The position numbers and the translations under genes were made by a program. A model generated the notes under the pieces. It did not search any database. It saw only the letters and a program-made list of their open reading frames with translations, and was not told where the DNA came from. A stretch of 64,000 nucleotides of DNA, taken from assembly GCA_004555335.1 (NCBI GenBank), contig SFII01000001.1, forward strand, positions 5,411 to 69,410. Reading direction: 5' to 3'. The DNA comes from Coriobacteriaceae bacterium (GTDB lineage Bacteria > Actinomycetota > Coriobacteriia > Coriobacteriales > Eggerthellaceae). Shown in pieces: positions 1 through 64,000 of the stretch; within the stretch, counting starts at the first letter, position 1; the number at the start of each line of letters is the position of its first letter.

Positions 1-154
1 TATGGCGAAGTTCTACAAGGAAAGCTGCCTGGTAAACCAGGACTTCGTGAAGAACCCCGACATCACCGTTGCCGATCACATCGCTGCCGCTGCCAAGGAA
101 ATCGGCGACAACATCAAGGTCGTTTCCTTCGCACGCATCGCTCTGGGCGAATAA
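1..154 (+). CDS. tsf: elongation factor Ts, C-terminal fragment (5' end outside the window)
   Basis: Frame 2 is open from the window edge to TAA at 152-154. The translation KFYKESCLVNQDFVKNPDITVADHI...VVSFARIALGE has the conserved EF-Ts C-terminal pattern (KxFxExCLLxQxFVKxP...GFxRxxxGE). Confidence 0.8.
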   Translation, partial: MAKFYKESCLVNQDFVKNPDITVADHIAAAAKEIGDNIKVVSFARIALGE

Positions 155-175
155 TCTGAAGAATTCCCAGCCGCA

Positions 176-226
176 AACCCGCCCTTCTGCTTTCTCTATG
201 TGAGTCAGGGGGGCGGGTTTTTTTCT
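176..226 (+). terminator. rho-independent terminator after tsf
   Basis: Arms AACCCGCCC and GGGCGGGTT form an imperfect hairpin, followed by a T8 run (218-225). Confidence 0.6.
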
Positions 227-287
227 ACCCCATTCCCGTGGGATACTTTCATGACGCTGAAGAGTACGTACTGCTAAGAAGGTTGAA

Positions 288-1571
288 ATGCCCGAAGAGA
301 TTATCGTCGCCCACGAAAGCGAGAACCTCACCGGTACAGTCAGGGTGTCGGGTGCGAAGAACTCCGCGCTCAAACTGGTTGCGGCATCGCTTCTCGGTCA
401 GGGAAAGACCGTTATCCATAATGTTCCGTTGATTTCCGACGTTTCCATCATGGCGGAGGTGCTGCGCTGCCTCGGCTCGCAGGTCGAGCGACAGGGGCAT
501 ACGCTTACCATCGACACTTCGACCGTCGACAGCTGCAAGACGCCGTACAACCTGGTTTCCAAGATGCGGGCGAGCATTTCCGTGCTCGGGCCTTTGGTGG
601 GCAGGTTCGGTCGTGCCGAGGTCGCCATGCCCGGCGGTTGCCAGATCGGTGCCCGCAAGATCGACATGCACTTGGTCGGCATGCAACAGCTGGGCGTTCA
701 TTTCGAAAACGACCACGGCTTTTTGGTTGCGAGCACTCCCAATGGGCTCCATGGCGGCACTATCATGCTCGAATTCCCTTCCGTAGGTGCCACCGAGAAC
801 ACCATGATGGCAGCCGTCGTCGCCGAAGGCGTGACCATCATCGATAATGCTGCACGCGAACCCGAAATCGAAGACCTTGCCAATATGCTCAACGCCATGG
901 GTGCGCGCATCACGGGTGCGGGCACCGCGTGCATCCGCATCGAGGGCGTACCGCTTTCCAGCATGCATCCCTGCGAGCATTACACGGTAGGCGACCGCAT
1001 CGAGGCGGGAACCTTCCTGGTGGGCGGGGCGCTCATGGGCGGCCCCCTTACGGTTGAAGGCGTCAACCCCGACCATCTGCGTATGGCGATCATGAAGCTG
1101 CGTGCGATGGGATGCGAAGTCGAAACATCCGATAAGAGCGTTACCGTGCGCCGCAGTGCCCCCTTGCAAGCGGTCGACATCCAGACCCTGCCGCATCCCG
1201 GTTTCCCCACCGACTTGCAGGCCCAGTTCATGCTGCTCACCACGCTGGCCCAGGGCAATTCCATCATCACCGAAAACGTCTTCGAGAACCGCTTCATGGT
1301 CGCTGCGGAGATGTCGCGTATGGGTGCCGATGTGACCATCGAGGATCATCATGCCCTGGTGCGCGGGGTTTCCCGCCTACAGGGTGCCGATATCGAGGCA
1401 ACCGACCTGCGCGCCGGTGCCGCGCTGGTATTGGGCGGCTTGATCGCCGAGGGCACCACCAGGGTGCATAACATCAAGCATATCGACCGCGGTTACGAGG
1501 ACTATGTCGGGAAACTTGCAAGCCTGGGGGCGAAGGTGGAGCGCGTCGTCGTGGAAGATTGCGAGCTCTAG
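288..1571 (+). CDS. murA: UDP-N-acetylglucosamine 1-carboxyvinyltransferase
   Basis: 427-aa ORF. The N-terminus [23 protein letters not shown] and overall EPSP-synthase/MurA-like sequence are typical of MurA. Confidence 0.95.
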
Positions 1572-1580
1572 GGTTTTTCG

Positions 1581-4130
1581 ATGGCTTGGAATAACGATAC
1601 GAACAAACGACGCCCGAGCGTGAGAAACGACAAGCGGGTCCGCAGTGCAGTGCAGGCAGACGGCAAGCCCGAGATGGGGGCTCAGCCCCGGGAGGGTGCC
1701 CGAAGCGAGGGTGCTGCAGGCGGGACCCAGCGTATCGCGCACGTCGAGATCCCGCTCGACCAGATCCGCCGTGAGCGCGAGGCGGCACGCAAGGCAGAGC
1801 CCGAAGCCGTTTCGGAGCCTGCCCCCGATATCGCGCCTGTCGCCGAAGATTCTGCCGCAAGCGCCGGGGACCCCGTTTTCGAAGGGACTGCAAAGGCCGT
1901 TTCGGAAGGCGAAGCCGTCGACGCGGCTTCCAAGGATCGGGAAGGCGGCTCATCCTTCAACCTCGACCAGGCGGTTGCCGCCTTTGCCGCAGCATCCGCA
2001 CGCGAGGTCCCCGCTCCCAAACAGAAGAAGCGCATCCCCGCTTCCTTGCTGAAGGGCCTGTTCAGCGCGGCTTCGGGTTTGCCGGGGGAAGACGATCCGG
2101 TCGAGATGATCGCCTATGACGAAAAGGTCCTGAAGCAGACGGCGGCCGCCTTGAGCGGCGATGCCGCCGATGCCGAAGCTGTCCGTGATGGAAAGGGCGA
2201 TTCCCATCTCTTCCGCAGGCCTTGGGCCAAGCGCACGCAACTTGCCGGAGAAGCAGAGGAAGGGAAGGAAAAACCCGGCTTGCATTCTCGCGGACTCGGC
2301 TTCCTCCACAGGGATGGCGGCGACCGTCCTGAGGGGGATCGAAGCCCTCAAGATGGCGAAACCCTGCCTTCGGTTCCGTCCGATTCGGTGTCCGAGGATG
2401 GAAAAGATGCAGCTCTCGTCTCTTCGGACGAGCCCGTGCATGCAATCCAGGGAAGCAGCGCGCCTGTTTCCGTTGCCGATGAAGCACCCGAGGTCCATCC
2501 TGCTGGAGGAGTGCCCGTCTCTCCTGTCGCCGTTTCGCTTGGTTCGGATGGTGCGGAGGATGCCGCTCCGTCTGCGGTAGCTGCGGTTTCGACCGATGGC
2601 GATGCGCAGCGCATGCATGCTTCCACGCAAGAGTCGGCCCCGATCCAGGCGGATGCCGGCGATACGGCAGACGCGCCAGCGGAGAATGACCGGGAAGCCC
2701 CCGAGGGGGATTCGCAGGAATCCGCGGATTCGGGAAGGCCCAGGATCGCCGAAAGGAAGCGGGCTGTTTCCAAGGAGTCGAAACCCAAGAAGCAGATCGA
2801 CCGCAAGAAGCTGCACCGCGGAATCGGTATCGCGGCGGCTGTCCTTGCGGTTGCCTTGGCGGCGACGATTTCGGTTGCCTGCTTCGTTTTCGGCGCCCAT
2901 ATGACGAAGGACATCACGCTCGAGGACGATGCGCTTTCCGAGACCCTCGTTCCCGTGAAGCAGGACGGCGATCCCTTCTATACCCTTGTTGCGGTGGAAT
3001 ACAACCGTACGAGCAGGTATTACGAGGGTCCCGAGCTGTTGGTGCTGTTGCGCATCGACCCTGCGAACAGGATCGCAACGTTGATTTCGGTTCCCTCCGA
3101 AACCCAGGTCTCCCTGTCCGACAGCCGCTACCATTCCGTCAGCGAGGCGCAGGTCATTGGCGGTGACGCCTACCTGGTGGAATCAGTCGGTCAGCTGCTC
3201 AACGTGGATATCGCGCATTTCGTGCGCACGGATGACACCGGCCTTGCGAATATCGTCGACCGTTTCGGCGGGATCGAAGTGGAGGTCGTGACCGACGCGG
3301 TTGCCTCCGATTCCGAAGAGGAAACCGATCCGTATGCCGTTGATGCAGGCTTGGAAGGCGGCGCTTCGGAAACCGAGCAGGCAGATGACGGGGAAGCTGA
3401 GGATGCGGCCATTCCTGCGGGCAAGCAGAAGCTCGATGGCAAAGCGGTCGTCGCGCTTACCAGCGAGGATGCGTATGCGGATCCCGTGGGGGTCCAGTCG
3501 CAGAACCAGCTGAATACAATCTCCGCATTGTTGGATAAGTGCGTCCAATCGAGCGGGAAGGATTATTCGTCCACGCTTTCCGATTTGAAGAACGACTTCA
3601 AGACCGACATGAGCGCGATGCAGCTGCGATTGGTTCTGCGCTTGCTTGCGGGAGAAGAAGGCTACAAAACCTATACCGCCATCATGCCCGGGGAATACGA
3701 TCCCCTGACGGAAACCTACCAGAGGGACAAGACGGCAACCCGCCTGATGATAGTGGGTACCGAAGAGAACGGAAACCCCGGCGACCGCGATGAATCGAAG
3801 GTCGATAAGGCTTCGGTATACATCGAGGTTCAGAACGGAACGAACATCGAAGGCGGTGCGGGCGACGTACGCAAGAAGCTGAGGGACAAGGGCTGGAACG
3901 TATCCTTCATCGGGAACAACCCCAACGAAGACGAGCCCGAGACCCTGGTCATCTACGGAGACGAGTCGATGAAGGCGGCAGCCGAAGAGCTTGCATCGGA
4001 TCTGGGGGTCGGAAAGGTCTCTTCCGGCGAGGAGGGCTATACCTTCGGAACCGACATCCTGGTTGTGATCGGCCTCGACTGGGATAAGTCTGCCGAACGG
4101 GGCAGCCAGCAGGAAGCAGAGGGCCAATAG
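1581..4130 (+). CDS. LCP (LytR-CpsA-Psr) family cell-wall polymer ligase with a long disordered N-terminal tail and a C-terminal LytR_C domain
   Basis: 849-aa ORF. About 415 aa of Ala/Glu/Pro/Ser-rich low complexity precede a TM segment (GIGIAAAVLAVALAATISVACFVFGA). The LCP core follows (LLVLLRIDPANRIATLISVPSETQV...IAHFVRTDDTGLANIVDRFGGIEVEV), then a LytR_C-like end (IEVQNGTNIEGGAGDVRKKLRDKGWNV). The exact start is uncertain. Confidence 0.8.
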   Translation: MAWNNDTNKRRPSVRNDKRVRSAVQADGKPEMGAQPREGARSEGAAGGTQRIAHVEIPLDQIRREREAARKAEPEAVSEPAPDIAPVAEDSAASAGDPVFEGTAKAVSEGEAVDAASKDREGGSSFNLDQAVAAFAAASAREVPAPKQKKRIPASLLKGLFSAASGLPGEDDPVEMIAYDEKVLKQTAAALSGDAADAEAVRDGKGDSHLFRRPWAKRTQLAGEAEEGKEKPGLHSRGLGFLHRDGGDRPEGDRSPQDGETLPSVPSDSVSEDGKDAALVSSDEPVHAIQGSSAPVSVADEAPEVHPAGGVPVSPVAVSLGSDGAEDAAPSAVAAVSTDGDAQRMHASTQESAPIQADAGDTADAPAENDREAPEGDSQESADSGRPRIAERKRAVSKESKPKKQIDRKKLHRGIGIAAAVLAVALAATISVACFVFGAHMTKDITLEDDALSETLVPVKQDGDPFYTLVAVEYNRTSRYYEGPELLVLLRIDPANRIATLISVPSETQVSLSDSRYHSVSEAQVIGGDAYLVESVGQLLNVDIAHFVRTDDTGLANIVDRFGGIEVEVVTDAVASDSEEETDPYAVDAGLEGGASETEQADDGEAEDAAIPAGKQKLDGKAVVALTSEDAYADPVGVQSQNQLNTISALLDKCVQSSGKDYSSTLSDLKNDFKTDMSAMQLRLVLRLLAGEEGYKTYTAIMPGEYDPLTETYQRDKTATRLMIVGTEENGNPGDRDESKVDKASVYIEVQNGTNIEGGAGDVRKKLRDKGWNVSFIGNNPNEDEPETLVIYGDESMKAAAEELASDLGVGKVSSGEEGYTFGTDILVVIGLDWDKSAERGSQQEAEGQ

Positions 4131-4138
4131 AGAAGGCG

Positions 4139-4171
4139 AAGGGGCATCGGGTGCAACCGATGCCCCTTTTT
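4139..4171 (+). terminator. rho-independent terminator after the LCP gene
   Basis: 12-bp stem AAGGGGCATCGG / CCGATGCCCCTT, followed by TTT. Confidence 0.8.
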
Positions 4172-4289
4172 CGTATCGCGTTCGCTCTGGTGTGCGGGCG
4201 ATTGCATGCAGGCGCGTGCGGCAGCTAGATCGCGCGTTCGATCCCAAGGCGGCCTGGGAAAGGTTCCTTTTGCGGAGAAGCCTGCCTTC

Positions 4290-4330
4290 GGGAAAAGAAA
4301 AGGCGGGGCTGCATCATGCAGTCCCGCCTT
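4290..4330 (-). terminator. rho-independent terminator of the NifU-like gene
   Basis: 13-bp stem (AAGGCGGGGCTGC / GCAGTCCCGCCTT). The minus strand reads TTTCTTTTCC after the stem. Confidence 0.7.
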
Positions 4331-4361
4331 GGGTTCTTGCTTCCTGAATGGCCTTTCGGGC

Positions 4362-4592
4362 TTAGGGAGCGGGAACCACCTTGGTGACTTCGGGGATACG
4401 GCTCTTCAGGATGCGCTCCACGCCATTGGATAGGGTCATCTGGGACATGGGGCAGCCCTTGCATGCGCCCACCAGCTCGACGACGACGGTGCCGTCATCC
4501 TGAACCTCGATCAGCTGCACGTCGCCGCCGTCTGCCTGCAGGCTGGGACGGATCAGCTCCAGTACGGCAGCTACTTCTTCCTTATCGATCAT
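4362..4592 (-). CDS. NifU-like (Nfu C-terminal domain) Fe-S cluster protein
   Basis: 76-aa product MIDKEEVAAVLELIRPSLQADGGDVQLIEV...GACKGCPMS with the CxxC motif. ATG is at 4592-4590, preceded by a GGAG RBS. The longer listed ORF (to 4814) has no similarity and overlaps lgt. Confidence 0.8.
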   Translation of the reverse strand: MIDKEEVAAVLELIRPSLQADGGDVQLIEVQDDGTVVVELVGACKGCPMSQMTLSNGVERILKSRIPEVTKVVPAP

Positions 4593-4733
4593 GGGAAGCT
4601 CCTTTTCCTTCGTAATGGGACAGCTGGATTCTAGCACAGAGGGGGGAGGGGACCCCGTGCGGGATGCGGCTGCAAAGAAACCGTAGGATGATTGTCGACA
4701 GGCGGGCGGCGTTGGGCGCATGATAAGTCCGTC

Positions 4734-4742
4734 TGCTACAAT
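4734..4742 (+). promoter_or_regulatory. candidate extended -10 promoter element (TGCTACAAT) for lgt
   Basis: TGnTACAAT lies about 60 nt upstream of the lgt ATG in the divergent intergenic region. Confidence 0.4.
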
Positions 4743-4800
4743 TCCTGCTCGAAAACGCTCCGCGCCGATCCTGCGGGGTTTCCCTATCGTGAGGACTGTC

Positions 4801-5628
4801 ATGCTCGACGCCATCTACCATGCAATCGATCCCGTTGCCTTCAGCGTGGGCCCCTTTTCTGTTCGTTGGTACGGAATCGCCTATATCCTGGGCTTCTTCT
4901 TCGCTGCAGTGATGATGAGGCGCGTGTCCAAGCGCTGGGGCATCGCCTTCGACCTTGATTCCATCCTCACCATCATCACCTGCTTGATGGTCTGCATCAT
5001 CGTGGGCGCCCGTTTGGGCTATTGCCTGTTCTACGATCTTCAGGCAACCTTGGCGAATCCCTTGAGCATCTTCATGATCCAGAATGGCGGCATGAGCTTC
5101 CATGGCGGCCTGGTCGGCGCCTTGCTTTCGGCGATTCCCTCATCGTATCTCACGAAGATACCCATCCTGACCATCGCCGACTTGGGCGCTATCGGTGCGC
5201 CCATCGGGCTCTTCTTCGGGCGATGCGCGAACTTCATCAACGGCGAGCTTTGGGGTGCTCCCACCGATCTGCCCTGGGGCGTGGTCTTCGGCGGTCAGGC
5301 GGGAATGATGCCCAGGCACCCCTCCCAGCTTTACGAGGCCTTGCTGGAGGGCGTCGTGCTGTTCGCCATCCTGCTTGTGCTTTCCAGGAAGAAGCCCCCT
5401 CGTCCGCAGGGCACCTTCCTGGGGGTGTTCCTGCTTTGTTACGGAATCGTTCGAATCGCGATGGAATTCATCCGTCAACCCGATGTGCAAATCGGCTATC
5501 TTTTAGGGGACGTGCTCACGATGGGGCAGCTTCTTTCGATCCCGCTCGTCATCGCCGGCGCGATCCTGCTTGCGTGGTCGCAGCTCCGTAAGTGCCCGCA
5601 GCAGGGCTTGAAATATGATACGGAATAA
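4801..5628 (+). CDS. lgt: prolipoprotein diacylglyceryl transferase
   Basis: The pattern IDPVAFSVGPFSVRWYGIAYILGF, GRCANFINGELWG and HPSQLYEALLEG is typical of Lgt. Start placed at ATG 4801 (MLDAIYH). Confidence 0.9.
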   Translation: MLDAIYHAIDPVAFSVGPFSVRWYGIAYILGFFFAAVMMRRVSKRWGIAFDLDSILTIITCLMVCIIVGARLGYCLFYDLQATLANPLSIFMIQNGGMSFHGGLVGALLSAIPSSYLTKIPILTIADLGAIGAPIGLFFGRCANFINGELWGAPTDLPWGVVFGGQAGMMPRHPSQLYEALLEGVVLFAILLVLSRKKPPRPQGTFLGVFLLCYGIVRIAMEFIRQPDVQIGYLLGDVLTMGQLLSIPLVIAGAILLAWSQLRKCPQQGLKYDTE

Positions 5629-5662
5629 GTATCATATAAGCAGTTCGAAAGAAGGAGGAATC

Positions 5663-6043
5663 ATGACCCTGAAGTTCTTCAAGTGCAGCCAGTGCGGCAG
5701 CGTTGCCGTCAAGGTGTACGATGCAGAGACCCCCGAAAGCCCCTGCGCTGAAACCCAGGCAGAACTTGTCCCCAATACCGTTGATGCCGCTGTAGAGAAG
5801 CATGTTCCCCAGGTAACCGTCGACGGCAGCAAGGTAGAGGCCGTTGTCGGCAGCGTCGAGCATCCCATGGCAGACGACCACTTCATCACCATGATCGTCC
5901 TCGAGACCAAGAAGGGCTATCAGGTTGCAAGCCTGAATCCCGGCGACGCTCCCCGTGCAGTCTTCGCTGTTGCCGAAGGCGACGAACCCGTTGCAGTGTA
6001 CGAGTACTGCAACCTGCACGGCCTGTGGAAGGCAGAAATCTAG
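5663..6043 (+). CDS. superoxide reductase (desulfoferrodoxin/neelaredoxin family)
   Basis: RBS GAAGGAGGA, then ATG 5663. Centre II ligand pattern is EKHVP, EHPM, DHFI, CNLHG. The N-terminal Dx-like segment has CSQC plus a single later Cys. Confidence 0.85.
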   Translation: MTLKFFKCSQCGSVAVKVYDAETPESPCAETQAELVPNTVDAAVEKHVPQVTVDGSKVEAVVGSVEHPMADDHFITMIVLETKKGYQVASLNPGDAPRAVFAVAEGDEPVAVYEYCNLHGLWKAEI

Positions 6044-6074
6044 TACGGACCTTCCCTGCAATCGCAATCACCGC

Positions 6075-6110
6075 GGCCGGTCGCCTGAAGGCGGCCGGCC
6101 GTTCTGCGTT
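6075..6110 (+). terminator. putative terminator hairpin after the SOR gene
   Basis: 11-bp GC-rich stem GGCCGGTCGCC / GGCGGCCGGCC with a TGAA loop. The U-tail is weak (GTTCTGCGTT). Confidence 0.45.
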
Positions 6111-6145
6111 ATCATGGCAAGGATACATGAAGGGGTGGTTCGCTT

Positions 6146-7303
6146 TTGAATCGAAGGAAGATAGTAATAGTCGGCGGGGGAGCCGCGGGTTTCGCCGCGG
6201 CGATAACCGCGGCGCGCCAAGGCTGCGACGTTCAGGTTATCGAGGCGGCCGAGCGCGTGGGGAACTCCATCAAGGTGACGGGGGATGGGCGCTGCAATAT
6301 CGCCAACTCGCACACTGCTGCGGACCTGTACTGGAATGGGTCTTTCGTGGAGCGGGCCTTTTCCCAGGTTTCCCCCCAGGATGCGCTCTCCTTCTTGGGA
6401 AGCTGCGGCTTGATGCTTCGGGAGGAAGCCCAGGGTAGGCTCTATCCCCTGGCGAATAAATCGACCTCCGTCATCGACGCCCTCCGCCTTTCCGCCGAAA
6501 GGGAAGGGGTGCGCGAGGTCTGCGGGAAGCATGCGGTCTCGCTTCGGCCCAAAGCGGGGGCTTGGCTGCTTCGCACCGAAGACGGTGAAAGCCGCACTTT
6601 CGATGCGGTTGTTGCCGCCTGCGGTGGAACGAGGCTTCCCGAGGGCTTTCTTCCCGATGGGATACAGGCCTTCCCCCAGCGTCCTTTGCTGGGACCGATG
6701 AAGACCTCCACCCAGCCGCTCAAGGGCTTGGACAAGGTGCGGGCGAAGTGCTCCGTGTCCGTAGGGGATCGCACCGAAGACGGGGAAGTCACCTTCAGGT
6801 CCTACGGCATCTCCGGTATCGCCGCCTTCAACATGACCCGTTTCGCGCGCAAGGGCGATGCCATCCGTTTGGATTTCCTCTCCCACATGCCCAGGGAGGC
6901 GTCGCTGCTCCTGCTCGAGCAGCGCATGGCTGCGCTCGACCCTTGTGATTGGCTGCAGTTGACCTGCGGCATGCTGCTTCCCCTGGTCGCCCGCGCGGTT
7001 TTGCGCCAGGCGGGCTTAGCCCCGGATAGCAGGCCGCGTCCGTGCGATCTTGCTGCCTTCGACCGTGCCCTGCGCGGTTTCGAGCTGGAATACCTGGGCA
7101 TCGGCGATCAGAAGCTCTGCCAGGTGCACAGGGGCGGCGTGCGCGTATCGCAGGTCGATCCCTCGAGTATGGCGCTTATAGGGTATCCCGGCCTGCATTG
7201 CGTGGGCGAGATGCTCGATGTCGATGGTCCATGCGGCGGCTACAACCTGCATTGGGCCTGGGTTTCCGGAATCATCGCGGGAAAGGCGGTGGCACATGAT
7301 TAG
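6146..7303 (+). CDS. FAD-dependent oxidoreductase, HI0933/BaiN-like (aminoacetone-oxidase family)
   Basis: TTG start. N-terminal dinucleotide fold KIVIVGGGAAGFAAAITAARQG, then TGDGRCNIAN, which is typical of the HI0933 family. Confidence 0.8.
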   Translation: MNRRKIVIVGGGAAGFAAAITAARQGCDVQVIEAAERVGNSIKVTGDGRCNIANSHTAADLYWNGSFVERAFSQVSPQDALSFLGSCGLMLREEAQGRLYPLANKSTSVIDALRLSAEREGVREVCGKHAVSLRPKAGAWLLRTEDGESRTFDAVVAACGGTRLPEGFLPDGIQAFPQRPLLGPMKTSTQPLKGLDKVRAKCSVSVGDRTEDGEVTFRSYGISGIAAFNMTRFARKGDAIRLDFLSHMPREASLLLLEQRMAALDPCDWLQLTCGMLLPLVARAVLRQAGLAPDSRPRPCDLAAFDRALRGFELEYLGIGDQKLCQVHRGGVRVSQVDPSSMALIGYPGLHCVGEMLDVDGPCGGYNLHWAWVSGIIAGKAVAHD

Positions 7304-9557
7304 GCTTGCGAATTGCCCGTGCTCGCTCGATGATGCCCTTCGGATCGATTTCCATGGACCCAACACCGAAGGACCGCTCGTTTCCATTGCCGCGCGCATG
7401 CTGGACGTTCCGGAGGGGAAGGTCCGCAGCGTGCAGGTGCTTAGGAGAAGCGTCGATGCCCGTAAGCGCTCGAACGTCCACCTGGTGCTCATGCTCGCCG
7501 TGGACCTTGCGGATCCCGCTGTCGAACGGGCCTTCATCGAATCCGGTGCCGCCCTGCCCTATGAACCCTACCGCGAGCTTGCCATCCCGCGTTTCGAAGA
7601 CGTCTCCGAAGAACGGCCCATCGTGGTGGGCTTCGGCCCGGCGGGCATGTTCTCCGCCCTTTACCTTGCCCGCGCGGGATTGCGTCCGATCGTGATCGAA
7701 CGCGGCGCCTGCGTCGAGAAGCGGCAGCAAGCGGTGCGTGCCTTCAACGAGGGGGCGGATCTTGATCCGGCATCGAACATCCAGTTCGGCGAAGGCGGTG
7801 CGGGCACCTTTTCCGACGGCAAGCTCACCACGGGAACGAAGAACCCCATGGGTCCCCACGTGCTCCGCTGGCTCTACGAGGCGGGTGCCCCCGCGGATAT
7901 CCTGATCGATGCGAAGCCCCATATAGGAAGCGATGTCCTGCCGGGCGTCGTGCGCAGCATCCGCAACCAGATCATCGACCTGGGGGGCCAGGTTCTGTTC
8001 GAGACCCGTTTGGCCGATCTGGAATTCGCCGATGGGGCGTTAAGCGCTGCCATCATCGAGGACGCGCAGGGATCGAAGCGGAGCATTCCCGCAAAAACCC
8101 TGCTTTTGGCCTGCGGCCATTCCGCGCGCGATACCTTCCGGATGCTCTACGGCCACGGGCTCATGATGGAGCAGAAGCCCTTTTCCATGGGCGTGCGCAT
8201 CGAGCATCTCCAAGATGACATGGATAAGAGCCTCTATGGCCGCTTTGCGGGGCATCCGGCCTTAGGTGCATCCGAATACAAGATGGCGGTGCATGTGGAC
8301 AAAACCCGTAGCGCCTATACCTTCTGCATGTGCCCGGGCGGCGACGTGGTCTGCGCGGCAAGCGAGGAAGGCGGCATCGTCACCAACGGCATGAGCAATC
8401 GCGCCCGCGATGGGAAAAATGCGAATGCCGCCCTGCTGGTGAATGTCGAGCCATCGGACTTCCCCGGAAGCCATCCCCTTGCCGGTGTCGATCTGCAGCG
8501 CCGGGTCGAGCGTGCGGCGTATGATGCGACGGCGCGGTCTTCCCACGGCGCTTACCGCGCTCCCGCCCAGACGGTAGGGGATTTCCTTTCCGGATCCCAC
8601 GGCAACGCGTCGAAGCGCGTTGCGCCCACCTATGCGCGGGGAGTGGAATGGGTCGACCTGCATCAGGTGCTTCCCCCCTTCGTGTGCCGGACCATGGAGC
8701 GTGCGCTTCCCCTGTTCGAGAGGAAGATATCGGGTTTCGCGTCCCCCGGCGCGGTGATGACCGCTCCGGAAACCCGCTCATCCTCGCCCGTGCGCATCTG
8801 CCGCAACCAGGCGTTCCAGGCTTACCGCGAAGACGACCCCGCCAAGCTGGGTTGCGGCATCTTCCCCTGCGGGGAGGGTCCGGGTTATGCGGGCGGCATC
8901 ATGTCCGCCGCGGCCGATGGCCTGCGTGTCGCGCAAGAGCTCGCATCCTTCGCTGCCGGGCGCGGCGATGTCGCGGATGCGGTCGAAGAGCTGCGGCGCG
9001 GGGGAACGGTACTCATGCCCACCGATACCGTCTACGGAATCGGCGTTTCGGTGCTCCATGCGGGCGTACCCGATGCGATCTTCCAGGCGAAGCGCCGTTC
9101 AGCGGGCAAGCCCGTTGCCTGGCTGGTCGATTCGGTCGAGGCGCTCGACGTCTACGGTGCCGATGTTCCCGAAGGGGTCCGGCGTCTCGCCCGCCAATGC
9201 TGGCCCGGCCCCCTGACTATCGTGGTCAAGGCCTCCCCGTCCGTTCCCGCTGCGTTTGCGAGCGGGGAGGGGACTATCGGGCTTCGCATGCCTGCGAACC
9301 AAACCGCCCTGCGCCTGATCAGGGGCGCAGGATCGCCCTTGGCGGTCAGTTCCGCGAACCTGTCCGGCTGCGAGGCGCCCAAGGATGCCGCCTCCGTGCC
9401 GCAGGAACTCGCCTCGAGCGTCGGTGCGTGCGTCGAGGATTCCGAAAAGAAGAGCGGGCTTGCCTCGACGGTCGTCAGCTGCGTGGATGGGCAGCTTCGC
9501 GTCTTGCGCGAGGGAGCCGTGGGTATCGATCTGATCAGGGAAATCATGCAGGCATAG
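7296..9557 (+). CDS. fusion protein: COG2509-type FAD-dependent protein (N) plus L-threonylcarbamoyladenylate synthase TsaC/YrdC domain (C)
   Basis: ATG 7296 overlaps the upstream stop. N-terminal part: VLRRSVDARK, GFGPAGMFSALYLARAG, GEGPGYAGGIMSAAADG. From about 8965 to the stop: VLMPTDTVYGIGV...GKPVAWLV...WPGPLTIVV...IGLRMP...PLAVSSANLSG, a YrdC-fold signature. There is no in-frame stop or start at the junction. Confidence 0.8.
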   Translation: MIRLANCPCSLDDALRIDFHGPNTEGPLVSIAARMLDVPEGKVRSVQVLRRSVDARKRSNVHLVLMLAVDLADPAVERAFIESGAALPYEPYRELAIPRFEDVSEERPIVVGFGPAGMFSALYLARAGLRPIVIERGACVEKRQQAVRAFNEGADLDPASNIQFGEGGAGTFSDGKLTTGTKNPMGPHVLRWLYEAGAPADILIDAKPHIGSDVLPGVVRSIRNQIIDLGGQVLFETRLADLEFADGALSAAIIEDAQGSKRSIPAKTLLLACGHSARDTFRMLYGHGLMMEQKPFSMGVRIEHLQDDMDKSLYGRFAGHPALGASEYKMAVHVDKTRSAYTFCMCPGGDVVCAASEEGGIVTNGMSNRARDGKNANAALLVNVEPSDFPGSHPLAGVDLQRRVERAAYDATARSSHGAYRAPAQTVGDFLSGSHGNASKRVAPTYARGVEWVDLHQVLPPFVCRTMERALPLFERKISGFASPGAVMTAPETRSSSPVRICRNQAFQAYREDDPAKLGCGIFPCGEGPGYAGGIMSAAADGLRVAQELASFAAGRGDVADAVEELRRGGTVLMPTDTVYGIGVSVLHAGVPDAIFQAKRRSAGKPVAWLVDSVEALDVYGADVPEGVRRLARQCWPGPLTIVVKASPSVPAAFASGEGTIGLRMPANQTALRLIRGAGSPLAVSSANLSGCEAPKDAASVPQELASSVGACVEDSEKKSGLASTVVSCVDGQLRVLREGAVGIDLIREIMQA

Positions 9558-9575
9558 GGCCTGCTGCAAGGAGAG

Positions 9576-10550
9576 ATGATGAGCGAATCCCGGATTATGG
9601 GCGGTTCGGTCCGCCGAAGCGAATTCTTCTTCCCCTCGAGTTTGGAGGGGTATTCCATCCACGCCGTGAAGTGGGAGCCTGCAGATGGCAGGGCGTTCGG
9701 CGTGGTCCAGCTCATCCATGGGATGGAAGAGCACATCGGGCGCTACGACGACTTCGCGCGGTTTTTGGCCATGCGGGGATTCGTCGTGTGCGGTTCGAGC
9801 CATATCGGACATGGCAGGAGCGTGCCTTCGCCAGATCGCATAAGCTGCCTGCCGGAACACGGCGCGCAGGTCATGCTGTCCGACGTCCATACGCTCAGGA
9901 AGAGGATGTCTTCCGAATATCCCGACCTGCCATATGCGATGTTCGGCCATTCCATGGGAAGCTTCCTTCTGCGCGTCTACCTCGCGCGCTTCGGGGAAGG
10001 GCTTGCCGGCGCCATCGTGTGCGGTACCGGGCAGCAGCCTCCTTTGGCGGCGAGATGCGCCAACGCGATCGCCCGGGGGATCGGCCGCACGAAGGGTTTC
10101 GACTACAAGAGCGCGATGCTCGACAAGCTGGTAACGGGGTCTTTCGCCAAGGGTGTGGAAAATCCCAGGACCGCCTTCGATTGGCTTTCCTGCGATCCGT
10201 CCGTGGTAGACGAATACATCGCCGATCCCGCATGCGGCGTGATGTTCTCTGCGGGGGGATACGCGTCGCTCACCGACCTGGTTGCCGAGGCGGCCGGCAA
10301 GGCGTGCGCCTCGCGAGTACCCGATGGCCTGCCCGTGTTGTTCATCGCCGGTGCGAAGGACCCTGTGGGCGACTTCGGGAAAGGGCCCGCTGCTGCGGCG
10401 GAGATGATGGACGGGGTATCGCGGGCAGATGTCTCCCTTATCATCTACGAGGAGATGCGCCACGAGATCCTGAACGAGCCCGATCGCATTTCCGTGTATT
10501 TCGATGCGCTCCGCTTCATCGAAGCGGCATGTGGAAAGGTGTCCCGATGA
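9576..10550 (+). CDS. alpha/beta hydrolase (lysophospholipase / monoacylglycerol lipase-like)
   Basis: RBS AAGGAGAG. Nucleophile elbow is GHSMGS. The HGMEEH and EEMRHEI patterns are typical of the lysophospholipase family. Confidence 0.8.
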   Translation: MMSESRIMGGSVRRSEFFFPSSLEGYSIHAVKWEPADGRAFGVVQLIHGMEEHIGRYDDFARFLAMRGFVVCGSSHIGHGRSVPSPDRISCLPEHGAQVMLSDVHTLRKRMSSEYPDLPYAMFGHSMGSFLLRVYLARFGEGLAGAIVCGTGQQPPLAARCANAIARGIGRTKGFDYKSAMLDKLVTGSFAKGVENPRTAFDWLSCDPSVVDEYIADPACGVMFSAGGYASLTDLVAEAAGKACASRVPDGLPVLFIAGAKDPVGDFGKGPAAAAEMMDGVSRADVSLIIYEEMRHEILNEPDRISVYFDALRFIEAACGKVSR

Positions 10551-12088
10551 CGTACGTTATCGCCCTCGACCAGGGAACCACTTCGTCGCGTGCCCTGCTG
10601 GTCGATCATGATTCGGTGGTGCGGGGGGTTGCCCAGAAGCCCTTCGCGCAGCATTTCCCCCAGCCCGGCTGGGTCGAGCACGATCCCTTCGACATCCTGG
10701 AAACGCAGATCGGGGTGTTGAACGATCTGATGGATAGGGAGGGTCTGGGTCCCGACGACATCGAATGCATCGGCATCACCAACCAGAGGGAAACCACCAT
10801 GCTCTGGGACAGGCGCACGGGTGACCCGGTGTGCAACGCCATCGTGTGGCAATGCAGGCGCACGGCCGATATCGTGGAAGCGGTCTGCGCCGAGCGCGGG
10901 GTTGCGGACTACATCACGGCCACGACGGGTCTTGTTCCCGATGCGTATTTTTCGGCCAGCAAGGTGAAGTGGATCTTGGATAACGTGCCCGGCGCGCGCG
11001 AGGCAGCGCAGATGGGCGATCTGCTGTTCGGCACCGTCGATACCTGGCTGATCTGGAACCTGACCGGCGGCAAGGTGCATGCGACGGATTACACCAATGC
11101 GAGCAGGACCATGCTCTTCGACATCCATAAGGGTTGCTGGGACGAAAGGCTCTGCCGGATGTTCGGCATCCCCATGCATGTCCTGCCCGAGGTGCGCCGC
11201 TCGTCGGATTGCTACGGGGTGACGGCATCGGAGGCGCCGGCGTCGCATCGCGGGCTCACCGGTCGCGGGCGGGATCTTCCCCGCATCCCGCAGGGCATCC
11301 GCATCTGCGGTGTTGCGGGCGACCAGCAGGCGGCCCTGTTCGGCCAGTGCTGCACCAGCGCGGGCAGGGCGAAGAACACCTACGGGACGGGTTGCTTCCT
11401 GCTCATGCATACGGGCAAGGTGGCGGTTTCTTCCCGCAACAACCTGATCACCACCATCGCCGCGAGTGCGCCGGGTGCCGAAGGACTGGAATACGCCCTC
11501 GAGGGGAGCGTGTTCATGGCAGGCGCCCTCATCCAGTGGCTTCGCGACGAGCTGGGTCTGATCGAATCGGTGGAGGAAAGCGAGCAGATGGCCTTGAGCG
11601 TGCCCGATTCCGCCGGCGTGTTCATCGTTCCGGCGTTCACGGGCCTGGGCGCTCCCTATTGGGATGCCGAAGCGCGCGGGGCGATTTACGGGCTCACGCG
11701 CGGCGCGCGCAGGGAGCACATCGTCAGGGCGGCGCTGGAATCGCTCGCCTTCCAGGTGAATGACCTGATCAGGGGGATGGAAGACGACGCCGGCTGCTGC
11801 TTGGAGCTTCTCGCCGTGGATGGCGGCGCGAGCCGCAACAACTTCCTCATGCAGTTCCAAAGCGACATCCTGCGCACCAGGCTGCAAAGGCCCGTCTCCA
11901 CCGAAACCACCGCCTTGGGCGCGGCATATCTTGCCGGTTTGCAGACGGGTTTCTGGCAAGATATGGGTGAGATATGCGCGCGGCGTTCGATCGAGCGCGA
12001 ATTCACGCCCGGGATGGATGCGTGCACCAGGGATGCGGCGGTGATGAAGTGGTCCCGCTGCATCGAGCGCACCCGGAGCACTTACTGA
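10547..12088 (+). CDS. glpK: glycerol kinase
   Basis: MTYVIALDQGTTSSRALL, GITNQRETT and GVAGDQQAALFGQ are all present. The ATG overlaps the hydrolase stop (ATGA). The listed 1146-aa ORF is upstream read-through of this frame. Confidence 0.95.
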   Translation: MTYVIALDQGTTSSRALLVDHDSVVRGVAQKPFAQHFPQPGWVEHDPFDILETQIGVLNDLMDREGLGPDDIECIGITNQRETTMLWDRRTGDPVCNAIVWQCRRTADIVEAVCAERGVADYITATTGLVPDAYFSASKVKWILDNVPGAREAAQMGDLLFGTVDTWLIWNLTGGKVHATDYTNASRTMLFDIHKGCWDERLCRMFGIPMHVLPEVRRSSDCYGVTASEAPASHRGLTGRGRDLPRIPQGIRICGVAGDQQAALFGQCCTSAGRAKNTYGTGCFLLMHTGKVAVSSRNNLITTIAASAPGAEGLEYALEGSVFMAGALIQWLRDELGLIESVEESEQMALSVPDSAGVFIVPAFTGLGAPYWDAEARGAIYGLTRGARREHIVRAALESLAFQVNDLIRGMEDDAGCCLELLAVDGGASRNNFLMQFQSDILRTRLQRPVSTETTALGAAYLAGLQTGFWQDMGEICARRSIEREFTPGMDACTRDAAVMKWSRCIERTRSTY

Positions 12089-12122
12089 AGGACATGCGGA
12101 CTCTAAGGAAAGGGTACCTGAA

Positions 12123-12557
12123 ATGAAGATCTCAATCGGAAGCGACCACGCAGGGTTCGAGCAGAAGGAGCTGCTCAAGGCCTATCTGGAAGAACTCGGG
12201 CATGAAGTGGTCGACCGCGGCTGCTACAGCGAGGAGCGTGTGGATTATCCCGACCATGCCGTTCCCGTGGCGGAGGATGTTGCCCAGGGCGACTCCGAGC
12301 GGGGCGTTCTGGTGTGCGGCACGGGCATCGGAATGGCGCTTGCTGCGGACAAGGTGGCCGGCATCCGCGCTGCGAACATCATCAATCCCCAGTTCGCCCA
12401 ACTGTGCCGCGAGCACAACGACTGCAACGTCATCACCTTGTCGGGAAGGTTCGTCGAGTTTGAAGAGAACAAGAGGATCCTCGATGCGTTTCTGACCACC
12501 GAATTCGGCGGTGGCCGACACGCGGGGAGGGTTTGCAAGATTATGGAGCTCGATTAA
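12123..12557 (+). CDS. rpiB: ribose-5-phosphate isomerase B
   Basis: MKISIGSDHAGF...VLVCGTGIGMALAADKV is the RpiB/LacAB signature. Confidence 0.95.
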   Translation: MKISIGSDHAGFEQKELLKAYLEELGHEVVDRGCYSEERVDYPDHAVPVAEDVAQGDSERGVLVCGTGIGMALAADKVAGIRAANIINPQFAQLCREHNDCNVITLSGRFVEFEENKRILDAFLTTEFGGGRHAGRVCKIMELD

Positions 12558-12621
12558 CCCTTCCGTTATCTTCGGGCGATAGAATCGCAACAACGAATGT
12601 CATCTGGCCAAGGAGGATGCC

Positions 12622-13875
12622 ATGTCCCTGAATTACGTATCCCAGTCCGATCCTGCGGTTGCCGCGGCCCTTTGCGCGGAACTCGACCGCCAGCGCACCA
12701 GCATCGAACTGATCGCTTCCGAGAACTTCACTTCCCCTGCGGTAATGGAGGCCGTGGGAAGCGTGCTCACCAATAAGTACGCCGAAGGCTATCCCGGCAA
12801 GCGCTATTACGGCGGCTGCGAGAAGGTCGACCTTGTGGAAGACCTTGCACGCGATCGCGCGAAGGAATTGTTCGGTGCGGGTTTCGCCAACGTGCAGCCC
12901 CATTCCGGCGCCCAGGCGAACTACGCCGCATACGCCGCGATGATCCAGCCCGGCGATACCATCCTGGGCATGAGCCTGGACAACGGCGGGCATCTTACCC
13001 ACGGATCCCCCGCGAACTTCTCGGGCAAACTGTACAACGTCGTCGCCTACGGCTTGAATGAGGAAGAGCGCCTGGATTACGACGAGCTGGAGCGCTTGGC
13101 GAAGGAGCACCGCCCCAAGCTCATCGTCGCCGGCGCCTCCGCGTATCCGCGTATCATCGACTTCGAGCGTATCGGCAATATCGCCCGCGAAGTCGGCGCC
13201 CTGCTGATGGTCGACATGGCCCACATCGCAGGCTTGGTTGCGACCGGTGCGCATCCCAGTCCCGTTCCCCATGCCGACGTGGTCACCACCACCACCCATA
13301 AGACCCTGCGCGGACCCCGCGGCGGCCTGATCCTCACCAACGACGAGGCCCTGGCCAAGAAGCTCAACTCCGCGGTCTTTCCCGGATCCCAGGGCGGTCC
13401 CCTCATGCACGTCATCGCAGGCAAGGCGGTGGCGCTGGGCGAGGCCCTGAAGCCCGAATACAAGACCTACATCGACAACGTCGTCGCGAATTGCGCGCGT
13501 ATGGGCGAGGGCATGGTCGAAGGCGGCCTTCGCCTGGTCACCGGCGGCACCGACAACCATCTGTGCCTGGTCGACCTCACCAATGCGGGAATCACCGGCA
13601 AGGATGCCGAAAAGATCCTGGAGTCCGTCGGCCTGACCGTCAATAAGAACACCATCCCCAACGAGCCGCTTTCGCCCTTCGTGACCAGCGGCATCCGCGT
13701 GGGTTCTGCGGCGGCGACCACCCGCGGCTTGACCGAGGAAGATTTCTACCAGGTGGGCTTGGCTATCGCCGAGGCGGTCTTCAATGCGGGCGATGAAGCC
13801 CGTCTGGAGCAGATCGCCAAGCGCATGGATGCCATCATCCAGGCGCATCCGCTCTATCCTCAGATCACTTACTAG
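12622..13875 (+). CDS. glyA: serine hydroxymethyltransferase
   Basis: [34 protein letters not shown] and [14 protein letters not shown] (PLP lysine motif) are present. Confidence 0.97.
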
Positions 13876-13957
13876 GGATACAATCGGAAAACCAATTCGA
13901 TTCACCAGGCGCCCCGGGCTTCGACTCGGGGCGCTTCCCGATAGAAAGGGCGAAGCG

Positions 13958-14449
13958 ATGGGTGTCGAATCCCCGAAAACAGCCAATATTCCCGTTCCGG
14001 AAAACCGTCCCAGCTGGGATGAGTATTTCATGACCCTCGCAGAGCAGGTCGCGACAAGGACGACGTGCTTGCGCAGAGCGGTCGGCGCGGTCATTGTGAA
14101 GGATAAGAGAATCCTCGCAACGGGTTACAACGGGGTGCCCTCGGGCTTGCGCCATTGCTGCGAAACGGGTTGCCTCAGGCAGCAACTGGGCATCCCAAGC
14201 GGGCAGCGGCATGAGATCTGCCGCGGGTTGCACGCGGAGCAGAATGCCATCGTGCAGGCAGCGCGATACGGGATAGATATCTCCGGTTCCACGATGTACG
14301 TCAATACGCAGCCATGCGTGGTATGCGCGAAGATGCTCATCAATGCAGGTGTCGAGGAGATAGTGTATTCGAACCCATATCCCGATGAGCTCTCGATGGA
14401 ACTGCTGGAAGAATCGGGGGTTCGCTTAAGGATGTTCAGCCGCGAATAG
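13958..14449 (+). CDS. dCMP deaminase (ComEB-type)
   Basis: WDEYFM...GYNG...GLHAEQNAI...[10 protein letters not shown] is the cytidine/deoxycytidylate deaminase zinc motif. Start placed at ATG 13958. Confidence 0.85.
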
Positions 14450-14501
14450 GCGGCAAGCGACGAGCTGGCGGGATATGTCAGCCGCAAGGAGAAGTCAATC
14501 C

Positions 14502-14529
14502 TTTACAGCGTAAACGGTTGGGATATTAT
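14502..14529 (+). promoter_or_regulatory. candidate sigma70-type promoter of the atp operon
   Basis: -35 TTTACA (14502-14507), 16-nt spacer, -10 TATTAT (14524-14529), in a locally AT-rich intergenic region. Confidence 0.4.
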
Positions 14530-14588
14530 AACAATGTATTGCTATAGGGAGATGTGCGCAAAAAGCGCTTGGTAAATGAGAGTGGAGT

Positions 14589-14873
14589 ATGGTAATCGCA
14601 GTAATTGCAGCTCTTCTGGTCAGTATCCTGAGCCTCGTCCCCTTCTGGGTAGCGGTAAAAAGGGTGCGTCTGATCAATGAGACGGCATCGGCCGGCGTGC
14701 TCGGTCCCTTCCTGCTTACGATTGCAATCTCCTTCCTCATCCTGCTCGCGGGAATCGTGCTCTGCAAGCTCATTGCGGCAGATTATCAAGTGGTATACTC
14801 GCTCACTGAACTTATAGCATTCACGGTTGGCGTGGTTGTTATGGGCTTGCTGATCAAGCAGCGCCAGAAATAG
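14589..14873 (+). CDS. small membrane protein in the atpI position (AtpI-like)
   Basis: 94 aa with three predicted hydrophobic helices and an RBS GTGGAG. It is the first gene of the atp cluster. No sequence motif was recognised. Confidence 0.5.
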   Translation: MVIAVIAALLVSILSLVPFWVAVKRVRLINETASAGVLGPFLLTIAISFLILLAGIVLCKLIAADYQVVYSLTELIAFTVGVVVMGLLIKQRQK

Positions 14874-14890
14874 AAAAAAAGGAGAGTAGC

Positions 14891-15700
14891 ATGGCTTTTG
14901 AGCTTACGGGTAATCCGCTTGCGGATATCGCAGCCCCGATCGAAGAGCTGAGCGAATCGTTCAATTCGACATTCGTGGTCAGCTTCGGTAACGGCATCGG
15001 CCTCACCCAGTACACCGCGTGGATGATCCTCATCAGCATTGTCGTGCTGGCAGTGGTCCTGGTGGGTGTGCGCAAGGTGCAGGTTGTCCCCAAGGGCAAG
15101 TTCGCAGGACTGATCGACTGGGGATACGACGCGGTTTGCCGCAATATGGGCGAAGGTGCTATCGGCCATGGCTGGAAGAAGCACATCCCCTTCCTGGCGA
15201 CCCTGTTCTTCTTCATCCTGATCAGCAACATCATCGGCCTGATCCCCGGCGCTAAGACCCCCACCGGCTCCCTCAGCGTCACTTGGGCACTGGCTCTTAT
15301 TTCCTTCGTATACTTCAACGCATACGGCATCAAGGCAAAGGGCGGCCTGGGCTACATCAAGTCCATCGCTCCTTCCGGTCTGCCCAAGCCCATGGTTCCG
15401 GTTATCTGGTTCTTCGAATTCTTCTCCCTGGTCATCCGCCTGCTTACCCTGGCCGTTCGACTCTACGGCAACATGTTCGCAGGCCACATGATCCTGGGTA
15501 TCTTCGCCATCATGACCCAGTTCTTCATCCTGGAAGTGGCAATGGCCGGCGCAAGCGTCGTCGTTGCACTGCCCTCCATCGCATGGGCGCTCTTCCTGCT
15601 GGTTATGTATGCGCTCGAATGCCTGGTTGCATTCCTTCAGGCATACGTCTTCACCATCCTGTCGGCCGTGTACGTCGGCCTGGCAACCTCTTCCCACTAA
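14891..15700 (+). CDS. atpB: F0F1 ATP synthase subunit a
   Basis: LTLAVRLYGNMFAGH is the conserved a-subunit Arg motif. The protein is multi-TM with RBS AAGGAGAG. Confidence 0.95.
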   Translation: MAFELTGNPLADIAAPIEELSESFNSTFVVSFGNGIGLTQYTAWMILISIVVLAVVLVGVRKVQVVPKGKFAGLIDWGYDAVCRNMGEGAIGHGWKKHIPFLATLFFFILISNIIGLIPGAKTPTGSLSVTWALALISFVYFNAYGIKAKGGLGYIKSIAPSGLPKPMVPVIWFFEFFSLVIRLLTLAVRLYGNMFAGHMILGIFAIMTQFFILEVAMAGASVVVALPSIAWALFLLVMYALECLVAFLQAYVFTILSAVYVGLATSSH

Positions 15701-15848
15701 AAGGCATCGGCCTTTCAATTGGGTAAGATTTCGAGCGGGAGATTCTCCCGCTCATAGTTTCGGCTTTATCCGGCACGAGTGAGCCGGTTAGGCATAGTGG
15801 TAATTGTTTTTGGGAAAGCCCCGAAAACGACAAAAGGAGGAAAACGTT

Positions 15849-16067
15849 ATGGAAACCACCTTCATCATCGCAGCATTGAAGGTCGTCGGCTACGGCCTTG
15901 GCACCATCGGCCCTGGCATCGGTCTTGGTCTTTGCGGTTATGGTCTGTGCGTAGGCTCTGCACGTCAGCCCGAACTCGCTGGCAAGCTGTTCACCAACGC
16001 CCTGATCTTCGGCGCACTCGCAGAAGCACTCGCCCTGATCGGCTTCGTTCTTACCTTCATCTTCTAA
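15849..16067 (+). CDS. atpE: F0F1 ATP synthase subunit c
   Basis: 72-aa hairpin protein with SARQPE in the loop and a carboxylate in GALAEALALIGF. RBS AAAGGAGGA. Confidence 0.93.
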   Translation: METTFIIAALKVVGYGLGTIGPGIGLGLCGYGLCVGSARQPELAGKLFTNALIFGALAEALALIGFVLTFIF

Positions 16068-16114
16068 AAAAGCTTAGTGTTGAATTGCATTTAGCTAAGA
16101 AAGAAGGTGGATAC

Positions 16115-16717
16115 GTGAAAAAGACGAAGCTGGTAAAGGTAGGCACCGCTGCAGCAGCGTTCGCTGCGCTTCAGTGCGCTTTCCCCGTCCTCGCATTCGC
16201 CTCTGAGAAGGAAGGCATCGCGGTTCTCATCCCCGATATGAACGAGTTCATTCCCATGCTCGTCGCCTTCCTTATCATTCTCGCCGTTCTGGCGAAGCTC
16301 GGCTGGCCTGTAATCGATAACATTATCACCAAGCGTGAGACCACGATTACCGAGGCACTGAAGAAGTCCGAGGAAGCCCAGGTAGAAAGCGAGCGTGTGC
16401 TTGCCGAGTACCGCAAGCAGCTGGCTGACGCGAAGGCTCAGTCCGCCCAGATCATCGCTGACGCTCGCGCCACCGGTGAATCTGTCAAGGCTGACATCAC
16501 CGCTAAGGCACAGGCTGAGGCAGCGGACATGATCGAAAAGGCCCGCGGCGCCATCGAAGCCGAGAAGAAGGCTGCAATCGCCGAACTTCAGAGCTCTGTG
16601 GCAGAGACCTCCATTGCTGTTGCATCCAAGGTTATCGGTGCGGACCTCAGCGACGATGAGCATCGTCAGCTCATCGAGCGCTACGTAAACGAGGCGGGTA
16701 GTTTCAATGCCAACTAA
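16115..16717 (+). CDS. atpF: F0F1 ATP synthase subunit b
   Basis: GTG start after GAAGGTGGA. A TM segment is followed by a long charged coiled region (ITKRETTITEALKKSEEAQVE...). There is an N-terminal signal-like extension. Confidence 0.85.
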   Translation: MKKTKLVKVGTAAAAFAALQCAFPVLAFASEKEGIAVLIPDMNEFIPMLVAFLIILAVLAKLGWPVIDNIITKRETTITEALKKSEEAQVESERVLAEYRKQLADAKAQSAQIIADARATGESVKADITAKAQAEAADMIEKARGAIEAEKKAAIAELQSSVAETSIAVASKVIGADLSDDEHRQLIERYVNEAGSFNAN

Positions 16718-17267
16718 CCGTCACACCGCAAAAGCCGAAGCCGAGCTGTACGCAACGACGCTTCTGGAAGCCCTGAATAACGAGGGCGGGCTTGACGCTG
16801 TCATGAACGGCCGTACCCAGATCGACACGATTATCAGGTACGCCCGTGCAAATGCCCAGCTCAACGAAGTTATGGCGGATTCCAGCATTGCGCCGGAGCA
16901 GCGCGCACAGCTCGTCAAGCGAGTATTCGCAGATTGCGAGCCCGCTTTGGTGAGCGTGCTCGCCGTTATGGCAGAGCGTGGCGATTTCTCCAGGTTGAAC
17001 CGTATCTGGGACATCTACGATGCCAAGATCAGGGAAAAGTTCAACGTGTGCGTGGTTGACGTTGTCACCCGCGTGGCGCTTGACGATCACCTGCGAGAAG
17101 TAATCAAGAACAAGGCCGGCAAGGATCTTGGTTGCGATGTTGTCCTCAACGAGAGCATCGACACCAGCCTCCTGGGCGGCATCATCATGAGCGCCAATGG
17201 GCAGCGCATCGATGCAAGTGTGAACACTATGCTCGACAACGCTCGTACAGCGCTGAAGAAAAATTAA
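16707..17267 (+). CDS. atpH: F0F1 ATP synthase subunit delta
   Basis: Position between atpF and atpA, OSCP-like length, and GGIIMSANGQRIDASV near the C-terminus. Confidence 0.85.
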   Translation: MPTNRHTAKAEAELYATTLLEALNNEGGLDAVMNGRTQIDTIIRYARANAQLNEVMADSSIAPEQRAQLVKRVFADCEPALVSVLAVMAERGDFSRLNRIWDIYDAKIREKFNVCVVDVVTRVALDDHLREVIKNKAGKDLGCDVVLNESIDTSLLGGIIMSANGQRIDASVNTMLDNARTALKKN

Positions 17268-17285
17268 CGATGGAGGTGAATGTAA

Positions 17286-18857
17286 GTGACTGAAATCACC
17301 GCACAGTCTATCGACGACGCGCTGCGCAAGCAGCTCGATGCGCTGAACACAAGCGTTGAATCTCGCGAAGTCGGCACGGTAATTCAGGTTGGCGACGGTA
17401 TTGCCCGTATCGATGGCCTGAAGGACGCGATGGCTGGCGAATTGCTCGAATTCACCGGTTCCAACGGCAAGACCGTCTACGGCATGGCTCAGAACCTCGA
17501 AGAGGACGAAGTCGGCGCCGTACTGATGGGCGAGGTCACCGCAATCAAGGAAAATGACATGGTACGCACCACCGGTCGTATCGTGGAGGTTCCCTCTGGT
17601 CGCGCACTGCTTGGCCGCGTCGTGAACCCCTTGGGCATGCCTCTTGACGGCAAGGGCCCCATCGAGGCCGAGGCATATCGTCCCGTCGAATTCAAGGCAC
17701 CCGGTGTTATCTCCCGCCAGCCCGTTTGCGAACCCATGCAGACCGGCATCCTCGCAGTCGACTCTATGATTCCCATTGGCCGTGGCCAGCGAGAACTCAT
17801 CATCGGCGACCGCCAGACCGGTAAGACCGCTATCGCGGTCGACACCATCATCAACCAGAAAGGCCAGGACATGATCTGCATCTATGTTGCGATCGGTCAG
17901 AAGGCCTCTACGGTTGCCGGTCTCGTCGAGACCCTGGAAAAGCATGGCGCGATGGAATACACCATCATCGTCTGCGCTTCCGCAGCCGACTCCGCTCCTC
18001 TGCAGTACATCGCTCCCATGGCCGGTGCTGCAATGGGCGAATACTTCGTGTACAACGGCGTAGACGGCAAGCCCGCGAACGCCGAAAACCCCGGCCAGCA
18101 CGTCCTGTGCATCTACGACGACTTGTCCAAGCAGGCCGTCGCATATCGCCAGATGTCTTTGACCCTGCGTCGCCCGCCGGGACGCGAAGCATATCCTGGC
18201 GACATCTTCTACCTGCACAGCCGCTTGCTGGAACGTGCAGTCAAGATGTCCGATGAAAACGGCGGCGGTTCCATGACCGCTCTGCCTATCATCGAAACCC
18301 AGGCAGGCGACGTTTCCGCCTATATTCCTACCAATGTTATTTCCATTACCGACGGTCAGATCTTCCTGGTTACCGACCTGTTCTTCCAGGGCCAGCGCCC
18401 CGCAGTCGACGTAGGTATCTCCGTTTCCCGCGTAGGCGGCTCCGCTCAGACCAAGGCTGTCAAGAGCGTTGCAGGCTCCCTGCGTCTGGACCTTGCATCC
18501 TACCGTGAGCTTCAGGCGTTCACCCAGTTCGGTTCCGACCTGGACAAGGCAACCACCGACCAGCTCAACCGCGGTGCCCGCATGATGGAACTGCTCAAGC
18601 AGGGCCGTTATGTACCTATGGCTTTCGAAGAAGAAGCCATCGCCGTTTACGCTGGCAACCATGCCTATCTGGACGACCTGCCGGTAGAGGACGTCGTACG
18701 TTTCCGCAACGAGCTCATCGACTATCTGCGCGCTGCGCATGCCGATCTGCTGGCAGAGCTGCACGCTGAGAAGAAGTTCAATGAGGGCATCGAGGCTAAG
18801 CTGAATGTCGCCATCGAACAGTTCAAGCAGCAGTTCGTCGTTACGGACAAGGCTTAA
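17286..18857 (+). CDS. atpA: F0F1 ATP synthase subunit alpha
   Basis: Walker A GDRQTGKT and [32 protein letters not shown] start. Confidence 0.97.
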
Positions 18858-18869
18858 GGCAGGTAGCGC

Positions 18870-19781
18870 ATGCCGAACCTACACGACATCGAAAGGCGTA
18901 TCAGCTCCGTAAATTCTACGAAGCAGATCACGCGTACCATGGAAATGGTTTCTGCAGCGAAGATCCGCCGCGCTACCGAGCGCATGGAAGCTTCTGCTCC
19001 GTATTCCAACTCCATGAGTGAAATGCTGGCGAATGTCGCGTCGCGTGCGGCTGGCTCCGACAATCCGCTTCTTCAGGAACGCGAAGAGGTCAAGAGGATC
19101 CTGTACATCGCCGTGGTTTCCGACCGCGGCTTGGCAGGCGGCTTCAACTCGAACGTTCTGCGCCATGTCGAAAAGGACATCAAGGCAAAGGCTGCTGAGG
19201 GAATCGAAAGCCACGTCGTCGCATGCGGCAAGAAGGCTATCTCCTTCTTCAGCTTCCGCAACATCAACCTTGAAATGGTTTTCAAGGACCTGTCTGCGGA
19301 TCCTACCGTCGAAGAAGCGGCCGCAATCGCCATCAAGGCGATCGAGGGTTACGCTAACGGCGAGTACGACAAGGTCGTTCTGGTATACAACCACACCAAG
19401 AACGCTGCCGAGCAGGTTCTCTGCGAGGAAGTCGTATTGCCTGTTGACACTTCGAATGTCAGCACGCCAGCGGATTCGTCCGACGATAACGCCGGTGAAA
19501 GCACTGCGCAGGCTATCGCGGCCGATACCATTTTCGAGCCCGATACCGAAGCCGTCCTTAACGGATTGCTGCCCGCGTATGTGAAGACCATGATCTATCA
19601 TGGTTTGGTCGACAGCGCTGCCGGTGAGCAGGGTGCTCGTCGTACCGCAATGAAATCTGCAACCGACAACGCGAATGAAATGGTTGAGACCCTGCAGAGG
19701 TTCTACAACCGAGTTCGCCAGGGCGCCATCACTACCGAGATCAACGAGATCGTCGGCGGCGCCGCAGCTTTGGAGGAATAA
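18870..19781 (+). CDS. atpG: F0F1 ATP synthase subunit gamma
   Basis: I.SV.ST.QITRTMEMVSAAK at the N-terminus and ITTEINEIVGGAAAL at the C-terminus. Confidence 0.95.
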   Translation: MPNLHDIERRISSVNSTKQITRTMEMVSAAKIRRATERMEASAPYSNSMSEMLANVASRAAGSDNPLLQEREEVKRILYIAVVSDRGLAGGFNSNVLRHVEKDIKAKAAEGIESHVVACGKKAISFFSFRNINLEMVFKDLSADPTVEEAAAIAIKAIEGYANGEYDKVVLVYNHTKNAAEQVLCEEVVLPVDTSNVSTPADSSDDNAGESTAQAIAADTIFEPDTEAVLNGLLPAYVKTMIYHGLVDSAAGEQGARRTAMKSATDNANEMVETLQRFYNRVRQGAITTEINEIVGGAAALEE

Positions 19782-21215
<1,434 letters not shown>

Positions 21216-21216
21216 T

Positions 21217-21624
21217 ATGCCTAGTTTGACCTGCGACATCGTCACTCCGGCTCAGCTTCTGTACACGCAGGAATGCCACATGGTTGTTGTTCCCGGCGAA
21301 ATGGGTTCCATGGGCTTCATGAAGGATCATGCCCCGCTTGTCTCTTCTTTGGCCGACGGCATCGCACGCGTGTATTCCGACGCGAGCACTGTGGCGCAAA
21401 CCTATGCGCTCCAGGGCGGTTATGTCCAGGTGACTGGCGAAAAGGTGATCATTCTTGCTGACAGGGCCATCCCGGTTTCGGATATCGATCTGGCCGGCGT
21501 TCAGGCACAGGCAGCGGAATTGGAATCCCAGATTGCCAATCTTGCCGAAGGCAGCTCCGAGCGTGCCTTGCTGGACATCGATCTTGCCTGGTGCAAGGTG
21601 CAGGAACACGCAGTTACCGCATAA
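21217..21624 (+). CDS. atpC: F0F1 ATP synthase subunit epsilon
   Basis: 135 aa immediately after atpD, with the typical L.C.IVTP...VVVPGE.G..G N-terminus. Confidence 0.9.
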   Translation: MPSLTCDIVTPAQLLYTQECHMVVVPGEMGSMGFMKDHAPLVSSLADGIARVYSDASTVAQTYALQGGYVQVTGEKVIILADRAIPVSDIDLAGVQAQAAELESQIANLAEGSSERALLDIDLAWCKVQEHAVTA

Positions 21625-21656
21625 TAATTTCCTTGCATCGAGCGTTACGCTATCAG

Positions 21657-21684
21657 AGGCGCCCCTTTCGGGGCGCCTTTTCTT
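21657..21684 (+). terminator. rho-independent terminator of the atp operon
   Basis: Stem GAGGCGCCCC / GGGGCGCCTT with a TTTC loop, followed by TTTCTT. Confidence 0.85.
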
Positions 21685-21798
21685 GTATTGAAATGAATAT
21701 GGTCTTGCAAGAAGAATGGACGGTCGGTTTTTCTGTGGGACGTCTATGGAACAGGTGATGATGATTGGCGGGGGCTTAGCCGTCCATCTTGCATTCGC

Positions 21799-21810
21799 TG
21801 GTATGATTGG
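21799..21810 (+). promoter_or_regulatory. candidate extended -10 element (TGGTATGATTGG) upstream of dnaE
   Basis: One mismatch from the recurring TGGTATCATTG element. It lies 80 nt upstream of the dnaE start. Confidence 0.35.
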
Positions 21811-21889
21811 ATGCGGAAAATTACGGCGCCCTTGCGCCAACATTGCCAGAAGGGTTCATGCATGCTTAATGATCCCTGCCGGAGTCTGA

Positions 21890-24800
21890 ATGAGCATTGC
21901 GAGGCATCGAATGGGTTTCGTCCATTTACACAATCACACCGAATATTCGCTTCTGGACGGAGCGACCCACATCATCGATATGGTCAAACGGGCCGCCGAA
22001 TTGGACATGTCGGCCGTTGCAATCACCGATCATGGTGTGATGAGCGGCGTTCCGGAACTTTGCGACGCCTGCGCTAAAGTTGAAAAGCAGACGGGCAAGA
22101 AGGTCAAGCCCATCTACGGTTGCGAGGTTTATTTTACGACCGACGATTCCCTGAAGAGGGAGGGCAAACCCAGGCTGTATCACATGATCCTGCTTGCGAA
22201 GACGAATGAGGGCTATCACAACCTTGTCCGCTTGGTGAGCGAATCGCACGTCGAGAACTTCTATTACAAGCCCAGAACCACCCTAGATATGCTCAAGAGG
22301 TATTCGAAGGGGCTTATCGGCACGAGCGCCTGCATCGGCGGCATCATCCCGCAGCTTCTGGATAACCGCCAGTTCGAAGATGCGGTGATTTGGGCAAAAC
22401 GCTTTGCCGAGATCTTCGAACCGGGGGATTTTTACATCGAGCTTCAAGATCAGGGAATCATGACAGATTCGGGCATGACCCAGAACCAGCTCAATCAACA
22501 GCTTACCGAAGTTGCGCGCCAGGCCGGTTTGAAGACGACCGCCGCCAACGATTTCCATTACCTGACGAAGGAAGACGCGAGAGCCCAGGATCTGATGATC
22601 TGCATCGGCACCGGTTCGCAGTTGAACGATCCCGATCGTATGGCATTCCCTAACCAGGAGTTCTATATGAAGACGGAAGAGGAAATGCGCGAGGCAATGC
22701 GCGATTTCCCCGAGGCTTGCGATACCACGGTCGAAATCGCCGAGAAATGCAACGTCGAACTCGAGCGCGATTCCATTCTCCCTCGTTTCCCCCTTCCCGA
22801 AGGCGAAACGGAAGAGTCCTGGTTCCGCAAGCAATGCGAAAAGGGATTGATCTTCCGCTATGGCGATGAGAATACGAAGAGCATCCAAGACCTGCCCAAG
22901 GAAATCGTCGACCGCTACGAGCATGAAGCCGGCATCATCCTGCAGCAGGGCTTCCCCGCGTACTTCCTTATCGTTCAGGAATATATCCAATGGGCGAAAG
23001 AACACGGCATCGGTGTCGGCCCGGGCCGTGGTTCCGCTGCCGGCTCCATCGTCGCCTACGCCATGGAGATCACGGACTTGGACCCCCTGCCATACGGATT
23101 GATCTTCGAACGCTTCCTTTCCCCGGAACGCGTGGAGATGCCCGATATCGACGTCGACTTCGACGATCAGTATCGCCAGGACGTCATCGACCATGTCCGA
23201 GATGTCTATGGCGAAGACCACATCGCAGGCGTTATCACCTTCGGCAAGCTGCAGGCGAAGAATGCCGTCAGGGACGCCACGCGCGTACTGGGTTACAGCT
23301 ACAGCGCGGGCGACAGGCTGTGCAAGCTGATCGGCGACGAACTGGGCATCAGCATCTCCAAGGCGATCGAGACCAATCCCGACTTGAAGAATGCCTACGA
23401 AACCGAAGAAGAGGCGCGTACCATCATCGATGCGGCGCTTTCCATCGAAGGCCAGATCCGCGGCGAGGGAGTGCATGCCTGCGCAACCATCATCTGCCGC
23501 GACCCCATGTCCGACCACGTTCCCGTGAAGCGCGACACCAAGGGCGGCGGCATCATCACGCAGTACGACGGCCATTACACGCCTGATCTGGGTCTGCTTA
23601 AGATGGACTTCCTCGGCCTGCGCACCTTGGGCGTGATCAGCCGCGCTTGCAAGAACGTCTACGAGCGTTATGGAGTCGAGCTGAACCCGACTGACCTTCC
23701 CCTGGAAGACGAGAAGGCCTTCGATCTTATGTGCCGGGGCAACATGGACGGCTTATTCCAGGTGGAGAGCGCCCTGTACGTCACGCTGTTCGCGCGCATG
23801 CAGCCCCGTCAGTTCACCGACATCGTCGCATCGATCGCGCTGAACCGTCCGGGCCCCCTCCAGAACGGCTTCGTCGACGACTACGTGAACCGAAGGCAGG
23901 GCAAGTGCCCCGTCGTCTACTACGACGACCGCCTGCGTCCCATCTTGGAGGAAACCTACGGCACGATCGTCTACCAGGAGCAGCTGATGCAGATCTCCAT
24001 GGCGATGTGCGGTTTCTCTGCCGGTAAGGCAGACAAGCTGCGCAAGGCCATGGGTAAGAAGAAGCTCGACGTCATGCAGTCGTTGGAATCCGACTGGAAT
24101 ACCGGCGCGGAGGAAAACGGCTATTCCCTGGAAGTGGCGGGCAAGGTATGGAACGACGCCCTGCACTTCGCGGAGTATGCGTTCAATAAGTCCCACTCCG
24201 CCTGCTACGCGGTGCTTGTTATGCGCACGGCTTTCCTGAAGGCGCATTACCCCAAGGAATTCATGGCCGCAGTGCTGTCCAGCTACATGGGCAACAACGA
24301 CAAGCTGATCCACTACATCGCAAGCTGCGGTGCTTCGGGAGTGCAGGTGCTTCCCCCCGACATCAACTCGTCCAACCTGGAGTTCACGCCCGTAGACGAA
24401 GGCGTGCGTTTCGGTTTGGCGGGTGTGCGCGGCGTCGGTGAGAAGGTGGTCGAGGAAATCATCCGCGAGCGCAACGCGAACGGGCCCTATACCAGCTTGC
24501 ATGACTTCGTGTACCGCATGGATTCGAAGTGCTACAACCGCAAAACCCTCGAAGCGCTCATCAAGGCGGGCGCCTTCGATTCGACGGGCTATACCCGAAA
24601 GCAGCTCATGCGCTTCATCGACGAGACCACCTTGTTGGAGAGCGCCGCGAAGCGCCAGAAGGACAAGGATTCCGGTCAGATCAGCATGTTCGACATGTTC
24701 GCCGATGACGCCGACTCGGGTTTTTCCGAGGAAGTGCCCCCTCCCGATGGCATCGAGTGGGATAAGCGGACCTTGCTGTCCTACGAGAAGGAGATCCTGA

Positions 24801-25402
24801 AGATCTACGTTTCCGATCACCCCTTGCGGCCCTACCAGGCGCAATTGGCCCGCCTTTCCAAATTCCGTTTGGGCGATCTTGCGGAACGCGAGAAGGAAAT
24901 CAAGAGCGCAACCTTCGTGGGAATGGTTACCAATGTTGCGACCAAGCTCACCAAAACGGGCAAGCGCATGGCGAATTTCGTGTTGGAGGACACTACCGGC
25001 AAAGTCGATTGCGTGTGCTTCAAGTACGACGATTTCGCCCAGCATCTGGAAGAGGATGTGATCGTCCAGGTGAAGGGCAAGTACGAGGTATCCGATCGCG
25101 GAAACCAGCTGATGGCCTTCGAGATCAGCCGTCTGGAACTGCACGAGGAGGAGCCGGTGGACGATTCGCCCAGGAACGTCTCCATTTCGATCATGCAACG
25201 CGACATGACCCAGGACTCCATGGTCTTCCTCAACCAGATCCTGAAGAAGTACCCAGGTCAGGACGGGGTCGCCCTCATGGTCAGCCAGACCGATGGGCGC
25301 AAGTTCAGGGCGGAGCTGCCTTTGACGATCGATTCCCGTAACCGCGGGGTATACACGGAGCTGCATCAGCTGTTCGGCCGCCAGGTTTGGGAGGTGCTGT
25401 AG
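21890..25402 (+). CDS. dnaE: DNA polymerase III subunit alpha
   Basis: PHP domain start FVHLHNHTEYSLLDG, the PDIDVDF polymerase motif, and 1170 aa in length. Confidence 0.97.
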   Translation: MSIARHRMGFVHLHNHTEYSLLDGATHIIDMVKRAAELDMSAVAITDHGVMSGVPELCDACAKVEKQTGKKVKPIYGCEVYFTTDDSLKREGKPRLYHMILLAKTNEGYHNLVRLVSESHVENFYYKPRTTLDMLKRYSKGLIGTSACIGGIIPQLLDNRQFEDAVIWAKRFAEIFEPGDFYIELQDQGIMTDSGMTQNQLNQQLTEVARQAGLKTTAANDFHYLTKEDARAQDLMICIGTGSQLNDPDRMAFPNQEFYMKTEEEMREAMRDFPEACDTTVEIAEKCNVELERDSILPRFPLPEGETEESWFRKQCEKGLIFRYGDENTKSIQDLPKEIVDRYEHEAGIILQQGFPAYFLIVQEYIQWAKEHGIGVGPGRGSAAGSIVAYAMEITDLDPLPYGLIFERFLSPERVEMPDIDVDFDDQYRQDVIDHVRDVYGEDHIAGVITFGKLQAKNAVRDATRVLGYSYSAGDRLCKLIGDELGISISKAIETNPDLKNAYETEEEARTIIDAALSIEGQIRGEGVHACATIICRDPMSDHVPVKRDTKGGGIITQYDGHYTPDLGLLKMDFLGLRTLGVISRACKNVYERYGVELNPTDLPLEDEKAFDLMCRGNMDGLFQVESALYVTLFARMQPRQFTDIVASIALNRPGPLQNGFVDDYVNRRQGKCPVVYYDDRLRPILEETYGTIVYQEQLMQISMAMCGFSAGKADKLRKAMGKKKLDVMQSLESDWNTGAEENGYSLEVAGKVWNDALHFAEYAFNKSHSACYAVLVMRTAFLKAHYPKEFMAAVLSSYMGNNDKLIHYIASCGASGVQVLPPDINSSNLEFTPVDEGVRFGLAGVRGVGEKVVEEIIRERNANGPYTSLHDFVYRMDSKCYNRKTLEALIKAGAFDSTGYTRKQLMRFIDETTLLESAAKRQKDKDSGQISMFDMFADDADSGFSEEVPPPDGIEWDKRTLLSYEKEILKIYVSDHPLRPYQAQLARLSKFRLGDLAEREKEIKSATFVGMVTNVATKLTKTGKRMANFVLEDTTGKVDCVCFKYDDFAQHLEEDVIVQVKGKYEVSDRGNQLMAFEISRLELHEEEPVDDSPRNVSISIMQRDMTQDSMVFLNQILKKYPGQDGVALMVSQTDGRKFRAELPLTIDSRNRGVYTELHQLFGRQVWEVL

Positions 25403-26164
25403 ATGCCGACATTCGCACTGAAGCTTTCCTACGATGGGAAGCCGTTCTGCGGCTTCGCGCGCCAACCGGGCATGCTGACCGTGCAAGGCGAGCTGGAGCA
25501 TGCGCTCGAGATGCTCTACCGACGCCCCGTGCAGACCGTGTGCGCAGGCCGCACCGATTCGGGCGTGCACGCCCTGGGGCAGGTGGTGAGCTTCGATCTG
25601 ACCGAAGATGAGGCGGGCATCCGCCGCGACGATGCGCTCATGCGCTCGCTGAACGCCCTGACCCATGACCGCATGTCCGTATGCGAGGTGCTCCATCCCC
25701 AGGAAGGATTTTCCGCCCGTTTCGACGCGAAGGCGCGCGAGTACCGCTACTTCATAGCGAATACCTCATATCCGCCTTTGGTGATGGGCGATTTCAGCTG
25801 GCAGATCACGTCCCCACTCGACATCGGGGCAATGAGGGAGGGTGCCTCCTATCTGATCGGGGAGCATGATTTCAAGAGCTTCTGCATGGCGGTTTCCGCA
25901 GTGGGCAAGCCCACGTGCCGCAATGTGATCTCCATCGACATCGACCCGGTCGAGGTGATGGGCCAGCAGCTGATCTGCATCAAGGTGGTGGGAAGCTCCT
26001 TTCTGCATTCCATGGTCCGCACCATCGTGGGCACCCTGGTTGCCGTGGGACGCGGCAAGCGCAAGCCCGAATGGGTGGGCGAGGTGCTCGAGGCACGCCG
26101 CCGGGAAGCGGCAGGGGAAAATGCGCCTGCGCAGGGCTTGATTTTCTGGGAGGTCCGCTACTGA
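25403..26164 (+). CDS. truA: tRNA pseudouridine(38-40) synthase
   Basis: LSYDGKPFCGFARQP and CAGRTDSGVHALGQVVSF (catalytic Asp motif). Confidence 0.95.
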   Translation: MPTFALKLSYDGKPFCGFARQPGMLTVQGELEHALEMLYRRPVQTVCAGRTDSGVHALGQVVSFDLTEDEAGIRRDDALMRSLNALTHDRMSVCEVLHPQEGFSARFDAKAREYRYFIANTSYPPLVMGDFSWQITSPLDIGAMREGASYLIGEHDFKSFCMAVSAVGKPTCRNVISIDIDPVEVMGQQLICIKVVGSSFLHSMVRTIVGTLVAVGRGKRKPEWVGEVLEARRREAAGENAPAQGLIFWEVRY

Positions 26165-26508
26165 TGCCCGCGCGCAAGCCGCGGGTGCGGGCCTGCTGGG
26201 AATGCAAGGGCGGGAAGGTGTTCCTGGAACCGGAGAAAACAGGCGCGCTGTCCTCGCTCGTCCGTCGCGTGCAGGAGCGCGTAGGTGTCGGATTCCCTTT
26301 CGGGGAAAGGGGGACCGTCGTTCCTAACGAGCGAGATGGCGGCAAAGCCCGCCAGGGTGAACGGGCTGATCTTGGCCAGATGCCGCATTCCGCCCCCGTG
26401 CGTCCGGCATGCTTCAGGCAGCTTTATTCCTCGCGCGATGGGCGTTTCGTGGTCTTCGAGGATGCGCAGGGGCATCTGACTTCGGTGGATGCATCCCGAT
26501 TCGCATAA
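26164..26508 (+). CDS. hypothetical small protein (CxxC-containing), possibly translationally coupled to truA
   Basis: The ATG overlaps the truA stop (CTGATG). 114 aa with GC-rich third positions. No recognisable family. The competing minus-strand ORF looks less protein-like. Confidence 0.3.
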   Translation: MPARKPRVRACWECKGGKVFLEPEKTGALSSLVRRVQERVGVGFPFGERGTVVPNERDGGKARQGERADLGQMPHSAPVRPACFRQLYSSRDGRFVVFEDAQGHLTSVDASRFA

Positions 26509-26577
26509 GGGAAGGCCCGTTCACGTGCCGGACAGTGAAGCGGAATCCTTGGGAAGCGCTGCCTATCTGCAGGCTGA

Positions 26578-26619
26578 AGGCGGCATCGTTTACTGAACTA
26601 TGCCGCTTGCCGTTTTTTT
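26578..26619 (+). terminator. putative rho-independent terminator
   Basis: Stem GCGGCAT / ATGCCGC, then TTGCCG and a T7 run (26613-26619). Confidence 0.5.
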
Positions 26620-26724
26620 CGCGCCTGAAACATTCGAACTTGCTCAGGCAATGCGGCGGTTTGGGGAAAAACCGTTACAGTCTTGCGGATTGACAAAACT
26701 CAGGAGATTAAAAAAGGGGGATAC

Positions 26725-28104
26725 ATGGAAGAAAAGACCGTTTCCCGTTCTTCGTGGTCGGGCAAGTGGGCGTTCATTCTGGCGGCCGCCGCGTCTGCGG
26801 TCGGCTTGGGAAACATGTGGCGTTTCCCGTACCTTGCAGCAAAGTACGGCGGCGGCATGTTCCTTATCACGTACTTGGTGCTGGTAGTGACCTTCGGTTT
26901 CGCGCTGATGATGGTGGAAACCGCCCTGGGCCGCAAGACCGGCTTGAGCGCGATCGGCGCCTTCGGTGCCCTGAAGAAGAAGTACCGCTTCATCGGTGTC
27001 TTCCAGTCCATCATTCCCTTCATCATCACCCCGTACTACTGCGTGATCGGCGGTTGGGTTGCGAAGTACGCCTTCGCGTATCTGACGGCTGGCCCCGACG
27101 CGCTTGCGGATGGCGGCGGTTACTTCACCTCCTTCATCGCGGGCAACTATTCCAGCTTCTTCTGGATGGCGGTATTCGTGCTGCTCACCTGCGCAGTCAT
27201 CTTCTTCGGCGTCAAGGGCGGTATCGAGCGCTCCAATAAGATCCTCATGCCCCTGCTCATCGGCATGGCGCTGTGCATCTCCATCTACGTTATGACCATG
27301 CCCGGCGCATTCGACGGCCTGAAGTACTACCTGGTCCCCGATATCTCCAAGTTCAGTCCCGAACTGGTTATCGGCGCCATGGGCCAGATGTTCTACAGCC
27401 TGAGCTTGGCCATGGGCATCATGGTCACCTACGGCTCCTACATGAAGAAGGGCGACGACCTGGAGCACTCCGTCCGCCGCATCGAGATCTTCGACACCGG
27501 TATCGCATTCCTGGCCGGCTTGATGATCGTTCCCGCAGCCTTCGTTGCGATGGGTTCCGGCGAGGCGGTTGCGGAATCCTCCGGTCCCTCCCTCATGTTC
27601 ATCGTGCTTCCCCAGGTGTTCCAGTCCTTCGGCGGCGTCGCCACCGTTCTGGGCTTCGCATTCTTCCTGCTGGTGATGTTCGCGGCGCTGACCTCTGCAA
27701 TCTCCCTGACCGAAACCTGCGTTTCGATTGTCCAGGACTCCCTGAAGTCCTCCCGTCGCAGGGCCTTCGTCATCTGCACCATCTACGTGCTCGTTGCGGC
27801 GACGATCGTCAACCTGGGCTATAACGACCTGTCCTTCATCCAGCCGCTGGGCGAGGGTTCTTCCATCCTGGACTTCCTGGACTTCATCTCCAACTCCGTC
27901 ATGATGCCCATCGCATCCTTGATGACCTGCATCTTCATCGGTTGGATCGTGAAGCCGAAGGTGATCATCGACGAAGTCAAGATCTCCAGCAAGTTCAAGT
28001 CCGAGGGCCTGTTCGTGGTCATGATCAAGTACGTCGCCCCCGTTCTGGTCACGATCATCCTCATCGCCTACGTCGCAGCCCAATTCGGATTCTTCTCGAT
28101 GTAG
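26725..28104 (+). CDS. sodium-dependent transporter, SNF (neurotransmitter:sodium symporter) family
   Basis: WSGKWAFILAAAASAVGLGNMWRFPYLAAKYGGG is the NSS signature. The protein is multi-TM. ATG 26725 follows AAAGGGGGA. Confidence 0.93.
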   Translation: MEEKTVSRSSWSGKWAFILAAAASAVGLGNMWRFPYLAAKYGGGMFLITYLVLVVTFGFALMMVETALGRKTGLSAIGAFGALKKKYRFIGVFQSIIPFIITPYYCVIGGWVAKYAFAYLTAGPDALADGGGYFTSFIAGNYSSFFWMAVFVLLTCAVIFFGVKGGIERSNKILMPLLIGMALCISIYVMTMPGAFDGLKYYLVPDISKFSPELVIGAMGQMFYSLSLAMGIMVTYGSYMKKGDDLEHSVRRIEIFDTGIAFLAGLMIVPAAFVAMGSGEAVAESSGPSLMFIVLPQVFQSFGGVATVLGFAFFLLVMFAALTSAISLTETCVSIVQDSLKSSRRRAFVICTIYVLVAATIVNLGYNDLSFIQPLGEGSSILDFLDFISNSVMMPIASLMTCIFIGWIVKPKVIIDEVKISSKFKSEGLFVVMIKYVAPVLVTIILIAYVAAQFGFFSM

Positions 28105-28131
28105 CGCAGGCTTCTCAGAGAGCTCTTTCCA

Positions 28132-28164
28132 AAGGCCCGGCTGCTTGGCGGTCGGGCCTTTTTG
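28132..28164 (+). terminator. rho-independent terminator after the SNF transporter
   Basis: Stem AAGGCCCG / CGGGCCTT, followed by TTT. Confidence 0.65.
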
Positions 28165-28236
28165 CGCCCGGTATCCTTTGCGGGTGCGGTATCATAAATC
28201 AGTTAGACAGAATGGCAACGTCATAAAGGAATCACC

Positions 28237-29301
28237 ATGGCACTTTCCATCGGCATCGTCGGCCTGCCCAACGTGGGCAAGTCCACGCTGTTTACCGCCC
28301 TCACCAATAAGGGCGGCCTTGCGGCGAACTATCCCTTCGCCACCATCGAACCCAACGTGGGCATCGTTCCCGTTCCCGACGCCCGCCTGAACCGCCTGGC
28401 GGAAATCGACAATCCCGCACGCATCGTCCCCGCGACCGTCGAGTTCGTGGATATCGCCGGCCTGGTTGCGGGTGCGTCCCAGGGCGAGGGCCTGGGCAAC
28501 CAGTTCCTTGCGAACATCCGCGAAACCGACGCGATCTGCGAGGTTGTCCGTTTCTTCAGCGACCCGGATGTCGTGCATGTCGCCGGCAGGGTGAATCCCG
28601 CATCCGACGTCGACACCATCAAGACCGAGCTGATCCTGGCGGACATGGGAACCATCGAAAAGGCCATGCCCCGCTTGGAAAAGGAAGCGAAGAGGGATAA
28701 GTCCCTGGGTCTTCGCCTGGAAACCGCGAAGAAGGTCTACGAGGGCCTGAACGAAGGTAACCGCGCGCTTACCCTGGGGCTGACCGAGGAAGAGGCGAAG
28801 AGCATCTACGACCTGCATCTTCTGACCATGAAGCCCATGCTCTACATCGCGAATGTGGACGAAGATGCCATGAACGACGAGCTTCCCGAAATCGATGGCT
28901 GCACCCCGGTGCCCATCTCCGCGAAGATCGAGGCCGACCTGGCCGAATTGGATCCCGAAGAAGCCGCCGAGTATCTGGAGGCGCTTGGTCTGGAAGAAAG
29001 CGGCTTGGCCCGCCTCATCCGCGAGGCATACAAGCTTCTGGGCCTGCATTCCTTCTTCACCAGCGGCGAAACCGAAACCCGCGCATGGACCGTGCCCATC
29101 GGCGCCAAGGCCCCCCAGGCGGCAGGCGTCATCCATTCCGACTTCGAGCGCGGCTTCATCAAGGCGATCACCGCTTCCTTCGAGGACTACAGCGAGCTTG
29201 ACGGCGAGGCGGGATGCAAGGCTGCCGGCAAGCTGCGCCAGGAAGGCAAGGAATACGTGGTGCAGGACGGCGATGTCATGCACTTCATGTTCAACGTATA
29301 G
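28237..29301 (+). CDS. ychF: redox-regulated ribosome-binding ATPase YchF
   Basis: GIVGLPNVGKSTLFTALT, FATIEPNVG, DIAGLV.GAS.GEGLGN, and a TGS-like C-terminus. Confidence 0.97.
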   Translation: MALSIGIVGLPNVGKSTLFTALTNKGGLAANYPFATIEPNVGIVPVPDARLNRLAEIDNPARIVPATVEFVDIAGLVAGASQGEGLGNQFLANIRETDAICEVVRFFSDPDVVHVAGRVNPASDVDTIKTELILADMGTIEKAMPRLEKEAKRDKSLGLRLETAKKVYEGLNEGNRALTLGLTEEEAKSIYDLHLLTMKPMLYIANVDEDAMNDELPEIDGCTPVPISAKIEADLAELDPEEAAEYLEALGLEESGLARLIREAYKLLGLHSFFTSGETETRAWTVPIGAKAPQAAGVIHSDFERGFIKAITASFEDYSELDGEAGCKAAGKLRQEGKEYVVQDGDVMHFMFNV

Positions 29302-29366
29302 GAAAGACGTTTCGCGGGGCGCGCCGGACTCAAGAGGGCCGGCGCGTCTGCATGGAGAGGGGCGCG

Positions 29367-30128
29367 ATGAAGCCGTTTGCAAGGAAGGGAATAACGGTAG
29401 GCGAGGGGATGCCGAAGACAATCGTCCCCATCATGCCCCGCGATCTGGACGCTGCCCTCGAAGCTGCGGATGATGCAGTGCGGGCCGGTGCGGATTGCGT
29501 CGAGCTCAGGCTCGATTTCTGCGACGAGGTGCGTGACGAGTGCGCGATGGCAAAGCTATGCGCCCGTCTTGCGGGGCACCTCGAGGGAACCCTGCTGTTG
29601 GTGACCTTCCGCTCGAAGGACCAAGGGGGCCAGGAAACGCTTCCCCCCGATGCCTACGAGTGCCTGATCGGTGCGGTGGCATCCGTCGGGGGCGTCGATA
29701 TGGTGGATGTGGAAATAGGCTTCGGCGACGAGGCTGTTTCCCGCATGTGCGCTCTCATCCGCGAAGCGGGGGCCGTCCCCGTGGTCTCCCATCACGATTT
29801 CCAGAAAACCCCCGAAGAGGGCGAATTGGAAGCGCTGCTCGCACGCATGGAACGCCTGGGCGCGGGCGTCTGCAAGTTCGCCGTCATGGCGGCGGATACC
29901 GCCGATGCCCTGCGCGTCATGCAGGCAACCGAGCGCTATTCCCGCATTTCCCAAGTGCCCCTGCTCACCATGGCGATGGGTCCGGCGGGTGGCGCGACCC
30001 GTGTGCTCGGAGAGCTTTTCGGCTCGAGCATGACCTTCTGCGCGCTCGGTCGGGCCTCGGCGCCCGGCCAGGTGCAGATCGGGCAGGCGCGTGCGCTCAT
30101 GCAGGGAATCCACGAGATTTCGCGGTAA
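29367..30128 (+). CDS. aroD: type I 3-dehydroquinate dehydratase
   Basis: VELRLDF, SHHDF and CKFAVMA (Schiff-base Lys context) are present. Start chosen at ATG 29367 after GGAGAGGGG; ATG 29352 is an alternative. Confidence 0.8.
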   Translation: MKPFARKGITVGEGMPKTIVPIMPRDLDAALEAADDAVRAGADCVELRLDFCDEVRDECAMAKLCARLAGHLEGTLLLVTFRSKDQGGQETLPPDAYECLIGAVASVGGVDMVDVEIGFGDEAVSRMCALIREAGAVPVVSHHDFQKTPEEGELEALLARMERLGAGVCKFAVMAADTADALRVMQATERYSRISQVPLLTMAMGPAGGATRVLGELFGSSMTFCALGRASAPGQVQIGQARALMQGIHEISR

Positions 30129-30189
30129 CGGCCCGTCTTAGGGCGGATGGGTTCCGTGCTTCGCGCGGGACGGCAGAGAAAGGGGTCTC

Positions 30190-30948
30190 ATGGAGGCAAG
30201 GGAGGCAAGGAAGCTGCTCGAGCAGGTTGCTTCGGGGGATGTGACCGTCGATCAGGCGCTTGCGCGCTTCCAGACCGCGCCCTTCAGCGATTTGGGTTAC
30301 GCGAAAGTCGACCATCATCGCGCCCTTGCCCAGGGAGTATCCGAGGTGATCTACGGCGAGGGCAAGACGGCAGGCCAGATCTTGGGGATATGCCGTTCCA
30401 TGGAATCCGCGGGCCAGAAGCGGGTGCTCATCACGCGCCTCGACAGCCAGAAGGCGCAAGCCCTTTCCCCAGACCTCGATCTGGAATACTTCGAGCTGCC
30501 CCGCGTGGGTCTGATCGGCGGCATGCCCCAACCGGACGGCGCGGGCTATGTGGCCGTCGCCTGCGCGGGGACGAGCGACCTTTATGCCGCGGAGGAGGCG
30601 GCGCTTACCGCCGAGGCCCTGGGAAGCCGGGTGCTCCGCCTCTATGACGTGGGCGTTGCCGGCATCCATAGGCTTCTGGCGCATTCGGACGAGATCGCGC
30701 GCGCCCGGGCGGTCGTCGCGGTTGCGGGCATGGAAGGCGCCCTGCCGAGCGTCGTTGCCGGTTTGGCTTCATGCCCGGTGATCGCCGTTCCCACGAGTGT
30801 GGGCTACGGGGCATCGTTCGGGGGCGTGGCTGCCCTGCTCGCGATGCTCAATTCCTGCGCAAGCGGGATTTCCGTGGTGAATATCGACAACGGATTCGGT
30901 GCGGGCTATCTTGCCTCGATGATCGATCATATCGGTGTCGTAGAATAG
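30190..30948 (+). CDS. larB: nickel-pincer cofactor biosynthesis protein LarB (AIR-carboxylase-like)
   Basis: The pattern LGYAKVDHHRA...GVSEVIYGEGK...VACAGTSD...VAGMEGALPSVVAGL...VIAVPTSVGYG is characteristic of LarB. Confidence 0.85.
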   Translation: MEAREARKLLEQVASGDVTVDQALARFQTAPFSDLGYAKVDHHRALAQGVSEVIYGEGKTAGQILGICRSMESAGQKRVLITRLDSQKAQALSPDLDLEYFELPRVGLIGGMPQPDGAGYVAVACAGTSDLYAAEEAALTAEALGSRVLRLYDVGVAGIHRLLAHSDEIARARAVVAVAGMEGALPSVVAGLASCPVIAVPTSVGYGASFGGVAALLAMLNSCASGISVVNIDNGFGAGYLASMIDHIGVVE

Positions 30949-30999
30949 ACCCGGTGTCGGGTGGTCTTCCCGGCATCTTGAAGGGAAGGGGCGACTTAC

Positions 31000-31575
31000 G
31001 TGAGCGGGCTTCATTTCGATTTCAGGGAAAGTGCCACGAGGGCATCGATCATCTCCCAGCTTGGAAAGCGCCTTGAAGAGCTCGGGATCGAGGATGATTC
31101 CGAAGAACGCGTGGCCCGCGCGGGCGTTCCCGCCGTGCATCATCATGATTACCGCGAGGTGCTTGCGACCATCGATGCCTTGGAGGGCGTGAGCGGAAAG
31201 GTCAGATCCGACATGCGCGGGATCTACGGGATCCTCTCGCGTGCCGAGGCGCAGGCGCATGGGGTTGCCGCAGGCCAAGAGCACTTCCACGAGGTGGGTA
31301 ACGCGGTGGGCATCGAAGGCGTGCTGCGGGTGTGCCTGATGATGGAGACGGCCCATCCGAGCCGCATCACGGCAACGCCCGTCCAGGTGGGGTTGGGGAC
31401 CGTGCGCTGCGCGCATGGCGAGCTTGCCATTCCCGCGCCCGCGACCGCGGCGATCCTTGCGCAGGGCATTCCCGTGCATCCCCTCCGCCTGGAAGGGGAG
31501 CTGTGCACCCCCAGCTCGGCGGCGATGATCCTGCATTTCGTGGATGGATTCGAGGAAGGGGCGACTTGTGGCTAG
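31000..31575 (+). CDS. LarC-like protein, N-terminal domain only (truncated and degenerate)
   Basis: GTG start after GAAGGGAAGGGG. It retains the HHH, AEAQAHG, HFHEVG, AHGELAIPAPAT and GELCTP patterns of the LarC N-domain. The N-terminal SGISGDM-type motif is absent, and so is the C-terminal half of a full-length LarC (my recollection is that full-length LarC is roughly twice this size). Confidence 0.6.
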   Translation: MSGLHFDFRESATRASIISQLGKRLEELGIEDDSEERVARAGVPAVHHHDYREVLATIDALEGVSGKVRSDMRGIYGILSRAEAQAHGVAAGQEHFHEVGNAVGIEGVLRVCLMMETAHPSRITATPVQVGLGTVRCAHGELAIPAPATAAILAQGIPVHPLRLEGELCTPSSAAMILHFVDGFEEGATCG

Positions 31576-32041
31576 GCGGAAGCGCGAAACGGGGGGAAGC
31601 GACGTCGCGCCCCGCAGAAGGGGTGTTCTGGCGACGGGGTTTTCCTGGCTGCTCGTCATCGCGTGGGCGGCTGTGATCTTCTCCATGTCGGCGCAGCAGT
31701 CGACGGGGCTTTCGTCCGGCTTCACCGGCCAGGTGCGGGAAGTCGCCGTGGGATTCCTCGCCTTGCTCGGCTTGGCTCCCGACAGCTTCTCAGTCATCTG
31801 CCATTTCGCGGAATACCTGGTGTTCGGCGCGCTGCTGGCGAATGCGTTCTCCTGCCGCCTCGGTTTGGGGAAGTCGTTTTTGCTCGCCCTTGCCTGCGCG
31901 AGCGTCTACGGTGCGGGCGACGAATTCCATCAGTATTTCGTTCCCACCAGGATGTGCGACCCCTTGGACTGGCTGACGGATACCCTCGGTGCCGCCCTGG
32001 GCTCGTTCGCCTGCGTGCTCGCGCTTCGAAGGCGTCGCTGA
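31544..32041 (+). CDS. VanZ family membrane protein
   Basis: WAAVIFSMSAQ...HFAEYLVFGALL...GAGDEFHQYFVPTRMCDPLDWLTDTLGAALG is VanZ-like. The start is ambiguous (ATG 31544 or GTG 31568). Confidence 0.8.
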   Translation: MDSRKGRLVARRKRETGGSDVAPRRRGVLATGFSWLLVIAWAAVIFSMSAQQSTGLSSGFTGQVREVAVGFLALLGLAPDSFSVICHFAEYLVFGALLANAFSCRLGLGKSFLLALACASVYGAGDEFHQYFVPTRMCDPLDWLTDTLGAALGSFACVLALRRRR

Positions 32042-32068
32042 TTCAGCCTGCGTCCTTGCGTGCTGCTT

Positions 32069-32079
32069 TGGTATCATTG
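32069..32079 (+). promoter_or_regulatory. candidate extended -10 promoter element TGGTATCATTG upstream of gatCAB
   Basis: An exact copy of an 11-mer also found at 37923 and 51920. It lies 39 nt upstream of the gatC ATG. Confidence 0.45.
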
Positions 32080-32117
32080 GCCCGTATGTGTAAAAACAAT
32101 CGCGAAGGTGAGCTTCA

Positions 32118-32426
32118 ATGACCCAGCATGTAAGCGAAAAAGACGTGCGCGCCATTGCAGAATACGCCCGCATCGGCCTGACCGACGAAGAGCTTCCTGC
32201 AATGACGGAAGACTTGAACGCTATCATCGAAAGCCTCAAGCCTATTACCGAGTACGACCTGGAGGGTGTCGAGCCCACATTCCATCCGGTCGGAGATCTT
32301 TCCAATGTGATGCGCGAAGACGTTGAGGGAACCAGCTTCACTCAGGAGGAAGCCCTCTCCAATGCGCCGAAGCAGCAGGACGGCAGCTTCCTGATCCCGT
32401 CCATCCTTGGTGGAGGTGAAGCATAA
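32118..32426 (+). CDS. gatC: Asp-tRNA(Asn)/Glu-tRNA(Gln) amidotransferase subunit C
   Basis: 102 aa. V..IA.YARIGLTDEEL...L..I is present, and the gene is followed by gatA and gatB. Confidence 0.93.
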   Translation: MTQHVSEKDVRAIAEYARIGLTDEELPAMTEDLNAIIESLKPITEYDLEGVEPTFHPVGDLSNVMREDVEGTSFTQEEALSNAPKQQDGSFLIPSILGGGEA

Positions 32427-33922
32427 TGGATTTCGCTTGCATGGGCGTCGACGCCATCCAGGTGGGCCTGCGCGCGGGCGACTTCTCCGCGACCGAGGTC
32501 GCGCAGTCGTCTTTGGACCGCATCGAGCGCATCGATGGCGCGGTGAACGCCTTTCTGGAGGTAACCCCCGAACTCGCTTTGGCGAAGGCCGCCGAAGTGG
32601 ATAAGGCCATCGCCGAAGGCAGCTTCGATCAGATGGGCCCCCTGGCGGGCGTGCCCGTTGCCTTCAAGGACAACATGAACCAGATCGGGACGCATACCAC
32701 CTGCGCTTCCCGCATGCTGGAGAATTACGTTTCCCCTTATACCGCAACCTGCGTCCAGAAGGTCATCGACGCCGGCGGCCTGCCCTTGGGCAAGCTGAAC
32801 ATGGACGAGTTCGCCTTCGGGTCCACTACCGAGACCAGCGCCTTCGGAACCACGAAGAATCCCTGGGGCCTGGATCGCGTTCCCGGCGGCAGCTCGGGCG
32901 GCAGCGCCGCTGCGGTTGCGGCCGGCTTGGCGACGGTGACCCTGGGAAGCGACACCGGCGGATCCATCCGCCAGCCTGCGAGCTTCTGCGGCGTCGTGGG
33001 CGTGAAGCCCACCTATGGAGCCGTGAGCCGCTATGGCGTCGTTGCCTTCGGCAGCTCGCTCGACCAGGTGGGTCCCTTCGCGCGCAACGTCCGCGATGCG
33101 GCGCTCACCCTGAACGCGCTCTGCGGCCGCGACCCGCTGGATTGTACCAGCCAGGCCTGCGATTTCGACTTCACCGCGAACCTGGACCAGGGCGTCGAGG
33201 GCATGAAGGTGGGCATCGTTCCCGCCTTCCTGGACGCCGAGGGCCTGGACCGCGAGGTGCGCAATGCCGTGATGGGCGCAGCCGACAAGCTGGCTTCCCT
33301 GGGGGCGGAAATCGTCGAGATCGAGCTTCCCAACGCCCAGGCCGCGATCAGCGCATATTATGTCCTCGCCCCCTGCGAGGCCTTCTCCAACCTGTCCAGG
33401 TTCGACTCGGTCCGTTACGGCTACTGCGACCCCGGCCATAAGGATCTGGGCGGCCAGTACGAGGCGAGCCGTGCCCAGGGCTTCGGAGTCGAGGCGCGCC
33501 GCCGTATCATGCTGGGCAGCTACCTGCTTTCCTCGGGCGTGTACGACAAGTACTACTATCCCGCGCAGCAGATCCGCACGCTGATCACCCAGGACTACCT
33601 GAATGCTTACCAGAAGGTGGATGTCATCCTGTCCCCCATCGCTCCCTCGGTGGCTTGGAAGTTCGGCGCCGTGTCCGATCCCACCAGCATGTACCTGGCG
33701 GATATGTTCACCATCTCCATCAACATCGCCGGCAACGGCGGCATGAACCTGCCTGTGGGGCTGGGCGAGGATTCCGGCATGCCCGTGGGCGTCCAGCTGA
33801 TCGCCCCGCCGTTCAAGGATGCGAACATGCTCCGTGCCGCTGCGGCTTTGGAGCGCGAATACCAGTGCGTCGGCGTTGCCCCCGATTTTGCGGGTGAGGC
33901 GGCCGTGAAGGACGGTGAATAG
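32426..33922 (+). CDS. gatA: Asp-tRNA(Asn)/Glu-tRNA(Gln) amidotransferase subunit A
   Basis: Amidase signature GGSSGGSAAAVAAGL...GSDTGGSIRQPASFCGVVG. The ATG overlaps the gatC stop. Confidence 0.97.
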   Translation: MDFACMGVDAIQVGLRAGDFSATEVAQSSLDRIERIDGAVNAFLEVTPELALAKAAEVDKAIAEGSFDQMGPLAGVPVAFKDNMNQIGTHTTCASRMLENYVSPYTATCVQKVIDAGGLPLGKLNMDEFAFGSTTETSAFGTTKNPWGLDRVPGGSSGGSAAAVAAGLATVTLGSDTGGSIRQPASFCGVVGVKPTYGAVSRYGVVAFGSSLDQVGPFARNVRDAALTLNALCGRDPLDCTSQACDFDFTANLDQGVEGMKVGIVPAFLDAEGLDREVRNAVMGAADKLASLGAEIVEIELPNAQAAISAYYVLAPCEAFSNLSRFDSVRYGYCDPGHKDLGGQYEASRAQGFGVEARRRIMLGSYLLSSGVYDKYYYPAQQIRTLITQDYLNAYQKVDVILSPIAPSVAWKFGAVSDPTSMYLADMFTISINIAGNGGMNLPVGLGEDSGMPVGVQLIAPPFKDANMLRAAAALEREYQCVGVAPDFAGEAAVKDGE

Positions 33923-33923
33923 C

Positions 33924-35492
33924 ATGAAGACCATGGAAGAGGTCCTGAAGGACTGGGAGGCGGTTATCGGCCTGGAGGTCCATTGCGAGCTGACCAAGCT
34001 GAACACCAAGATGTTCTGCGGATGCAAGCTGGAGTTCGGTGCAGAGCCCAACACCCACACCTGCCCGGTCTGCCTGGGCCTGCCGGGTGCCCTGCCCGTG
34101 CCCAACAAGGCGGCCATCGAGAATATCGTGCTCGCCGGCTTGGCAACTAACTGCGATATCGAAAAGCACACCATGTTCTATCGCAAGGGCTACATGTATC
34201 CCGACATGGCGAAGAACTTCCAGACCACGCAGGGCCCCAAGGCCTTCTGCATGAGGGGCTGGCTCGATTTGAACGTCGACGGCAAGGGCGCCTCCGAACG
34301 TCCCATCATGGCGCAGCTGGAAGAAGGGGAGTCCGCGGAAAACGTGACCCGTACCGCCGAAGGCTACACGGCACGCGTGGGCATCACCCGCATCCACATG
34401 GAAGAAGACGCCGGCAAGATGATCCACATGGGCGGCGGCGAGGGCCGCATCAGCGGCGCGACCCATTCGCTGGTCGACTACAACCGCGCGGGCACCCCGC
34501 TGATCGAGCTGGTCACCGAGCCCGACCTGCGCACCCCCGAAGAGGCGCGCCTGTTCATGCAGAAGCTCCGCCAGATCTTCCTTGCCCTGGGCATTTCCGA
34601 CTGCAGCATGGAAGAAGGCAGCCTGCGCGCGGACGGCAACATCTCGCTGCGCCGTCGCGGAACCACCCAGTTCGGCACCAAGACCGAGCTCAAGAACATC
34701 AACAGCTTCAAGAGCCTGCATGACGGCCTGGCATACGAGATCTGCCGTCAGGCGGAGGTTCTGGAAGAGGGCGGCATCATCTACCAGGAAACCCGCCATT
34801 GGGATCCTTCCGCGAAGCGCACCATCGTCATGCGCGTGAAGGAAACCGCGGACGACTACCGCATGTTCCCCGATCCCGACCTGGCCCCCTACGACCTGTC
34901 CGATGAATTCATCGAGGCAGTGCGTGCGAAGCTGCCCGAGCTTCCCGACCAGAAGGCCGCCCGCTTTACCGAAAGCTTCGGCCTTTCCGGATACGACTCC
35001 CGCCAGCTGGTGGAGAACATGGCGACTGCCGATTTCTTCGAGGCCTGCATGCAGGATGCTGACGCGAAGCTGGCAAAGCCCTTGGCGAACCTGATCAACA
35101 ACGACATCGCCGCGCTCATGAATGCCGATCAGGACTTCGATCTGGCGTCGTCTCCGCTCACCCCGGCGCGTGCGGTCGCGCTTGTCGACCTGGTTGCGAA
35201 GGATGCCATTTCCTCCAAGCAGGGCAAGGAAGTGTTCGCCGCGATCCTGGAAGAGGACAAGGATCCTGCTGCCATCGTTGAAGAGCGCGGCATGAAGCAG
35301 GTCAGCGACACCGGCGCCATCGAAGCGGTCGTCGACGAGGTGCTTGCAGCGAATCCCGATAAGGTCGAGCAGTACAAGGGCGGAAAGACCGGCCTGATCG
35401 GCTTCTTCGTCGGCCAGTGCATGAAGGCCATGAAGGGTCAGGGCAATCCCAAGCTCATCAACCAGATGCTTTCACAGAAGCTGGAAGGCTAA
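33924..35492 (+). CDS. gatB: Asp-tRNA(Asn)/Glu-tRNA(Gln) amidotransferase subunit B
   Basis: WEAVIGLEVHCEL, CPVCLGLPGALPV and VDYNRAGTPLIELVTEPD are present. The start could be GTG 33915, ATG 33924 or ATG 33933. Confidence 0.95.
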   Translation: MKTMEEVLKDWEAVIGLEVHCELTKLNTKMFCGCKLEFGAEPNTHTCPVCLGLPGALPVPNKAAIENIVLAGLATNCDIEKHTMFYRKGYMYPDMAKNFQTTQGPKAFCMRGWLDLNVDGKGASERPIMAQLEEGESAENVTRTAEGYTARVGITRIHMEEDAGKMIHMGGGEGRISGATHSLVDYNRAGTPLIELVTEPDLRTPEEARLFMQKLRQIFLALGISDCSMEEGSLRADGNISLRRRGTTQFGTKTELKNINSFKSLHDGLAYEICRQAEVLEEGGIIYQETRHWDPSAKRTIVMRVKETADDYRMFPDPDLAPYDLSDEFIEAVRAKLPELPDQKAARFTESFGLSGYDSRQLVENMATADFFEACMQDADAKLAKPLANLINNDIAALMNADQDFDLASSPLTPARAVALVDLVAKDAISSKQGKEVFAAILEEDKDPAAIVEERGMKQVSDTGAIEAVVDEVLAANPDKVEQYKGGKTGLIGFFVGQCMKAMKGQGNPKLINQMLSQKLEG

Positions 35493-35535
35493 CCCGAAAA
35501 GCTTTCCCTGCTCGCGGTACGCCCCGGGCAGGAGC

Positions 35536-35572
35536 AGGCAGGCCGCCGACAGGCGGCCTGCTTTGGCTATTT
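35536..35572 (+). terminator. rho-independent terminator after gatB
   Basis: Stem GCAGGCCGCC / GGCGGCCTGC with a GACA loop, followed by TTTGGCTATTT. Confidence 0.7.
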
Positions 35573-35649
35573 CGTGCGTTTTCGGCGCTTATGTCGGGCG
35601 CGTGATAGATTTAACGAATTGAGATTTTCGCGAGGTATCGCAACGCGGC

Positions 35650-36684
35650 ATGCAGAAGGAGGAGAGCTTGGCTGAAAAGGCGCCCATATTCGATTATTCC
35701 TCGGCGCGCGACAGCGCGGCGTCTCCTGCATCCCGCAACCAGGCCCGTGCCGTGGGCCAGGCGCCCGCAAGCGACCTCGCACCTTTGGACGCCCCGGGCA
35801 TTCCTGTGGGCAAACCCAGGCCCTCTGCAAGGCGTGCGGCCCAGGTGCGTTCCGCTTCCGCTGGGTCGTCTCGGCAGTCCAGCCTGAAAAGCGTCGCCAT
35901 GTCGCTTGAAAAACCCAATACTTCTGAAGCTTCGCCTGCTGCTGCCAAAGATCCGCGGGTGTCTTCGGATAGGCCCTCGGTTAAGCAGGCCGCTTCGCGG
36001 AAGGCGAAGAGCCCTTCCCAGAAGCGAAGCGACAAGAAGCGTGCAGCCAAAGGTGCGGACGATACCGCGCAGGACCTTGCGACGCGCGATCAGGGCGATG
36101 TGGAAGATCTTCCCGCAAGCGGCAAGAAGATGCGTGGGAAGGCTTCCCAAAGGAAGGGGAGGGCATCCAAGGGTGCCCGTTCGGGCAAGCGCAGGCCTTT
36201 CCGCAAACCCCAGTCTGCGGGAGACTTGGCTTCCCTCATCACCAACGGCATCCTCGATCTGGCCTCTGCGGCGGTCGAGTTCGTGAAGAAACCCCACAGC
36301 AAGGCCTTCTACAGGGGGCTTGTGGCGGTATTGGCGGTCGTGGTAGCCCTCATGTTCATCTATCCTTCGGCACGCGATTATTATGTCGCCCTCCGCAACA
36401 ACGCGAAGAGCGAGGCCGAATATGCCGCTTTGCAGGAATACTACGACCAGCTGAAGGACGAGGTGGAAACGCTTAATTCCGACCAGGGCGTCGAAGATGC
36501 CGCTCGTGACGAATTCGGCATGGTCATGCCCGGCGATGTATCCCTGAATGTGAAGGATCTGGAATCAGAGGCCGACTTCGACAAGGATCCCACCGATATC
36601 GGCATCACCCCCGCGGGCAGCGTCGAGGCTCCCGAAGAATGGTACACGCCGTTCTGCGATTTCATTTTCGGTTACGACGGCTAG
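35650..36684 (+). CDS. septum formation initiator (FtsB/DivIC family) with a long disordered N-terminal region
   Basis: About 215 aa of Ala/Ser/Pro/Arg/Lys-rich low complexity, then a TM segment (LVAVLAVVVALMFIY), then a coiled-coil and DivIC-like region (YAALQEYYDQLKDEVETLNSDQGVEDAARDEFGMVMPGD). An alternative TTG start at 35668 follows AAGGAGGA. Confidence 0.75.
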   Translation: MQKEESLAEKAPIFDYSSARDSAASPASRNQARAVGQAPASDLAPLDAPGIPVGKPRPSARRAAQVRSASAGSSRQSSLKSVAMSLEKPNTSEASPAAAKDPRVSSDRPSVKQAASRKAKSPSQKRSDKKRAAKGADDTAQDLATRDQGDVEDLPASGKKMRGKASQRKGRASKGARSGKRRPFRKPQSAGDLASLITNGILDLASAAVEFVKKPHSKAFYRGLVAVLAVVVALMFIYPSARDYYVALRNNAKSEAEYAALQEYYDQLKDEVETLNSDQGVEDAARDEFGMVMPGDVSLNVKDLESEADFDKDPTDIGITPAGSVEAPEEWYTPFCDFIFGYDG

Positions 36685-36703
36685 GCGGGATACTGATCGT
36701 CCA

Positions 36704-36733
36704 AACGCCCTCTTCGCGGGGGCGTTTTGCTTT
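36704..36733 (+). terminator. rho-independent terminator after the FtsB-like gene
   Basis: Stem AACGCCC / GGGCGTT, followed by TTGCTTT. Confidence 0.6.
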
Positions 36734-36767
36734 GGATATGGATAGAAAGAACGCGAAAGGGGAATCC

Positions 36768-37697
36768 ATGAGGTTTGCCGCAATCGATATCGGAACCGTT
36801 ACCTGCCGCTTGCTTATTGCCGACGTATGCGAAGGCGAGCTGACCGAGCTTCATCGCAGTTGCGCGATCACGAACCTGGGGCAGGACGTCGATGCGAACG
36901 GATACCTGCTGGATAGTGCGATGCAACGCGTCGATTCCCAAATCGCCTGCTTCATGGAAACCATCGAAGCTTTCTCTGGTCCCGAAAATCCAGTCAAGAT
37001 AGTGGCGATGGCCACGTCTGCGAGCAGGGATGCCTCCAATTCCGCCGATTTCGTTGCGATGTTGGAACGCCGTGGGGTCTACCTTTCGGTCATCCCCGGG
37101 GAAAAGGAGGCTTCGCTCTCGTTTGCGGGCGCATCTTCTGATTTTGCAGGGGAGAATATCCTGGTCGCGGACGTGGGAGGCGGTTCGACCGAGCTCATTG
37201 CAGGCATCGGGGGCGGCGAACCCATTGCCAAGCACTCTTTCAATATCGGCTGCCGCCGCGTTACCGAGCGTTTCCTGAAAAGCGATCCGCCGACGGAAGG
37301 CCAGCTCGCCAGTGCCATCGGGTGGTTCGAGCCCCAGTTCCGCAGCTTCTTCGAAGAGCTTGGCGCCCAAGGCTTCCGTCCCGAACGCATCGTTGCGGTT
37401 GCAGGGACGGCAACGAGCATGATCTCCATCGACAAGGCCATGGAAACCTATGATTCCTCGCAGGTCCATGGGGCCCGGATGAGCGCAGAACGGCTCTCGG
37501 AGATATCCGGGGAGCTTGCGGCCTTGGATAACGTGCAGCGGTGCCAGGTCGTGGGGCTCCAATCCGGCCGCGCCCCCGTTATCGTTGCGGGCACTATCAT
37601 CCTGGGCAGCATCTTGGAATGCGCCGGTTTGGATTTCTTCACGGCAAGCGAGCATGATATCCTGCACGGCATGATCATGGATGCGGCACGGCGATAG
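36768..37697 (+). CDS. Ppx/GppA family phosphatase (exopolyphosphatase / pppGpp phosphohydrolase-like)
   Basis: MRFAAIDIGTVTCRLLIADV, DVGGGSTEL and VAVAGTATS are ASKHA-fold Ppx/GppA motifs. There is only about 310 aa, so no C-terminal HD domain. Confidence 0.85.
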   Translation: MRFAAIDIGTVTCRLLIADVCEGELTELHRSCAITNLGQDVDANGYLLDSAMQRVDSQIACFMETIEAFSGPENPVKIVAMATSASRDASNSADFVAMLERRGVYLSVIPGEKEASLSFAGASSDFAGENILVADVGGGSTELIAGIGGGEPIAKHSFNIGCRRVTERFLKSDPPTEGQLASAIGWFEPQFRSFFEELGAQGFRPERIVAVAGTATSMISIDKAMETYDSSQVHGARMSAERLSEISGELAALDNVQRCQVVGLQSGRAPVIVAGTIILGSILECAGLDFFTASEHDILHGMIMDAARR

Positions 37698-37922
37698 GCC
37701 TGTGCGGGAAACACGATCGATACAAGCAAGCTGCAAGCCGTGCTGACGGCGGGGCGGACCCTCCTGCGCGAACCCGCCCCACCAAGTGCCTCAAAAGAGA
37801 CCAGAAAAAGAAATACGCCCTGCTTCGTCACCCTGCATCCACCTATCCGTTTTCCATGCCGAATTCAAATAATTCAACTGTTGAGCTGGGCATATGCAAT
37901 TTCGTCATTCTTAGTGCTTGTT

Positions 37923-37933
37923 TGGTATCATTG
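37923..37933 (+). promoter_or_regulatory. candidate extended -10 promoter element TGGTATCATTG for tRNA-Leu
   Basis: TGnTATCAT ends 13 nt upstream of the mature tRNA 5' end. It is an exact copy of the 11-mer at 32069 and 51920. Confidence 0.5.
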
Positions 37934-37944
37934 TCATGGACTAT

Positions 37945-38029
37945 GGGAGCGTGGCGGAATTGGCAGACGCAGCGGACTTAAAATCCGCCGCCTTCGGGTA
38001 TGTGGGTTCGAACCCCACCGCTCCTACCA
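37945..38029 (+). tRNA. tRNA-Leu (anticodon UAA), CCA encoded
   Basis: 7-bp acceptor stem GGGAGCG / CGCTCCT. Anticodon stem GCGGA / TCCGC with loop CTTAAAA. Long variable arm, T-arm GGTTCGAACCC, and terminal ACCA. 85 nt in total. Confidence 0.93.
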
Positions 38030-38041
38030 ATCGCAATCAAG

Positions 38042-38078
38042 GGGCGGTCGGTGCGTGCATCGTGCCGCCCTCATGTTT
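38042..38078 (+). terminator. putative terminator hairpin after tRNA-Leu
   Basis: Outer stem GGGCGG / CCGCCC with internal pairing. The U-tail is weak (TCATGTTT). Confidence 0.4.
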
Positions 38079-38105
38079 GGATGACGGCCGAAAGGGTATC
38101 GGGTT

Positions 38106-39176
38106 ATGGCTGATGCGAATAAGGCGAACCGCGTACGTGAGATGTTCGATTCCGTTCGGGAGAAACCCGAATCCTTCGGCGAATACCTTGATTGCTATGC
38201 CGACCAGGTAGGCGATCTGGTCAATTCCTTCATCGTGCGTTCCGATCATCCCGGCATCAACGAATACCTCTACGATCCCTGGATCCGCTACAGCCGAAAC
38301 GGGGGCAAGAGGCATCGGCCCCTTATCGCGTTCGCATCCTGCCAGGCTGTCGGGGGCGACGTGGACAGGGCGCTTTCGGCTGCCGCTGCGATCGAGCATT
38401 TCCATTCGGCAGCGCTTGTGCATGACGATATCGCCGACGAAGGCGAGCTGCGCCGCGGCGAGCCCTGCCTGCACCATTCCCTGGGCTTGGGCCTTGCCAT
38501 CAACGTGGGCGATCTGGGCCTTTCCTGCATGGTCGAGGAAACGGTTCTGGAAGACGGGCTGCTCGATGATGCGACCAAAGTGCGCATTCTGAAGGAGCTC
38601 GCCCGCATGACGCGCGCCACCATCGAAGGCCAGGCACTCGATATCGGCTGGGCGCGCGATGAGCGCTACGATATCGGGGTGGAAGACTACCTGACCATGG
38701 CGACCCGCAAGACCGCGCAGTATTCCGCAGCGGTCCCCCTGGTGGTAGGGGCGATTGCGGGCGGCGCCGGCGATGGGGAAGTCGAGGCGCTGCGCAGCTT
38801 CGGCCTCGCTGCCGGGCTTGCCTTCCAGATCCAGGACGACCTGCTCAACCTGCTGGGTGAAAAGGGCGCGAAGAAGAAGGATTTCCGCAGCGACATCACC
38901 GAGGGGAAACGCACCCTCGTTGTCGTCCATGCGCTGCAGCATTCTTCTCGCCGCGACCGTTTGGTCGAAATCCTCTCCGGCAAGGAAAAGGATGCCGCCG
39001 TCTTGCAGGAGGCCGTGGATATCATGACCGAATCGGGCAGCATCGATTTCGCCTTGGAATATGCAAAGGGGATCGTCGATCGCGCCAAAGGGGAATTGAT
39101 TGCCTCGATTGCCCCCTCGCAGCCCCGCGATCTGCTCCTTTCCATGGCCGATTGGTCGGTCAGCAGATTGATATAA
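38106..39176 (+). CDS. polyprenyl diphosphate synthase (trans-isoprenyl, GGPP/long-chain type)
   Basis: First DDxxD motif ALVHDDIADEGELRRG. Second motif FQIQDDLLN. Confidence 0.9.
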   Translation: MADANKANRVREMFDSVREKPESFGEYLDCYADQVGDLVNSFIVRSDHPGINEYLYDPWIRYSRNGGKRHRPLIAFASCQAVGGDVDRALSAAAAIEHFHSAALVHDDIADEGELRRGEPCLHHSLGLGLAINVGDLGLSCMVEETVLEDGLLDDATKVRILKELARMTRATIEGQALDIGWARDERYDIGVEDYLTMATRKTAQYSAAVPLVVGAIAGGAGDGEVEALRSFGLAAGLAFQIQDDLLNLLGEKGAKKKDFRSDITEGKRTLVVVHALQHSSRRDRLVEILSGKEKDAAVLQEAVDIMTESGSIDFALEYAKGIVDRAKGELIASIAPSQPRDLLLSMADWSVSRLI

Positions 39177-39259
39177 CAACGTCCGCCTTTTCCGAAGCGG
39201 GCTCCTTTCACGTGTTTGCATTATTTCCCTGGCGATCCAGGTAGAAGGGTATAAGACCA

Positions 39260-40156
39260 ATGGAACTCATCCAGAAAAACGATACCGGTGCCGCGGTCGA
39301 AGATGTCCAAGGGAAGCTCGCCGAATTGGGCTTCCTGAATCCCTCCCAGGTGAATGGCGTTTTCGACGAGGACACCGAAGAGGCCCTGCTCGCTTTCTGC
39401 AGAAGCTCCGGTATCCCGGAGAGCAGGCAGGTGGGCGACAGGCTGTGGGCGGCGCTCATCGATGCGACCTTCCGCTTGGGGGATCGCACCTTGTATCTGC
39501 GCATGCCCCATTTCCACGGAAACGATGTCTTGCAGCTCCAGAATGCCCTGGGGGCCCTGGGCTTCCCCTGCGGCGGTGCCGACGGTATTTTCGGGGCCCA
39601 TACCGAAGATGCGTTGCGTAAATTCCAGATGAACATGGGTTTGCCCACCGATGGCATCGTGGGTGCGGCGACCTTCCGCGCCATCAACAACCTGCATCAT
39701 TCCTGGCAGGGGAAAAGCGAACCGCACGTCGCCTCCCATCTGGGCTTCGCGCGTGCGGCGGATGTGCTCGAGAACAACGCGCTCTGCCTGTTCGGAACCG
39801 ACGAATTCGCCAGGTCCGTTGCAACCCGCATGTCCAACCTGTCCCTCGCCACCAATCCCGCTTCCAGGATCATCAGTGCCGATTCCCTGTTGGTCGCGCC
39901 CGATGACGATATGCTGCTCGTGCACATCGTGGTCGATCGGCAGCAGGCATTCGAGAATGTTCCCTTCGTCACCTTCGACGACGAGGAAACCCTGAGCCTG
40001 CGACTGAAAAGCGCGATCGGCGCAGCCAACGCGGTTCCCCCGCGCATATCCATCTGCCTTCCCGGCACCCAGTGGGAGGATGCGGGCGAAAGCCGCTCCG
40101 CCCAGCATTTCGCAATCACCTTGCTCGACGCGCTCTGCGTCGCTCTTTCAGAATAG
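39260..40156 (+). CDS. protein with two peptidoglycan-binding (PG_binding_1) repeats and an unassigned C-terminal domain
   Basis: Two repeats of the pattern G..V..LQ..L..LG......DG.FG..T..A...FQ (residues about 8-65 and 80-135). The C-terminal 160 aa have no catalytic motif that I recognise. Confidence 0.7.
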   Translation: MELIQKNDTGAAVEDVQGKLAELGFLNPSQVNGVFDEDTEEALLAFCRSSGIPESRQVGDRLWAALIDATFRLGDRTLYLRMPHFHGNDVLQLQNALGALGFPCGGADGIFGAHTEDALRKFQMNMGLPTDGIVGAATFRAINNLHHSWQGKSEPHVASHLGFARAADVLENNALCLFGTDEFARSVATRMSNLSLATNPASRIISADSLLVAPDDDMLLVHIVVDRQQAFENVPFVTFDDEETLSLRLKSAIGAANAVPPRISICLPGTQWEDAGESRSAQHFAITLLDALCVALSE

Positions 40157-40175
40157 TCCCTTCCGAAAGGTTGCC

Positions 40176-41525
40176 ATGGAAACTTCCGCAATCATCCTTG
40201 CTGCCGGATCCGGCACGCGCATGAAGTCCGCAAAGCCCAAGGTCGCCCACGAGCTTCTGGGAAAGCCCCTGGTTCGCTGGGTGGTCGATGCCGCCCGCGA
40301 GGCGGGTGTGGGCACCGTCATCAGCGTCTTGGGGCACGGCATCGATGTGGTCCGTCCGCTGGTGGAGCATGACACCCAGGTCGTGGTGCAGCAGCAGCGC
40401 AACGGCACCGCCGATGCGGTTAACAGCGCTCGCGAGGCTTGCGAGGGCATGACCGGGTCCTTGCTCGTGCTGTCCGGTGACTGCCCGCTCATCAGGCCCG
40501 AGACCATCGCCGGTTTGGCGAGGGCGCGCGAGGAAGCCGACGCCGCGGTAGCCGTCCTCACCATGGAGGCCGAAAACCCCTTCGGCTACGGCCGCATCAT
40601 CCGCGATGCCCAAGGCCAGGTGGAGTGCATCGTCGAGCAGAAGGACTGCACTCCCGAGCAGGCTGCGGTGACCGAATGCAACTCGGGCTTCTACTGTTTC
40701 GACGCGCAGTATCTCTTCGACGCCTTGAATCGCGTTTCCAACGAGAACGCCCAGGGGGAGTTCTACCTGACCGACGTGATCGGCATCGCCCGTGCGGACG
40801 GTCGTTCTGTGGTGGCGCTTTGCGCCGAAGATCCCGAAGAATGCCTGGGCATCAATACCCGCCTGCAGCTTTCCGTTGCAGCCAAGGTGATGCAGCGCCG
40901 TATGAATACCGCATTCATGCTGGCGGGCGTGACCATGCTCGATCCCGAAACCGTCTGGATCGGCCCCGGCGTGACCATCGAGCAGGATGTCGAGCTCCTT
41001 CCGCAGACCATGCTCATGGGCAAGACCAGCGTTGCCTCCGGTTCCGTCATCGGTCCCAACACGCGATTGACCGACACCGTGGTCGGCCATGATTGCGTGC
41101 TCGATGAGACCGTTGCCGTCGAGGCGGTTATCGAGGACGGCTGCCATTGCGGCCCCCGTGCCTACCTGCGTCCCCAGACGCGCCTTTGCGAAGGTGCCAA
41201 GGCGGGCACCCATGTGGAAATCAAGAAGAGCACCATCGGCAAGGGGTCGAAGGTACCCCATCTCAGCTATATCGGCGATACCACCATGGGCGACGGCGTG
41301 AACATCGGCGCCGGTTCGATCACCTGCAACTACGATGGCCAGAACAAGTGGCCCACCGTGATCGGCGACAACACCTTCATCGGAAGCGACACCATGATGG
41401 TCGCCCCCGTCACCATCGGCGATGACGCCCTGGTGGGAGCGGGATCGGTTATCACTGCCGATGTTCCCGATGGGGCGCTCGCCCTGGGCCGTGCCCGCCA
41501 GATCATCAAGACGCAGCACAAATAG
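40176..41525 (+). CDS. glmU: bifunctional UDP-N-acetylglucosamine pyrophosphorylase / glucosamine-1-phosphate N-acetyltransferase
   Basis: AIILAAGSGTRMKS, followed by left-handed beta-helix hexapeptide repeats and NYDG.NK. Confidence 0.95.
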   Translation: METSAIILAAGSGTRMKSAKPKVAHELLGKPLVRWVVDAAREAGVGTVISVLGHGIDVVRPLVEHDTQVVVQQQRNGTADAVNSAREACEGMTGSLLVLSGDCPLIRPETIAGLARAREEADAAVAVLTMEAENPFGYGRIIRDAQGQVECIVEQKDCTPEQAAVTECNSGFYCFDAQYLFDALNRVSNENAQGEFYLTDVIGIARADGRSVVALCAEDPEECLGINTRLQLSVAAKVMQRRMNTAFMLAGVTMLDPETVWIGPGVTIEQDVELLPQTMLMGKTSVASGSVIGPNTRLTDTVVGHDCVLDETVAVEAVIEDGCHCGPRAYLRPQTRLCEGAKAGTHVEIKKSTIGKGSKVPHLSYIGDTTMGDGVNIGAGSITCNYDGQNKWPTVIGDNTFIGSDTMMVAPVTIGDDALVGAGSVITADVPDGALALGRARQIIKTQHK

Positions 41526-41634
41526 GAGTGCAGAGCGCGCAGGAGCGAAGAAAAAAGCCGGTTCGAAAAGAATCGGCGGAGTCCACGCGCTACAATATCC
41601 CAAGCAAGGAAAGCACCTCGATGTTAGGGGAGAC

Positions 41635-42612
41635 ATGATCAGCAACGAAATGAAGAAGACCCTGGCCGTCTTTTCCGGCTCCTGCAATCCCGAGCTGGCG
41701 GAGCAGGTTGCGGACTGCCTGGGCATTTCCCTGGGCAAGGTCCGTTTGGAGAAGTTCGCCAATGGTGAAATCTATGCGCGTTATCTGGAAAGCGTGCGCG
41801 GCGCAGACGTCTTCCTGATCCAGTCCGTGGCCGGCGAGCATGTCAACGATGCCCTCATGGAGCTGCTCATCATGGCAGATGCCGCGAAGCGCGCATCCGC
41901 CCGCACCATCACCGCGGTCGTCACCCATTACGGCTATTCCCGCCAGGACCGCAAGGCCGCTGCGCGCGAGCCCATCACCGCGAAGCTGGTTGCCGATCTG
42001 ATGTCCGTCTCCGGCGTAGGCCGAATCATCACCATCGACCTGCATCAGGGCCAGATCCAGGGCTTCTTCGACATTCCCGTCAATCATCTGACCGCCCTGA
42101 ATATCATGGCGGAATACTTCAAGGCCAAGAATTTCGACCCCGAGAAGCTGTGCGTCGTCAGCCCCGACCTGGGCCGTGCGAAGGCGGCGAAGAAGCTCGC
42201 CGACATTATGGGCGCCGACCTGGCTATCATGCATAAGGGCCGCCCCAAGCACAACCAGGCGGTTATCACCGCGCTGATCGGCGATGTCGAAGGCAAGATC
42301 TGCATCCTGAACGACGACATGATCGACACTGCGGGCTCTATCGTGGCAGCCGTGTCCACCCTGAAGGCGCGCGGTGCGGATAAGGTATATGTCTGCGCAA
42401 CCCATCCCGTCTTCTCCGGTCCTGCATACGAGCGCCTGGAGAATGCGGACATCGAAGAGGTCGTGGTCTGCAACACCATCCCGGTGCCCGAAGAGCATCG
42501 TAATGGCAAGATCAAGGTCGTGTCCGTGGCGCCTTTGTTTGCGCGCGCTATCGATGCGGTTTATTCCAACGGCTCCATCTCCGAGCTGTTCGATCCCGAT
42601 TTCGCCCTGTAG
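41635..42612 (+). CDS. prs: ribose-phosphate pyrophosphokinase
   Basis: FSGSCNPELA, FANGE, YGYSRQDRK, and the PRPP-binding loop ILNDDMIDTAGS. RBS AGGGGAGA. Confidence 0.95.
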   Translation: MISNEMKKTLAVFSGSCNPELAEQVADCLGISLGKVRLEKFANGEIYARYLESVRGADVFLIQSVAGEHVNDALMELLIMADAAKRASARTITAVVTHYGYSRQDRKAAAREPITAKLVADLMSVSGVGRIITIDLHQGQIQGFFDIPVNHLTALNIMAEYFKAKNFDPEKLCVVSPDLGRAKAAKKLADIMGADLAIMHKGRPKHNQAVITALIGDVEGKICILNDDMIDTAGSIVAAVSTLKARGADKVYVCATHPVFSGPAYERLENADIEEVVVCNTIPVPEEHRNGKIKVVSVAPLFARAIDAVYSNGSISELFDPDFAL

Positions 42613-42636
42613 GACGCTTTCGATCGTATTGTTTTC

Positions 42637-42665
42637 GGCGGATCCGGTTACGTGCCGGGTCCGCC
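42637..42665 (+). terminator. putative terminator hairpin after prs
   Basis: 11-bp stem GGCGGATCCGG / CCGGGTCCGCC. The U-tail is weak. Confidence 0.4.
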
Positions 42666-42692
42666 TTCGTATGGTATCTGATAGGAGGCCCA

Positions 42693-43256
42693 ATGGCGCT
42701 CTATCTCATCGTGGGGCTGGGAAACCCCGGAGAAGAATACGAGCATACCCGCCACAATGCCGGTTTCGACGCAATCGATTTGCTCGCCGAAGAAGCGGGG
42801 GTGCGGTATTGGAAGACGGAATGCGGAGCCCTGACGGGAAAGGGCGTCCTTGCCGGCGATGATGTGGTGTTGGCAAAGCCCCAGAGTTTCGTGAACCTAT
42901 CGGGCGGACCGGTGAAGCAGCTCTGCAATGCTTACGGCGTCAAGCCCGATCACCTGATCGTGATCCACGACGATCTGGATATCCTGCCGGGTGGCATCCG
43001 CGTGAAGTTCGGAGGCGGCCACGCCGGGCACAACGGCCTGCGCTCCATCTGCGACAAGCTGGGAACGCGCGACTGGTTCCGTGTGCGCTGCGGCATCGGC
43101 CGTCCCCCTGGACGCATGCCCGTTGCCGACTTCGTCCTGAAGCGCCCTCGTGGGGAGGAATTGGAAGATTTCCGCTACTCCTGCGACAGGGCGGCATCGG
43201 CCGTGCCCTTCTTGATGGAAAACGGCCTGGAGAAGACCCAGGCGCGCTTCAACTGA
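42693..43256 (+). CDS. pth: peptidyl-tRNA hydrolase
   Basis: LIVGLGNPG..Y..TRHNAGF, DDLD...G..R.K..GG..GHNGL.S. RBS AGGAGG. Confidence 0.95.
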   Translation: MALYLIVGLGNPGEEYEHTRHNAGFDAIDLLAEEAGVRYWKTECGALTGKGVLAGDDVVLAKPQSFVNLSGGPVKQLCNAYGVKPDHLIVIHDDLDILPGGIRVKFGGGHAGHNGLRSICDKLGTRDWFRVRCGIGRPPGRMPVADFVLKRPRGEELEDFRYSCDRAASAVPFLMENGLEKTQARFN

Positions 43257-43334
43257 GCGCATCGGGTAGCTGCTTGCAGGGGCTGGACTCCCCAGATTGC
43301 GGGAATTACCCTTAAATGAATAGGAAAATCACGT

Positions 43335-43360
43335 AAACGCACCCGCCGAGGTGCGTTTTC
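43335..43360 (+). terminator. rho-independent terminator after pth
   Basis: Stem AACGCACC / GGTGCGTT, followed by TTC. Confidence 0.6.
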
Positions 43361-43458
43361 GGTACAGGGGAACCCGGTTGCGCGTCCGCGTTGCGCCTGC
43401 AGCTGGGATTTGTGAGAAAATAAGCGGCGAGAAAACGCACAATGGAATAGGTCACGAC

Positions 43459-46400
43459 ATGTCTGCACGCTTTAACATCCTGCCGGCCGACGATCAGGCC
43501 GTTTCTGCATTGCAAACCAGTCTCGGCTTGCCCAGGTTCATCGCAACCACTTTGGTGGCACGCGGGGTATGCACTCCCCAGGCCGCCCGTGAATTCCTGA
43601 ACCCTTCCCTCGACCGCGATTGGGGCAATCCGTATGACATCCCCGGAATGGACGGGGTGGTCGAAGGCCTGGAAGGCGCCATACGGGCCGGAAGGCGCAT
43701 CGTCGTGTTCGGCGATTTCGATCTGGACGGCATCTCGGCGACTGCGGTGATGACCCGCGGGCTGCGCATGCTCGGCGCCGATGCCGTCCCATTCATCCCC
43801 CGCAGGTCGGACGAAGGCTACGGCATCACCGAAGCGGCGATAGAGCGCGTGATGGGGGAATCCCCCGATGTGCTGGTGACCGTCGACTGCGGTATCGCAT
43901 GCCGCGACGAGGTGCGGATCCTGCAGCGTCGCGGGGTGGAGGTGTTCATCACCGACCACCACGAGCCTGCCGATCTGGTGCCGGTCGATGTCCCCGTCTG
44001 CGACCCGAAGCTCGCCCCCGAATCACCGCAGTCCATCCTTGCGGGCGTCGGCGTGGCATTGAAGGTCATCCAGGCGCTCGGCGCCCGTTTCGGGCAGCCC
44101 CATCTCTGGCGCGAATACACCGACCTTGCAGCCCTGGGCACCATTGCCGACCTCATGCCCATGAAGGGCGACAACCGTGCGCTCGTCGCAGACGGCGTCG
44201 CGCGCATGAACGAGGCGCCCAGGCCCTGCATCGCGGCGCTTCTGGGCTGCGCAGGCGTTTTGGACAAGCCCGTTGCCGCGGTATCGCTTTCCTTCAGCAT
44301 CATCCCGCGCCTCAATGCCGCGGGCCGCATGGGCGATGCCCAGGTATCCTTGGACCTGTTGCTTTCCGATGATTTCGGGGAAGCGGCCGATAAGGCGGAG
44401 GAACTGGAGGGTATCAACGACCGCAGGCGCGCCATCGAGGCCGAATTGGTGGAGATCGCGATGGAGCAGGCGGTTGAAACCTACACGGGCCAGCGGGCTC
44501 TGGTGGTTTCCGGCGATGGCTGGCACGAGGGCGTGAAGGGTATCGTCGCAAGCCGGCTGGTGCGTACGTACGGCGTGCCTGTCATCCTGTTCACCATCGA
44601 CGAAGACGGGCAGGCAAGGGGTTCGGGGCGCAGCGTGGGCCACGTCAACCTGTTCAAGGCGGTCGAGAGCTGCTCCGATATCCTTACCCGTTTCGGTGGG
44701 CATGAGGCTGCGGTGGGCGTGACCCTGCCCGCCGACCGACTGGCGGAATTCCAAGACCGCCTTTGCGAATATATGGACAGCCTGCCCGAAGAGAACTTCC
44801 ATCCGCGCATCGCAATCGACAGCTGCGTCGACTTGTCCGAGTTGACCTTGGAAAACGTCGCCCTTCTGGACTCGCTGGCCCCCTTCGGCCAGGAAAACAG
44901 GCAACCTTGCTTCCTTGCGCGCGACGTGCTGCTCACGAAGGCCCGTGCGGTGGGTGCGGAAAAGAACCACTTCTCGTGCATGCTCACCGACGGCGTCAAT
45001 TCGGTTGCGGGAATCATGTTCCACGCTTCGGATATCGACATGCTCATGCGCTGCGACAGCGTGGTCAATGCGGCATTCGAAGTGCAGATCGACGAATGGC
45101 GCGGGAGGAAGAGCGTCAAGGCTATGATCGATTCTCTGGCTCCGGTGAAGATGTGCGGGGCCCTGGAGGCCTGCCTCGACCTGGATCGCGATTCCTTCGT
45201 GGCGGATCTGTATGCCTGCGGGGATTCCGTTGCGGCGCGCGAAGCGGGAAGCTTGGATTCGGGGGACGGGGAATCCGCCCACGAACTCGAGCAGGCAAGG
45301 GATGCATGGGAGGCGCGTATCGCCGAAAACCCCGGTTCCCTGCGTAAGCAGATCGTGCGCGCCCTGATCGGCGATGGGCAGCTGTTCAGGTCCCAGCGCC
45401 AGGTGCTCGATGCCTTGGGCAGGGGCGATTCCGTTCTGACCATCATGGCGACGGGAAGGGGCAAGTCGCTCACCTTCCAGACCTTCGCCGCGATGCAGGC
45501 GCTTTCCCGCCATCAGGCGAGCCTTCTGGTGTATCCGCTGCGCGCCCTCATTGCCGACCAGGCATTCCATATCACGCGCAGCCTGAGCAGGTTCGGGGTC
45601 ACGGCGGAGGTCCTGACGGGCGAATCCTCTCCCGACGAGCGCTGCCGCATCTTCGAGGGTCTGAGCCGTGGCGGGGTGGACATCGTGCTCACCACGCCCG
45701 AGTTCTTGGATATCCATGCGGAACAGTTCGCGAGCAGCGGGCGCATCGGCTTCCTCGTATGCGATGAGGCGCATCATATCGGACTTGCCAAAGCAGGCAA
45801 CAGGCCATCCTATGCGCGCATGGGGGAAGTGAAGCAGCGCCTGGGCAATCCTGCGGTATTGGCCCTGACTGCCACGGCGAATTCCGACATCGCCCGCGAT
45901 ATCCAGGAATCCCTCGGGATCAAGCGGCGCATCTTCGATGAGAGCCGCCGTCCCAACTTGAAGGTGGAAGACCGCCGCGGGATAAAGCGCAGGGAAAACT
46001 ACCTCGCCAACCTGATCGCGTCGGGGGAAAAGACGGTCGTCTATGTTAATTCCCGCCAGCAGTCGGTGTCCCTGGCGCGGCAGCTGCGTAAAATGGTCCC
46101 CCAGATGGCGCCCTTCGTCGGTTTCTACAATGCGGGGCTTTCCCGTGACGAGCGCAAGCGGGTCGAGGAGATGTTCAGGGACGGCGACCTGCATGTGCTG
46201 GTTTCCACGTCCGCCTTCGGCGAGGGGGTGAACATCCCCGACATCCGCCATGTGGTCCTGTACCATATGCCGTTCAACGAAATCGAATTCAACCAGATGA
46301 GCGGCAGGGCAGGCAGGGATGGCGAGGAGGCCGTGGTCCATTTCCTGTTCGGTCAGGACGACGCGTGCATCAACGAGCGCCTGCTGCTCGAATCCACGCC

Positions 46401-46797
46401 CGACCGCGACCATATGGCATGCGTATACCGCCAGCTCCGCACCATGCAGAGGGAGGCGGGACCGCGTCCGTTCGATGCGACGATTGCTGACATCGTTGCC
46501 GCCATCAACGATAATGGGGGCAGCCAGCAAACCGCTCCTGCCAGCGTGGCCTGCGCGATCTCCGTTTTCCGCGAGCTCGGCCTGGTCGAGACGGGTGCGG
46601 TTGGGGATGATGCGCGCCTGCGCTCCATACGCGTGGTCGATACCTGCCGGAAGGTGGAGCTTACCGATAGCGTGCGCTATAGAGAAGGGCTTGACGAGAT
46701 GGAGATCTTCCACTCGTTCTGCCAGTGGGTGCTTGCCAGCACCCAGGATGAGCTGCGCGACAGGATCATCGCGCCCATCCTGCCAGAGGAACTTTAG
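43459..46797 (+). CDS. recJ: RecJ single-stranded-DNA exonuclease fused to a RecQ-family helicase
   Basis: N-terminal half has DHH motifs VVFGDFDLDGISA, VDCG and ITDHHEP (43948-43965), plus DHHA1 GGHEAAVG. C-terminal half has Walker A MATGRGKS (45446-45469), DEAH VCDEAHHI (45757-45780), LALTATA, and the RecQ motif VI-like QMSGRAGRDG. It is a single uninterrupted 1112-aa frame. Confidence 0.85.
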   Translation: MSARFNILPADDQAVSALQTSLGLPRFIATTLVARGVCTPQAAREFLNPSLDRDWGNPYDIPGMDGVVEGLEGAIRAGRRIVVFGDFDLDGISATAVMTRGLRMLGADAVPFIPRRSDEGYGITEAAIERVMGESPDVLVTVDCGIACRDEVRILQRRGVEVFITDHHEPADLVPVDVPVCDPKLAPESPQSILAGVGVALKVIQALGARFGQPHLWREYTDLAALGTIADLMPMKGDNRALVADGVARMNEAPRPCIAALLGCAGVLDKPVAAVSLSFSIIPRLNAAGRMGDAQVSLDLLLSDDFGEAADKAEELEGINDRRRAIEAELVEIAMEQAVETYTGQRALVVSGDGWHEGVKGIVASRLVRTYGVPVILFTIDEDGQARGSGRSVGHVNLFKAVESCSDILTRFGGHEAAVGVTLPADRLAEFQDRLCEYMDSLPEENFHPRIAIDSCVDLSELTLENVALLDSLAPFGQENRQPCFLARDVLLTKARAVGAEKNHFSCMLTDGVNSVAGIMFHASDIDMLMRCDSVVNAAFEVQIDEWRGRKSVKAMIDSLAPVKMCGALEACLDLDRDSFVADLYACGDSVAAREAGSLDSGDGESAHELEQARDAWEARIAENPGSLRKQIVRALIGDGQLFRSQRQVLDALGRGDSVLTIMATGRGKSLTFQTFAAMQALSRHQASLLVYPLRALIADQAFHITRSLSRFGVTAEVLTGESSPDERCRIFEGLSRGGVDIVLTTPEFLDIHAEQFASSGRIGFLVCDEAHHIGLAKAGNRPSYARMGEVKQRLGNPAVLALTATANSDIARDIQESLGIKRRIFDESRRPNLKVEDRRGIKRRENYLANLIASGEKTVVYVNSRQQSVSLARQLRKMVPQMAPFVGFYNAGLSRDERKRVEEMFRDGDLHVLVSTSAFGEGVNIPDIRHVVLYHMPFNEIEFNQMSGRAGRDGEEAVVHFLFGQDDACINERLLLESTPDRDHMACVYRQLRTMQREAGPRPFDATIADIVAAINDNGGSQQTAPASVACAISVFRELGLVETGAVGDDARLRSIRVVDTCRKVELTDSVRYREGLDEMEIFHSFCQWVLASTQDELRDRIIAPILPEEL

Positions 46798-46803
46798 GAC
46801 TGA

Positions 46804-49272
46804 ATGACAATGGCTGAAGAAACGAAATACCAAGCGGTGGAAACCGCGGAGGTGATGCTCGGAGAGGGCATGAATTCCGCGGCGAAGAACGGTTGCTCCG
46901 AAGAGATGCTCGGAACCGCGCATTCCGCCGAATACAGCTTCACTTCGTCGGCGGCGGGCGCCGATCCCGCGAAGGTCACCAAATGCCAGTCTCCCGAAGA
47001 GCGCTTCGAGCGTCTGAGGGAGCTTGCATCCGAATACTTGGAGGAAAAGGACCTCGACTTCTTGGAGAGGGCCTTCAACTACGCCAACGAAGCCCACAAG
47101 GGCCAGTGCCGCAAGAGCGGCGAACCCTATATCACGCATCCCATCGAGGTCGCCATCATCCTGACCGACCTGCACATGGATGTGGAAACCCTGACTGCCG
47201 CCATCCTGCATGATACCGTTGAAGATACCGATGCCACCTTCGAAGAGGTTGCGAAGGTGTTCAACGAATCCGTCGCGCAGTTGGTAGAGGGCGTCACGAA
47301 GATCACCAGGATCGAAGTCGAGACCCTGACCGATCAGCAGGCCCAGACCATCCGCAAGATGCTCGTCGCCATGAACAAGGACATCCGAGTCATCGTCATC
47401 AAGCTTGCCGACCGCCTTCACAACATGCGAACCCTGTCTGCCCTGCGCGAGGACCGCCGTATCTTCAAGTCGCGTGAGACTTTGGAAATCTATGCGCCCA
47501 TCGCGCATCGCCTGGGTATCAATTCCATGAAGTGGGAGCTCGAGGACCTTGCCTTCTTCTACTTGGAGCCCGTCAAGTTCAAGCAGGTTTCCCGCCTGGT
47601 CGCCGAAAGCCGCCAGGAACGAGAGAAGTACCTCGCCTGCGTCATGAAAGAGCTCCAGGAGGAAATGGACTATCTGGGTATCGAATGCCAGATGATGGGC
47701 AGGCCCAAGCATCTGTATTCCATCTACCAGAAGATGGTCACCGGCGGTAAGGACTTCTCGGAAATCTACGACCTCATCGCCGTCCGCATCATCGTGAACT
47801 CGATCAACGAATGCTATTCGGCCCTCGGTGCGGTCCATTACCTGTGGCATCCCATGCCCGGGCGCTTCAAGGACTACATCGCGATGCCCAAGTACAACAT
47901 GTACCAGAGCCTGCATACCACCGTTATCGGTCCTGCTGCAAGGCCCTTGGAAGTGCAGATCCGTACCGAGGAGATGCACGAGATGAGCGAATACGGCGTT
48001 GCCGCCCACTGGAGGTACAAGGAAGGCGGCGGCGGGAAGAAGGATGCCGCCTTCGACCAGACCCTGGCATGGCTGCGCCAGATGGTCGACTGGCAGGACG
48101 AGACCCGCGACTCCCGCGAGTTCTTGAAGACCCTCAAGGTCGATCTTGCGGATTCCGAGGTGTACGTGTTCACCCCGAAGGGCGAGGTCGTCAGCCTGAG
48201 GGCGGGGTCCACTCCCGTCGACTTCGCCTATGCCATCCACACCGAAGTGGGCAACCATTGCGTGGGCGCCAAGGTGAACGCCGCGATTGTCCCCCTGTCC
48301 TACGAGCTCAAGATGGGCGACCGCGTGGAAATCCTGACCCAGAAGAGCGCGGCTCCCAACCGCAACTGGATCACGATGGTGAAAACGCCCAGCGCGCGAA
48401 GCAAGATCCGCTCGTATTTCAGCAAGGCATCGCGTTCGGATGATTTGCAGCTCGGCCACGATAAGCTGGTGCGCGAGATGCGCAAGAACGGCATGGGCAT
48501 CAACAATGCTCCCGGCCAGCGCGCCCTGCGCGAAGTCGCCGAGCATCTGGGCTTCAAGGACGTCGACGAGATGCTCATCGGCATCGGTTGCGATCGCGAG
48601 AGCGTCCAGCATGTTGCGAACCGCATGATCAAGCTCATGGTCGACCGTGAGGCGGAGGCGGAAGCGGAAGCCCAGCGCAGCTACAGCATGGGCATCAATA
48701 CGGGCAGGGCTATCCCCTTGCTCACCAACGTGAAGCATCCCAGCAAGAGGGAGACCCATTCCAGCAGCGGTATCGTGGTCAAGGGCGTGGAAGGCGTTCT
48801 CGTGCGCTTGGCGAATTGCTGCAATCCCGTTCCCGGCGATGACATCATGGGATTCGTCACCCGCGGCCGCGGCGTTTCCGTGCACAGGAGCGACTGCCCC
48901 AACGCGCAATCCCTCCAGTCTCAGAAAGAGCGCATCATCGATGTATCCTGGGATGCCAACCCCAAGGGCGATACCACGTACAAGGCGGAAGTGGTCATCG
49001 AGGCCGTCGACCGCATGAACCTGCTTCGCGATGTCATCGCGGTGCTTTCCGAAGAGGGGGCCAATGTGCTCTCGTCCTCTTCACGCGTGTCTCCCCGCGA
49101 CAATATGGCGGTGTTCAGGTTCCTCTTCCAGGTGAGCGACGTCGGGGCTATCAACAGCATCATCAGGAAGGCCGCGGCGGTCCATGGAGTCTTCGATGTC
49201 CACAGGACCATGCCGGGTGAAGATCCTGCCGCGGATGCGCGTAAGGCGATGAAGAAGGGAAGCATCAAGTGA
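46804..49272 (+). CDS. relA: bifunctional (p)ppGpp synthetase/hydrolase (RelA/SpoT homologue)
   Basis: HD domain (HPIEVAIIL...LHDTVEDT), synthetase domain (YIAMPKYNMYQSLHTTV), then TGS and ACT-like C-terminal regions. There is an N-terminal extension of about 65 aa. Confidence 0.95.
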   Translation: MTMAEETKYQAVETAEVMLGEGMNSAAKNGCSEEMLGTAHSAEYSFTSSAAGADPAKVTKCQSPEERFERLRELASEYLEEKDLDFLERAFNYANEAHKGQCRKSGEPYITHPIEVAIILTDLHMDVETLTAAILHDTVEDTDATFEEVAKVFNESVAQLVEGVTKITRIEVETLTDQQAQTIRKMLVAMNKDIRVIVIKLADRLHNMRTLSALREDRRIFKSRETLEIYAPIAHRLGINSMKWELEDLAFFYLEPVKFKQVSRLVAESRQEREKYLACVMKELQEEMDYLGIECQMMGRPKHLYSIYQKMVTGGKDFSEIYDLIAVRIIVNSINECYSALGAVHYLWHPMPGRFKDYIAMPKYNMYQSLHTTVIGPAARPLEVQIRTEEMHEMSEYGVAAHWRYKEGGGGKKDAAFDQTLAWLRQMVDWQDETRDSREFLKTLKVDLADSEVYVFTPKGEVVSLRAGSTPVDFAYAIHTEVGNHCVGAKVNAAIVPLSYELKMGDRVEILTQKSAAPNRNWITMVKTPSARSKIRSYFSKASRSDDLQLGHDKLVREMRKNGMGINNAPGQRALREVAEHLGFKDVDEMLIGIGCDRESVQHVANRMIKLMVDREAEAEAEAQRSYSMGINTGRAIPLLTNVKHPSKRETHSSSGIVVKGVEGVLVRLANCCNPVPGDDIMGFVTRGRGVSVHRSDCPNAQSLQSQKERIIDVSWDANPKGDTTYKAEVVIEAVDRMNLLRDVIAVLSEEGANVLSSSSRVSPRDNMAVFRFLFQVSDVGAINSIIRKAAAVHGVFDVHRTMPGEDPAADARKAMKKGSIK

Positions 49273-49967
49273 GTGCGATGGTGAATAAGGTGACGACCGG
49301 CTGCGCCCCGGTGGAGTACGTGGTTGTCGGCATGTTGGAGAATAACGTCTACTTCATCGAGGACGGCGAAGGCGGCGTCATCGTGTGCGACCCCAGCGAC
49401 CAGGTGGAAACGCTCCTTTCGGTGGCGGGGGACAGGAAGGTCTCCGCGATCTTCGTCACCCATAGGCACTTCGACCACGTCGGCGCCCTTGCCGCACTGA
49501 AGGAGGCGACGGGCGCACCCGTATATTGCGGTGCGATCGATGCGCCCGGTGTCGAAGGGCCTGAAGCCGGATCCCACGGCGTGGTGGTGGATTCCTGCAA
49601 GGTCGACTATCCCGTGGAAGACGGGCAGGCCATCACGGTGGGTAAGACCACCTGGAAGGTGATCCATACCCCCGGCCACACCAAGGGCGGCGTCTGCTAT
49701 TACCTCGACCCGGCGGATTGCGCCATCGAATGCGAGGGGCCGCGCTATCCGCTGCTCCTTTCCGGCGATACCCTGTTCCATCAGAGTACCGGGCGCACGG
49801 ATTTCGAGGGCGGCAGCGAGCAGGATATGCTCTACTCGATGAACCGTTTGGGCGAGCTTTCCGACGAAACCCTGGTGTTTCCCGGCCATTCTTCGCTGAC
49901 TACCATCGGAAGGAACAGGTTCTGGGTAATCGAGGCGTACGCCCGTTTCATCGGGATGGAGCAATAG
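49269..49967 (+). CDS. MBL-fold metallo-hydrolase (glyoxalase II-like)
   Basis: VTHRHFDHVGA is the HxHxDH motif, and HTPGHTKG follows. The GTG start overlaps the relA stop. Confidence 0.85.
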   Translation: MSAMVNKVTTGCAPVEYVVVGMLENNVYFIEDGEGGVIVCDPSDQVETLLSVAGDRKVSAIFVTHRHFDHVGALAALKEATGAPVYCGAIDAPGVEGPEAGSHGVVVDSCKVDYPVEDGQAITVGKTTWKVIHTPGHTKGGVCYYLDPADCAIECEGPRYPLLLSGDTLFHQSTGRTDFEGGSEQDMLYSMNRLGELSDETLVFPGHSSLTTIGRNRFWVIEAYARFIGMEQ

Positions 49968-50079
49968 CTCCAGGCGATTCTGCCTGGTACTGCTGTAAGG
50001 GAATCTTTACACTTGGGGCGAAGGGCTGCGGTAAAATCATTGGCTAGCGCCGTTGTCCCAGATGCTGTTAGGAGCGCAT

Positions 50080-50709
50080 ATGGCACGCAAGAAGAAGTAT
50101 GACTACTTCAAGACCTTCGAAGAGCAGGCGAAGACCGTCATCGAAGAGGCGGAACTGCTCGTCGAGGTTATCGAGAACTTTTCCTCCGCAGACGACATCA
50201 AGGCCGTGCTGCCGAAGGCCCATGAAATCGAAAATCGAGGCGACCAGCTGAATCACGAGAATTACAATGCGGTTGCCGTGGACTTCGTGACTCCCATCGA
50301 TCGCGAGGACCTGATCGATATCTCCAGTTCTCTCGACAGCATTATCGACCAGATGGAAGAAACCATCATGGAGTTCTACATGCTGCACATCCATAGCATG
50401 CACGAAAGCTGCCTGGAATTCGCCCGTTATGTGCTCGAGGCGTCCCGTGCCCTGCTTATCGCCGTCCAGGATTTCCAGAATTACAAGAAGTCCGCAACTT
50501 TCCGCGGTGCTATCGCGAAGGTGAACGATTGCGAAGAAGCGGCAGACGAGGCGTATCTGCGCATCATGCACAAGATGTACAGTGCCGATAATCCCGACCC
50601 CATCTACGTGCTGGTGTGGACGCGCATCTTCGATCAGCTGGAAGAATGCTGCGACGGTTGCGAGCATGTGGCAGACGCCCTGGAAACCGTCATGTTGAAG
50701 GATTCCTAG
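50080..50709 (+). CDS. DUF47 / PhoU-like (TIGR00153, YkaA-type) protein
   Basis: The N-terminus KKKYDYFKTFEEQAK and the helical repeats are typical of DUF47 phosphate-transport regulator-like proteins. RBS AGGAGCG. Confidence 0.75.
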   Translation: MARKKKYDYFKTFEEQAKTVIEEAELLVEVIENFSSADDIKAVLPKAHEIENRGDQLNHENYNAVAVDFVTPIDREDLIDISSSLDSIIDQMEETIMEFYMLHIHSMHESCLEFARYVLEASRALLIAVQDFQNYKKSATFRGAIAKVNDCEEAADEAYLRIMHKMYSADNPDPIYVLVWTRIFDQLEECCDGCEHVADALETVMLKDS

Positions 50710-50756
50710 GCCGAAAGGCTGCTTCGGGTTGCATTACGGCATAACTTGCACACATG

Positions 50757-50790
50757 CGGGCCGGCGGGTTCATCCTGCCGGCCCGTTTTC
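50757..50790 (+). terminator. rho-independent terminator after the DUF47 gene (possibly bidirectional)
   Basis: Stem GGGCCGGC / GCCGGCCC, followed by GTTTTC. Confidence 0.65.
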
Positions 50791-50912
50791 GCGTCTGAAG
50801 GAGGATTACTTGCGTACTCGGCGATTTCATGGGCTTATGGTTGCCGGCGGTAGGCCATGCCCAAAGAGGGCTCCGGCGTGCGGCAATCTGCAGTAGTGCG
50901 CCGTTTTCCGCG

Positions 50913-51716
50913 TCAGAGCCTGTGCTTATGGCGCGTCTTGTCGCGTCCTCGGGTGGAATGGCGGTTCTTCTTCACGCTCTTGCGCGCGTGGGCGGCAAGC
51001 GAGGAGATGTCTGCAGGTCCCAGGTCGGCCAGCTTGTCCTTGCCTTTCAGGGCGCGGACGGGTTTGGCGAGCGCATCTGCCATGGGGATGGTCAGGTCGC
51101 GTGCGGGCTTGGTGCGCCAGCCGAATTCAAGCGACGCGATCCTGATTCCGATGCCCAAAAGCACGCAGATCAGCGCCGACCAGTGGTCCAGGATATGGTA
51201 GGTGCGCATGATGGCGTAGGCGCTCGCGCTGATAGCCGCGGCGGATGCATAGAGGGATCCGGGGGTGAATGCCACGATGTGGTGGTTGAGTGCGACGTCG
51301 CGAACGATACCGCCTCCGACTGCGGTGAGCATTCCCAGCAGGATGGCAGGGACGATGCCCAATCCGGCGGCGATTGCCTTGCCTGCGCCGATGACTGCCC
51401 AAAGGCCGCATTGGATGATGTCCATGATCTCGATAAGGGGGTCGGCCAGTTTGACGAGCCTTCCGAAATAGAAGACCACCACGGCGCAGATCACGCAGGC
51501 GATGATGAGCTCGGGCCTTTGGAAGGCGTAGATGCCGTAGTCCTGCAACAGCACATCGCGCATGACTCCGCCGAACAGGCCGATGATGATCGCCATCATG
51601 ATGGTGCCGAGGATGTCGTATTTCTCGCGCGTTGCAGCGAGTGCGCCGGTCATGGCGCTGGTAACGGTTGCGGTCAATTCGAACCAGAACGGAATGGCGA
51701 GTCCGGTATCTAGCAT
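50913..51716 (-). CDS. trimeric intracellular cation channel (TRIC / UPF0126, YadS-like) membrane protein
   Basis: Two internal repeats each carry the GG..RD motif (GLFGGVMRDVL and AVGGGIVRDVA). ATG at 51716 is preceded by GGAGG. The C-terminal tail is basic. Confidence 0.8.
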   Translation of the reverse strand: MLDTGLAIPFWFELTATVTSAMTGALAATREKYDILGTIMMAIIIGLFGGVMRDVLLQDYGIYAFQRPELIIACVICAVVVFYFGRLVKLADPLIEIMDIIQCGLWAVIGAGKAIAAGLGIVPAILLGMLTAVGGGIVRDVALNHHIVAFTPGSLYASAAAISASAYAIMRTYHILDHWSALICVLLGIGIRIASLEFGWRTKPARDLTIPMADALAKPVRALKGKDKLADLGPADISSLAAHARKSVKKNRHSTRGRDKTRHKHRL

Positions 51717-51919
51717 CCTGCACCTCCTTGGGTCTCGGCGTCTTTCGCGATGGGTTTCCTTGGGCAAGCGATTCTGAATCCCCCGGGCCTTTCTGGGAAG
51801 GGCAGTCAAGGGAACTCCATGTTTGCATCAGATGTCGTTCATCCTACAGGGGCGACTGGTTGCGTTTTATGCGCATGTGGTTAATTGAGGGTAAAATCAG
51901 CGCTTGCGATAGAAGCGGC

Positions 51920-51930
51920 TGGTATCATTG
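51920..51930 (+). promoter_or_regulatory. candidate extended -10 promoter element TGGTATCATTG upstream of lysC
   Basis: Third exact copy of the 11-mer. It lies 61 nt upstream of the lysC ATG. Confidence 0.45.
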
Positions 51931-51990
51931 GGAAGGCTGTGGGGCCGCCGTGTCCTATGGAACAGAAAACGACCGAAGAAAAGGAACCCG

Positions 51991-53271
51991 ATGGCATTAA
52001 TCGTAGCAAAGTTCGGCGGAACCTCCGTTGCGTCCCCCGAACGTATCCAGATGGTTGCCAAGCGCCTGATCTCCATCAAGCAGCAGGGCAACGACGTGGT
52101 GGCCGTAGTTTCGGCAATGGGCAAGACCACCGACGAACTGGTCGGTTTGGCCGCTGCGCTGAGCAAGAACCCTCCCGCCCGCGAAATGGATAGGCTGCTC
52201 TCCACGGGCGAACAGGTTTCCATGACCCTGCTCGCCATGGCGATCGAGGCAAGGGGATACCGTGCGATGAGCTTCACCGGCCGCCAGGCAGGTATCAAGA
52301 CCAGCACCGAGCACAAGAAGGCCAAGATCCAGCTCGTGCATGCCGATCGCATCCAGACCGCTATCGAAGAGGGTTACATCCCTGTCGTTGCCGGCTTCCA
52401 GGGAATCGACGAAAAGGGCGATATCACCACCTTGGGCCGTGGCGGTTCCGACACCACCGCCGTCGCCGTCGCCTACGGCATCGGCGCGGATGTGTGCGAG
52501 ATCTATTCCGATGTCGACGGCGTATATAGCGCCGATCCCCGTCTGGTTCCCCGCGCACGCAAGCTCGACGTCATCAGCTACGACGATATGCTGGAGCTGT
52601 CCAGCGCAGGCGCCGGCGTCCTGCAGGCGCGTGCCGTCGAATTGGCCCGTAAGTACAATGTTGTCATCCATTCCCGCTCTGCATTCTCCGACGCACCGGG
52701 CACACTGATCAAGGAGGACGATCCTTCCATGGAAAAGGCAGTTATTTCCGGCATCGCTCACGACACCTCGGAAGTGAAGATCACCATCCGCGATGCTCCG
52801 GACGAGTCCGGTATCGCGTCCAAGATCTTCAGCGCGCTTGCCGGCAATAAGGTCAACCTGGACATGATCATCCAGAACGTGTCCGAAGAAGGCAGCACCG
52901 ACATGACCTTCACCTGCCCCGAGTCCGATTTGGACAAGGCGCGTGAAGTCGTCGAGAACGTCATTCCCGTCATCCGCGCCCGCGACTACGTGGTCGACGA
53001 GAATATCGCGAAGGTGTCCCTGGTTGGCACCGGCATGAAGTCCAGCCCCGGCGTTGCCGCACGCGCGTTCACCGCGCTCGCCGAGGCCGATGTGAACATC
53101 ATCCTGATCTCCACCAGCCCCATCCGCCTGTCCATGGTTGTTGCTGCCGACCAGGTTGAAGTGGCCGTTCGCGCTTTGCATACCGCATTCGGATTGGATT
53201 CTGATAGCGTATTTGAAGAAACCATGCTTTCTGCCGAAGAGCTGGAGGCCAAGAAGAAGAAGGGTCGCTAG
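51991..53271 (+). CDS. lysC: aspartate kinase (alpha subunit frame)
   Basis: MALIVAKFGGTSV, VVSAMGKTTDEL, LGRGGSDTTAVA, and two C-terminal ACT domains. Confidence 0.95.
   Translation: MALIVAKFGGTSVASPERIQMVAKRLISIKQQGNDVVAVVSAMGKTTDELVGLAAALSKNPPAREMDRLLSTGEQVSMTLLAMAIEARGYRAMSFTGRQAGIKTSTEHKKAKIQLVHADRIQTAIEEGYIPVVAGFQGIDEKGDITTLGRGGSDTTAVAVAYGIGADVCEIYSDVDGVYSADPRLVPRARKLDVISYDDMLELSSAGAGVLQARAVELARKYNVVIHSRSAFSDAPGTLIKEDDPSMEKAVISGIAHDTSEVKITIRDAPDESGIASKIFSALAGNKVNLDMIIQNVSEEGSTDMTFTCPESDLDKAREVVENVIPVIRARDYVVDENIAKVSLVGTGMKSSPGVAARAFTALAEADVNIILISTSPIRLSMVVAADQVEVAVRALHTAFGLDSDSVFEETMLSAEELEAKKKKGR
52729..53271 (+). CDS. lysC: possible in-frame aspartate kinase beta subunit (internal start)
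   Basis: An in-frame ATG 52729 (MEKAVISGIAHD...) lies at the start of the ACT region and is preceded by AAGGAGGA (52711-52718). Overlapping alpha and beta subunits are known for lysC of Corynebacterium and Bacillus. Confidence 0.45.
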   Translation: MEKAVISGIAHDTSEVKITIRDAPDESGIASKIFSALAGNKVNLDMIIQNVSEEGSTDMTFTCPESDLDKAREVVENVIPVIRARDYVVDENIAKVSLVGTGMKSSPGVAARAFTALAEADVNIILISTSPIRLSMVVAADQVEVAVRALHTAFGLDSDSVFEETMLSAEELEAKKKKGR

Positions 53272-53299
53272 TCCGCGCGGCTCCGAAAAGGCATTATTC

Positions 53300-53336
53300 G
53301 GGTGGCAGGCGCATCGAGCCTCCACCCGTTTTTTTA
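53300..53336 (+). terminator. rho-independent terminator after lysC
   Basis: Stem GGGTGGCAGGC / GCCTCCACCC, followed by a T7 run. Confidence 0.85.
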
Positions 53337-53365
53337 TGTATACGAACACCTGAAAGGGGAACAAC

Positions 53366-54442
53366 ATGGCTTGGACCAAGGAAATGCCCGCAAATCCCGT
53401 AGTCGCAATCGCCGGCGCAACCGGTGCCGTCGGCCGCGAGATGCTCAAGTGCCTTGAACAGGTGAACTTCCCCGCCAAGGAAATCCGCTTGCTGGCCTCT
53501 GCCCGTTCCGCCGGCCAGACCGTTCCCTTCGCAGGTTGCGGTGACCTGCCCGCCGGTGAGCTGACTGTGCAGGAAATGACCGAGGAAAGCTTCCAGGGCG
53601 TCGATATCGCGCTGTTCAGCGCGGGTGCCGGCGTGTCCAAGAAGTTCCGCCAGGCGGTTGTGGATGCTGGTGCCGTGATGATCGACAACTCCAGCGCATT
53701 CCGCATGGATAAGGACGTCCCCCTGATCGTGCCCGAGGTCAATGCCGAAGACGTTGCCTGGCACAATGGCGTTATCGCCAATCCCAACTGCACGACCATC
53801 CAGATGGTCGTCGCTCTGGAGCCCCTGCGTGCCCTGGGCCATATCGACCGCATTATCGTGAGCAGCTACCAGTCTGCAAGCGGCGCGGGCGCAAAGGGCA
53901 TGGCAGAACTGGAAGACCAGGCGGGCAAGGTCCTTGCCGGCGAGGATTTCGAGCCTTCCGCCTTCGCCCATCAGATTGCCTTCAACTGCATCCCCCATAT
54001 CGACGTCTTCATCGACGGTGATTATCTGAACGACGCCCCCGAAGGCTACACCAAGGAAGAATGGAAGATGGTGGTGGAAACCAAGAAGATCTTCCATGAC
54101 GATACGGTCCAGGTCGCGCCCACCTGCGTGCGCGTCCCTGTGCTGCGTTGCCATTCCGAGAGCATCAACCTGGAATTCGATCGTCCCGTTTCCATCGAGG
54201 CGGTGAAGGAAGCTCTTGCAAACGGCAAGAACGTCGTTCTGGAAGACGATCCCGCGAACAACGTGTACCCCATGCCCGCCCTGCACGCAGGTTCCTTCGA
54301 CACCTTCGTTGGCCGTGTGCGCCGCGATGCCACCGTGGCAGACGACCGTGGCGTTGCCATGTGGGTGGTTGCCGACCAACTGCTGCGCGGTGCTGCCCTG
54401 AACGCGGTGTACATCGCCCAGGCACTGCTGCCCCAGGCTTAG
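53366..54442 (+). CDS. asd: aspartate-semialdehyde dehydrogenase
   Basis: VAIAGATGAVG, NPNCTTIQMV (active-site Cys), SYQSASGAG. RBS GAAAGGGGAA. Confidence 0.95.
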   Translation: MAWTKEMPANPVVAIAGATGAVGREMLKCLEQVNFPAKEIRLLASARSAGQTVPFAGCGDLPAGELTVQEMTEESFQGVDIALFSAGAGVSKKFRQAVVDAGAVMIDNSSAFRMDKDVPLIVPEVNAEDVAWHNGVIANPNCTTIQMVVALEPLRALGHIDRIIVSSYQSASGAGAKGMAELEDQAGKVLAGEDFEPSAFAHQIAFNCIPHIDVFIDGDYLNDAPEGYTKEEWKMVVETKKIFHDDTVQVAPTCVRVPVLRCHSESINLEFDRPVSIEAVKEALANGKNVVLEDDPANNVYPMPALHAGSFDTFVGRVRRDATVADDRGVAMWVVADQLLRGAALNAVYIAQALLPQA

Positions 54443-54544
54443 CGCTTCCAAGGTACGCTTGCGGCAAAAAGCTGCCGTTCGCAGATTGAATCGGCGGGGT
54501 CTTGCCTAAGGCGTATCGGCCTGATAATATCTAGGTACGTGCTG

Positions 54545-54574
54545 AGCACCGCTCCTTCGGGAGCGGTGCTTTAT
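54545..54574 (+). terminator. rho-independent terminator after asd
   Basis: 11-bp stem AGCACCGCTCC / GGAGCGGTGCT with a TTCG loop, followed by TTAT. Confidence 0.75.
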
Positions 54575-54585
54575 GCATTTCTGGG

Positions 54586-54623
54586 CAGAAAAACGCTCTC
54601 CGATCGAACTATCGGGGAGCGTT
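54586..54623 (-). terminator. rho-independent terminator of the small ppk1-downstream ORF
   Basis: Stem AACGCTC..CCGAT / ATCGG..GAGCGTT. The minus strand reads TTTTTCTG after the stem. It is convergent with the asd terminator. Confidence 0.7.
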
Positions 54624-54656
54624 GCTGTTTCGACCGCGAATGCTTTTCGGTTCGTG

Positions 54657-54915
54657 CTAGTTTCGGCCGAGCAGCTTATCGATGATGCGTGCGATCAGGC
54701 CCTTCTTCTGGGGGGTGCGGACAGGGTCTTGCGGTGCTTGCATTTCCTGGGCTTGCTCGGCCCCGCCGCTGAAAGGCTTGATAGGCACTCCGCCGGCACT
54801 GCGTACGCATGCAGGTTCCGGTTCGGGCTCTGCGGGCCAACCGCCGAGCGGGGGGGATGGGTGCGCCGCCTGCGCTGCGCAGGCCGATGTACTCGTTTTC
54901 CTTCTTTGCAGACAT
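54657..54915 (-). CDS. small PPK1-tail-like protein, reading frame interrupted at a C7 homopolymer (85 aa if one C is removed)
   Basis: RBS AAGGAGAG plus ATG 54915 gives MSAKKENEYIGLRSAGGAPIPP. After the run at 54850-54856, the shifted frame reads LGGWPAEPEPEPACVRSAGGVPIKPFSGGAEQAQEMQAPQDPVRTPQKKGLIARIIDKLLGRN and stops at 54657-54659. The as-sequenced frame becomes Arg-rich nonsense and stops at 54676. Confidence 0.55.
54771..54812 (-). repeat. motif copy ACVRSAGGVPIKPF (small ORF, shifted frame)
   Basis: 31 of 42 nt are identical to the ppk1 segment 55438-55479. The peptide motif is shared. Confidence 0.6.
54850..54888 (-). repeat. motif copy IGLRSAGGAPIPP (small ORF, initiating frame)
   Basis: About 28 of 39 nt are identical to the corresponding ppk1 segment. 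It ends in the C7 run. Confidence 0.55.
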
Positions 54916-55059
54916 TTTCTCTCCTTGCTGTTTGGGATGCCGGTAGTTGGACCGGTTCGAGCCGGCCATTCGACGATCGCCGAGGCGGGTCTGCTGCCTG
55001 CAATCGTCGGCGGGCATTGTCCGCTTTAGGAGCAGATTCTGCAAGGTTTGTTATCAAGG

Positions 55060-55095
55060 TCGAACGCCCCCGAATCGGTATTCGGAGGCGTTCGA
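55060..55095. other. strong intergenic hairpin between ppk1 and the small ORF
   Basis: 16 bp with one mismatch (TCGAACGCC-C-CCGAAT / ATTCGG-A-GGCGTTCGA) and a CGGT loop. There is no U-tail on the minus strand. The plus strand has CTCTTTT 6 nt downstream. Confidence 0.6.
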
Positions 55096-55137
55096 TAAGC
55101 TCTTTTAATAGCAGCTGTTCAGCTATTGCCGTTTGCT

Positions 55138-58100
55138 TTATTTGTTGCGTCCGAACAGGCGGGCGAAGAAACCCTTCTTCGTTGCGGGCTTGGCGTCAGC
55201 GGATGCGCTGTGCTTAGGTGCGCCTGGCGTTGCCTTGGGTGTTTCAACGGGTGCAGGCTCGGCGGCAGGTGCGGGCTCGGGTGCGGGTTCTGCAACCGTG
55301 ACAGGCTGGGTTTCGGCTGCTTCGGGCTCGCTTGCGGGCGTTTCCATTGCAGGATCGTCGGCTTCCTGTCCGGTTTCCTCGATAGGCTGTGTGTTTTCGG
55401 GCGCGGGTTCGTCGGCCTGCTTGCCGGAATTTCCGCTATAGGGTGCGATGGGCGCACCGCCGGCGCTGCGTACGCATACGGGCTCGATCGCGATGCGGAC
55501 AGGTGCTTCCTCGGGTGCTGCTTCGTGCGCTTCATCGGCGGGCTCGCAGGGCGCCTCGTCGGTTCGATCGGCTTCGGGTGCCTGGGGTCCTTCTGCGGGA
55601 GCCTCTTCGATGGCTGCAGCTTCATCTACGGATTCCGCTTCCTGAGCAGGCTCGACGCTTGCAGATGCCTGGGTGTCCCGATCCTGCTTGGCCTCAGGGG
55701 CGTCTGCCTGTTCGGGTTCCTTTTCTTCGGCGGTTTCCTGGGCTGCGGTGGCGAGGCCGCCCATTTCGGCAAAGGCACGGGCAGCAGCCTTGATGAAGGG
55801 TTTCAGGGCTTCGTCGTCGGCGTTGGGCATGTCGTGCTTGAGTGCCTCGCGGAAAACCTCTTCCAGGCTGTTGACCGCATTGCGTTCGCGTGCGGCGGCC
55901 TGGCGGTCGGATTTAGCCTGCATGCACAGCTTCTCGTAGGCGCTCTTTTCCTCCATCTCGCTGGCAAGCGCATCTTCGGAGCGCTGCTTGGTGATGGCGA
56001 TCAGGGCTTCCTGGGCGTCGAAGAGCTTGCCGGCAGCACGGTCTTCCTCGCTTGCGAGTTCGCCCAGCTCGGTGTAGGTTCCGTCAGGCCTCAGCTCGCG
56101 CAGTTTCGCGGTGTCCTTCAGGCAGGTATCGATGTATTCCATGATCTTGGCGCGGGGCTCTTCGCCCAGGACGGGCCATGCGATCTCGATGCGCTTGTCC
56201 ATGTTGCGCGTCATCAGGTCGGCGCTGGACAGGTACAGCTTCATGGTGTCGTGGGAGCCGAAGCCGTAGATGCGGCTGTGCTCAAGCAGCCTGCCGACGA
56301 TGGAGACCACGCGCACGTTGTCGGTGTAGCCTTCCACGCCCGGCAGGATGCAGCTGATGCCGCGGACCAACAGGGTGGTGGGCACGCCCGCCTGCGATGC
56401 CTCGACGATCTTCAGGATGACGTCCTTGTCGGTGATGGAGTTGGTCTTGAAGAACAGCCCGCAGGGCTCGCCCTTCTTCGCAAGCTCGATCTGGCCGTCG
56501 ATTTCCTCGCAGATGCGCTGCTTGATCTGCAGCGGGGCGACGCACAGCCTGGTGTAGGCGCGCGAGGTGCTTTCCATACCCATGTTGCGGAAGAATTCGG
56601 TGGCATCGCGCCCGATCACGGGATCGGTGGTGATGAAGGAGAAGTCGGTGTACAGGCGCGCGGTCTTCTCGTTGTAATTGCCGGTGCCCAGCTGGGTGAT
56701 GGTCTGGAATCCGTCTTCGGTGCGGCGGATGATGGAGCAGATCTTGCTGTGCACCTTGTAGTCGTGGAAGCCGTAGATGACGTTGCAGCCGGCTTCCTCG
56801 AAGCGCTGGGACCAACGGATGTTATTGCTCTCGTCGAAGCGGGCGCGCAGCTCGAACAGCGCGGAGACCTCGATGCCGGCATCGGCGGCGGCGATGAGGG
56901 CCTCTGCCAGATGCGACCTGCTTGCCAAGCGGTACAGGGTGATATTGATGGCGACAACGTTGGGGTCTGCGGCGGCTTCGCGCAAAAGCTGCACGAAGGG
57001 GTCCATGCTCTCATAGGGGTAGGAGAACAGCAGCTCGCGCTTCTGGACCTGGTCGATGATGCGCTCGTTGCGCTTCGCTTCTGCGGGCCATGCCGGCGCG
57101 AAGGGCGTGCTGGTGTGGGCCTGGCGCAATTCGTCGCCTACCAGGCTGGGCAGCGAGAAGGCGTAGCCCATGTTGAAGGGCACGGAGGTGGTGAAGACCT
57201 GGTGCGGCTTCAAGTCGGTGCGCGAGAGCAGGAACTTGCTCACCGTTTCGGAGAGCTTCCTGCGGCTTTCCAAGCGCACGGGTGCCAGGCGCGAGCGCTT
57301 TTTCAGGATCTTCTTCATGTGCTCGCGATAGTCGTCATCGGCTTCGTCGGCGCCTTCGGTTGCGTCCAGGTCGGCGTTGCGGGTGATGCAGATGATGTTG
57401 GAGTGCTTGATGGTGTACATCGAGAAGATCTCCGAGAGGAAGGCCTCCAGGGCGTCTTCGAGCAGGATGTAATTGAATCCCTTGCCAGGGAGCGCGATCA
57501 GGCGGTTCGCCTTGCTGGGCAGGGGGATGAGCCCCAGCGTGACGCCTTCGGCGCCCAGCGCCTTGAGCCTCTTGCGCTCTTCCTTTGCACGGCGCTTTTC
57601 CGCATCGCTCATCTCCGACTTCTTCTTGAGGTTCTGCTCCTCGAGTCGGACGATGATGAAGATCTCGCCGCTTTCCAAGTGGGGGAAGGGATGGCGTCCG
57701 TTGACGATCTGCGGGGTGAGCAGGGGGATCACGTTCGCGCGCAGATGGGTGCGAACGTGCTTGAGCTGCTCTTCGTTGAGCTCGCTGAACTGGAACCTGC
57801 GGATGCCGGCCTGCGCCAACTCGCCTTCCAGGTTCTTGTAAATGGATTCTTGGATGGGGTACAGCTCGCGTACGCGCGCATAGATGGCGTCGAGCTGCTC
57901 ATCGGGGGTCATGAGCGTCTTGGAGTCGAGAAGCTCTTTATTCACCAGGGAAAGGTCGACCAGGCTTCCGACGCGAACCATGAAGAATTCTCGCAGGTTG
58001 CTTTCGAAGATGGATACGAACTGGAGCCTTTCCAGCAAGGGAATGGACGGGTCTGCACCCTGATCGAGCACCCTCTTGTTGAATTCGAGCCAGGAAAGCT

Positions 58101-58164
58101 CGCGATTCTGCATGAAGGGCATGCGTTGCTTGCGTTTCTGCTCCGGATTGGCGTTGTCGGCCAT
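55138..58164 (-). CDS. ppk1: polyphosphate kinase 1 with a C-terminal low-complexity extension of about 280 aa
   Basis: The N-terminus FMQNRELSWLEFNKRVL and the remaining PPK1 domains run to about residue 725. An acidic, Pro/Ala-rich tail follows, containing VCVRSAGGAPIAPY (55438-55479) and ending KKGFFARLFGRNK (55141-55179). Confidence 0.93.
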   Translation of the reverse strand: MADNANPEQKRKQRMPFMQNRELSWLEFNKRVLDQGADPSIPLLERLQFVSIFESNLREFFMVRVGSLVDLSLVNKELLDSKTLMTPDEQLDAIYARVRELYPIQESIYKNLEGELAQAGIRRFQFSELNEEQLKHVRTHLRANVIPLLTPQIVNGRHPFPHLESGEIFIIVRLEEQNLKKKSEMSDAEKRRAKEERKRLKALGAEGVTLGLIPLPSKANRLIALPGKGFNYILLEDALEAFLSEIFSMYTIKHSNIICITRNADLDATEGADEADDDYREHMKKILKKRSRLAPVRLESRRKLSETVSKFLLSRTDLKPHQVFTTSVPFNMGYAFSLPSLVGDELRQAHTSTPFAPAWPAEAKRNERIIDQVQKRELLFSYPYESMDPFVQLLREAAADPNVVAINITLYRLASRSHLAEALIAAADAGIEVSALFELRARFDESNNIRWSQRFEEAGCNVIYGFHDYKVHSKICSIIRRTEDGFQTITQLGTGNYNEKTARLYTDFSFITTDPVIGRDATEFFRNMGMESTSRAYTRLCVAPLQIKQRICEEIDGQIELAKKGEPCGLFFKTNSITDKDVILKIVEASQAGVPTTLLVRGISCILPGVEGYTDNVRVVSIVGRLLEHSRIYGFGSHDTMKLYLSSADLMTRNMDKRIEIAWPVLGEEPRAKIMEYIDTCLKDTAKLRELRPDGTYTELGELASEEDRAAGKLFDAQEALIAITKQRSEDALASEMEEKSAYEKLCMQAKSDRQAAARERNAVNSLEEVFREALKHDMPNADDEALKPFIKAAARAFAEMGGLATAAQETAEEKEPEQADAPEAKQDRDTQASASVEPAQEAESVDEAAAIEEAPAEGPQAPEADRTDEAPCEPADEAHEAAPEEAPVRIAIEPVCVRSAGGAPIAPYSGNSGKQADEPAPENTQPIEETGQEADDPAMETPASEPEAAETQPVTVAEPAPEPAPAAEPAPVETPKATPGAPKHSASADAKPATKKGFFARLFGRNK
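55438..55479 (-). repeat. motif copy VCVRSAGGAPIAPY in the PPK1 tail
   Basis: Shares both the peptide motif and nucleotide similarity with 54771-54812 and 54850-54888. Confidence 0.6.
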
Positions 58165-58352
58165 GGTGTGAATCTCCCTCCGTGATGGCTGCCCTCTTCG
58201 GTTTGAGGAAGGCGGGACGCGGTTTGGAATAATCTCCTTAACATACTTATATCACAGGTGGTTGGAATGCTTCGTTTTTGCTGTTATCCCTTATCTTGGT
58301 TTGCTATTATCTACAGTTTTTCATATGGGACTTTGACACTTGTATTTCTGAT

Positions 58353-58365
58353 AACGATTATCGTT
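58353..58365. promoter_or_regulatory. perfect 6-1-6 palindrome AACGATTATCGTT in the ppk1/ppk2 divergent region (candidate operator)
   Basis: It is an exact inverted repeat read directly from the sequence. It lies between two TTGACAC elements in a low-GC intergenic region. Confidence 0.35.
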
Positions 58366-58374
58366 TACCGCAAA

Positions 58375-58404
58375 TTGACACGCGTTTATCCTGGCGGGTA
58401 TGCT
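58375..58404 (+). promoter_or_regulatory. candidate sigma70-type promoter of ppk2
   Basis: -35 TTGACA (58375-58380), 18-nt spacer, -10 TATGCT (58399-58404), 78 nt upstream of the ATG. A second TTGACA lies at 58333-58338. Confidence 0.4.
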
Positions 58405-58481
58405 TTTGCCACCATGCAGCCTGGTTGTTCGGGTCCTGCCAATCCAAATGGGCTCGGACTCCTATGTAAGGAGCAATTCCC

Positions 58482-60209
58482 ATGCTTGAGAAAATTGATT
58501 TCGATGTCGAGAAGATCACCAAGGAAGAATACAAGCCCGTACGCGACGAGCTTGTGAACCGCCTGGTCGTTCTGCAGCAGGAAGCCCGATCCAAGGGTAT
58601 CGGTTTGGTGGTGCTGTTCGAGGGCTGGAACGGTGCCGGCCGTGGCGGTCGCATCTCCGATCTGATGTACAATCTCGACGCCCGTGCAACCTCCGTCCAT
58701 GTGACCCAGAGCGAAGAAACCGCGAATGCCAGGATGTTCCGCGACCGGGGTTACGGCGCCACCGACTTCTATCCCCTCATGAAGGAATTCTGGGATGCGC
58801 TCGACATGCGCGGCAACATGACCCTCTATGATCGCGGCTGGTACGACATCGCCGCGAGGGAGGCCTTCTACGCGTATGCCGACAAGCATCCCCTGAAGAA
58901 GGGCAAGAGGTCCGATGCGAGCAAGAAGGAACTCGAGGAAATCAAGACGGTTTTCGCAAACTCGATCGAATCCGCCGAACGTTTCGAGCATCAGCTGGTC
59001 GAAGACGGCTATGTGGTGGTGAAGTTCTTCCTGCATATCACCAAGGCGGAGCAGGAACGCCGCCTGAAGCGCCTCGCTTCCGACCCCAACACCGCATGGC
59101 GCGTCGAGCCCGGTGCCCTGAAGAGGATCAACGACCATGACTTCTACTACGATGTCTTCGACAAGCTGATCGAGCGCACCAACTTCGACTTCGCACAGTG
59201 GGTCGTCGTGAATGCCGAAGACCGCCGCCGCGCCAATCTTACCATCGCGCGCACCCTGGTCAACGCACTCGACGAGGCGGTCAACCGTGCAGCCGATCCC
59301 GAGGTGGCGGCAGCTGCGGCGAAGGCGGCATCCAATTCCGCCGGTGCATCCGCCCAGGTGGAAGGCGACGAGCGCGTCCGCACCCCCGAGCAGAATGCGG
59401 CAATCCGCGAAGCGAACGAAGCGGCGGCGGCATTGCAGCATTCCTTCGCTCCCGCTTCCTCCAAGTTCCCCATCGAGGCGGCCTATCCCACCCTCAAGGG
59501 CGTCGACTACCATCTGCGCCTGGATAGGGAAAAGTACAAGGTCATCCTGAAGGAAGAGCAGAAGAGGCTCTACGACCTGGAATTGGAGATGTACCTGCGC
59601 CGTATCCCCATGATCTTCATGTTCGAAGGCCAGGATGCCGCGGGCAAGGGCGGCAGCATCAAGCGCATCGCCCAGGCCCTGGACGCGCGCAGCTACACCA
59701 TCTATCCCAGTCCTGCTCCCACCAAGCCCGAGCTGATGCATCCCCACCTGTGGCGCTACTGGACCCGCCTTCCCAAGGCAGGCCACGTGGGCATCTACGA
59801 CCGCAGCTGGTATGGCCGCGTGCTCGTGGAAAGGGTCGAGGGATTCGCAAGCCCCAGCACTTGGGCGCGTGCGTATGACGAGATCAACGAGTTCGAGCGC
59901 GACCTGGTGGATTGGGGTGCCGTGCTGCTGAAGTTCTGGGTCGAGATCGACCGTGACGAGCAGATGAAGCGCTTCGTCGCCCGCGAGCAGAATCCCGACA
60001 AGGTGTGGAAGATCACCGAAGAGGACTGGCGCAACCGCGACAAGTACCCCCAGTACCGCGAGGCCGTGGAGGATATGTTCCGCCTCACCTCCACCGAATA
60101 CGCCCCCTGGACCATCCTGGAAAGCAACGACAAGCTCTATGCCCGCGTCAAGGCCCTGAAGACCATCAACGCGGCATTGGAGAAGCGCTTGGAGCAGGAA
60201 AAGATCTAA
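58482..60209 (+). CDS. ppk2: two-domain polyphosphate kinase 2 (PPK2 class II / polyphosphate:AMP phosphotransferase-like)
   Basis: Two tandem PPK2 domains. The first has VVLFEGWNGAGRGG (a Walker A variant). The second has IFMFEGQDAAGKGG...YDRSWYGRVLVERVEGF. RBS TAAGGAG. Confidence 0.9.
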   Translation: MLEKIDFDVEKITKEEYKPVRDELVNRLVVLQQEARSKGIGLVVLFEGWNGAGRGGRISDLMYNLDARATSVHVTQSEETANARMFRDRGYGATDFYPLMKEFWDALDMRGNMTLYDRGWYDIAAREAFYAYADKHPLKKGKRSDASKKELEEIKTVFANSIESAERFEHQLVEDGYVVVKFFLHITKAEQERRLKRLASDPNTAWRVEPGALKRINDHDFYYDVFDKLIERTNFDFAQWVVVNAEDRRRANLTIARTLVNALDEAVNRAADPEVAAAAAKAASNSAGASAQVEGDERVRTPEQNAAIREANEAAAALQHSFAPASSKFPIEAAYPTLKGVDYHLRLDREKYKVILKEEQKRLYDLELEMYLRRIPMIFMFEGQDAAGKGGSIKRIAQALDARSYTIYPSPAPTKPELMHPHLWRYWTRLPKAGHVGIYDRSWYGRVLVERVEGFASPSTWARAYDEINEFERDLVDWGAVLLKFWVEIDRDEQMKRFVAREQNPDKVWKITEEDWRNRDKYPQYREAVEDMFRLTSTEYAPWTILESNDKLYARVKALKTINAALEKRLEQEKI

Positions 60210-60252
60210 GCTGCGATTCGGGACCTTCCGGGATTCCCGAGAACGCGCACCC

Positions 60253-60304
60253 CGCCTCCCGACACCTGTGCAGAGCGTGCAGGCGTTGGGAGGCGTTTCA
60301 TCTT
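60253..60304 (+). terminator. rho-independent terminator after ppk2
   Basis: Outer stem CGCCTCCC / GGGAGGCG with an inner CCTG / CAGG, followed by TTTCATCTT. Confidence 0.6.
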
Positions 60305-60376
60305 CTGGGCATCCGGTTGTGGTAGGGTGGAACGGTTAGCGTTTGCGCGGCAATCGCCGATTGCGAAAGGAGCCGA

Positions 60377-61246
60377 ATGAGGGGAAAGCATGCGTCCGCA
60401 CCCAAGCCGGACAGGCGCGGAAGGCGCTTGTGGGGCGTGGTGTTCTGGCTTGCGTTGGCAGTCTGCATCGTTGCGGTATCCGTTTTGGGCTTCATCTTCT
60501 ATTCGTACTGGTCTGCCGAGAAGGGCTATGACGACCTGGCCGGCAAGGCCTTCGACGCCCAGGATGTTTCCGGGACCACGCTCGCCGATATGACGGTCGA
60601 TTGGGATTACCTGCGCTCCGTGAACGGCGACGTGGTGGCATGGGTGTATGTGCCCGGAACCAATATCAACTACCCCGTGGTGCAGACCGGGGACAACGAA
60701 ACCTACCTGACCATGGACTTCAACCAGTCCAACGGCTTTTCCGCCCGCTGCGGCAGCATCTTCCTGGATTGCAATAACGATCCGGGCTTTGCGGATGCGA
60801 ACAACCTGCTCTACGGCCACCATATGAACGACGGCTCCATGTTCGCCGCCATCTCCAAGCAGCTCACCGACGAGGCGCAGTTCAACGCCTGCAGGTACGT
60901 GTACGTGCTCACCCCCGACTGCAATTACCAGTGCGAGACCTTCGCCCTGGTCATCACGGACGGGTGGGATGCGCTGGTCGAGACCGAATTCCCCTCCGAC
61001 GATGAGCGGATCGCCTATATCGCCGACAAGCAGGAGCGCAGTGTGGTGCAGCCTTCGGAAGGCATGCCCGATCCTGCCTCCATCGAGAAGATGATCACGC
61101 TTTCCACCTGCGATTACACGAAGGACAACGGACGTGCGGTCCTGTTCTCGCAGGTTGTCTCGACGGCGGTGCCCGGCGGTTCGGGCGGGGCCGCGGTCGA
61201 TCAGGCGGATATCGATTCGATGCGCGATGCGGGCGAGGCGGTCTAG
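60377..61246 (+). CDS. srtB: class B sortase
   Basis: N-terminal TM segment, then GTNINYPVVQTGDNETYL, LLYGHHMNDGSMF and the active-site TLSTC. RBS GAAAGGAG. Confidence 0.88.
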   Translation: MRGKHASAPKPDRRGRRLWGVVFWLALAVCIVAVSVLGFIFYSYWSAEKGYDDLAGKAFDAQDVSGTTLADMTVDWDYLRSVNGDVVAWVYVPGTNINYPVVQTGDNETYLTMDFNQSNGFSARCGSIFLDCNNDPGFADANNLLYGHHMNDGSMFAAISKQLTDEAQFNACRYVYVLTPDCNYQCETFALVITDGWDALVETEFPSDDERIAYIADKQERSVVQPSEGMPDPASIEKMITLSTCDYTKDNGRAVLFSQVVSTAVPGGSGGAAVDQADIDSMRDAGEAV

Positions 61247-61365
61247 GACGGCGCGCCCGCATTACCCCGGTTTCGGGCATGCGCCCCTGCGCACTTGTCC
61301 CGATGCCCCCAATCCTTCACAATTGGCTTCGCAGATGCGTTGCCTCGAGCATAAGGAGTATCCAC

Positions 61366-62490
61366 ATGACAGAACGTAATAACACCGCTGCCAATGCCGC
61401 GCCGGAAGAGCAGGTCACGTACGCCCAGGCTGGCGTGGATACTGCCGAGGGCGCCCGTGCCGTGCATGCCATCAAGGACGCCGTGCATTCCACCTACCGC
61501 GATGAGGTAGTGGGCGACATCGGCGGGTTCGGCGGCCTGTTCAGCATCGCCGCGGCAAAGGATATGGAAGACCCGCTGCTGGTTTCCGGCACCGACGGCG
61601 TGGGAACCAAGCTGCAGGTTGCCAAGATCGCCGGCAAGCATGGCACCGTGGGCGTGGACCTGGTTGCCATGTGCGTAAACGACATCCTGGCATCCGGTGC
61701 AGAGCCCCTGTTCTTCCTGGACTACATCGCTATCGGCAAGCTGAAGAGCGAGGCCGTGGCCGAAGTGGTCGCAGGCATCGCCGATGGCTGCCGCCAGGCG
61801 GGCTGCGCCCTGATCGGCGGCGAGATGGCCGAGCATCCCGGCGTCATGGATCCCGATGAGTACGACCTGAGCGGCTTCACCGTGGGCATCGTCGACCGCA
61901 CGAAGATGCTCGACCCCGCGAACGTCTGCGAGGGCGACGTGCTGCTGGGCCTGGCTTCGAGCGGCCTGCATTCCAACGGCTATTCCCTGGCACGCAAGGT
62001 ATGCACGGAAGGCAAGGACGTGGAAGAGCTGCGCCAGCCCCGCGAATGCCTGGGCGGCCGTTGCGTTCAGGACGCCCTGCTGGAGCCCACCCGCATCTAC
62101 GTCAAGCCCGTGCTCAAGGCCCTGCGCGAGCATGGCTGCGGCATCCATGCAGTCGCCCATATTACCGGCGGCGGCATCACCGAGAACCTCAACCGCGCCC
62201 TTCCCGAAAACCTGGACGCCCAGGTGAACGTGGGCACGTGGGATATGCCTGCGATCATCCCCTTCGTCTGCAATGCCGCCCATCTGACCGAGGCGGAGGC
62301 GCTTAAGACCTTCAACATGGGCGTCGGCATGGTGCTGATCGTCAAGCCCGAGGCTGCAGATGCCGTTGCCGCCACCCTGCAGGCGGAAGGCGAGAAGGTC
62401 TTCAATATCGGAACCATCATCCCCGGTGCGGGCGAGGTCGTCTACACGAACGAAGATGCCCTGTTCCCCGCGGGCTTTTCCTGCGAATAA
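61366..62490 (+). CDS. purM: phosphoribosylformylglycinamidine cyclo-ligase (AIR synthetase)
   Basis: YAQAGVD, SGTDGVGTKL, DLVAMCVNDI, HSNGYSL. RBS AAGGAGTA. Confidence 0.95.
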   Translation: MTERNNTAANAAPEEQVTYAQAGVDTAEGARAVHAIKDAVHSTYRDEVVGDIGGFGGLFSIAAAKDMEDPLLVSGTDGVGTKLQVAKIAGKHGTVGVDLVAMCVNDILASGAEPLFFLDYIAIGKLKSEAVAEVVAGIADGCRQAGCALIGGEMAEHPGVMDPDEYDLSGFTVGIVDRTKMLDPANVCEGDVLLGLASSGLHSNGYSLARKVCTEGKDVEELRQPRECLGGRCVQDALLEPTRIYVKPVLKALREHGCGIHAVAHITGGGITENLNRALPENLDAQVNVGTWDMPAIIPFVCNAAHLTEAEALKTFNMGVGMVLIVKPEAADAVAATLQAEGEKVFNIGTIIPGAGEVVYTNEDALFPAGFSCE

Positions 62491-62505
62491 GGGAAGGCGG
62501 ACAGC

Positions 62506-63123
62506 ATGGTACAGGCACTGAACATCGGCGTTCTGCTTTCCGGTTCCGGCACGAACCTGCAGGCCATCATCGACAGGATCGAAGACGGCAGCCTGAACTG
62601 CCGCATCGTGAAGGTGATCTCCTCCAGGCCCGATGCGTACGGCTTGAAGCGCGCCGAAGCGGCGGGTATCCCCACACTGGCCTTGAACCGCGACGTATAC
62701 GCCGATCCTATCGCCGCGGATGAGCTGATCGTCCGCGAGATGCGCGAGGCGGGTGCGGAATACATCGTGATGGCGGGCTATATGCGCATGGTGCGCGATC
62801 CTTTGCTCGATGCCTATCCCGACCGGGTCCTCAACCTGCATCCCGCATTGCTCCCTTCCTTCAAGGGCGCCCATGCCATCCAGGATGCCTTCGATGCAGG
62901 CGTGAAGGTGACGGGCGTAACCGTGCATTTCGCGAACACGGAATACGACAAGGGCCCCATCGTTGCCCAGAGGGCGGTCGAGGTGCTGGAAGATGACACC
63001 CTGGATAGCCTGGAAGAGCGCATCCATGCGACGGAGCATGCGCTCTATCCCGAGGTGCTGGGCCTGCTTGCTGCAGGGGCTGTTACCGTCGGCGAAGACC
63101 GCAAGGTCCATATCGCCAGGTAG
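62506..63123 (+). CDS. purN: phosphoribosylglycinamide formyltransferase
   Basis: GVLLSGSGTNLQAI, NLHPALLPSFKG, GVTVHF......D.GPI. Confidence 0.95.
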   Translation: MVQALNIGVLLSGSGTNLQAIIDRIEDGSLNCRIVKVISSRPDAYGLKRAEAAGIPTLALNRDVYADPIAADELIVREMREAGAEYIVMAGYMRMVRDPLLDAYPDRVLNLHPALLPSFKGAHAIQDAFDAGVKVTGVTVHFANTEYDKGPIVAQRAVEVLEDDTLDSLEERIHATEHALYPEVLGLLAAGAVTVGEDRKVHIAR

Positions 63124-63142
63124 TTTCGAATCGATTGATCGG

Positions 63143-63179
63143 AAGGCGGTGGCTTTCGGGCTGCCGCCTTTTTAAGTTT
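63143..63179 (+). terminator. rho-independent terminator after purN
   Basis: Stem AAGGCGG / CCGCCTT, followed by TTTAAGTTT. Confidence 0.65.
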
Positions 63180-63222
63180 GGACGCCGGTGGGATATGCCG
63201 GGCGTGCGGAAGGAGGCTTGCG

Positions 63223-64000
63223 ATGCGCAGGCAGGCGATAGAGGACATCATCGAGGCCTTGAAGCAGGGGGAGGAACCGGTGCTTTCCCAGGAGGATTTC
63301 CCCTGCTTTTCCGAAGGGGCGACGCAGGGGAATCCGAATATCTCCCCCGAAAGCGCCGCCCGCATAGCGCGCCAGATGGATGCGCGCGATCTGCCCGTCT
63401 TCGAGCGGGCGCTGCAGGCGATCGATCGAAACGAGCAGGCGTGGATCGGTTTCAAGTTCGTCTACGATGCCCAGACCGCCGTGGCAAACGTGGATAACGA
63501 AGTGACGAAGAAATACGGGGAACAGGGCAGTGCCGACGGCTTGGATGCGGTCTTCTTCTGCAACGATGCGAAGGAGATCGTCTGCGCCCGCGTGCCCAGT
63601 CCCCGCGATGTCTTCCAGATGAAGGACTGCACGCGCGGGCCTTCCATGCACACCGAGCAGTTCGATGGGGTGACCTGGTGCTCGGCTGCGTTGCAGGAAA
63701 AGGTGCGCGTCTGGTTGTTGGGGGCAAGCGATGCGGCGGCGGAAGTGGCGGCGCTTGCCGACCATGTGGGCTTCAAAGTGGTTGCGGTCGATTACGATCC
63801 CGCATACCTGAATCCCGAACGCTTCCCTTCGGCGCAGCGGGTGCTGTTGGGAAGCTTCGACGAATTGGATGGGATCGCCGCCGATCCGTCCGATTACGTA
63901 TGCGTGCTCACCCGCGGCCATATGTTCGATCCGGAGGGCTGCCTGTGGGCGGCGCGCAATAACGTGGCTTTTGCGGGGATGATGGGCTGCAAGGGGAAGA
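63223..64000 (+). CDS. XdhC/CoxI-family accessory protein (3' end outside the window)
   Basis: This frame is absent from the ORF track because it has no stop inside the window. ATG 63223 follows GGAAGGAGG. The translation ends ...VWLLGASDAAAEVAALADHVGFKVVAVDYDP...SDYVCVLTRGHMFDPEGCLWAARNNVAFAGMMGCKGK, matching the XdhC Rossmann-like C-domain pattern (V.V.D.R...D.YVV..T.GH..D...L...L....YIG..GS..K). Confidence 0.7.
   Translation, partial: MRRQAIEDIIEALKQGEEPVLSQEDFPCFSEGATQGNPNISPESAARIARQMDARDLPVFERALQAIDRNEQAWIGFKFVYDAQTAVANVDNEVTKKYGEQGSADGLDAVFFCNDAKEIVCARVPSPRDVFQMKDCTRGPSMHTEQFDGVTWCSAALQEKVRVWLLGASDAAAEVAALADHVGFKVVAVDYDPAYLNPERFPSAQRVLLGSFDELDGIAADPSDYVCVLTRGHMFDPEGCLWAARNNVAFAGMMGCKGK

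Follow-up and report, generated by a model that had tools for sequence, protein, structure and literature searches.

Does the gene at positions 43459-46797 of this contig from a gut Eggerthellaceae bacterium truly join a RecJ exonuclease to a RecQ-type helicase on one chain and, if so, what would such a protein do? In textbooks, resection by the RecF pathway is the work of two separate proteins, RecQ and RecJ, and our full-text literature searches brought up no account of RecJ fused to RecQ or to a HIRAN-helicase module. The initial annotation of the window (the whole stretch of 64,000 nucleotides analysed here) had proposed a single polypeptide with a complete RecJ followed by a RecQ-family helicase devoid of HRDC domain. 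The Pfam and NCBIfam analyses reported below bear out this architecture, with a more cautious wording for the kinship of the helicase.

One reading frame for a nuclease and a helicase

Positions 43459-46797 of the forward strand form a single unbroken open reading frame of 1112 aa. The ORF lister reported it as 43351..46797 (+) with a GTG start (1148 aa), and the ATG at 43459 was accepted as start because the resulting N-terminus (MSARFNIL) agrees with the homologue consensus (MSAQFNI), which upholds the coordinates initially chosen. All the motifs quoted in support of the fusion were found again (DFDLDG, VDCG, TDHHEP and GGHE for RecJ; ATGRGKS, DEAHH, TATA and NQMSGRAGRDG for the helicase), and the sequence contains neither a stop codon nor a frameshift between 45130 and 45340, where a break would split the gene in two. 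Pfam searches matched DHH, DHHA1, DEAD and Helicase_C and left RQC unmatched. The following elements were delineated:

43459..46797 (+), whole coding sequence, RecJ + linker + RecQ-like helicase, 1112 aa (ORF list, Pfam, NCBIfam)
43696..44142 (+), RecJ DHH domain, aa 80-228, with DFDLDG, VDCG and TDHHEP (Pfam PF01368, E 1.3e-20)
44494..44775 (+), RecJ DHHA1 domain, aa 346-439, with the GGH motif (Pfam PF02272, E 1.6e-15)
44815..45132 (+), RecJ OB-fold domain (RecJ_OB), aa 453-558 (Pfam PF17768, E 9.3e-24)
45133..45345 (+), linker, aa 559-629, lineage-specific, partly helical (no Pfam match; AF2 model)
45346..45891 (+), helicase lobe 1, aa 630-811, with Q646 (motif 0), Walker A GRGKS (K669), DEAH 769-772, loop HHIGLAKAGNRPSY and TAT 804-806 (Pfam DEAD, E 3e-20)
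45997..46323 (+), helicase lobe 2, aa 847-955, with motif VI QMSGRAGRDG (Pfam Helicase_C, E 3.3e-24)
46354..46458 (+), aa 966-1000, helical hairpin where RecQ has its Zn-binding subdomain, without conserved cysteine (AF2, Foldseek)
46471..46638 (+), winged-helix-like domain, aa 1005-1060: strand, two helices, beta-hairpin (secondary structure of the models)
46672..46770 (+), two family-specific C-terminal helices, aa 1072-1104, behind the motif SVRYREGL (AF2 model, alignments)

The single frame might be an artefact, a frameshift or misassembly having united two adjoining genes; recJ and the helicase are indeed called as two genes in a related MAG (L082), and the frames of L073 and L076 are shortened. 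This explanation is effectively refuted by independent DNA and RNA sequences. A separate metagenome contig of 8473 bp spans 42600-47804 with six substitutions and no indels, and metatranscriptome (RNA-seq) contigs spanning 44552-45609 and 44599-48126 cross the domain junction, also without indels. Moreover, the window protein belongs to a 90%-identity cluster of 97 sequences, and RecJ and helicase share one frame in 78 of 80 Coriobacteriia species genomes, including isolates of Gordonibacter, Raoultibacter, Slackia, Adlercreutzia, Olsenella and Collinsella. The fusion is confirmed as real, and the gene is transcribed.

The RecJ half exceeds the cutoff of the NCBIfam recJ model TIGR00644 over aa 25-559 (479.1 bits versus 396.9; 452 bits for the Collinsella orthologue) and aligns to the RecJ structures of S. 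aureus, D. radiodurans and T. thermophilus. Its DHH-family catalytic motifs (DxDxDG, D, DHH, D, GGH) do not vary across 65 Coriobacteriia sequences or across the 150 representatives, and the residues that bind metal and phosphate are likewise invariant. Among the invariant positions are D86, D88, D90, D143, D166, H167 and H168 of the DHH domain (65 sequences) and G413, G414 and H415 of DHHA1 (alignments including the 65 sequences). The OB domain is poorly resolved in the full-length AF2 model (pLDDT <50). The matches to RecJ structures stop at about aa 560-573, so that the window protein, in contrast to D. radiodurans RecJ, has no counterpart to the C-terminal SSB-binding domain. Judged by its sequence, the N-terminal half is a complete orthologue of the housekeeping RecJ, as initially proposed, and a predicted 5'→3' ssDNA exonuclease; the conserved recJ-relA locus described below agrees with this orthology.

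The helicase half and its kinship with RecQ

The second half carries a complete set of ATPase/helicase motifs. The Pfam DEAD match covers aa 645-811, and lobe 1 was aligned against residues 11-355 of E. coli RecQ. Walker A K669, DEAH, TAT and motif VI are invariant in the 65 Coriobacteriia sequences, together with Q946, G949, R950, G952, R953 and G955 in lobe 2, F1037, E1039, L1040 and G1041 in the winged-helix-like region, and S1071, E1076, G1077, P1106 and P1109 at the C-terminus. In motif 0 (LFRSQ in the window), Q646 is invariant, and the F and R beside it vary within the family. The helicase motifs are kept in about 70 of the 83 fused representatives, at identities down to about 32%.

Structural prediction points to a RecQ core. 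Modelled on its own by AF2 (pLDDT 90.4, pTM 0.83), the helicase half aligned over 515-518 columns to the RecQ cores 4tmu and 1oyw (511-516 residues) in Foldseek, with an E-value of 6e-23 and TM scores of 0.57-0.62 against bacterial RecQ. Its top 50 PDB matches are all RecQ, RECQ1, RECQL5, WRN or BLM, and WRN helicase cores rank among the top matches by sequence as well as by fold. The full-length model (pTM 0.50) gives the two halves without a confident mutual arrangement.

Several features depart from canonical RecQ. The window protein scores 196.6 bits against the recQ_fam model TIGR00614 over aa 641-988 (cutoff 219.8) and 198.8 bits against the RecQ equivalog TIGR01389 (cutoff 640.2), and the Collinsella orthologue misses the same cutoffs (182.6 and 189.3 bits, respectively). 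In E. coli RecQ, the Zn-binding cysteines are tied to folding and DNA binding, and the aromatic-rich loop to the coupling of ATPase with unwinding. The Pfam RecQ_Zn_bind model is unmatched in the window protein and in 38 of 38 sequences, no conserved cysteine exists at aa 956-1004 in the 65-sequence alignment, and the loop is degenerate (DEAHHIGLAKAGNRPSY in the window versus DEAHCISQWGHDFRPEY in E. coli RecQ), with only R782 and Y785 conserved. RQC is likewise unmatched in the window protein and the 38 sequences, and the model displays the pattern of elements of a winged helix at 1005-1060. The same sequences do not match HRDC, whose absence Pfam thereby confirms, and the chain ends 50 aa past the winged-helix-like region. 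The helicase also resembles the RecQ-like defence helicases, with 206 bits for DpdF and 189 bits for PsyrT, about as much as it resembles RecQ (199 bits).

Because of these sub-cutoff scores, the missing Zn module, the degenerate loop and the comparable similarity to defence helicases, "RecQ-family", the term of the initial annotation, is too strong. What stands is that RecQ helicases are the nearest relatives by sequence and by fold; "RecQ-like" is the term that these sequence comparisons can support, and they do not support a canonical RecQ. PMC3378886 presents the tetracysteine Zn-binding module as a hallmark of the extended RecQ family. M. smegmatis RqlH, from the same report, resembles the window protein in being an actinobacterial RecQ-like helicase that lacks HRDC and bears an additional, non-canonical domain, but it has retained the tetracysteine Zn domain, has a ComF-like domain at its C-terminus and is a protein separate from RecJ (PMC3378886).

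The recJ locus and the spread of the fusion

The fusion gene is surrounded by the following elements:

42693..43256 (+), pth, upstream neighbour, outside the conserved unit (TIGR00447)
43335..43358 (no strand assigned), GC-rich terminator-like hairpin between pth and the fusion gene (pattern match only)
46804..49272 (+), relA/spoT, 7 nt past the fusion stop codon (TIGR00691, 830 bits)
49269..49967 (+), MBL-fold hydrolase, conserved downstream neighbour (same gene after relA in relatives)

The argument from recJ-relA synteny turned out stronger than first stated: relA lies directly downstream in about 75 of 80 Coriobacteriia loci, and the MBL-fold hydrolase also follows relA in Gordonibacter, Collinsella, the MAGs L081 and L082, and Thermincola. 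The unfused Coriobacteriia MAG L081 displays the order tgt-yajC-secDF-recJ-relA-MBL, and Thermincola harbours the fused gene in the same tgt-yajC-secDF-recJ-relA slot; in the window itself, pth stands in place of secDF. The fusion gene thus sits in the conserved recJ slot (secDF-recJ-relA-MBL) in two phyla. By contrast, the initial remark that it occupies the slot after pth, where mfd is often located, describes an incidental adjacency, since only about 12 of 80 related loci have pth immediately before the gene. No Mfd-like, second RecJ-like or second RecQ-like sequence was found within the window. RNA contigs 44599-48126 and 46486-47347 cross the boundary with relA, and the two genes are probably co-transcribed; the terminator-like hairpin suggests that this unit may have its own promoter.

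This setting bears on a very improbable reading of the protein as a mobile anti-phage helicase-nuclease akin to DpdF or PsyrT. The PADLOC scores given above, obtained on aa 630-999, come from models without curated cutoffs that behave as generic RecQ-like helicases, and the NCBIfam DpdF model yields 109.6 bits for a cutoff of 550. No dpd or psyrA partner gene lies nearby, the neighbours being housekeeping genes (glmU, prs, pth, relA, dnaE) and the MBL hydrolase; synteny is vertical across the whole class, and a relative occurs on only 2 of 2.9 million viral contigs.

A taxonomic survey shows that the fusion is conserved throughout Coriobacteriia (78 of 80 genomes, as above) and in some Bacillota. 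The RecJ-helicase architecture is found in more than 120 clusters at 90% identity and in 83 of the best 150 representatives at 50% identity, and a protein related to the helicase half occurs in at least 590 species genomes. Candidates for a free-standing helicase orthologue were rejected, the "helicase-only" representatives being mostly fragments of fused genes. In the databases, the fusion proteins are labelled "RecJ" only. The Rosetta-stone logic of the initial annotation, according to which the fusion unites a functional pair, is plausible in view of the adjoining recJ and orthologous helicase genes of L082; however, this split is insecure, because the two frames overlap and one indel would fuse them. 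A second helicase match was absent from 844 kb of related loci, which, as loci and not whole genomes, say little.

Probable coupled 5'-strand resection and its alternatives

We favour, with a probability of roughly 70%, a housekeeping RecJ covalently joined to an active RecQ-like SF2 helicase, both working as a coupled 5'-strand resection unit. The protein is probably a self-contained enzyme for 5'-strand resection or for gap or fork processing. We infer that, at a DNA end, gap or fork, the helicase half would load onto the strand with the 3' end and travel 3'→5' while hydrolysing ATP. The 5' end of the displaced complementary strand would thread into the RecJ half and be degraded 5'→3', so that both activities would advance along the duplex in one direction. 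One polypeptide would then do the job of the separate RecQ and RecJ of the RecF pathway, the outcome being either 3' ssDNA for RecFOR/RecA or a trimmed nascent lagging strand at blocked forks. According to PMC4846377, which cites PMC4260596, RecJ needs RecQ to resect blunt or 3'-tailed ends, and a direct contact between them was not found in D. radiodurans. A covalent link would supply this coupling.

The lost Zn-binding cysteines, the lost aromatics of the RecQ loop and the sub-cutoff RecQ scores speak against an active RecQ-like helicase. The first two give some credit to an unlikely alternative in which the helicase half would be no duplex-unwinding motor but an accessory module of RecJ, either an ssDNA translocase that strips SSB or unfolds secondary structure before the nuclease arrives, or a platform binding DNA or a partner. 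It would replace the SSB-binding C-terminal domain known from D. radiodurans (PMC4846377) and without counterpart here. Relatives from other Bacillota retain the module after loss of Walker A and DEAH, which indicates that it has some ATP-independent role, and a class of about 850 aa combines RecJ with a single RecA-like helicase lobe, without sequence match to the S. aureus RecJ C-terminal domain (8y30) past residue ~560. In these dead-ATPase and one-lobe relatives, the winged helix and the terminal helices are the best-conserved part. Yet all the ATPase/helicase motifs are invariant over deep divergence in the lineage of the window, which argues for selection on an ATP-driven motor activity, and the model keeps the entire RecQ catalytic-core fold, including a winged-helix-like element in the place of the winged helix that RecQ uses at the duplex junction.

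Within coupled resection, the linker bears on the choice of substrate. In the window protein, it comprises predicted helices (567-571, 575-586 and 603-623 in the AF2 model), and no HIRAN domain was found by Pfam. Its length is 58-71 aa in Eggerthellaceae and 165-196 aa, HIRAN included, in Atopobiaceae and related lineages. HIRAN is a 3'-end-binding module in HLTF/Rad5. It is inserted between nuclease and helicase in 10 of 38 Coriobacteriia sequences and nearly all the Bacillota homologues listed, the sister lineages concerned being Atopobiaceae, Peptococcaceae and Thermincola, a position that by analogy would fit an action at ss/ds junctions. E. coli RecQ and RecJ also process blocked forks (Courcelle & Hanawalt 1999, as cited in PMC4846377 and PMC4663267). 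The same mechanism might thus serve mainly stalled replication forks and post-replicative gaps, with degradation of the nascent lagging strand and gap enlargement, rather than double-strand ends. This variant is rather doubtful: HIRAN is missing from the window protein itself, and nothing in the sequence separates end from fork substrates.

Known systems illustrate the coupled-resection reading at different distances. The RecQ and RecJ of E. coli and D. radiodurans, which perform RecF-pathway resection (PMC4260596, PMC4846377), are the same two enzyme types, with an orthologous RecJ half, the recJ locus and the RecQ catalytic-core fold in common, and their unwinding and 5'-strand degradation are the combined activity expected from the fusion; they are two proteins, whereas the window encodes one polypeptide, and RecQ has the Zn site, aromatic-rich loop and HRDC that the window helicase lacks. 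Human WRN also carries a RecQ-type helicase and an exonuclease on one chain, but its nuclease is an N-terminal DnaQ-like 3'→5' enzyme in place of the DHH-family 5'→3' RecJ, and the two fusions are independent in origin. AddAB/RecBCD/AdnAB and Dna2 share the concept of end resection by a processive motor coupled to a strand-specific nuclease, with SF1 motors and PD-(D/E)XK nucleases, mostly as multi-subunit and sometimes Chi-regulated enzymes; none of them showed homology to the window protein. In S. aureus and B. subtilis, DinG carries a DEDD exonuclease at its N-terminus (PMC12345164, PMC12525004) and is a natural Gram-positive fusion of an SF2 helicase and an exonuclease, although its polarities (XPD-like 5'→3' helicase, 3'→5' nuclease) are both opposite to those expected here. 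In HLTF/Rad5, HIRAN is combined with an SF2 motor, as it directly precedes the SF2 motor in the sister lineages of the fusion family; HLTF, however, is an SNF2-type dsDNA translocase with a RING and no nuclease, and the window protein has no HIRAN.

We tentatively propose that the RecJ-(HIRAN)-RecQ-like proteins may constitute an ancient and so far undescribed family, each a resection or fork-processing machine on one chain, encoded at the housekeeping recJ locus of Coriobacteriia and several Bacillota lineages, perhaps as the only RecQ-type helicase there, with a decay series from active motor through ATPase-dead pseudo-helicase to a single RecA-like lobe. The C-terminal helices are also kept in the ATPase-dead relatives. 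If true, this series would record how a helicase turned into a structural appendage of RecJ, and the HIRAN-bearing and ATPase-dead relatives offer ready comparative material.

To conclude, a natural and class-wide covalent fusion provides independent evolutionary evidence that RecQ and RecJ work on the same DNA molecule simultaneously, and it offers a compact one-protein system to study the coupling of unwinding and 5'-strand degradation. Its carriers are common Actinomycetota of the human and animal gut (Eggerthella relatives, Gordonibacter, Slackia, Adlercreutzia, Collinsella and Olsenella), whose RecQ-like helicase will be missed by genome-based repair inventories because the fusion is annotated only as "RecJ".

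A single open frame joining RecJ and a helicase

The ORF listing gives a 1148-aa open frame that starts with a GTG (43351..46797, + strand). Within it, an ATG at 43459 yields a protein of 1112 aa whose N-terminus, MSARFNIL, agrees with the consensus MSAQFNI of 32 homologues, so the coordinates 43459-46797 proposed in the initial annotation are right. Every motif quoted there is present in the protein sequence, in which Pfam delineates the following domains:

aa 80-228, DHH
aa 346-439, DHHA1
aa 453-558, RecJ_OB
aa 645-811, DEAD
aa 847-955, Helicase_C

The NCBIfam recJ model TIGR00644 covers aa 25-559 with 479.1 bits (cutoff 396.9), and the next-best matches are RecQ models on aa 630-997 (TIGR01389, 198.8 bits; TIGR00614, 196.6 bits).

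Several lines of evidence show that RecJ and the helicase are truly fused. At 90% identity, the protein clusters with 97 member sequences, and over 120 additional clusters (62-85% identity) cover its full length with the same six Pfam domains. Metagenomes from the gut (pig, rat and others) and from wastewater contain the window sequence itself. An independent DNA contig of 8473 bp spans 42600-47804 with six substitutions and zero indels. Metatranscriptome contigs (44552-45609 and 44599-48126) also span the RecJ/helicase junction and the relA boundary, bearing in mind that such libraries can include DNA. In a scan with one genome per species, relatives of the helicase half occur in at least 590 genomes; among the best 80 of these, RecJ and helicase share one open frame at 78 loci, and the frame is cut by a contig end at the other two.

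At two loci, L073 (Cryptobacterium sp. CAG:338) and L076, the fused frame does not open until about RecJ aa 385 or 411; the RecJ half could carry a frameshift, belong to a pseudogene or be misassembled there. Separately, high-depth contigs from two metagenomes match only about 20 nt each at 43946-43965 and 44041-44064, skipping 75 nt in the region coding for the DHH motif. They most likely represent the recJ of another organism with short conserved stretches and not a variant of this gene.

Genomic neighbourhood and the RecJ half

The fusion gene lies in a housekeeping chromosomal region of ~60% GC, together with tsaC, glpK, ATP synthase genes, dnaE, glmU, prs, pth, relA/spoT and the gene of an MBL-fold hydrolase. 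Its named relatives are Eggerthellaceae (Raoultibacter, Gordonibacter, Slackia, Adlercreutzia, Paraeggerthella and Enteroscipio). Identity over the helicase half is at most 64% in every genome among the matches listed, and the source species is therefore not among them. The start of relA is found 7 nt past the stop codon of the fusion gene, and relA is directly downstream at ~75 of the loci from the best 80 relatives, followed by the MBL hydrolase gene in Gordonibacter and Collinsella. Since pth is directly upstream at only ~12 of the same 80 loci, the earlier remark that the gene occupies an mfd slot after pth describes an incidental arrangement.

Between pth and the fusion gene, a GC-rich hairpin with a 10-bp stem and flanking T/A runs (43335-43358) is terminator-like on both strands, which suggests separate transcription of pth and of the fusion-relA unit. 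Elsewhere in the window, the overlapping open frames 7218-9557 and 8648-12088 are far longer than the genes inside them (the TsaC match is confined to aa 584-774 of the former and the GlpK match to aa 635-1143 of the latter); they are an artefact of listing ORFs in high-GC sequence, where frames tend to stay open.

Three loci of relatives bear on the position of the gene. In Thermincola ferriacetica (Bacillota), the order is tgt-yajC-secDF-[RecJ-HIRAN-helicase, 1233 aa]-relA-dtd-MBL. In an environmental Coriobacteriia MAG (L081, 8001-9701), it is tgt-yajC-secD-secF-recJ(566 aa)-relA-MBL, with no helicase. In an environmental Coriobacteriales MAG (L082, 8001-11877), a 629-aa recJ and a 628-aa helicase are called as adjoining genes upstream of relA, the latter sharing 36% identity with aa 642-1110 of the fusion (E 3e-102). 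Because this helicase frame stays open for 128 nt backward into the 3' end of recJ, where one indel would join both, a true split and an assembly indel look alike here. On the basis of the neighbourhood, the fusion gene is orthologous to housekeeping recJ and extended at its 3' end by a helicase module.

Across 65 Coriobacteriia sequences, there is no variation in the catalytic residues of the RecJ half (D86, D88, D90, D143, D166, H167, H168, D231 and G413-H415), and the corresponding motifs are retained in 150 of 150 representatives. Matches to the RecJ structures of Staphylococcus aureus (8y30), Deinococcus radiodurans (5f54) and Thermus thermophilus end at about aa 560-573. Hence, the RecJ half of the fusion has no counterpart of the C-terminal domain with which D. 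radiodurans RecJ binds the SSB tail (PMC4846377).

The helicase half and its distance from RecQ

The helicase half aligns with residues 11-355 of Escherichia coli RecQ, i.e. both RecA-like lobes. In the Coriobacteriia alignments, Q646 (putative motif 0), T665-L671 including the Walker A lysine K669, D769, E770, H772, H773, T804-T806, Q946, G949, R950, G952, R953 and G955 are invariant. For aa 620-1112, AF2 modelling from a 20-sequence alignment reached a pLDDT of 90.4 and a pTM of 0.83, and the top 50 PDB structural matches of the model are all RecQ-family cores, including bacterial RecQ 4tmu and 1oyw (515-518 aligned columns for 511-516 residues; E ~1e-22, TM 0.57-0.62). Beyond the lobes, the AF2 models predict:

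aa 966-1000, helical hairpin at the position of the RecQ Zn module
aa 1005-1060, winged-helix-like unit
aa 1072-1104, two further helices

A tetracysteine Zn domain has been described as a hallmark of the extended RecQ family (PMC3378886). It is absent from the fusion, since the homologue alignments contain no conserved cysteine in aa 956-1004. The aromatic-rich loop is degenerate (HHIGLAKAGNRPSY versus HCISQWGHDFRPEY in E. coli RecQ), and the protein has no Pfam match to RecQ_Zn_bind, RQC or HRDC, the lack of HRDC having been correctly noted at the outset. Besides, the helicase scores under both curated RecQ cutoffs in the window protein and in its Collinsella orthologue, and PADLOC models of RecQ-like defence helicases match the RecQ score level (DpdF, 206 bits; PsyrT, 189 bits). 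For these reasons, the assignment to a RecQ-family helicase made in the initial annotation holds for the fold and the nearest relatives and is too strong on family membership: as judged from models and alignments, this half is best termed RecQ-like and is not a demonstrated RecQ family member.

Sub-architectures, proposed coupling and significance

Full RecJ-helicase fusions make up 83 of the 150 best representatives from 50%-identity clustering, at 28-57% identity, and three types were distinguished.

Sub-architectures of the wider family
Type (i): linker short (58-71 aa in Eggerthellaceae); Eggerthellaceae, the window protein among them, and some Collinsella
Type (ii): linker of 165-196 aa with Pfam HIRAN; 10 of 38 Coriobacteriia (Atopobiaceae such as Olsenella and Parafannyhessea)
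Type (ii) in Bacillota: HIRAN linker; Peptococcaceae, Thermincola, Dendrosporobacter, Clostridia MAGs
Type (iii): Walker A and DEAH lost, RecJ intact; Bacillota, Eubacteriales MAGs
Type (iii) also: ~850-aa class keeping one RecA-like lobe only; Bacillota, Eubacteriales MAGs

In the RecJ-HIRAN-RecQ-like proteins (~1200 aa; P0149, P0167, P0183, P0210 and P0260; loci L057, L061, L067-L069, L072, L075, L079, L080 and L083), HIRAN sits between RecJ_OB and the helicase; besides Atopobiaceae and Bacillota, other Coriobacteriales have this layout. In HLTF/Rad5, HIRAN is a module that binds 3' ends. That sister lineages carry it suggests ss/ds junctions, at gaps or forks, as putative substrates. All sub-architectures are labelled only "single-stranded-DNA-specific exonuclease RecJ" in NCBI, UniRef and JGI. 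Of 2.9 million viral contigs, just 2 have a relative.

Two side observations concern database entries. P0162 (1848 aa; contigs up to 3.2 Mb), with three tandem RecJ-like units (DHH, DHHA1, RecJ_OB) and a Toprim-like segment, is an unrelated odd RecJ architecture. Ten loci from public 'cleanbin' MAG records (L025, L027, L042, L044, L045, L057, L060, L062, L065, L070) bear the labels Methanomethylophilaceae archaeon, Anaerovoracaceae, Prevotella, Oscillibacter, Bacteroidaceae, Acutalibacteraceae, Alloprevotella, Agathobacter and Subdoligranulum; as their recJ-helicase-relA arrangement is typical of Coriobacteriia, the bins probably have the wrong label or are contaminated.

That both active sites stay invariant over deep divergence speaks for a bifunctional enzyme, and we favour, with a probability of roughly 0.7, an active, coupled helicase-nuclease that would function in recombinational repair or fork processing. 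At a duplex end or gap, a 3'->5' motor would move on one strand and a 5'->3' exonuclease on the displaced strand. A covalent tether, which would impose a 1:1 coupling of motor and nuclease, is mechanically coherent because both would travel in the same direction. The full-length AF2 model gives no confident inter-domain geometry (pTM 0.50). According to PMC4846377, which cites PMC4260596, RecJ by itself resects 5'-tailed DNA, RecQ, a 3'->5' helicase, is required for resection to begin at ends that are blunt or 3'-tailed, and a direct RecJ-RecQ contact was not detected in D. radiodurans.

However, the Zn site and the aromatic-rich loop are missing, and ATPase-dead relatives exist. In divergent fused relatives (P0181, P0201, P0204, P0208-P0210, P0214, P0215, P0218, P0220, P0221, P0224 and P0250), Walker A, DEAH and motif VI are gone from the helicase module, whose C-terminal winged helix and helices are still conserved, as are all RecJ catalytic motifs. 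Their module looks like a pseudo-helicase appendage. In the same vein, a RecJ class of 834-914 aa with a ~300-aa C-terminal extension (P0239, P0247, P0253 and ~30 other representatives), several members of which, e.g. P0239, have one Helicase_C-like RecA lobe that is weakly similar to WRN/RecQ (E ~3e-6), may mark a later step in the decay of the fusion. That the helicase half of the window protein is likewise an accessory module that does not unwind DNA seems unlikely given its invariant ATPase motifs, and the coupled, active enzyme remains our preferred reading.

No description of a RecJ-RecQ or RecJ-HIRAN-helicase fusion was found in a full-text literature collection that covers only a minority of papers from subscription journals. 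The sequences are in public databases, but under the wrong label. As helicase-nuclease fusions are well known as a class (WRN, exonuclease-DinG, Dna2, AddAB), the RecJ-RecQ-like fusion is not a new category of protein. To conclude, it offers a testable natural experiment for RecQ-RecJ coupling, widespread among gut Actinomycetota and with an informative evolutionary series of forms.

Follow-up and report, generated by a model that had tools for sequence, protein, structure and literature searches.

The window, a 64-kb stretch of DNA, carries on its minus strand the polyphosphate kinase gene ppk1 and, next to it, a small gene whose reading frame is interrupted as sequenced (Table 1). The small ORF begins with MSAKKENEYIGLRSAGGAPIPP and runs into seven C residues (G7 on the plus strand, 54850-54856), after which the frame as sequenced reads ARRLARRARTG... 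to a stop at 54676. With one C fewer, it reads LGGWPAEPEPEPACVRSAGGVPIKPFSGG...KKGLIARIIDKLLGRN* and closes at a stop at 54657-54659. The C6 form of the gene is 258 nt long and encodes 85 aa identical to P0006, a protein that gene calls place on 334 public contigs and that occurs in 421 index blocks; the frameshift repair proposed at this run in a preliminary description of the DNA therefore matches a common natural allele letter for letter. P0006 is always encoded between ppk1 and the convergent asd gene, and the same synteny is found in two sister lineages, B and C.

The RBS and the ATG at 54915 that had been claimed for the small ORF are both present, and the RBS version CAAGGAGA is kept across the alignment of lineages A, B, and C. 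A promoter-like block is likewise kept in the three gene-bearing lineages and is missing together with the gene in L016, although it scores below the threshold of a sigma-70 scanner, which called no promoter. The minus-strand rho-independent terminator reported after the stop was recovered by folding (−20.6 kcal/mol, RNAfold); a simple scanner overlooked it because the stem carries one mismatch. This terminator is retained with compensatory changes in lineages B and C. A second strong hairpin, located between ppk1 and the promoter-like block, is kept in lineages A, B, and C and in L016.

Table 1. Features of the small gene and of ppk1, in window coordinates
Feature	Position	Strand	Remarks
Small gene as sequenced	54657..54915	minus	frameshifted in the window
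Promoter-like block, TTGCAG-17 nt-GACAAT	55016..55044	minus	putative, by inference only
RBS, AAGGAGAG	54919..54926	minus	5 nt spacing to ATG 54915-54913
Motif copy 1 (LRSAGGAPIPP)	54850..54882	minus	intact allele continues LGGWPAE
Poly-C tract 1	54850..54856	minus	C7 in window (OFF)
Motif copy 2 (VRSAGGVPIKP, within EPACVRSAGGVPIKPFSGG)	54774..54806	minus	closest copy to the PPK1 motif
Poly-C tract 2	54710..54715	minus	ACC CCC CAG = T-P-Q just before the helix; C6 in window, in frame
C-terminal basic amphipathic helix, KKGLIARIIDKLLGRN	54660..54707	minus	predicted membrane-targeting
Rho-independent terminator of small gene (stem, U5)	54587..54623	minus	34 nt past the stop
Strong hairpin without U-run, 3' of ppk1	55061..55094	minus	−35.6 kcal/mol for 93-nt stretch, z −6.5
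ppk1	55138..58164	minus	1008 aa
PPK1 tail motif, VRSAGGAPIAPYSG	55432..55473	minus	residues 898-911
PPK1 C-terminal helix, KKGFFARLFGRNK	55141..55179	minus	predicted, MinD membrane-targeting type

Both the shifted frame and the motif are conserved in relatives, namely in lineages A, B, and C. In pairwise comparisons of the three lineages, the differences at first, second, and third codon positions of the repaired frame number 12/12/32, 8/5/27, and 11/8/32, an excess of synonymous differences with a binomial P of ~1e-5. The corresponding dN/dS is 0.19-0.22 at a dS of 0.56-0.81, a substitution pattern consistent with coding. The small gene with its repaired frame is real and is under purifying selection. 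Other reading frames at the locus were rejected. The in-frame upstream extension of the small gene, a 122-aa ORF starting at 55044, lies in different frames in lineages A and C, and what the lineages share there is solely the DNA of the promoter-like block. For a 214-aa plus-strand ORF (54573-55217), the third-position substitutions of the minus frame land on first codon positions. A resemblance to SecM/RAPP-type arrest peptides, double-glycine leaders, lipoboxes, and sortase signals was also set aside, as spacing and context are unsuitable.

The gene is an orphan of very narrow distribution. At 50% identity, its protein family makes up a single cluster in a set of 1.84 billion representatives, and a HMMER profile run against the same set returned only this cluster and one spurious repeat protein. 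Searches of the small protein against Pfam, NCBIfam, and PDB sequences gave no match, nor did an Rfam search of the region. A scan of a genome-contig collection with the small-protein alignment gave 56 pattern matches, none of which was confirmed, and the species appears to be absent or masked there. The equivalent metagenome-contig scan returned lineage B again and three soil contigs. The soil contigs encode a 684-aa protein with APIPPLGGWP and a C-terminal LLDTLNKILGRR; we attribute this likeness to chance because the identity is 29% and the matches were picked by the search pattern itself. In frameshifted genomes the annotation of the gene is wrong, with hypothetical proteins of 43 aa or 73 aa among the calls. 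The mini-gene is dispensable. It is missing from L016, which among sequenced genomes is the nearest relative not belonging to lineages A, B, or C; the PPK1 of L016 carries the motif, and its core identity nests L016 among the gene-bearing lineages. Lineage C contigs mostly bear an 11-nt deletion that shifts the ATG out of the reading frame, although P0155 represents an intact allele of this lineage.

PPK1 itself consists of a catalytic core to about residue 712, a helical extension (717-813), a disordered acidic linker (about 812-996), and a terminal helix. Within the disordered linker, conservation is confined to the tail motif. Residues 894-912 read EPVCVRSAGGAPIAPYSGN, of which 14 of 19 are identical to the small protein on recounting, as previously claimed. 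The nucleotide likeness over the core also stands, although the exact count is 32 of 42 rather than the 31 of 42 given before. In single BLASTP comparisons of the small protein with the PPK1 tail, motif 2 has an E value of 1e-8 and motif 1 one of 9e-5, and the nucleotide local alignment score between the small gene and the ppk1 tail is 44 compared to 23.2 ± 2.8 for codon shuffles; these E values and the score above the shuffles place the likeness beyond chance. The two sequences share the order motif, linker, KKG-helix-GRN, and stop, which bears out the description of the mini-gene as a paralogous miniature of the PPK1 tail. The small protein has no match to the catalytic domains N, H, C1, and C2 (PF13089/PF02503/PF17941/PF13090) and is homologous solely to the noncatalytic tail.

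The motif has a 13-residue consensus, R-S-A-G-G-x-P-I-x-P-[FLY]-[SG]-G, present twice in the mini-protein and once in PPK1. Within the motif 1 region, G11-G17, I20, and P22-A28 are invariant across lineages despite synonymous differences. The earlier view that the motif belongs to no described family agrees with the domain and family searches, which gave no match, and in the searches made RSAGGxPIxP was confined to the PPK1 tail and mini-gene of this clade. A search with the PPK1 tail returned no further motif-bearing proteins, just HTH proteins with the same terminal helix. An AlphaFold2 model of full-length PPK1 gives the motif a pLDDT of ~32-35 with no local rise and no sign of docking on the enzyme, a weak negative because alignment depth is nil at this position.

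Both proteins end in a helix. AlphaFold2 models the small protein as coil apart from a helix at residues 73-81 (mean pLDDT of 85 for residues 71-80 and 77 for 81-85) and PPK1 as having a disordered tail with a terminal helix at 999-1004; in each, the helix follows lower-confidence coil and ends 3-4 residues ahead of the stop. Lineages A, B, and C all share KKGLIARIIDKL and GRN unchanged and have L or F at position 82. The net charge of the terminal helices is +4 to +5, and the best 11-mer has a hydrophobic moment of 0.79 in the mini-protein and 0.40 in PPK1; the same measure gives 0.27 for Escherichia coli MinD. The membrane-targeting sequence of E. coli MinD is KGFLKRLFGG (PMC5471200), and PPK1 KGFFARLFGR equals it at 8 of 10 positions. 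In a set of 120 Eggerthellaceae PPK1s, almost every member terminates in a basic amphipathic helix, and an unrelated HTH protein likewise ends in an acidic linker and an KKKGFFARLFGNK module. These observations support the suggestion of a portable localization module. Judging from sequence, the terminal helices are likely to bind the membrane, although polyanions such as polyP or DNA are also possible ligands of basic amphipathic helices.

The small gene contains two poly-C tracts, and both differ in length between strains. In tract 1, C6 is common and ON, C8 is OFF, and C9 is ON with one extra Pro; the C7 of the window retains motif 1 and loses motif 2 and the anchor helix. In tract 2, which also occurs as C6, the C7 (P0017, 31 contigs) and C8 (P0019, 4 contigs) alleles both lose the helix. 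Out-of-frame lengths of either tract thus truncate the product. The tract 1 C7 is the sole G/C homopolymer of at least 7 in the window, where 13 G/C runs of at least 6 are observed against ~69 expected from base composition alone; 2 of these 13 fall within the 258-nt gene (P ~0.001). Across 26 contigs and 1.9 kb, indels occur solely at the two tracts once artifacts in two poor contigs (a scaffold gap in L001 and an asd deletion in L007) are set aside. All G5/C5 runs are invariant, and no other homopolymer within 12.5 kb varies.

OFF alleles occur on at least 4-5 SNP haplotypes, several of them identical to those of ON contigs: the window matches the ON contig L079 at all informative sites, and L086 matches L073/L080. 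The C8 alleles lie on the same haplotypes as C9, which is itself seen on several haplotypes. By gene calls rather than reads, in-frame lengths (6 and 9) dominate, with ~90% of contigs ON and ~10% OFF, and the OFF alleles have no secondary lesions. As in contingency genes, a repeat within the ORF sets the length of the product, and its variants recur independently among close strains. The small gene is hypermutable and, to go by these alleles, probably phase-variable, and switching at the tracts seems somewhat more probably reversible than one-way. The variation could instead reflect recurrent, mildly deleterious mutation that is purged by selection rather than adaptive switching.

The explanation that we favor begins with the partial copying of the ppk1 3' end within a narrow clade of one Eggerthellaceae genus. 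The duplicate forms a unit of its own, independent of ppk1, with a promoter-like block, RBS, 85 codons, and terminator, and its product is a predicted intrinsically disordered peptide of two motif copies, an acidic spacer, and a basic amphipathic helix. The PPK1 counterpart has one motif copy in a disordered acidic tail of ~185 residues, followed by the MinD-like helix. Their terminal helices would place both proteins on the cytoplasmic face of the membrane, where both would offer the same motif to the same putative partner. Given the same anchor and the same motif, the bivalent mini-protein may compete with PPK1 or co-cluster with it around the partner, which would tune the site or activity of polyphosphate synthesis. 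Single-base slippage at the two tracts would gate the gene genetically between ON (C6 or C9 in tract 1, C6 in tract 2) and OFF (C7 or C8), and in the window one extra C in tract 1 would switch it off. We consider it reasonably probable overall that a tail-derived, disordered, phase-gated mini-gene lies beside ppk1. Binding of a partner by the motif, with a role as competitor or co-localizer, is a more tentative proposal. That the product is a phase-switched, membrane-anchored, bivalent decoy microprotein of the PPK1 docking motif, causing heritable, reversible cell-to-cell differences in polyphosphate, is a speculative reading that we regard as rather doubtful.

Several other explanations bear on the interrupted frame. 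The extra C might be a homopolymer sequencing or assembly error in an organism that carries an intact C6, with nothing switched off. The identity of the window with L079 at every informative SNP fits an error, as do the position of C6 as by far the commonest tract 1 state and the absence of the C7 product, looked up as four start-site variants, from the called proteins of the public collection. Yet at least three sources (ENA scaffolds, k141-named ENA contigs, and Logan contigs) contain numerous independent assemblies in which out-of-frame alleles dominate, a general error process sits poorly with the constancy of every other homopolymer within 12.5 kb, and NCBI annotates a truncated 43-aa 3' ORF in 6 contigs, four accessions being MAG proteins. 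Because an out-of-frame tract 1 would lead an annotator to just such a 43-aa call, genuine OFF genomes very likely exist, and we regard an error in the window as unlikely, if by no means negligible. Far less plausible is that the 3' end of ppk1 was once partially duplicated in tandem and that the ORF is what remains of the copy, nonfunctional and decaying, with its lesions marking stages of pseudogenization. Decay of this kind could account for the separate lesions (C7/C8 at two tracts, the 11-nt deletion in lineage C, and absence in L016) and for the narrow distribution of an orphan; it is contradicted by a dN/dS of ~0.2 over a dS of up to 0.8, by a near-invariant helix (one L/F position) and two motifs kept through many synonymous changes, and by the retention of RBS, ATG, promoter-like block, and terminator. 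Each of the three lineages has intact alleles, tract lengths of 6 and 9 are in strong excess, and no secondary lesions accompany the OFF alleles; selection is not relaxed, and with ~90% of contigs ON the locus does not behave as a pseudogene.

A programmed change of frame, in which ribosomal +1 frameshifting or RNA-polymerase slippage makes the full-length product from C7, is highly improbable. CCC-C runs are slippery sites for tRNA-Pro, and a +1 slip on ATC CCC CCC G would restore the C6 sequence IPPLGGW. The need for a shift is not conserved, however, since the orthologues are read in frame without one: the site holds no homopolymer in lineages B and C (ATCACCCCTCTC and ATTCCTCCGCTC), and an in-frame C6 or C9 is present in ~90% of lineage A contigs. 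Equally hard to credit is a conserved RNA, such as a ppk1 3' UTR element or a small RNA, with an incidental ORF. The strong conserved hairpins that flank the region would suit it, but the substitutions show a codon periodicity specific to one frame, the motif copies differ mostly at synonymous sites, and Rfam gave no match. The helices might also target polyphosphate granules or the nucleoid by charge instead of the membrane, making the mini-protein granule-associated. Their net charge agrees with this, as does the basic tail of Caulobacter Ppk1, required for localization to granule sites (PMC3806658). On the other side, the PPK1 tail equals the MinD sequence at 8 of 10 positions, its F/L/I hydrophobic face is typical of membrane insertion, and Eggerthellaceae-wide variants of the helix (KKPSLLVRFLSLFVR, KHGFFWRLFH) preserve hydrophobic periodicity rather than charge, which leaves granule targeting improbable next to the membrane anchoring that we prefer.

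The placement and regulation of PPK1 in bacteria are little known outside Caulobacter, and a family-wide MinD-like anchor on Eggerthellaceae PPK1 would offer a concrete mechanism of localization. The clade-specific motif common to PPK1 and the neighboring mini-gene provides a ready bait for PPK1 partners. If the proposed origin and gating hold, the locus would represent a rare bacterial small protein born from the tail of the adjacent gene's product and an unusual contingency locus, affecting a cytoplasmic regulator rather than a surface structure. The decoy reading, if true, would further imply a bacterial microProtein regulator under phase variation and point to a partner that recognizes RSAGGxPIxP[FLY][SG]G.

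MicroProteins, or decoy paralogues, are small proteins made from the interaction module of a larger protein, a concept developed in eukaryotes. The mini-protein resembles them in being duplication-derived, in comprising interaction or localization modules only, with no catalytic part, and in adjoining its parent. It differs in being bacterial and in having a short linear motif and an anchor helix instead of a folded dimerization domain, and competition is here a prediction. The poly-C tract of Mycobacterium tuberculosis glpK is seven nucleotides long (7C). Homopolymer-tract phase variation is reported in Actinomycetota, glpK being an example (10.1101/717272; PMC10334774). Our locus shares with such loci a short in-ORF poly-C, recurrent single-base indels on many backgrounds, and a minority of OFF alleles with no further lesions. 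Unlike them, it has two tracts in a 258-nt gene and a second ON state in the in-frame +3 allele C9, and its target is a predicted cytoplasmic small protein of a gut commensal.

For Caulobacter crescentus, the available text of Henry and Crosson (2013, PMC3806658) describes a Ppk1 localized by its C-terminal tail, a 22-residue polybasic segment right after domain C2, and in that text no separate mini-gene is described. In both cases PPK1 carries, beyond its catalytic domains, a C-terminal extension particular to the lineage, which in Caulobacter sets the position of the enzyme, whereas the Eggerthellaceae extension is of ~300 residues and comprises a helical region, the acidic disordered linker, the motif, and the amphipathic helix. 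As in membrane-targeting sequences of the MinD/FtsA type, the predicted helix lies at the extreme C-terminus after a flexible linker and has a basic/hydrophobic pattern (KGLIARIIDKLLGR in the mini-protein), and the module appears to be portable between unrelated proteins. In contrast to that type, it is predicted here on a polyphosphate kinase and a disordered mini-protein rather than on a ParA- or actin-type ATPase.

The mini-gene beside ppk1 encodes, once its frame is repaired, a protein that occurs naturally. A sequence check and folding agreed with the preliminary description of an RBS, an ATG, a break at a C7 run, a repaired frame and a terminator. The C7 run is the sole G/C homopolymer of at least 7 nt in the whole window; the as-sequenced frame beyond it gives an Arg-rich peptide with a stop at 54676, and deletion of one C yields LGGWPAEPEPEPACVRSAGGVPIKPFSGGAEQAQEMQAPQDPVRTPQKKGLIARIIDKLLGRN followed by a stop. 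A simple terminator scanner made no call at the terminator hairpin because of one stem mismatch. The repair itself was right, as the exact 85-aa sequence (protein P0006) is found in 334 contigs and 421 index blocks (NCBI, ENA, Logan). Searching 5.8 billion protein clusters brought up an 85-aa protein that matches the repair at 99% identity and has the junction PIPPLGGWPAEP expected from it, as well as an orthologue of 82 aa (71% identity) and a third lineage. The hosts are uncultured Eggerthellaceae (Coriobacteriia), which apparently come from animal guts, judging by sample and record names.

Features of the mini-gene and its surroundings (window positions)
Feature	Position	Strand	Remarks
RBS AAGGAGAG	54919-54926	minus	precedes ATG 54915
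Mini-gene ORF start	ATG 54915	minus	opens MSAKKENEYIGLRSAGGAPIPP
Tract 1, C7 run (plus-strand G7)	54850-54856	minus	after ORF opening MSAKKENEYIGLRSAGGAPIPP
Tract 2, ACC CCC CAG	54710-54715		just 5' of helix codons
Stop of repaired frame	54657-54659	minus	
43-aa GTG-start ORF	54657-54788	minus	MPIKPFSGG...GRN
Terminator hairpin and U5 run	54587-54623	minus	folding, -20.6 kcal/mol
TTGCAG-17 nt-GACAAT block	55044-55016		
Hairpin 3' of ppk1	55061-55094	minus	very stable, no U-run
ppk1 (PPK1, 1008 aa)	55138-58164	minus	residues 894-912 EPVCVRSAGGAPIAPYSGN; end KKGFFARLFGRNK
PPK2, two-domain	58482-60209	plus	
Sortase	60377-61246	plus	directly downstream of PPK2
PhoU_div protein	50053-50709	plus	

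In every locus fetched, the mini-gene lies between ppk1, on the same strand, and a convergent asd-ask pair, with PPK2 and sortase genes upstream of ppk1 and divergent from it. In the scaffold of the cluster representative (P0001; contig L001, ~5950-6000), an N run and non-homologous sequence stand just upstream of the ATG; this difference stems from an assembly artefact rather than from a distinct promoter. Two open frames were rejected as GC-rich shadow ORFs: a 214-aa plus-strand ORF over the mini-gene (54573-55217) and a 1019-aa frame antisense to ppk1 (55126-58185, plus).

Selection was compared among lineages A (the window species), B (contig L002) and C (contig L011), whose PPK1 cores are 96-99.6% identical. 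The repaired frame has a dN/dS of 0.19-0.22 at a dS of 0.56-0.81, with differences per codon position of 12/12/32, 8/5/27 and 11/8/32; the synonymous excess has binomial P values of ~1e-5. Despite codon differences, the amino acids do not vary in either motif copy (RSAGGxPIxP), in an LGGWPA segment or in almost all of the helix KKGLIARIIDKL[LF]GRN. The RBS, the ATG and the TTGCAG-17 nt-GACAAT block are kept across the three lineages, and the terminator is kept with compensatory changes. The frame and motif first read from a single sequence are thus conserved in relatives, and these coding-type substitution patterns show a real gene under selection. The family is an orphan: Pfam, NCBIfam and PDB held no relatives of the mini-protein, Rfam had no match for the region, and only its own cluster was recovered among 1.84 billion 50%-identity representatives.

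The mini-gene had been described as a miniature of the PPK1 tail, comprising the motif and the terminal helix, and sequence comparison bears this out. BLASTP of the repaired protein against the PPK1 tail gave E values of 1e-8 (motif 2, the second copy) and 9e-5 (motif 1, the first copy), and the nucleotide alignment of the motif scored 44 versus 23.2 +/- 2.8 for codon shuffles. Both proteins share the order motif, linker, KKG-helix-GRN and stop, to which the mini-protein adds a further motif copy at its N-terminus and four inserted residues in the helix. Together, these likenesses show paralogy. Past the catalytic core, the PPK1-tail alignment is conserved in a helical extension that reaches about residue 805, in the motif P-x-C-[VL]-RSAGG-[AV]-PIAP-[YF]-SG and at the end, PKH...KKGFFARLFGRxK. 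The predicted extension in Eggerthellaceae (residues 717-813, ~100 residues, between domain C2 and the disordered linker) is covered by none of the Pfam PPK models; we know of no such extension after C2 in E. coli-type PPK1. The motif was also said to belong to no described family, and RSAGGxPIxP[FLY][SG]G indeed had no counterpart in our searches, which returned this clade's PPK1 and mini-gene only. A 684-aa soil-type metagenome protein (L069 3456-5510, also L068 and L070) carrying RPAPIPPLGGWPGP and ending LLDTLNKILGRRTAR was rejected as a relative at 29% identity; the match was favoured by the search pattern itself, so the likeness is probably a coincidence.

What the preliminary description missed is that the frame break lies at a site that varies between strains and probably acts as a switch. 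At the tract 1 site, a homopolymer is missing from lineages B and C (ATCACCCCTCTC and ATTCCTCCGCTC), and lineage A has ATC CCC CCG, a C6 run. In lineage A, the intact C6 is by far the commonest state, C8 (P0005) occurs in at least nine contigs and C9 (P0007, 86 aa, one extra Pro) in 25 index blocks. In-frame lengths of 6 and 9 dominate, and out-of-frame (OFF) lengths make up ~10% of contigs. Tract 2 occurs as C6, C7 (P0017; 31 contigs, 36 blocks) and C8 (P0019; 4 contigs). The window has 13 G/C runs of at least 6 nt versus ~69 expected from composition, and two of the 13 fall in the 258-nt mini-gene (P ~0.001). Across 26 contigs x 1.9 kb, indels were confined to tracts 1 and 2, setting aside assembly artefacts in L001 (scaffold gap) and L007 (asd deletion), both poor contigs, and the G5, C5 and T5 runs were all invariant. 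Six NCBI contigs carry the 43-aa ORF annotated as hypothetical (e.g. MDD6636120.1). An annotator would call this 3' remnant with tract 1 out of frame, so annotation of the real 85-aa gene is probably wrong in these contigs.

A programmed frameshift at C7 was rejected because the orthologues are in frame. Although less probable, a sequencing error in the window may account for its C7, a state seen in this contig alone within lineage A. OFF alleles lie on at least 4-5 SNP haplotypes, and several OFF contigs share haplotypes with in-frame (ON) contigs (the window with L079; L086 with L073/L080). C8 and C9 also share common haplotypes (L009 with L092; L005, L008 and L010 with L089 and L090), which makes loss of one C from C9 the simplest origin of C8. 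Tract polymorphism is thus recurrent. Taken together, tract variation, haplotype recurrence, in-frame dominance and the 43-aa annotations show a hypermutable locus with selection for an open frame. Reversible ON/OFF switching is probable.

The nearest species representative in the collection searched, L016 (MAG PUUB16_bin.031; PPK1 83% identical overall), has the motif in PPK1 and no mini-gene. Its ppk1-asd spacer is ~280 nt versus ~700 nt in the window and is without promoter-like block, ORF or terminator. In PPK1 core identity, lineages A and B resemble L016 more than they do lineage C, which makes a loss in L016 likelier than a gain elsewhere. Most contigs of lineage C carry an 11-nt deletion that shifts the ATG out of frame; P0155 is an intact lineage C allele of 83 aa. 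The mini-gene is conserved but dispensable. In lineage B, ~430 nt of additional sequence (L002 ~5468-5900) separate the ppk1 stop from the conserved 3' hairpin, a stretch absent from lineages A and C and L016. That hairpin is kept in all four lineages, including L016 (93-nt stretch, -35.6 kcal/mol, z -6.5), and is a candidate terminator, RNA stabiliser or processing site. Around ppk1 (48500-61300) lies a cluster of phosphate and stringent-response genes, with RelA/SpoT just past the PhoU_div protein in related loci.

AlphaFold2 models show predicted disorder and a terminal helix in both proteins. The mini-protein is disordered except for helix 73-81 (C-terminal pLDDT block means 85 and 77; hydrophobic moment of the helix 0.79), and PPK1 has a confident core to ~712, helices at 717-813, disorder at ~812-996 (pLDDT 32-40) and a terminal helix at 999-1004. 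Confidence in the PPK1 model does not rise at the motif, so the model gives no hint of the motif binding the enzyme itself. By eye, a basic amphipathic helix ends all but ~6 of 120 Eggerthellaceae PPK1 homologues (KKGFFSRLFGK, KHGFFWRLFH, KKLGFFGRLLKLLFG, KKPSLLVRFLSLFVR); a strict regex matched 61/120, most others being variants such as KKPSLLVRFLSLFVR. Two XRE-type HTH proteins unrelated to PPK1 (P0162, 163 aa, L099 4001-4492; P0163, 178 aa) comprise an HTH domain, then a linker of acidic (EAPVAEP)n repeats, and end in KKKGFFARLFGNK; this is the same linker and MinD-like helix module as in Eggerthellaceae PPK1. Found on such an unrelated protein, the module looks portable, and P0162 and P0163 may be membrane-tethered transcription factors.

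We propose that PPK1 and the mini-protein are both tethered to the cytoplasmic membrane face through their terminal helices, which probably bind membrane, and would display the same linear motif. Much more tentatively, the bivalent mini-protein, having no catalytic part, could compete with PPK1 for a putative motif-binding partner; alternatively, it might co-cluster with PPK1 around that partner. When tract 2 slips, the anchor is lost, and when tract 1 slips, both motif 2 and the anchor are lost; either event would create ON/OFF heterogeneity. The locus bears on polyphosphate and small-protein biology.

KGFFARLFGR at the PPK1 end agrees at 8/10 positions with KGFLKRLFGG, the membrane-targeting sequence of E. 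coli MinD (PMC5471200). Our literature search found no published description of an amphipathic-helix anchor on PPK1; the nearest precedent is Caulobacter Ppk1, localised by a polybasic C-terminal tail (PMC3806658). The tract pattern is the same as that reported for homopolymer-tract phase variation in Mycobacterium tuberculosis (10.1101/717272, PMC10334774). The locus is not a categorically new system but a new variant assembled from known elements, namely a predicted MinD-type anchor, a homopolymer tract like those of contingency loci, and a putative decoy paralogue.

What the first reader, a model, noticed from the sequence alone, without database searches (positions are those of the whole stretch)
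55138..55977. PPK1 has a ~280-aa acidic/Pro-rich C-terminal extension ending in a MinD-like membrane-targeting helix
The recognisable PPK1 domains end near residue 725 of 1008. The remainder is low complexity, rich in E, A, P, D and Q (for example EAAPEEAPV, EPAPEPAPAAEPAPVE). It contains one conserved-looking island (VCVRSAGGAPIAPYSG) and terminates in KKGFFARLFGRNK. That terminus closely resembles the experimentally defined membrane-targeting amphipathic helix at the E. coli MinD C-terminus (KKGFLKRLFGG). E. coli-type PPK1 is about 690 aa and has no such appendage. The sequence therefore suggests this PPK1 is tethered to the membrane, or to another surface, through a long flexible linker. 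That would matter for where polyphosphate granules form.
Basis: partly seen in the sequence, partly recalled or inferred. Interest (0 to 1): 0.7.

Follow-up and report, generated by a model that had tools for sequence, protein, structure and literature searches.

The report
PPK1 with acidic linker and membrane-helix tail
This gut actinobacterium's polyphosphate-making enzyme carries a long floppy acidic tail ending in a short helix almost identical to the one that sticks the cell-division protein MinD to membranes; the terminal peptide is conserved across the family (Eggerthella lenta included) and recurs in some clostridia, which suggests how the enzyme is held at the cell membrane.

Summary
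ORF 55138-58164 (-) encodes a 1008-aa PPK1. Solved PPK1 structures align only to residues 20-696. After the core come three predicted helices (to about 812). Then comes a roughly 180-aa disordered Ala/Glu/Pro-rich linker with net charge about -36. The protein ends in KKGFFARLFGRNK, which matches 8 of 10 positions of the E. coli MinD membrane-targeting sequence KKGFLKRLFG.

The tail is not a frameshift: a 99.7%-identical 1008-aa protein sits on 14 other contigs. The motif KK-x-[G/S]-ΦΦ-x-R-ΦΦ ends 53 of 61 non-redundant Eggerthellaceae PPK1s, and variants of it end E. lenta's and others, although the linkers are hypervariable. The closest relative shows core 98%, linker 41% and terminus 94% identity. 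The same peptide ends 19% of distant, normal-length PPK1s, some from Clostridia.

The hydrophobic moment of the window's own peptide is modest, equal to MinD's and no better than shuffles. The case rests on conservation, not on that statistic.

The "island" VCVRSAGGAPIAPYSG is not family-wide. It recurs twice in a small gene just downstream. That gene encodes an 85-aa disordered protein with its own terminal amphipathic helix, and a poly-C tract frameshifts it in this window.

Best reading: a multivalent peripheral membrane tether. It is a new variant of known kinds and has not been tested experimentally.

The parts
55942..58164 (-). PPK1 catalytic core, residues 1-741 (N, middle, C1 and C2 domains plus the C-terminal helix 717-738 covered by the NCBIfam PPK1 models that reach ~741); the phospho-histidine motif K-V-H-S-K is present
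   Evidence: Pfam and NCBIfam hits. PDB PPK1 chains align to residues 20-696. AF2 pLDDT is mostly above 90. The KxHxK motif is present, and Gln at the E. coli H454 position is the norm in this clade.
55729..55941 (-). Two extra predicted helices, residues 742-812, specific to this Coriobacteriia branch of PPK1
   Evidence: AF2 helices 742-778 and 784-812, with pLDDT falling from about 88 to about 60. Alignment occupancy is 0.67-0.88. Identity to L001 is 93%.
55195..55728 (-). Intrinsically disordered acidic Ala/Glu/Pro-rich linker, residues 813-990
   Evidence: pLDDT is about 35 with no secondary structure. Net charge is about -36. Identity to L001 is 41% with 25 gapped positions, against 98% in the core. 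Across the family the linker is 24-261 aa long and net negative in 49 of 55.
55432..55479 (-). The island VCVRSAGGAPIAPYSG (residues 896-911): a lineage-specific short motif, repeated twice in the downstream small gene
   Evidence: DNA repeats D1 and D4 at 74-75% identity. Among the 51 genome loci plus the window, the motif is found only in the window and L001; a metagenome scan added L073. It is absent from other family members.
55141..55179 (-). Terminal peptide KKGFFARLFGRNK (residues 996-1008): MinD-like putative membrane-targeting amphipathic helix
   Evidence: Matches E. coli MinD KKGFLKRLFG at 8 of 10 positions. AF2 predicts helix 999-1004. The family consensus is and the enrichment statistics.
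55060..55095 (.). Inverted repeat (16-nt arms, 94% complementary, 4-nt loop) between ppk1 and the small gene; possibly a terminator hairpin without a T-run
   Evidence: the repeat finder pair I3. The consensus terminator scan found nothing here.
54657..54915 (-). Small gene downstream of ppk1, preceded by the RBS AAGGAGAG. When intact it encodes an 85-aa disordered protein with two RSAGGxPIxP motifs and a C-terminal amphipathic helix KKGLIARIIDKLLGRN. A one-base insertion frameshifts it in this window.
   Evidence: Six of seven other assemblies of the species have the intact 85-aa ORF. The homologs P0324-P0327 conserve both motifs and the helix. AF2 predicts disorder plus helix 73-81 at pLDDT about 85.
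54850..54856 (-). Poly-C tract (G7 on the + strand) inside the small gene. It is C6 in the intact alleles, C7 here and, by inference from the reading frame, C8 in P0328.
   Evidence: A second tract at 54710-54715 is lengthened in L053.

Best explanation
The gene encodes a catalytically competent PPK1. Its C-terminus is built as core, then two extra helices, then a long acidic intrinsically disordered linker, then a short cationic amphipathic helix. The terminal helix most likely works as a MinD-type membrane-targeting sequence. Its Phe/Leu face would insert into the cytoplasmic leaflet while the flanking Lys/Arg contact anionic lipid head groups. One copy is probably weak, as it is for MinD. 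PPK1 is oligomeric, so two to four copies would give avidity. The acidic linker would act as a flexible spacer that is repelled by the anionic membrane, by polyP and by DNA. It would keep the catalytic core tethered, but mobile, within tens of nanometres of the membrane, so that polyP synthesis is biased to the cell periphery. Shown here: the anatomy, the sequence match to the MinD membrane-targeting sequence, the conservation pattern and the taxonomic spread. Inferred: membrane binding, avidity through oligomerisation, the spacer role, and any effect on where granules form.
For: (1) The terminus is 8/10 identical to the E. coli MinD membrane-targeting sequence read from MG1655. That sequence is an experimentally established, transplantable lipid-binding amphipathic helix and is too weak as a monomer (PMC8155659, which cites Szeto 2002/2003 and Hu & Lutkenhaus 2003). 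(2) Fifty-three of 61 non-redundant Eggerthellaceae PPK1s end in K-K-[P/R/H]-[G/S]-ΦΦ-x-R-ΦΦ-[G/H/S]-[R/K]. No acidic residue occurs from -6 to +4, and the hydrophobicity period peaks at 85-90 degrees. The motif's base rate is 3.4% in core windows and 0.14% in linker windows. (3) The sequence drifts between genera (GFFARLFGR, SLLVRFLSLFVR, NFLTRLLRKLFG, SILGRILGALGRRR). Cationic amphipathic character and the extreme C-terminal position are kept, and many variants have a µH of 0.6-0.8. That pattern is expected for lipid binding and less so for a specific protein pocket. (4) Constraint differs sharply by segment against the closest species: core 98%, linker 41%, terminus 94%. (5) AF2 gives a disordered linker (pLDDT about 35) and a terminal helix. 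(6) Twenty-four of 127 distant PPK1 representatives of normal length end in the same kind of peptide, against 3.8% of internal windows. Named examples come from Oscillospiraceae and Ruminiclostridium. The helix is therefore separable from the long linker. (7) E. coli PPK1 is described as membrane-associated and tetrameric although it is not an integral membrane protein (PMC9520863). (8) The adjacent small protein is disorder plus the same kind of terminal helix, one turn longer.
Against: No experiment exists. The window peptide's µH at 100 degrees (0.36-0.41) is no better than shuffles (p = 0.43) and ranks 183rd of 998 windows in the protein. Its Wimley-White interfacial energy is slightly unfavourable (+1.25 kcal/mol, against +0.43 for MinD) before helix-folding and electrostatic terms are added. 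The near-invariant central Arg and the G/S cap are more sequence-specific than a generic lipid-binding helix needs, so a protein partner remains possible. The peptide is strongly basic and PPK1's product is a polyanion, so polyP binding is an obvious alternative, with a precedent in Caulobacter. Six or seven of 42 species genomes lack the peptide. I could not check whether these organisms' own MinD or FtsA carry similar termini.
Confidence: 0.6

Rival explanations
1. The basic terminal peptide targets PPK1 to its own product. It would bind polyP granules or nascent polyP electrostatically, as the positively charged C-terminal tail of Caulobacter Ppk1 does, and not to the membrane.
For: Caulobacter Ppk1 has a 22-residue, pI 11.8 C-terminal tail that E. 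coli lacks. Removing 16 residues mislocalises the enzyme away from granules and impairs granule production (PMC3806658). The window's last 18 residues carry net +6. Family members without the helix end at about 740-750 aa in purely polybasic tails (...AKSKKKRKK...SKGKKK...TTKKQTKK). That suggests the basic character can be the common denominator.
Against: The conserved features are the large hydrophobic pairs ΦΦ-x-R-ΦΦ, which polyP binding does not need. Some lineages have low charge but keep the aromatic residues (HGFFWRLFH, z = +1). A -36 linker attached to a polyP-binding peptide would oppose granule entry. The match to MinD covers the hydrophobic positions specifically.
Confidence: 0.2
2. 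The terminal peptide is a short linear motif that docks onto a protein. The partner could be an unidentified protein or the PPK1 core itself, giving autoinhibition or oligomerisation. This would resemble the way the FtsZ C-terminal peptide binds FtsA, ZipA or SepF at the end of a disordered linker.
For: Arg is nearly invariant at the centre (49/53) and G/S at -4 (48/53). The architecture of globular core, variable disordered linker and conserved terminal peptide is that of FtsZ (established knowledge). The lineage-specific RSAGGxPIxP motif, shared by the tail and the neighbouring small protein, looks like a second docking motif.
Against: No partner is identifiable. The hydrophobic residues interchange freely (F/L/I/W/V) and helix length varies between genera, which is atypical for a fixed pocket. 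The same peptide type recurs on distant clostridial PPK1s.
Confidence: 0.15
3. The tail is an annotation or assembly artefact (a missed stop or a frameshift), or it is functionless low-complexity read-through.
For: GC3 drops from 0.86 in the core to 0.58 in the linker. The linker is hypervariable.
Against: A 1008-aa protein differing at only 3 residues is on 14 independent contigs. Extensions of 100-400 aa occur in nearly all of the 120 closest homologs. The in-frame terminus is conserved through hypervariable linkers in many genera.
Confidence: 0.02

Closest known systems
MinD C-terminal membrane-targeting sequence (E. coli ...KKGFLKRLFGG)
   Same: A short cationic amphipathic peptide at the extreme C-terminus. 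The pattern K-K-G-ΦΦ-x-R-ΦΦ-G matches both the window's peptide and the family consensus. The hydrophobic moment and interfacial energy are similarly modest. Dependence on oligomerisation for useful affinity is likely.
   Different: The host protein is a polyphosphate kinase, not a ParA/MinD ATPase. The peptide is separated from the fold by a disordered linker of about 180 aa instead of following it directly. There is no nucleotide-switch logic for membrane cycling.
Caulobacter crescentus Ppk1 C-terminal localisation tail (Henry & Crosson 2013, PMC3806658)
   Same: A PPK1-specific C-terminal appendage absent from E. coli PPK1. It is positively charged, lies outside the catalytic domains and determines where the enzyme sits.
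   Different: The Caulobacter tail is 22 residues, described only as highly basic, and directs the enzyme to polyP granules at chromosome-defined positions. Here there is a 180-aa acidic linker and a conserved hydrophobic face that points to lipid.
FtsZ C-terminal linker plus conserved C-terminal peptide; the FtsA and RNase E membrane-targeting helices
   Same: The architecture is the same: a globular enzyme, a disordered linker of variable length and sequence, and a conserved terminal anchoring element. RNase E likewise embeds a membrane-targeting helix in a long disordered region (PMC4435900 abstract).
   Different: The FtsZ peptide binds adaptor proteins, not lipid, in most species. RNase E's helix is internal. 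None of these is a polyP enzyme.
E. coli-type PPK1 (688 aa; PDB 1XDO/1XDP)
   Same: The four-domain PPK1 core is the same. The E. coli enzyme is reported to be membrane-associated and oligomeric (PMC9520863).
   Different: E. coli PPK1 ends ...IKSLEQPE, with no linker and no amphipathic basic peptide. The structural basis of its membrane association is not explained by such a motif.

Membership tests
Polyphosphate kinase 1 (PPK1) | Four-domain architecture (N, middle/head, C1, C2) above the curated score thresholds | tested here: met
   Pfam PF13089, PF02503, PF17941 and PF13090 all score far above their gathering scores. TIGR03705 scores 689.9 bits against a cut-off of 465.85. PDB PPK1 chains match at E about 1e-94.
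Polyphosphate kinase 1 (PPK1) | Autophosphorylated catalytic histidine in the K-x-H-x-K motif of domain C1 (E. coli H435) | tested here: met
   K-V-H-S-K with H472 aligns to E. coli K-I-H-A-K. The E. coli H454 position is Gln here, as in 78 of 119 clade representatives.
Polyphosphate kinase 1 (PPK1) | Enzymatic synthesis of polyP from ATP | not testable with these tools
   This needs an enzyme assay.
MinD-type C-terminal membrane-targeting sequence (functional class, not a homologous family) | A short peptide at the extreme C-terminus with flanking Lys/Arg and an i, i+1, i+4, i+5 array of large hydrophobic residues | tested here: met
   KKGFFARLFGRNK against MinD KKGFLKRLFGG.
MinD-type C-terminal membrane-targeting sequence (functional class, not a homologous family) | Statistically significant alpha-helical amphipathicity (hydrophobic moment at 100 degrees) | tested here: inconclusive
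   For the window peptide µH is 0.36-0.41, no better than shuffles (p = 0.43) and about equal to E. coli MinD at 0.41. Many orthologous termini reach 0.6-0.8. The family profile peaks at 85-90 degrees and still gives 0.48 at 100 degrees.
MinD-type C-terminal membrane-targeting sequence (functional class, not a homologous family) | Predicted helical conformation | tested here: met
   AF2 predicts helix 999-1004 at low-to-moderate confidence (pLDDT about 50-60) after a linker at pLDDT about 35. The paralogous peptide in the small protein is helical at pLDDT about 85.
MinD-type C-terminal membrane-targeting sequence (functional class, not a homologous family) | Direct binding to phospholipid bilayers, and being necessary and sufficient for membrane localisation | not testable with these tools
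   This needs liposome co-sedimentation and GFP-fusion localisation.
Caulobacter-type PPK1 granule-localisation tail | A short, highly basic C-terminal tail directly following domain C2 | tested here: not met
   The basic peptide here is separated from C2 by about 290 residues, including a -36 acidic linker, and it has a conserved hydrophobic face. Family members that lack the helix do end in short polybasic tails.

The most novel reading that the evidence does not exclude
The PPK1 tail and the adjacent 85-aa tail-only protein form a small regulatory module. Both are membrane-anchored disordered chains that display the same RSAGGxPIxP docking motif for an unknown partner. The small protein, switched on and off by slippage at its poly-C tracts (C6, C7 and inferred C8 alleles are seen in different assemblies), would compete with or scaffold PPK1 at the membrane. 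Peripheral polyphosphate synthesis would then become phase-variable in this gut lineage. More broadly, a MinD-like terminal helix would be the long-missing structural basis for PPK1 membrane association in many Gram-positive anaerobes.
Probability: 0.12. Interest if true: 0.75.

Novelty: new variant of a known kind. Interest (0 to 1): 0.55.

Why it matters
PPK1 has been called membrane-associated since its purification, but no membrane-binding element has been defined. Where polyP granules form is understood in only a few Proteobacteria. A conserved MinD-like helix at the end of a disordered acidic tether gives a concrete hypothesis for a whole family of human and animal gut Actinobacteria, including Eggerthella lenta, and for some Clostridia. 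It can be tested by deletion: remove the last 13 residues and look at localisation and liposome binding. It is also a clean natural example of the design seen in FtsZ and RNase E, namely enzyme, variable disordered spacer and conserved anchor. Linker length (24-261 aa) and charge vary naturally across species, which could be used to ask how tether length sets the site of polymer synthesis. PPK1 is also a proposed anti-virulence target, so accessory targeting elements may matter for inhibitor strategies.

Tried and rejected
(1) Hydrophobic moment as a decisive test. For an 11-13-mer it does not discriminate: the peptide, its shuffles and the genuine MinD sequence all score about 0.35-0.41. I relied on the family-level pattern instead.

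(2) A crude "MTS-like" classifier (at least 4 hydrophobic residues, net charge of +2 or more). It had a 12% internal false-positive rate, so I replaced it with the stricter ΦΦ-x-[RKH]-ΦΦ anchor, whose base rate is 3.4-3.8%.

(3) Searching the 5.8-billion-protein set with the 17-aa terminal peptide to find other protein families with the same ending.

(4) A metagenome scan for the RSAGGxPI island, back-translated. It returned 102 stretches, 80 of them as loci. Only one of those 80 (L073) is a true relative, a near-identical PPK1 tail. The others are unrelated GC-rich soil sequences, including a recurrent ParB-like family that contains RSAGGAPI by chance. No further carriers of the motif were found.

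(5) Scanning about 0.5 Mb of Eggerthellaceae loci plus the window for other ORFs ending in the motif. Only PPK1s and the small downstream gene of this species turned up.

(6) Consensus promoter and terminator scans around the ppk1 3' end found nothing.

(7) Tandem-repeat search in the tail found only two weak 12-nt arrays. The linker is low-complexity sequence, not a true repeat array.

(8) Worry that Gln at the E. coli H454 position marks an inactive enzyme. I rejected this because Gln is the majority state in the clade.

(9) Literature searches for any description of a PPK1 amphipathic or membrane-targeting helix found none. The library is limited to open-access papers and bioRxiv.
Full report
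**1. The observation**

The minus-strand ORF 55138..58164 encodes a 1008-aa protein ending ...ATKKGFFARLFGRNK* (coordinates re-checked). The four Pfam PPK1 domains occupy residues 19-703. NCBIfam PPK1 models extend to about residue 741, and residues 729-1008 match no family. Solved PPK1 structures (1XDO, 2O8R and newer entries) align to residues 20-696 only.

An AlphaFold2 model built on a 61-sequence alignment is confident for the core. It adds helices at 717-738, 742-778 and 784-812 with falling confidence. Residues 811-997 are unstructured (pLDDT about 35), and a short helix reappears at 999-1004.

Residues 742-1008 are 23% Ala, 15% Glu, 12% Pro and 6% Asp. The linker 806-990 has net charge -36, and the last 18 residues have net +6. 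For reference, MG1655 MinD ends ...EEEKKGFLKRLFGG, and MG1655 PPK1 is 688 aa and ends ...IKSLEQPE. KKGF-x-x-RLFG is shared with the MinD membrane-targeting sequence at 8 of 10 positions.

**2. Not an artefact**

A 1008-aa protein differing at three residues is encoded on 14 other metagenomic contigs. Almost all of the 120 closest homologs are 840-1111 aa long. The organism belongs to the Eggerthellaceae (Coriobacteriia); named relatives include Adlercreutzia, Gordonibacter, Slackia, Denitrobacterium, Hugonella, Curtanaerobium and Raoultibacter. The 892-aa PPK1 of Eggerthella lenta (WP_009306446.1) belongs to the same group and ends ...KKPSLLVRFLSLFVR.

**3. The terminal peptide is the conserved element**

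Among 61 non-redundant homologs, 53 carry ΦΦ-x-[R/K/H]-ΦΦ within the last 24 residues. Aligning them on the central basic residue gives K-K-[P/R/H]-[G/S]-ΦΦ-x-R-ΦΦ-[G/H/S]-[R/K]. Arg is present in 49 of 53, G/S at -4 in 48 of 53, and no acidic residue occurs from -6 to +4.

The same regular expression hits 3.4% of 24-aa windows in the cores and 0.14% in the linkers. The binomial P of about 1e-69 overstates independence, because the sequences are related, but the contrast is clear.

The actual residues drift between genera (GFFARLFGR, GFFWRLFH, SLLVRILSKFVR, NFLTRLLRKLFG, SILGRILGALGRRR). The cationic amphipathic character and the terminal position persist, and many variants have a µH of 0.6-0.8.

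Against the closest species (L001), identity is 98% in the core, 93% in helices 742-812, 41% in the linker with 25 gapped positions, and 94% in the last 18 residues. Across the family the linker varies from 24 to 261 aa and is net negative in 49 of 55.

In 42 complete PPK1 genes from distinct species genomes, 22 pass the strict motif and about 13 more carry looser basic/hydrophobic variants. Six or seven lack it. Those that lack it tend to stop near residue 740-750 with purely polybasic ends.

**4. The helix is older or more recurrent than the linker**

In an exhaustive search of clusters at 50% identity, PPK1 representatives below about 50% identity to the query are mostly 680-740 aa. Yet 24 of 127 end in the same motif, for example ...KKGIFARILDFFRK...KKKSFFARLFTRRKR...KKKSWLKRLFG and ...SLFKRIFHK. 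The internal-window rate is 3.8% (P about 7e-11). Two of these could be named, and they are clostridial: Oscillospiraceae/Ruminococcaceae and Ruminiclostridium. What is peculiar to the Coriobacteriia branch is therefore the long acidic spacer and the two extra helices.

**5.

At 100 degrees the window peptide has a µH of 0.36-0.41. That is indistinguishable from shuffles of the same residues (p = 0.43) and ranks 183rd of 998 windows in the protein. It is equal to E. coli MinD at 0.41.

The maximum lies at 70-80 degrees for the peptide and 85-90 degrees for the family profile, as expected for an i, i+1, i+4, i+5 array over only two turns. Wimley-White interfacial energies are +1.25 kcal/mol for the peptide, +0.43 for MinD and -2.0 for the E. 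lenta version. The median for linker 13-mers is +6.6.

The test neither refutes nor proves the idea. The peptide is as weakly amphipathic as the genuine MinD sequence, which is reported to be too weak as a monomer and to need dimerisation (PMC8155659).

**6. Mechanism**

I consider a multivalent peripheral membrane tether the best explanation (confidence about 0.6). PPK1 is described as oligomeric and membrane-associated although it is not an integral membrane protein (PMC9520863). Two to four weak helices would give avidity. The polyanionic disordered linker would act as a spacer repelled by membrane, polyP and DNA.

These last steps are inference. So is any effect on where granules form.

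The main rival (about 0.2) is polyP or granule targeting by the basic residues. Caulobacter Ppk1 shows the precedent: its 22-residue, pI 11.8 tail is required for correct localisation (PMC3806658). The conserved hydrophobic pairs and some low-charge aromatic variants argue against this rival but do not exclude it.

A protein-docking motif in the style of the FtsZ C-terminal peptide (about 0.15) is suggested by the near-invariant Arg and G/S cap.

**7. The island and a neighbouring gene**

VCVRSAGGAPIAPYSG is not conserved in the family (occupancy 0.11). It occurs only in the nearest relatives L001 and L073.

It is, however, repeated at the DNA level (72-75% identity) in the 480 bp downstream of ppk1, together with a second copy of the segment that encodes the terminal helix. 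After a hairpin (55060-55095) and a strong RBS, an ATG at 54915 opens a small gene.

In six of seven other assemblies of the species this gene is an intact 85-aa ORF: MSAKKENEYIGLRSAGGAPIPPLGGWPAEPEPEPACVRSAGGVPIKPFSGGAEQAQEMQAPQDPVRTPQKKGLIARIIDKLLGRN. It has only four intact homologs, plus one frameshifted allele (P0328). In the four, both RSAGGxPIxP motifs and the terminal helix are invariant. AF2 predicts disorder plus a helix at 73-81. The protein is in effect a free-standing miniature of the distal PPK1 tail, with a helix one turn longer.

In the window it is frameshifted by a C7 tract (54850-54856) where the intact alleles have C6. P0328, seen on two contigs, reads in the frame expected of a C8 allele. 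L053 has an extra C in a second tract. This could be phase variation or homopolymer error. I could not tell which.

**8. Context**

The neighbourhood has a phosphate and stringent-response flavour. It holds relA/spoT (46804-49272), a DUF47/PhoU-like gene (50053-50709), ask, asd, the small gene and ppk1. A two-domain PPK2 that scores best as polyphosphate:AMP phosphotransferase (58482-60209) is divergently transcribed from ppk1. A sortase, purM and purN follow. The order PPK2, ppk1, small gene, asd is kept in other assemblies of the species.

**9. Novelty**

I found no paper that describes an amphipathic or membrane-targeting helix, or a disordered acidic extension, on PPK1. The searchable library is open-access only.

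The components are known kinds: PPK1, MinD-type membrane-targeting sequences, PPK1 localisation tails, and the design of a disordered linker followed by a terminal anchor. Their combination, and its wide conservation in gut Coriobacteriia and some Clostridia, appears to be undescribed. I rate it a new variant of a known kind, with interest 0.55.

Noticed in passing
window 54657-54915 (-), poly-C at 54850-54856 and 54710-54715: A small gene downstream of ppk1 encodes, when intact, an 85-aa disordered protein with two RSAGGxPIxP motifs and a C-terminal amphipathic helix. A C7 tract frameshifts it in the window. Other assemblies carry C6 (intact) or, by inference from the reading frame of P0328, C8; one assembly varies at a second poly-C tract. 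This is either phase variation or homopolymer error.
   Followed up: partly
window 58482-60209 (+): A two-domain PPK2 of 575 aa is divergently transcribed from ppk1. Its best match is polyphosphate:AMP phosphotransferase (TIGR03708, 501.9 bits, just under the cut-off of 547.65). The pairing is conserved in other assemblies of the species.
   Followed up: partly
window 61279-63123 (+) and E. coli locus L060: purM and purN lie next to the ppk genes here, with a sortase gene in between. E. coli MG1655 has the order purM-purN-ppk-ppx. This is either an old linkage or a coincidence.
   Followed up: no
window 43351-46797 (+): An 1148-aa ORF fuses RecJ-like DHH/DHHA1/RecJ_OB domains to a DEAD/Helicase_C helicase module.
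   Followed up: no
window 46804-51713 (+): The genes upstream of ask/asd are relA/spoT (822 aa), a metallo-beta-lactamase-fold protein, a DUF47/PhoU-like protein, and a 294-aa ORF with no family hit that might be its transporter partner. The locus therefore has a phosphate and stringent-response flavour.
   Followed up: partly
PPK1 residue 491 (window about 56692-56694): The position equivalent to E. coli PPK1 H454, which I recall from the E. coli mutagenesis literature as essential (not checked here), is Gln in all 120 Eggerthellaceae homologs and in 78 of 119 more distant representatives. That residue is therefore not universally required.
   Followed up: partly
loci L031, L032, L033, L034, L040 (PPK1 C-termini): In one sub-lineage, three PPK1s (L031, L034, L040) run to 1150-1230 aa. 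Three of the five tails (L032, L033, L040) carry a second internal GFF motif (...DGFFARQ..., ...PGFFDKQ...) upstream of a truncated terminal one (...KGGFFSRRRK, ...RKGFFRR), each preceded by the conserved IEMPP.
   Followed up: no
loci L061, L063, L065, L068 and many others from the metagenome scan: A recurrent soil-metagenome protein family reads ...V-RSAGGAPI-GAYRDPLGGR...QPTPFQRDLSPTHAKRLA... (ParB/sulfiredoxin-like by eye). It shares the octapeptide with the island, probably by chance.
   Followed up: no
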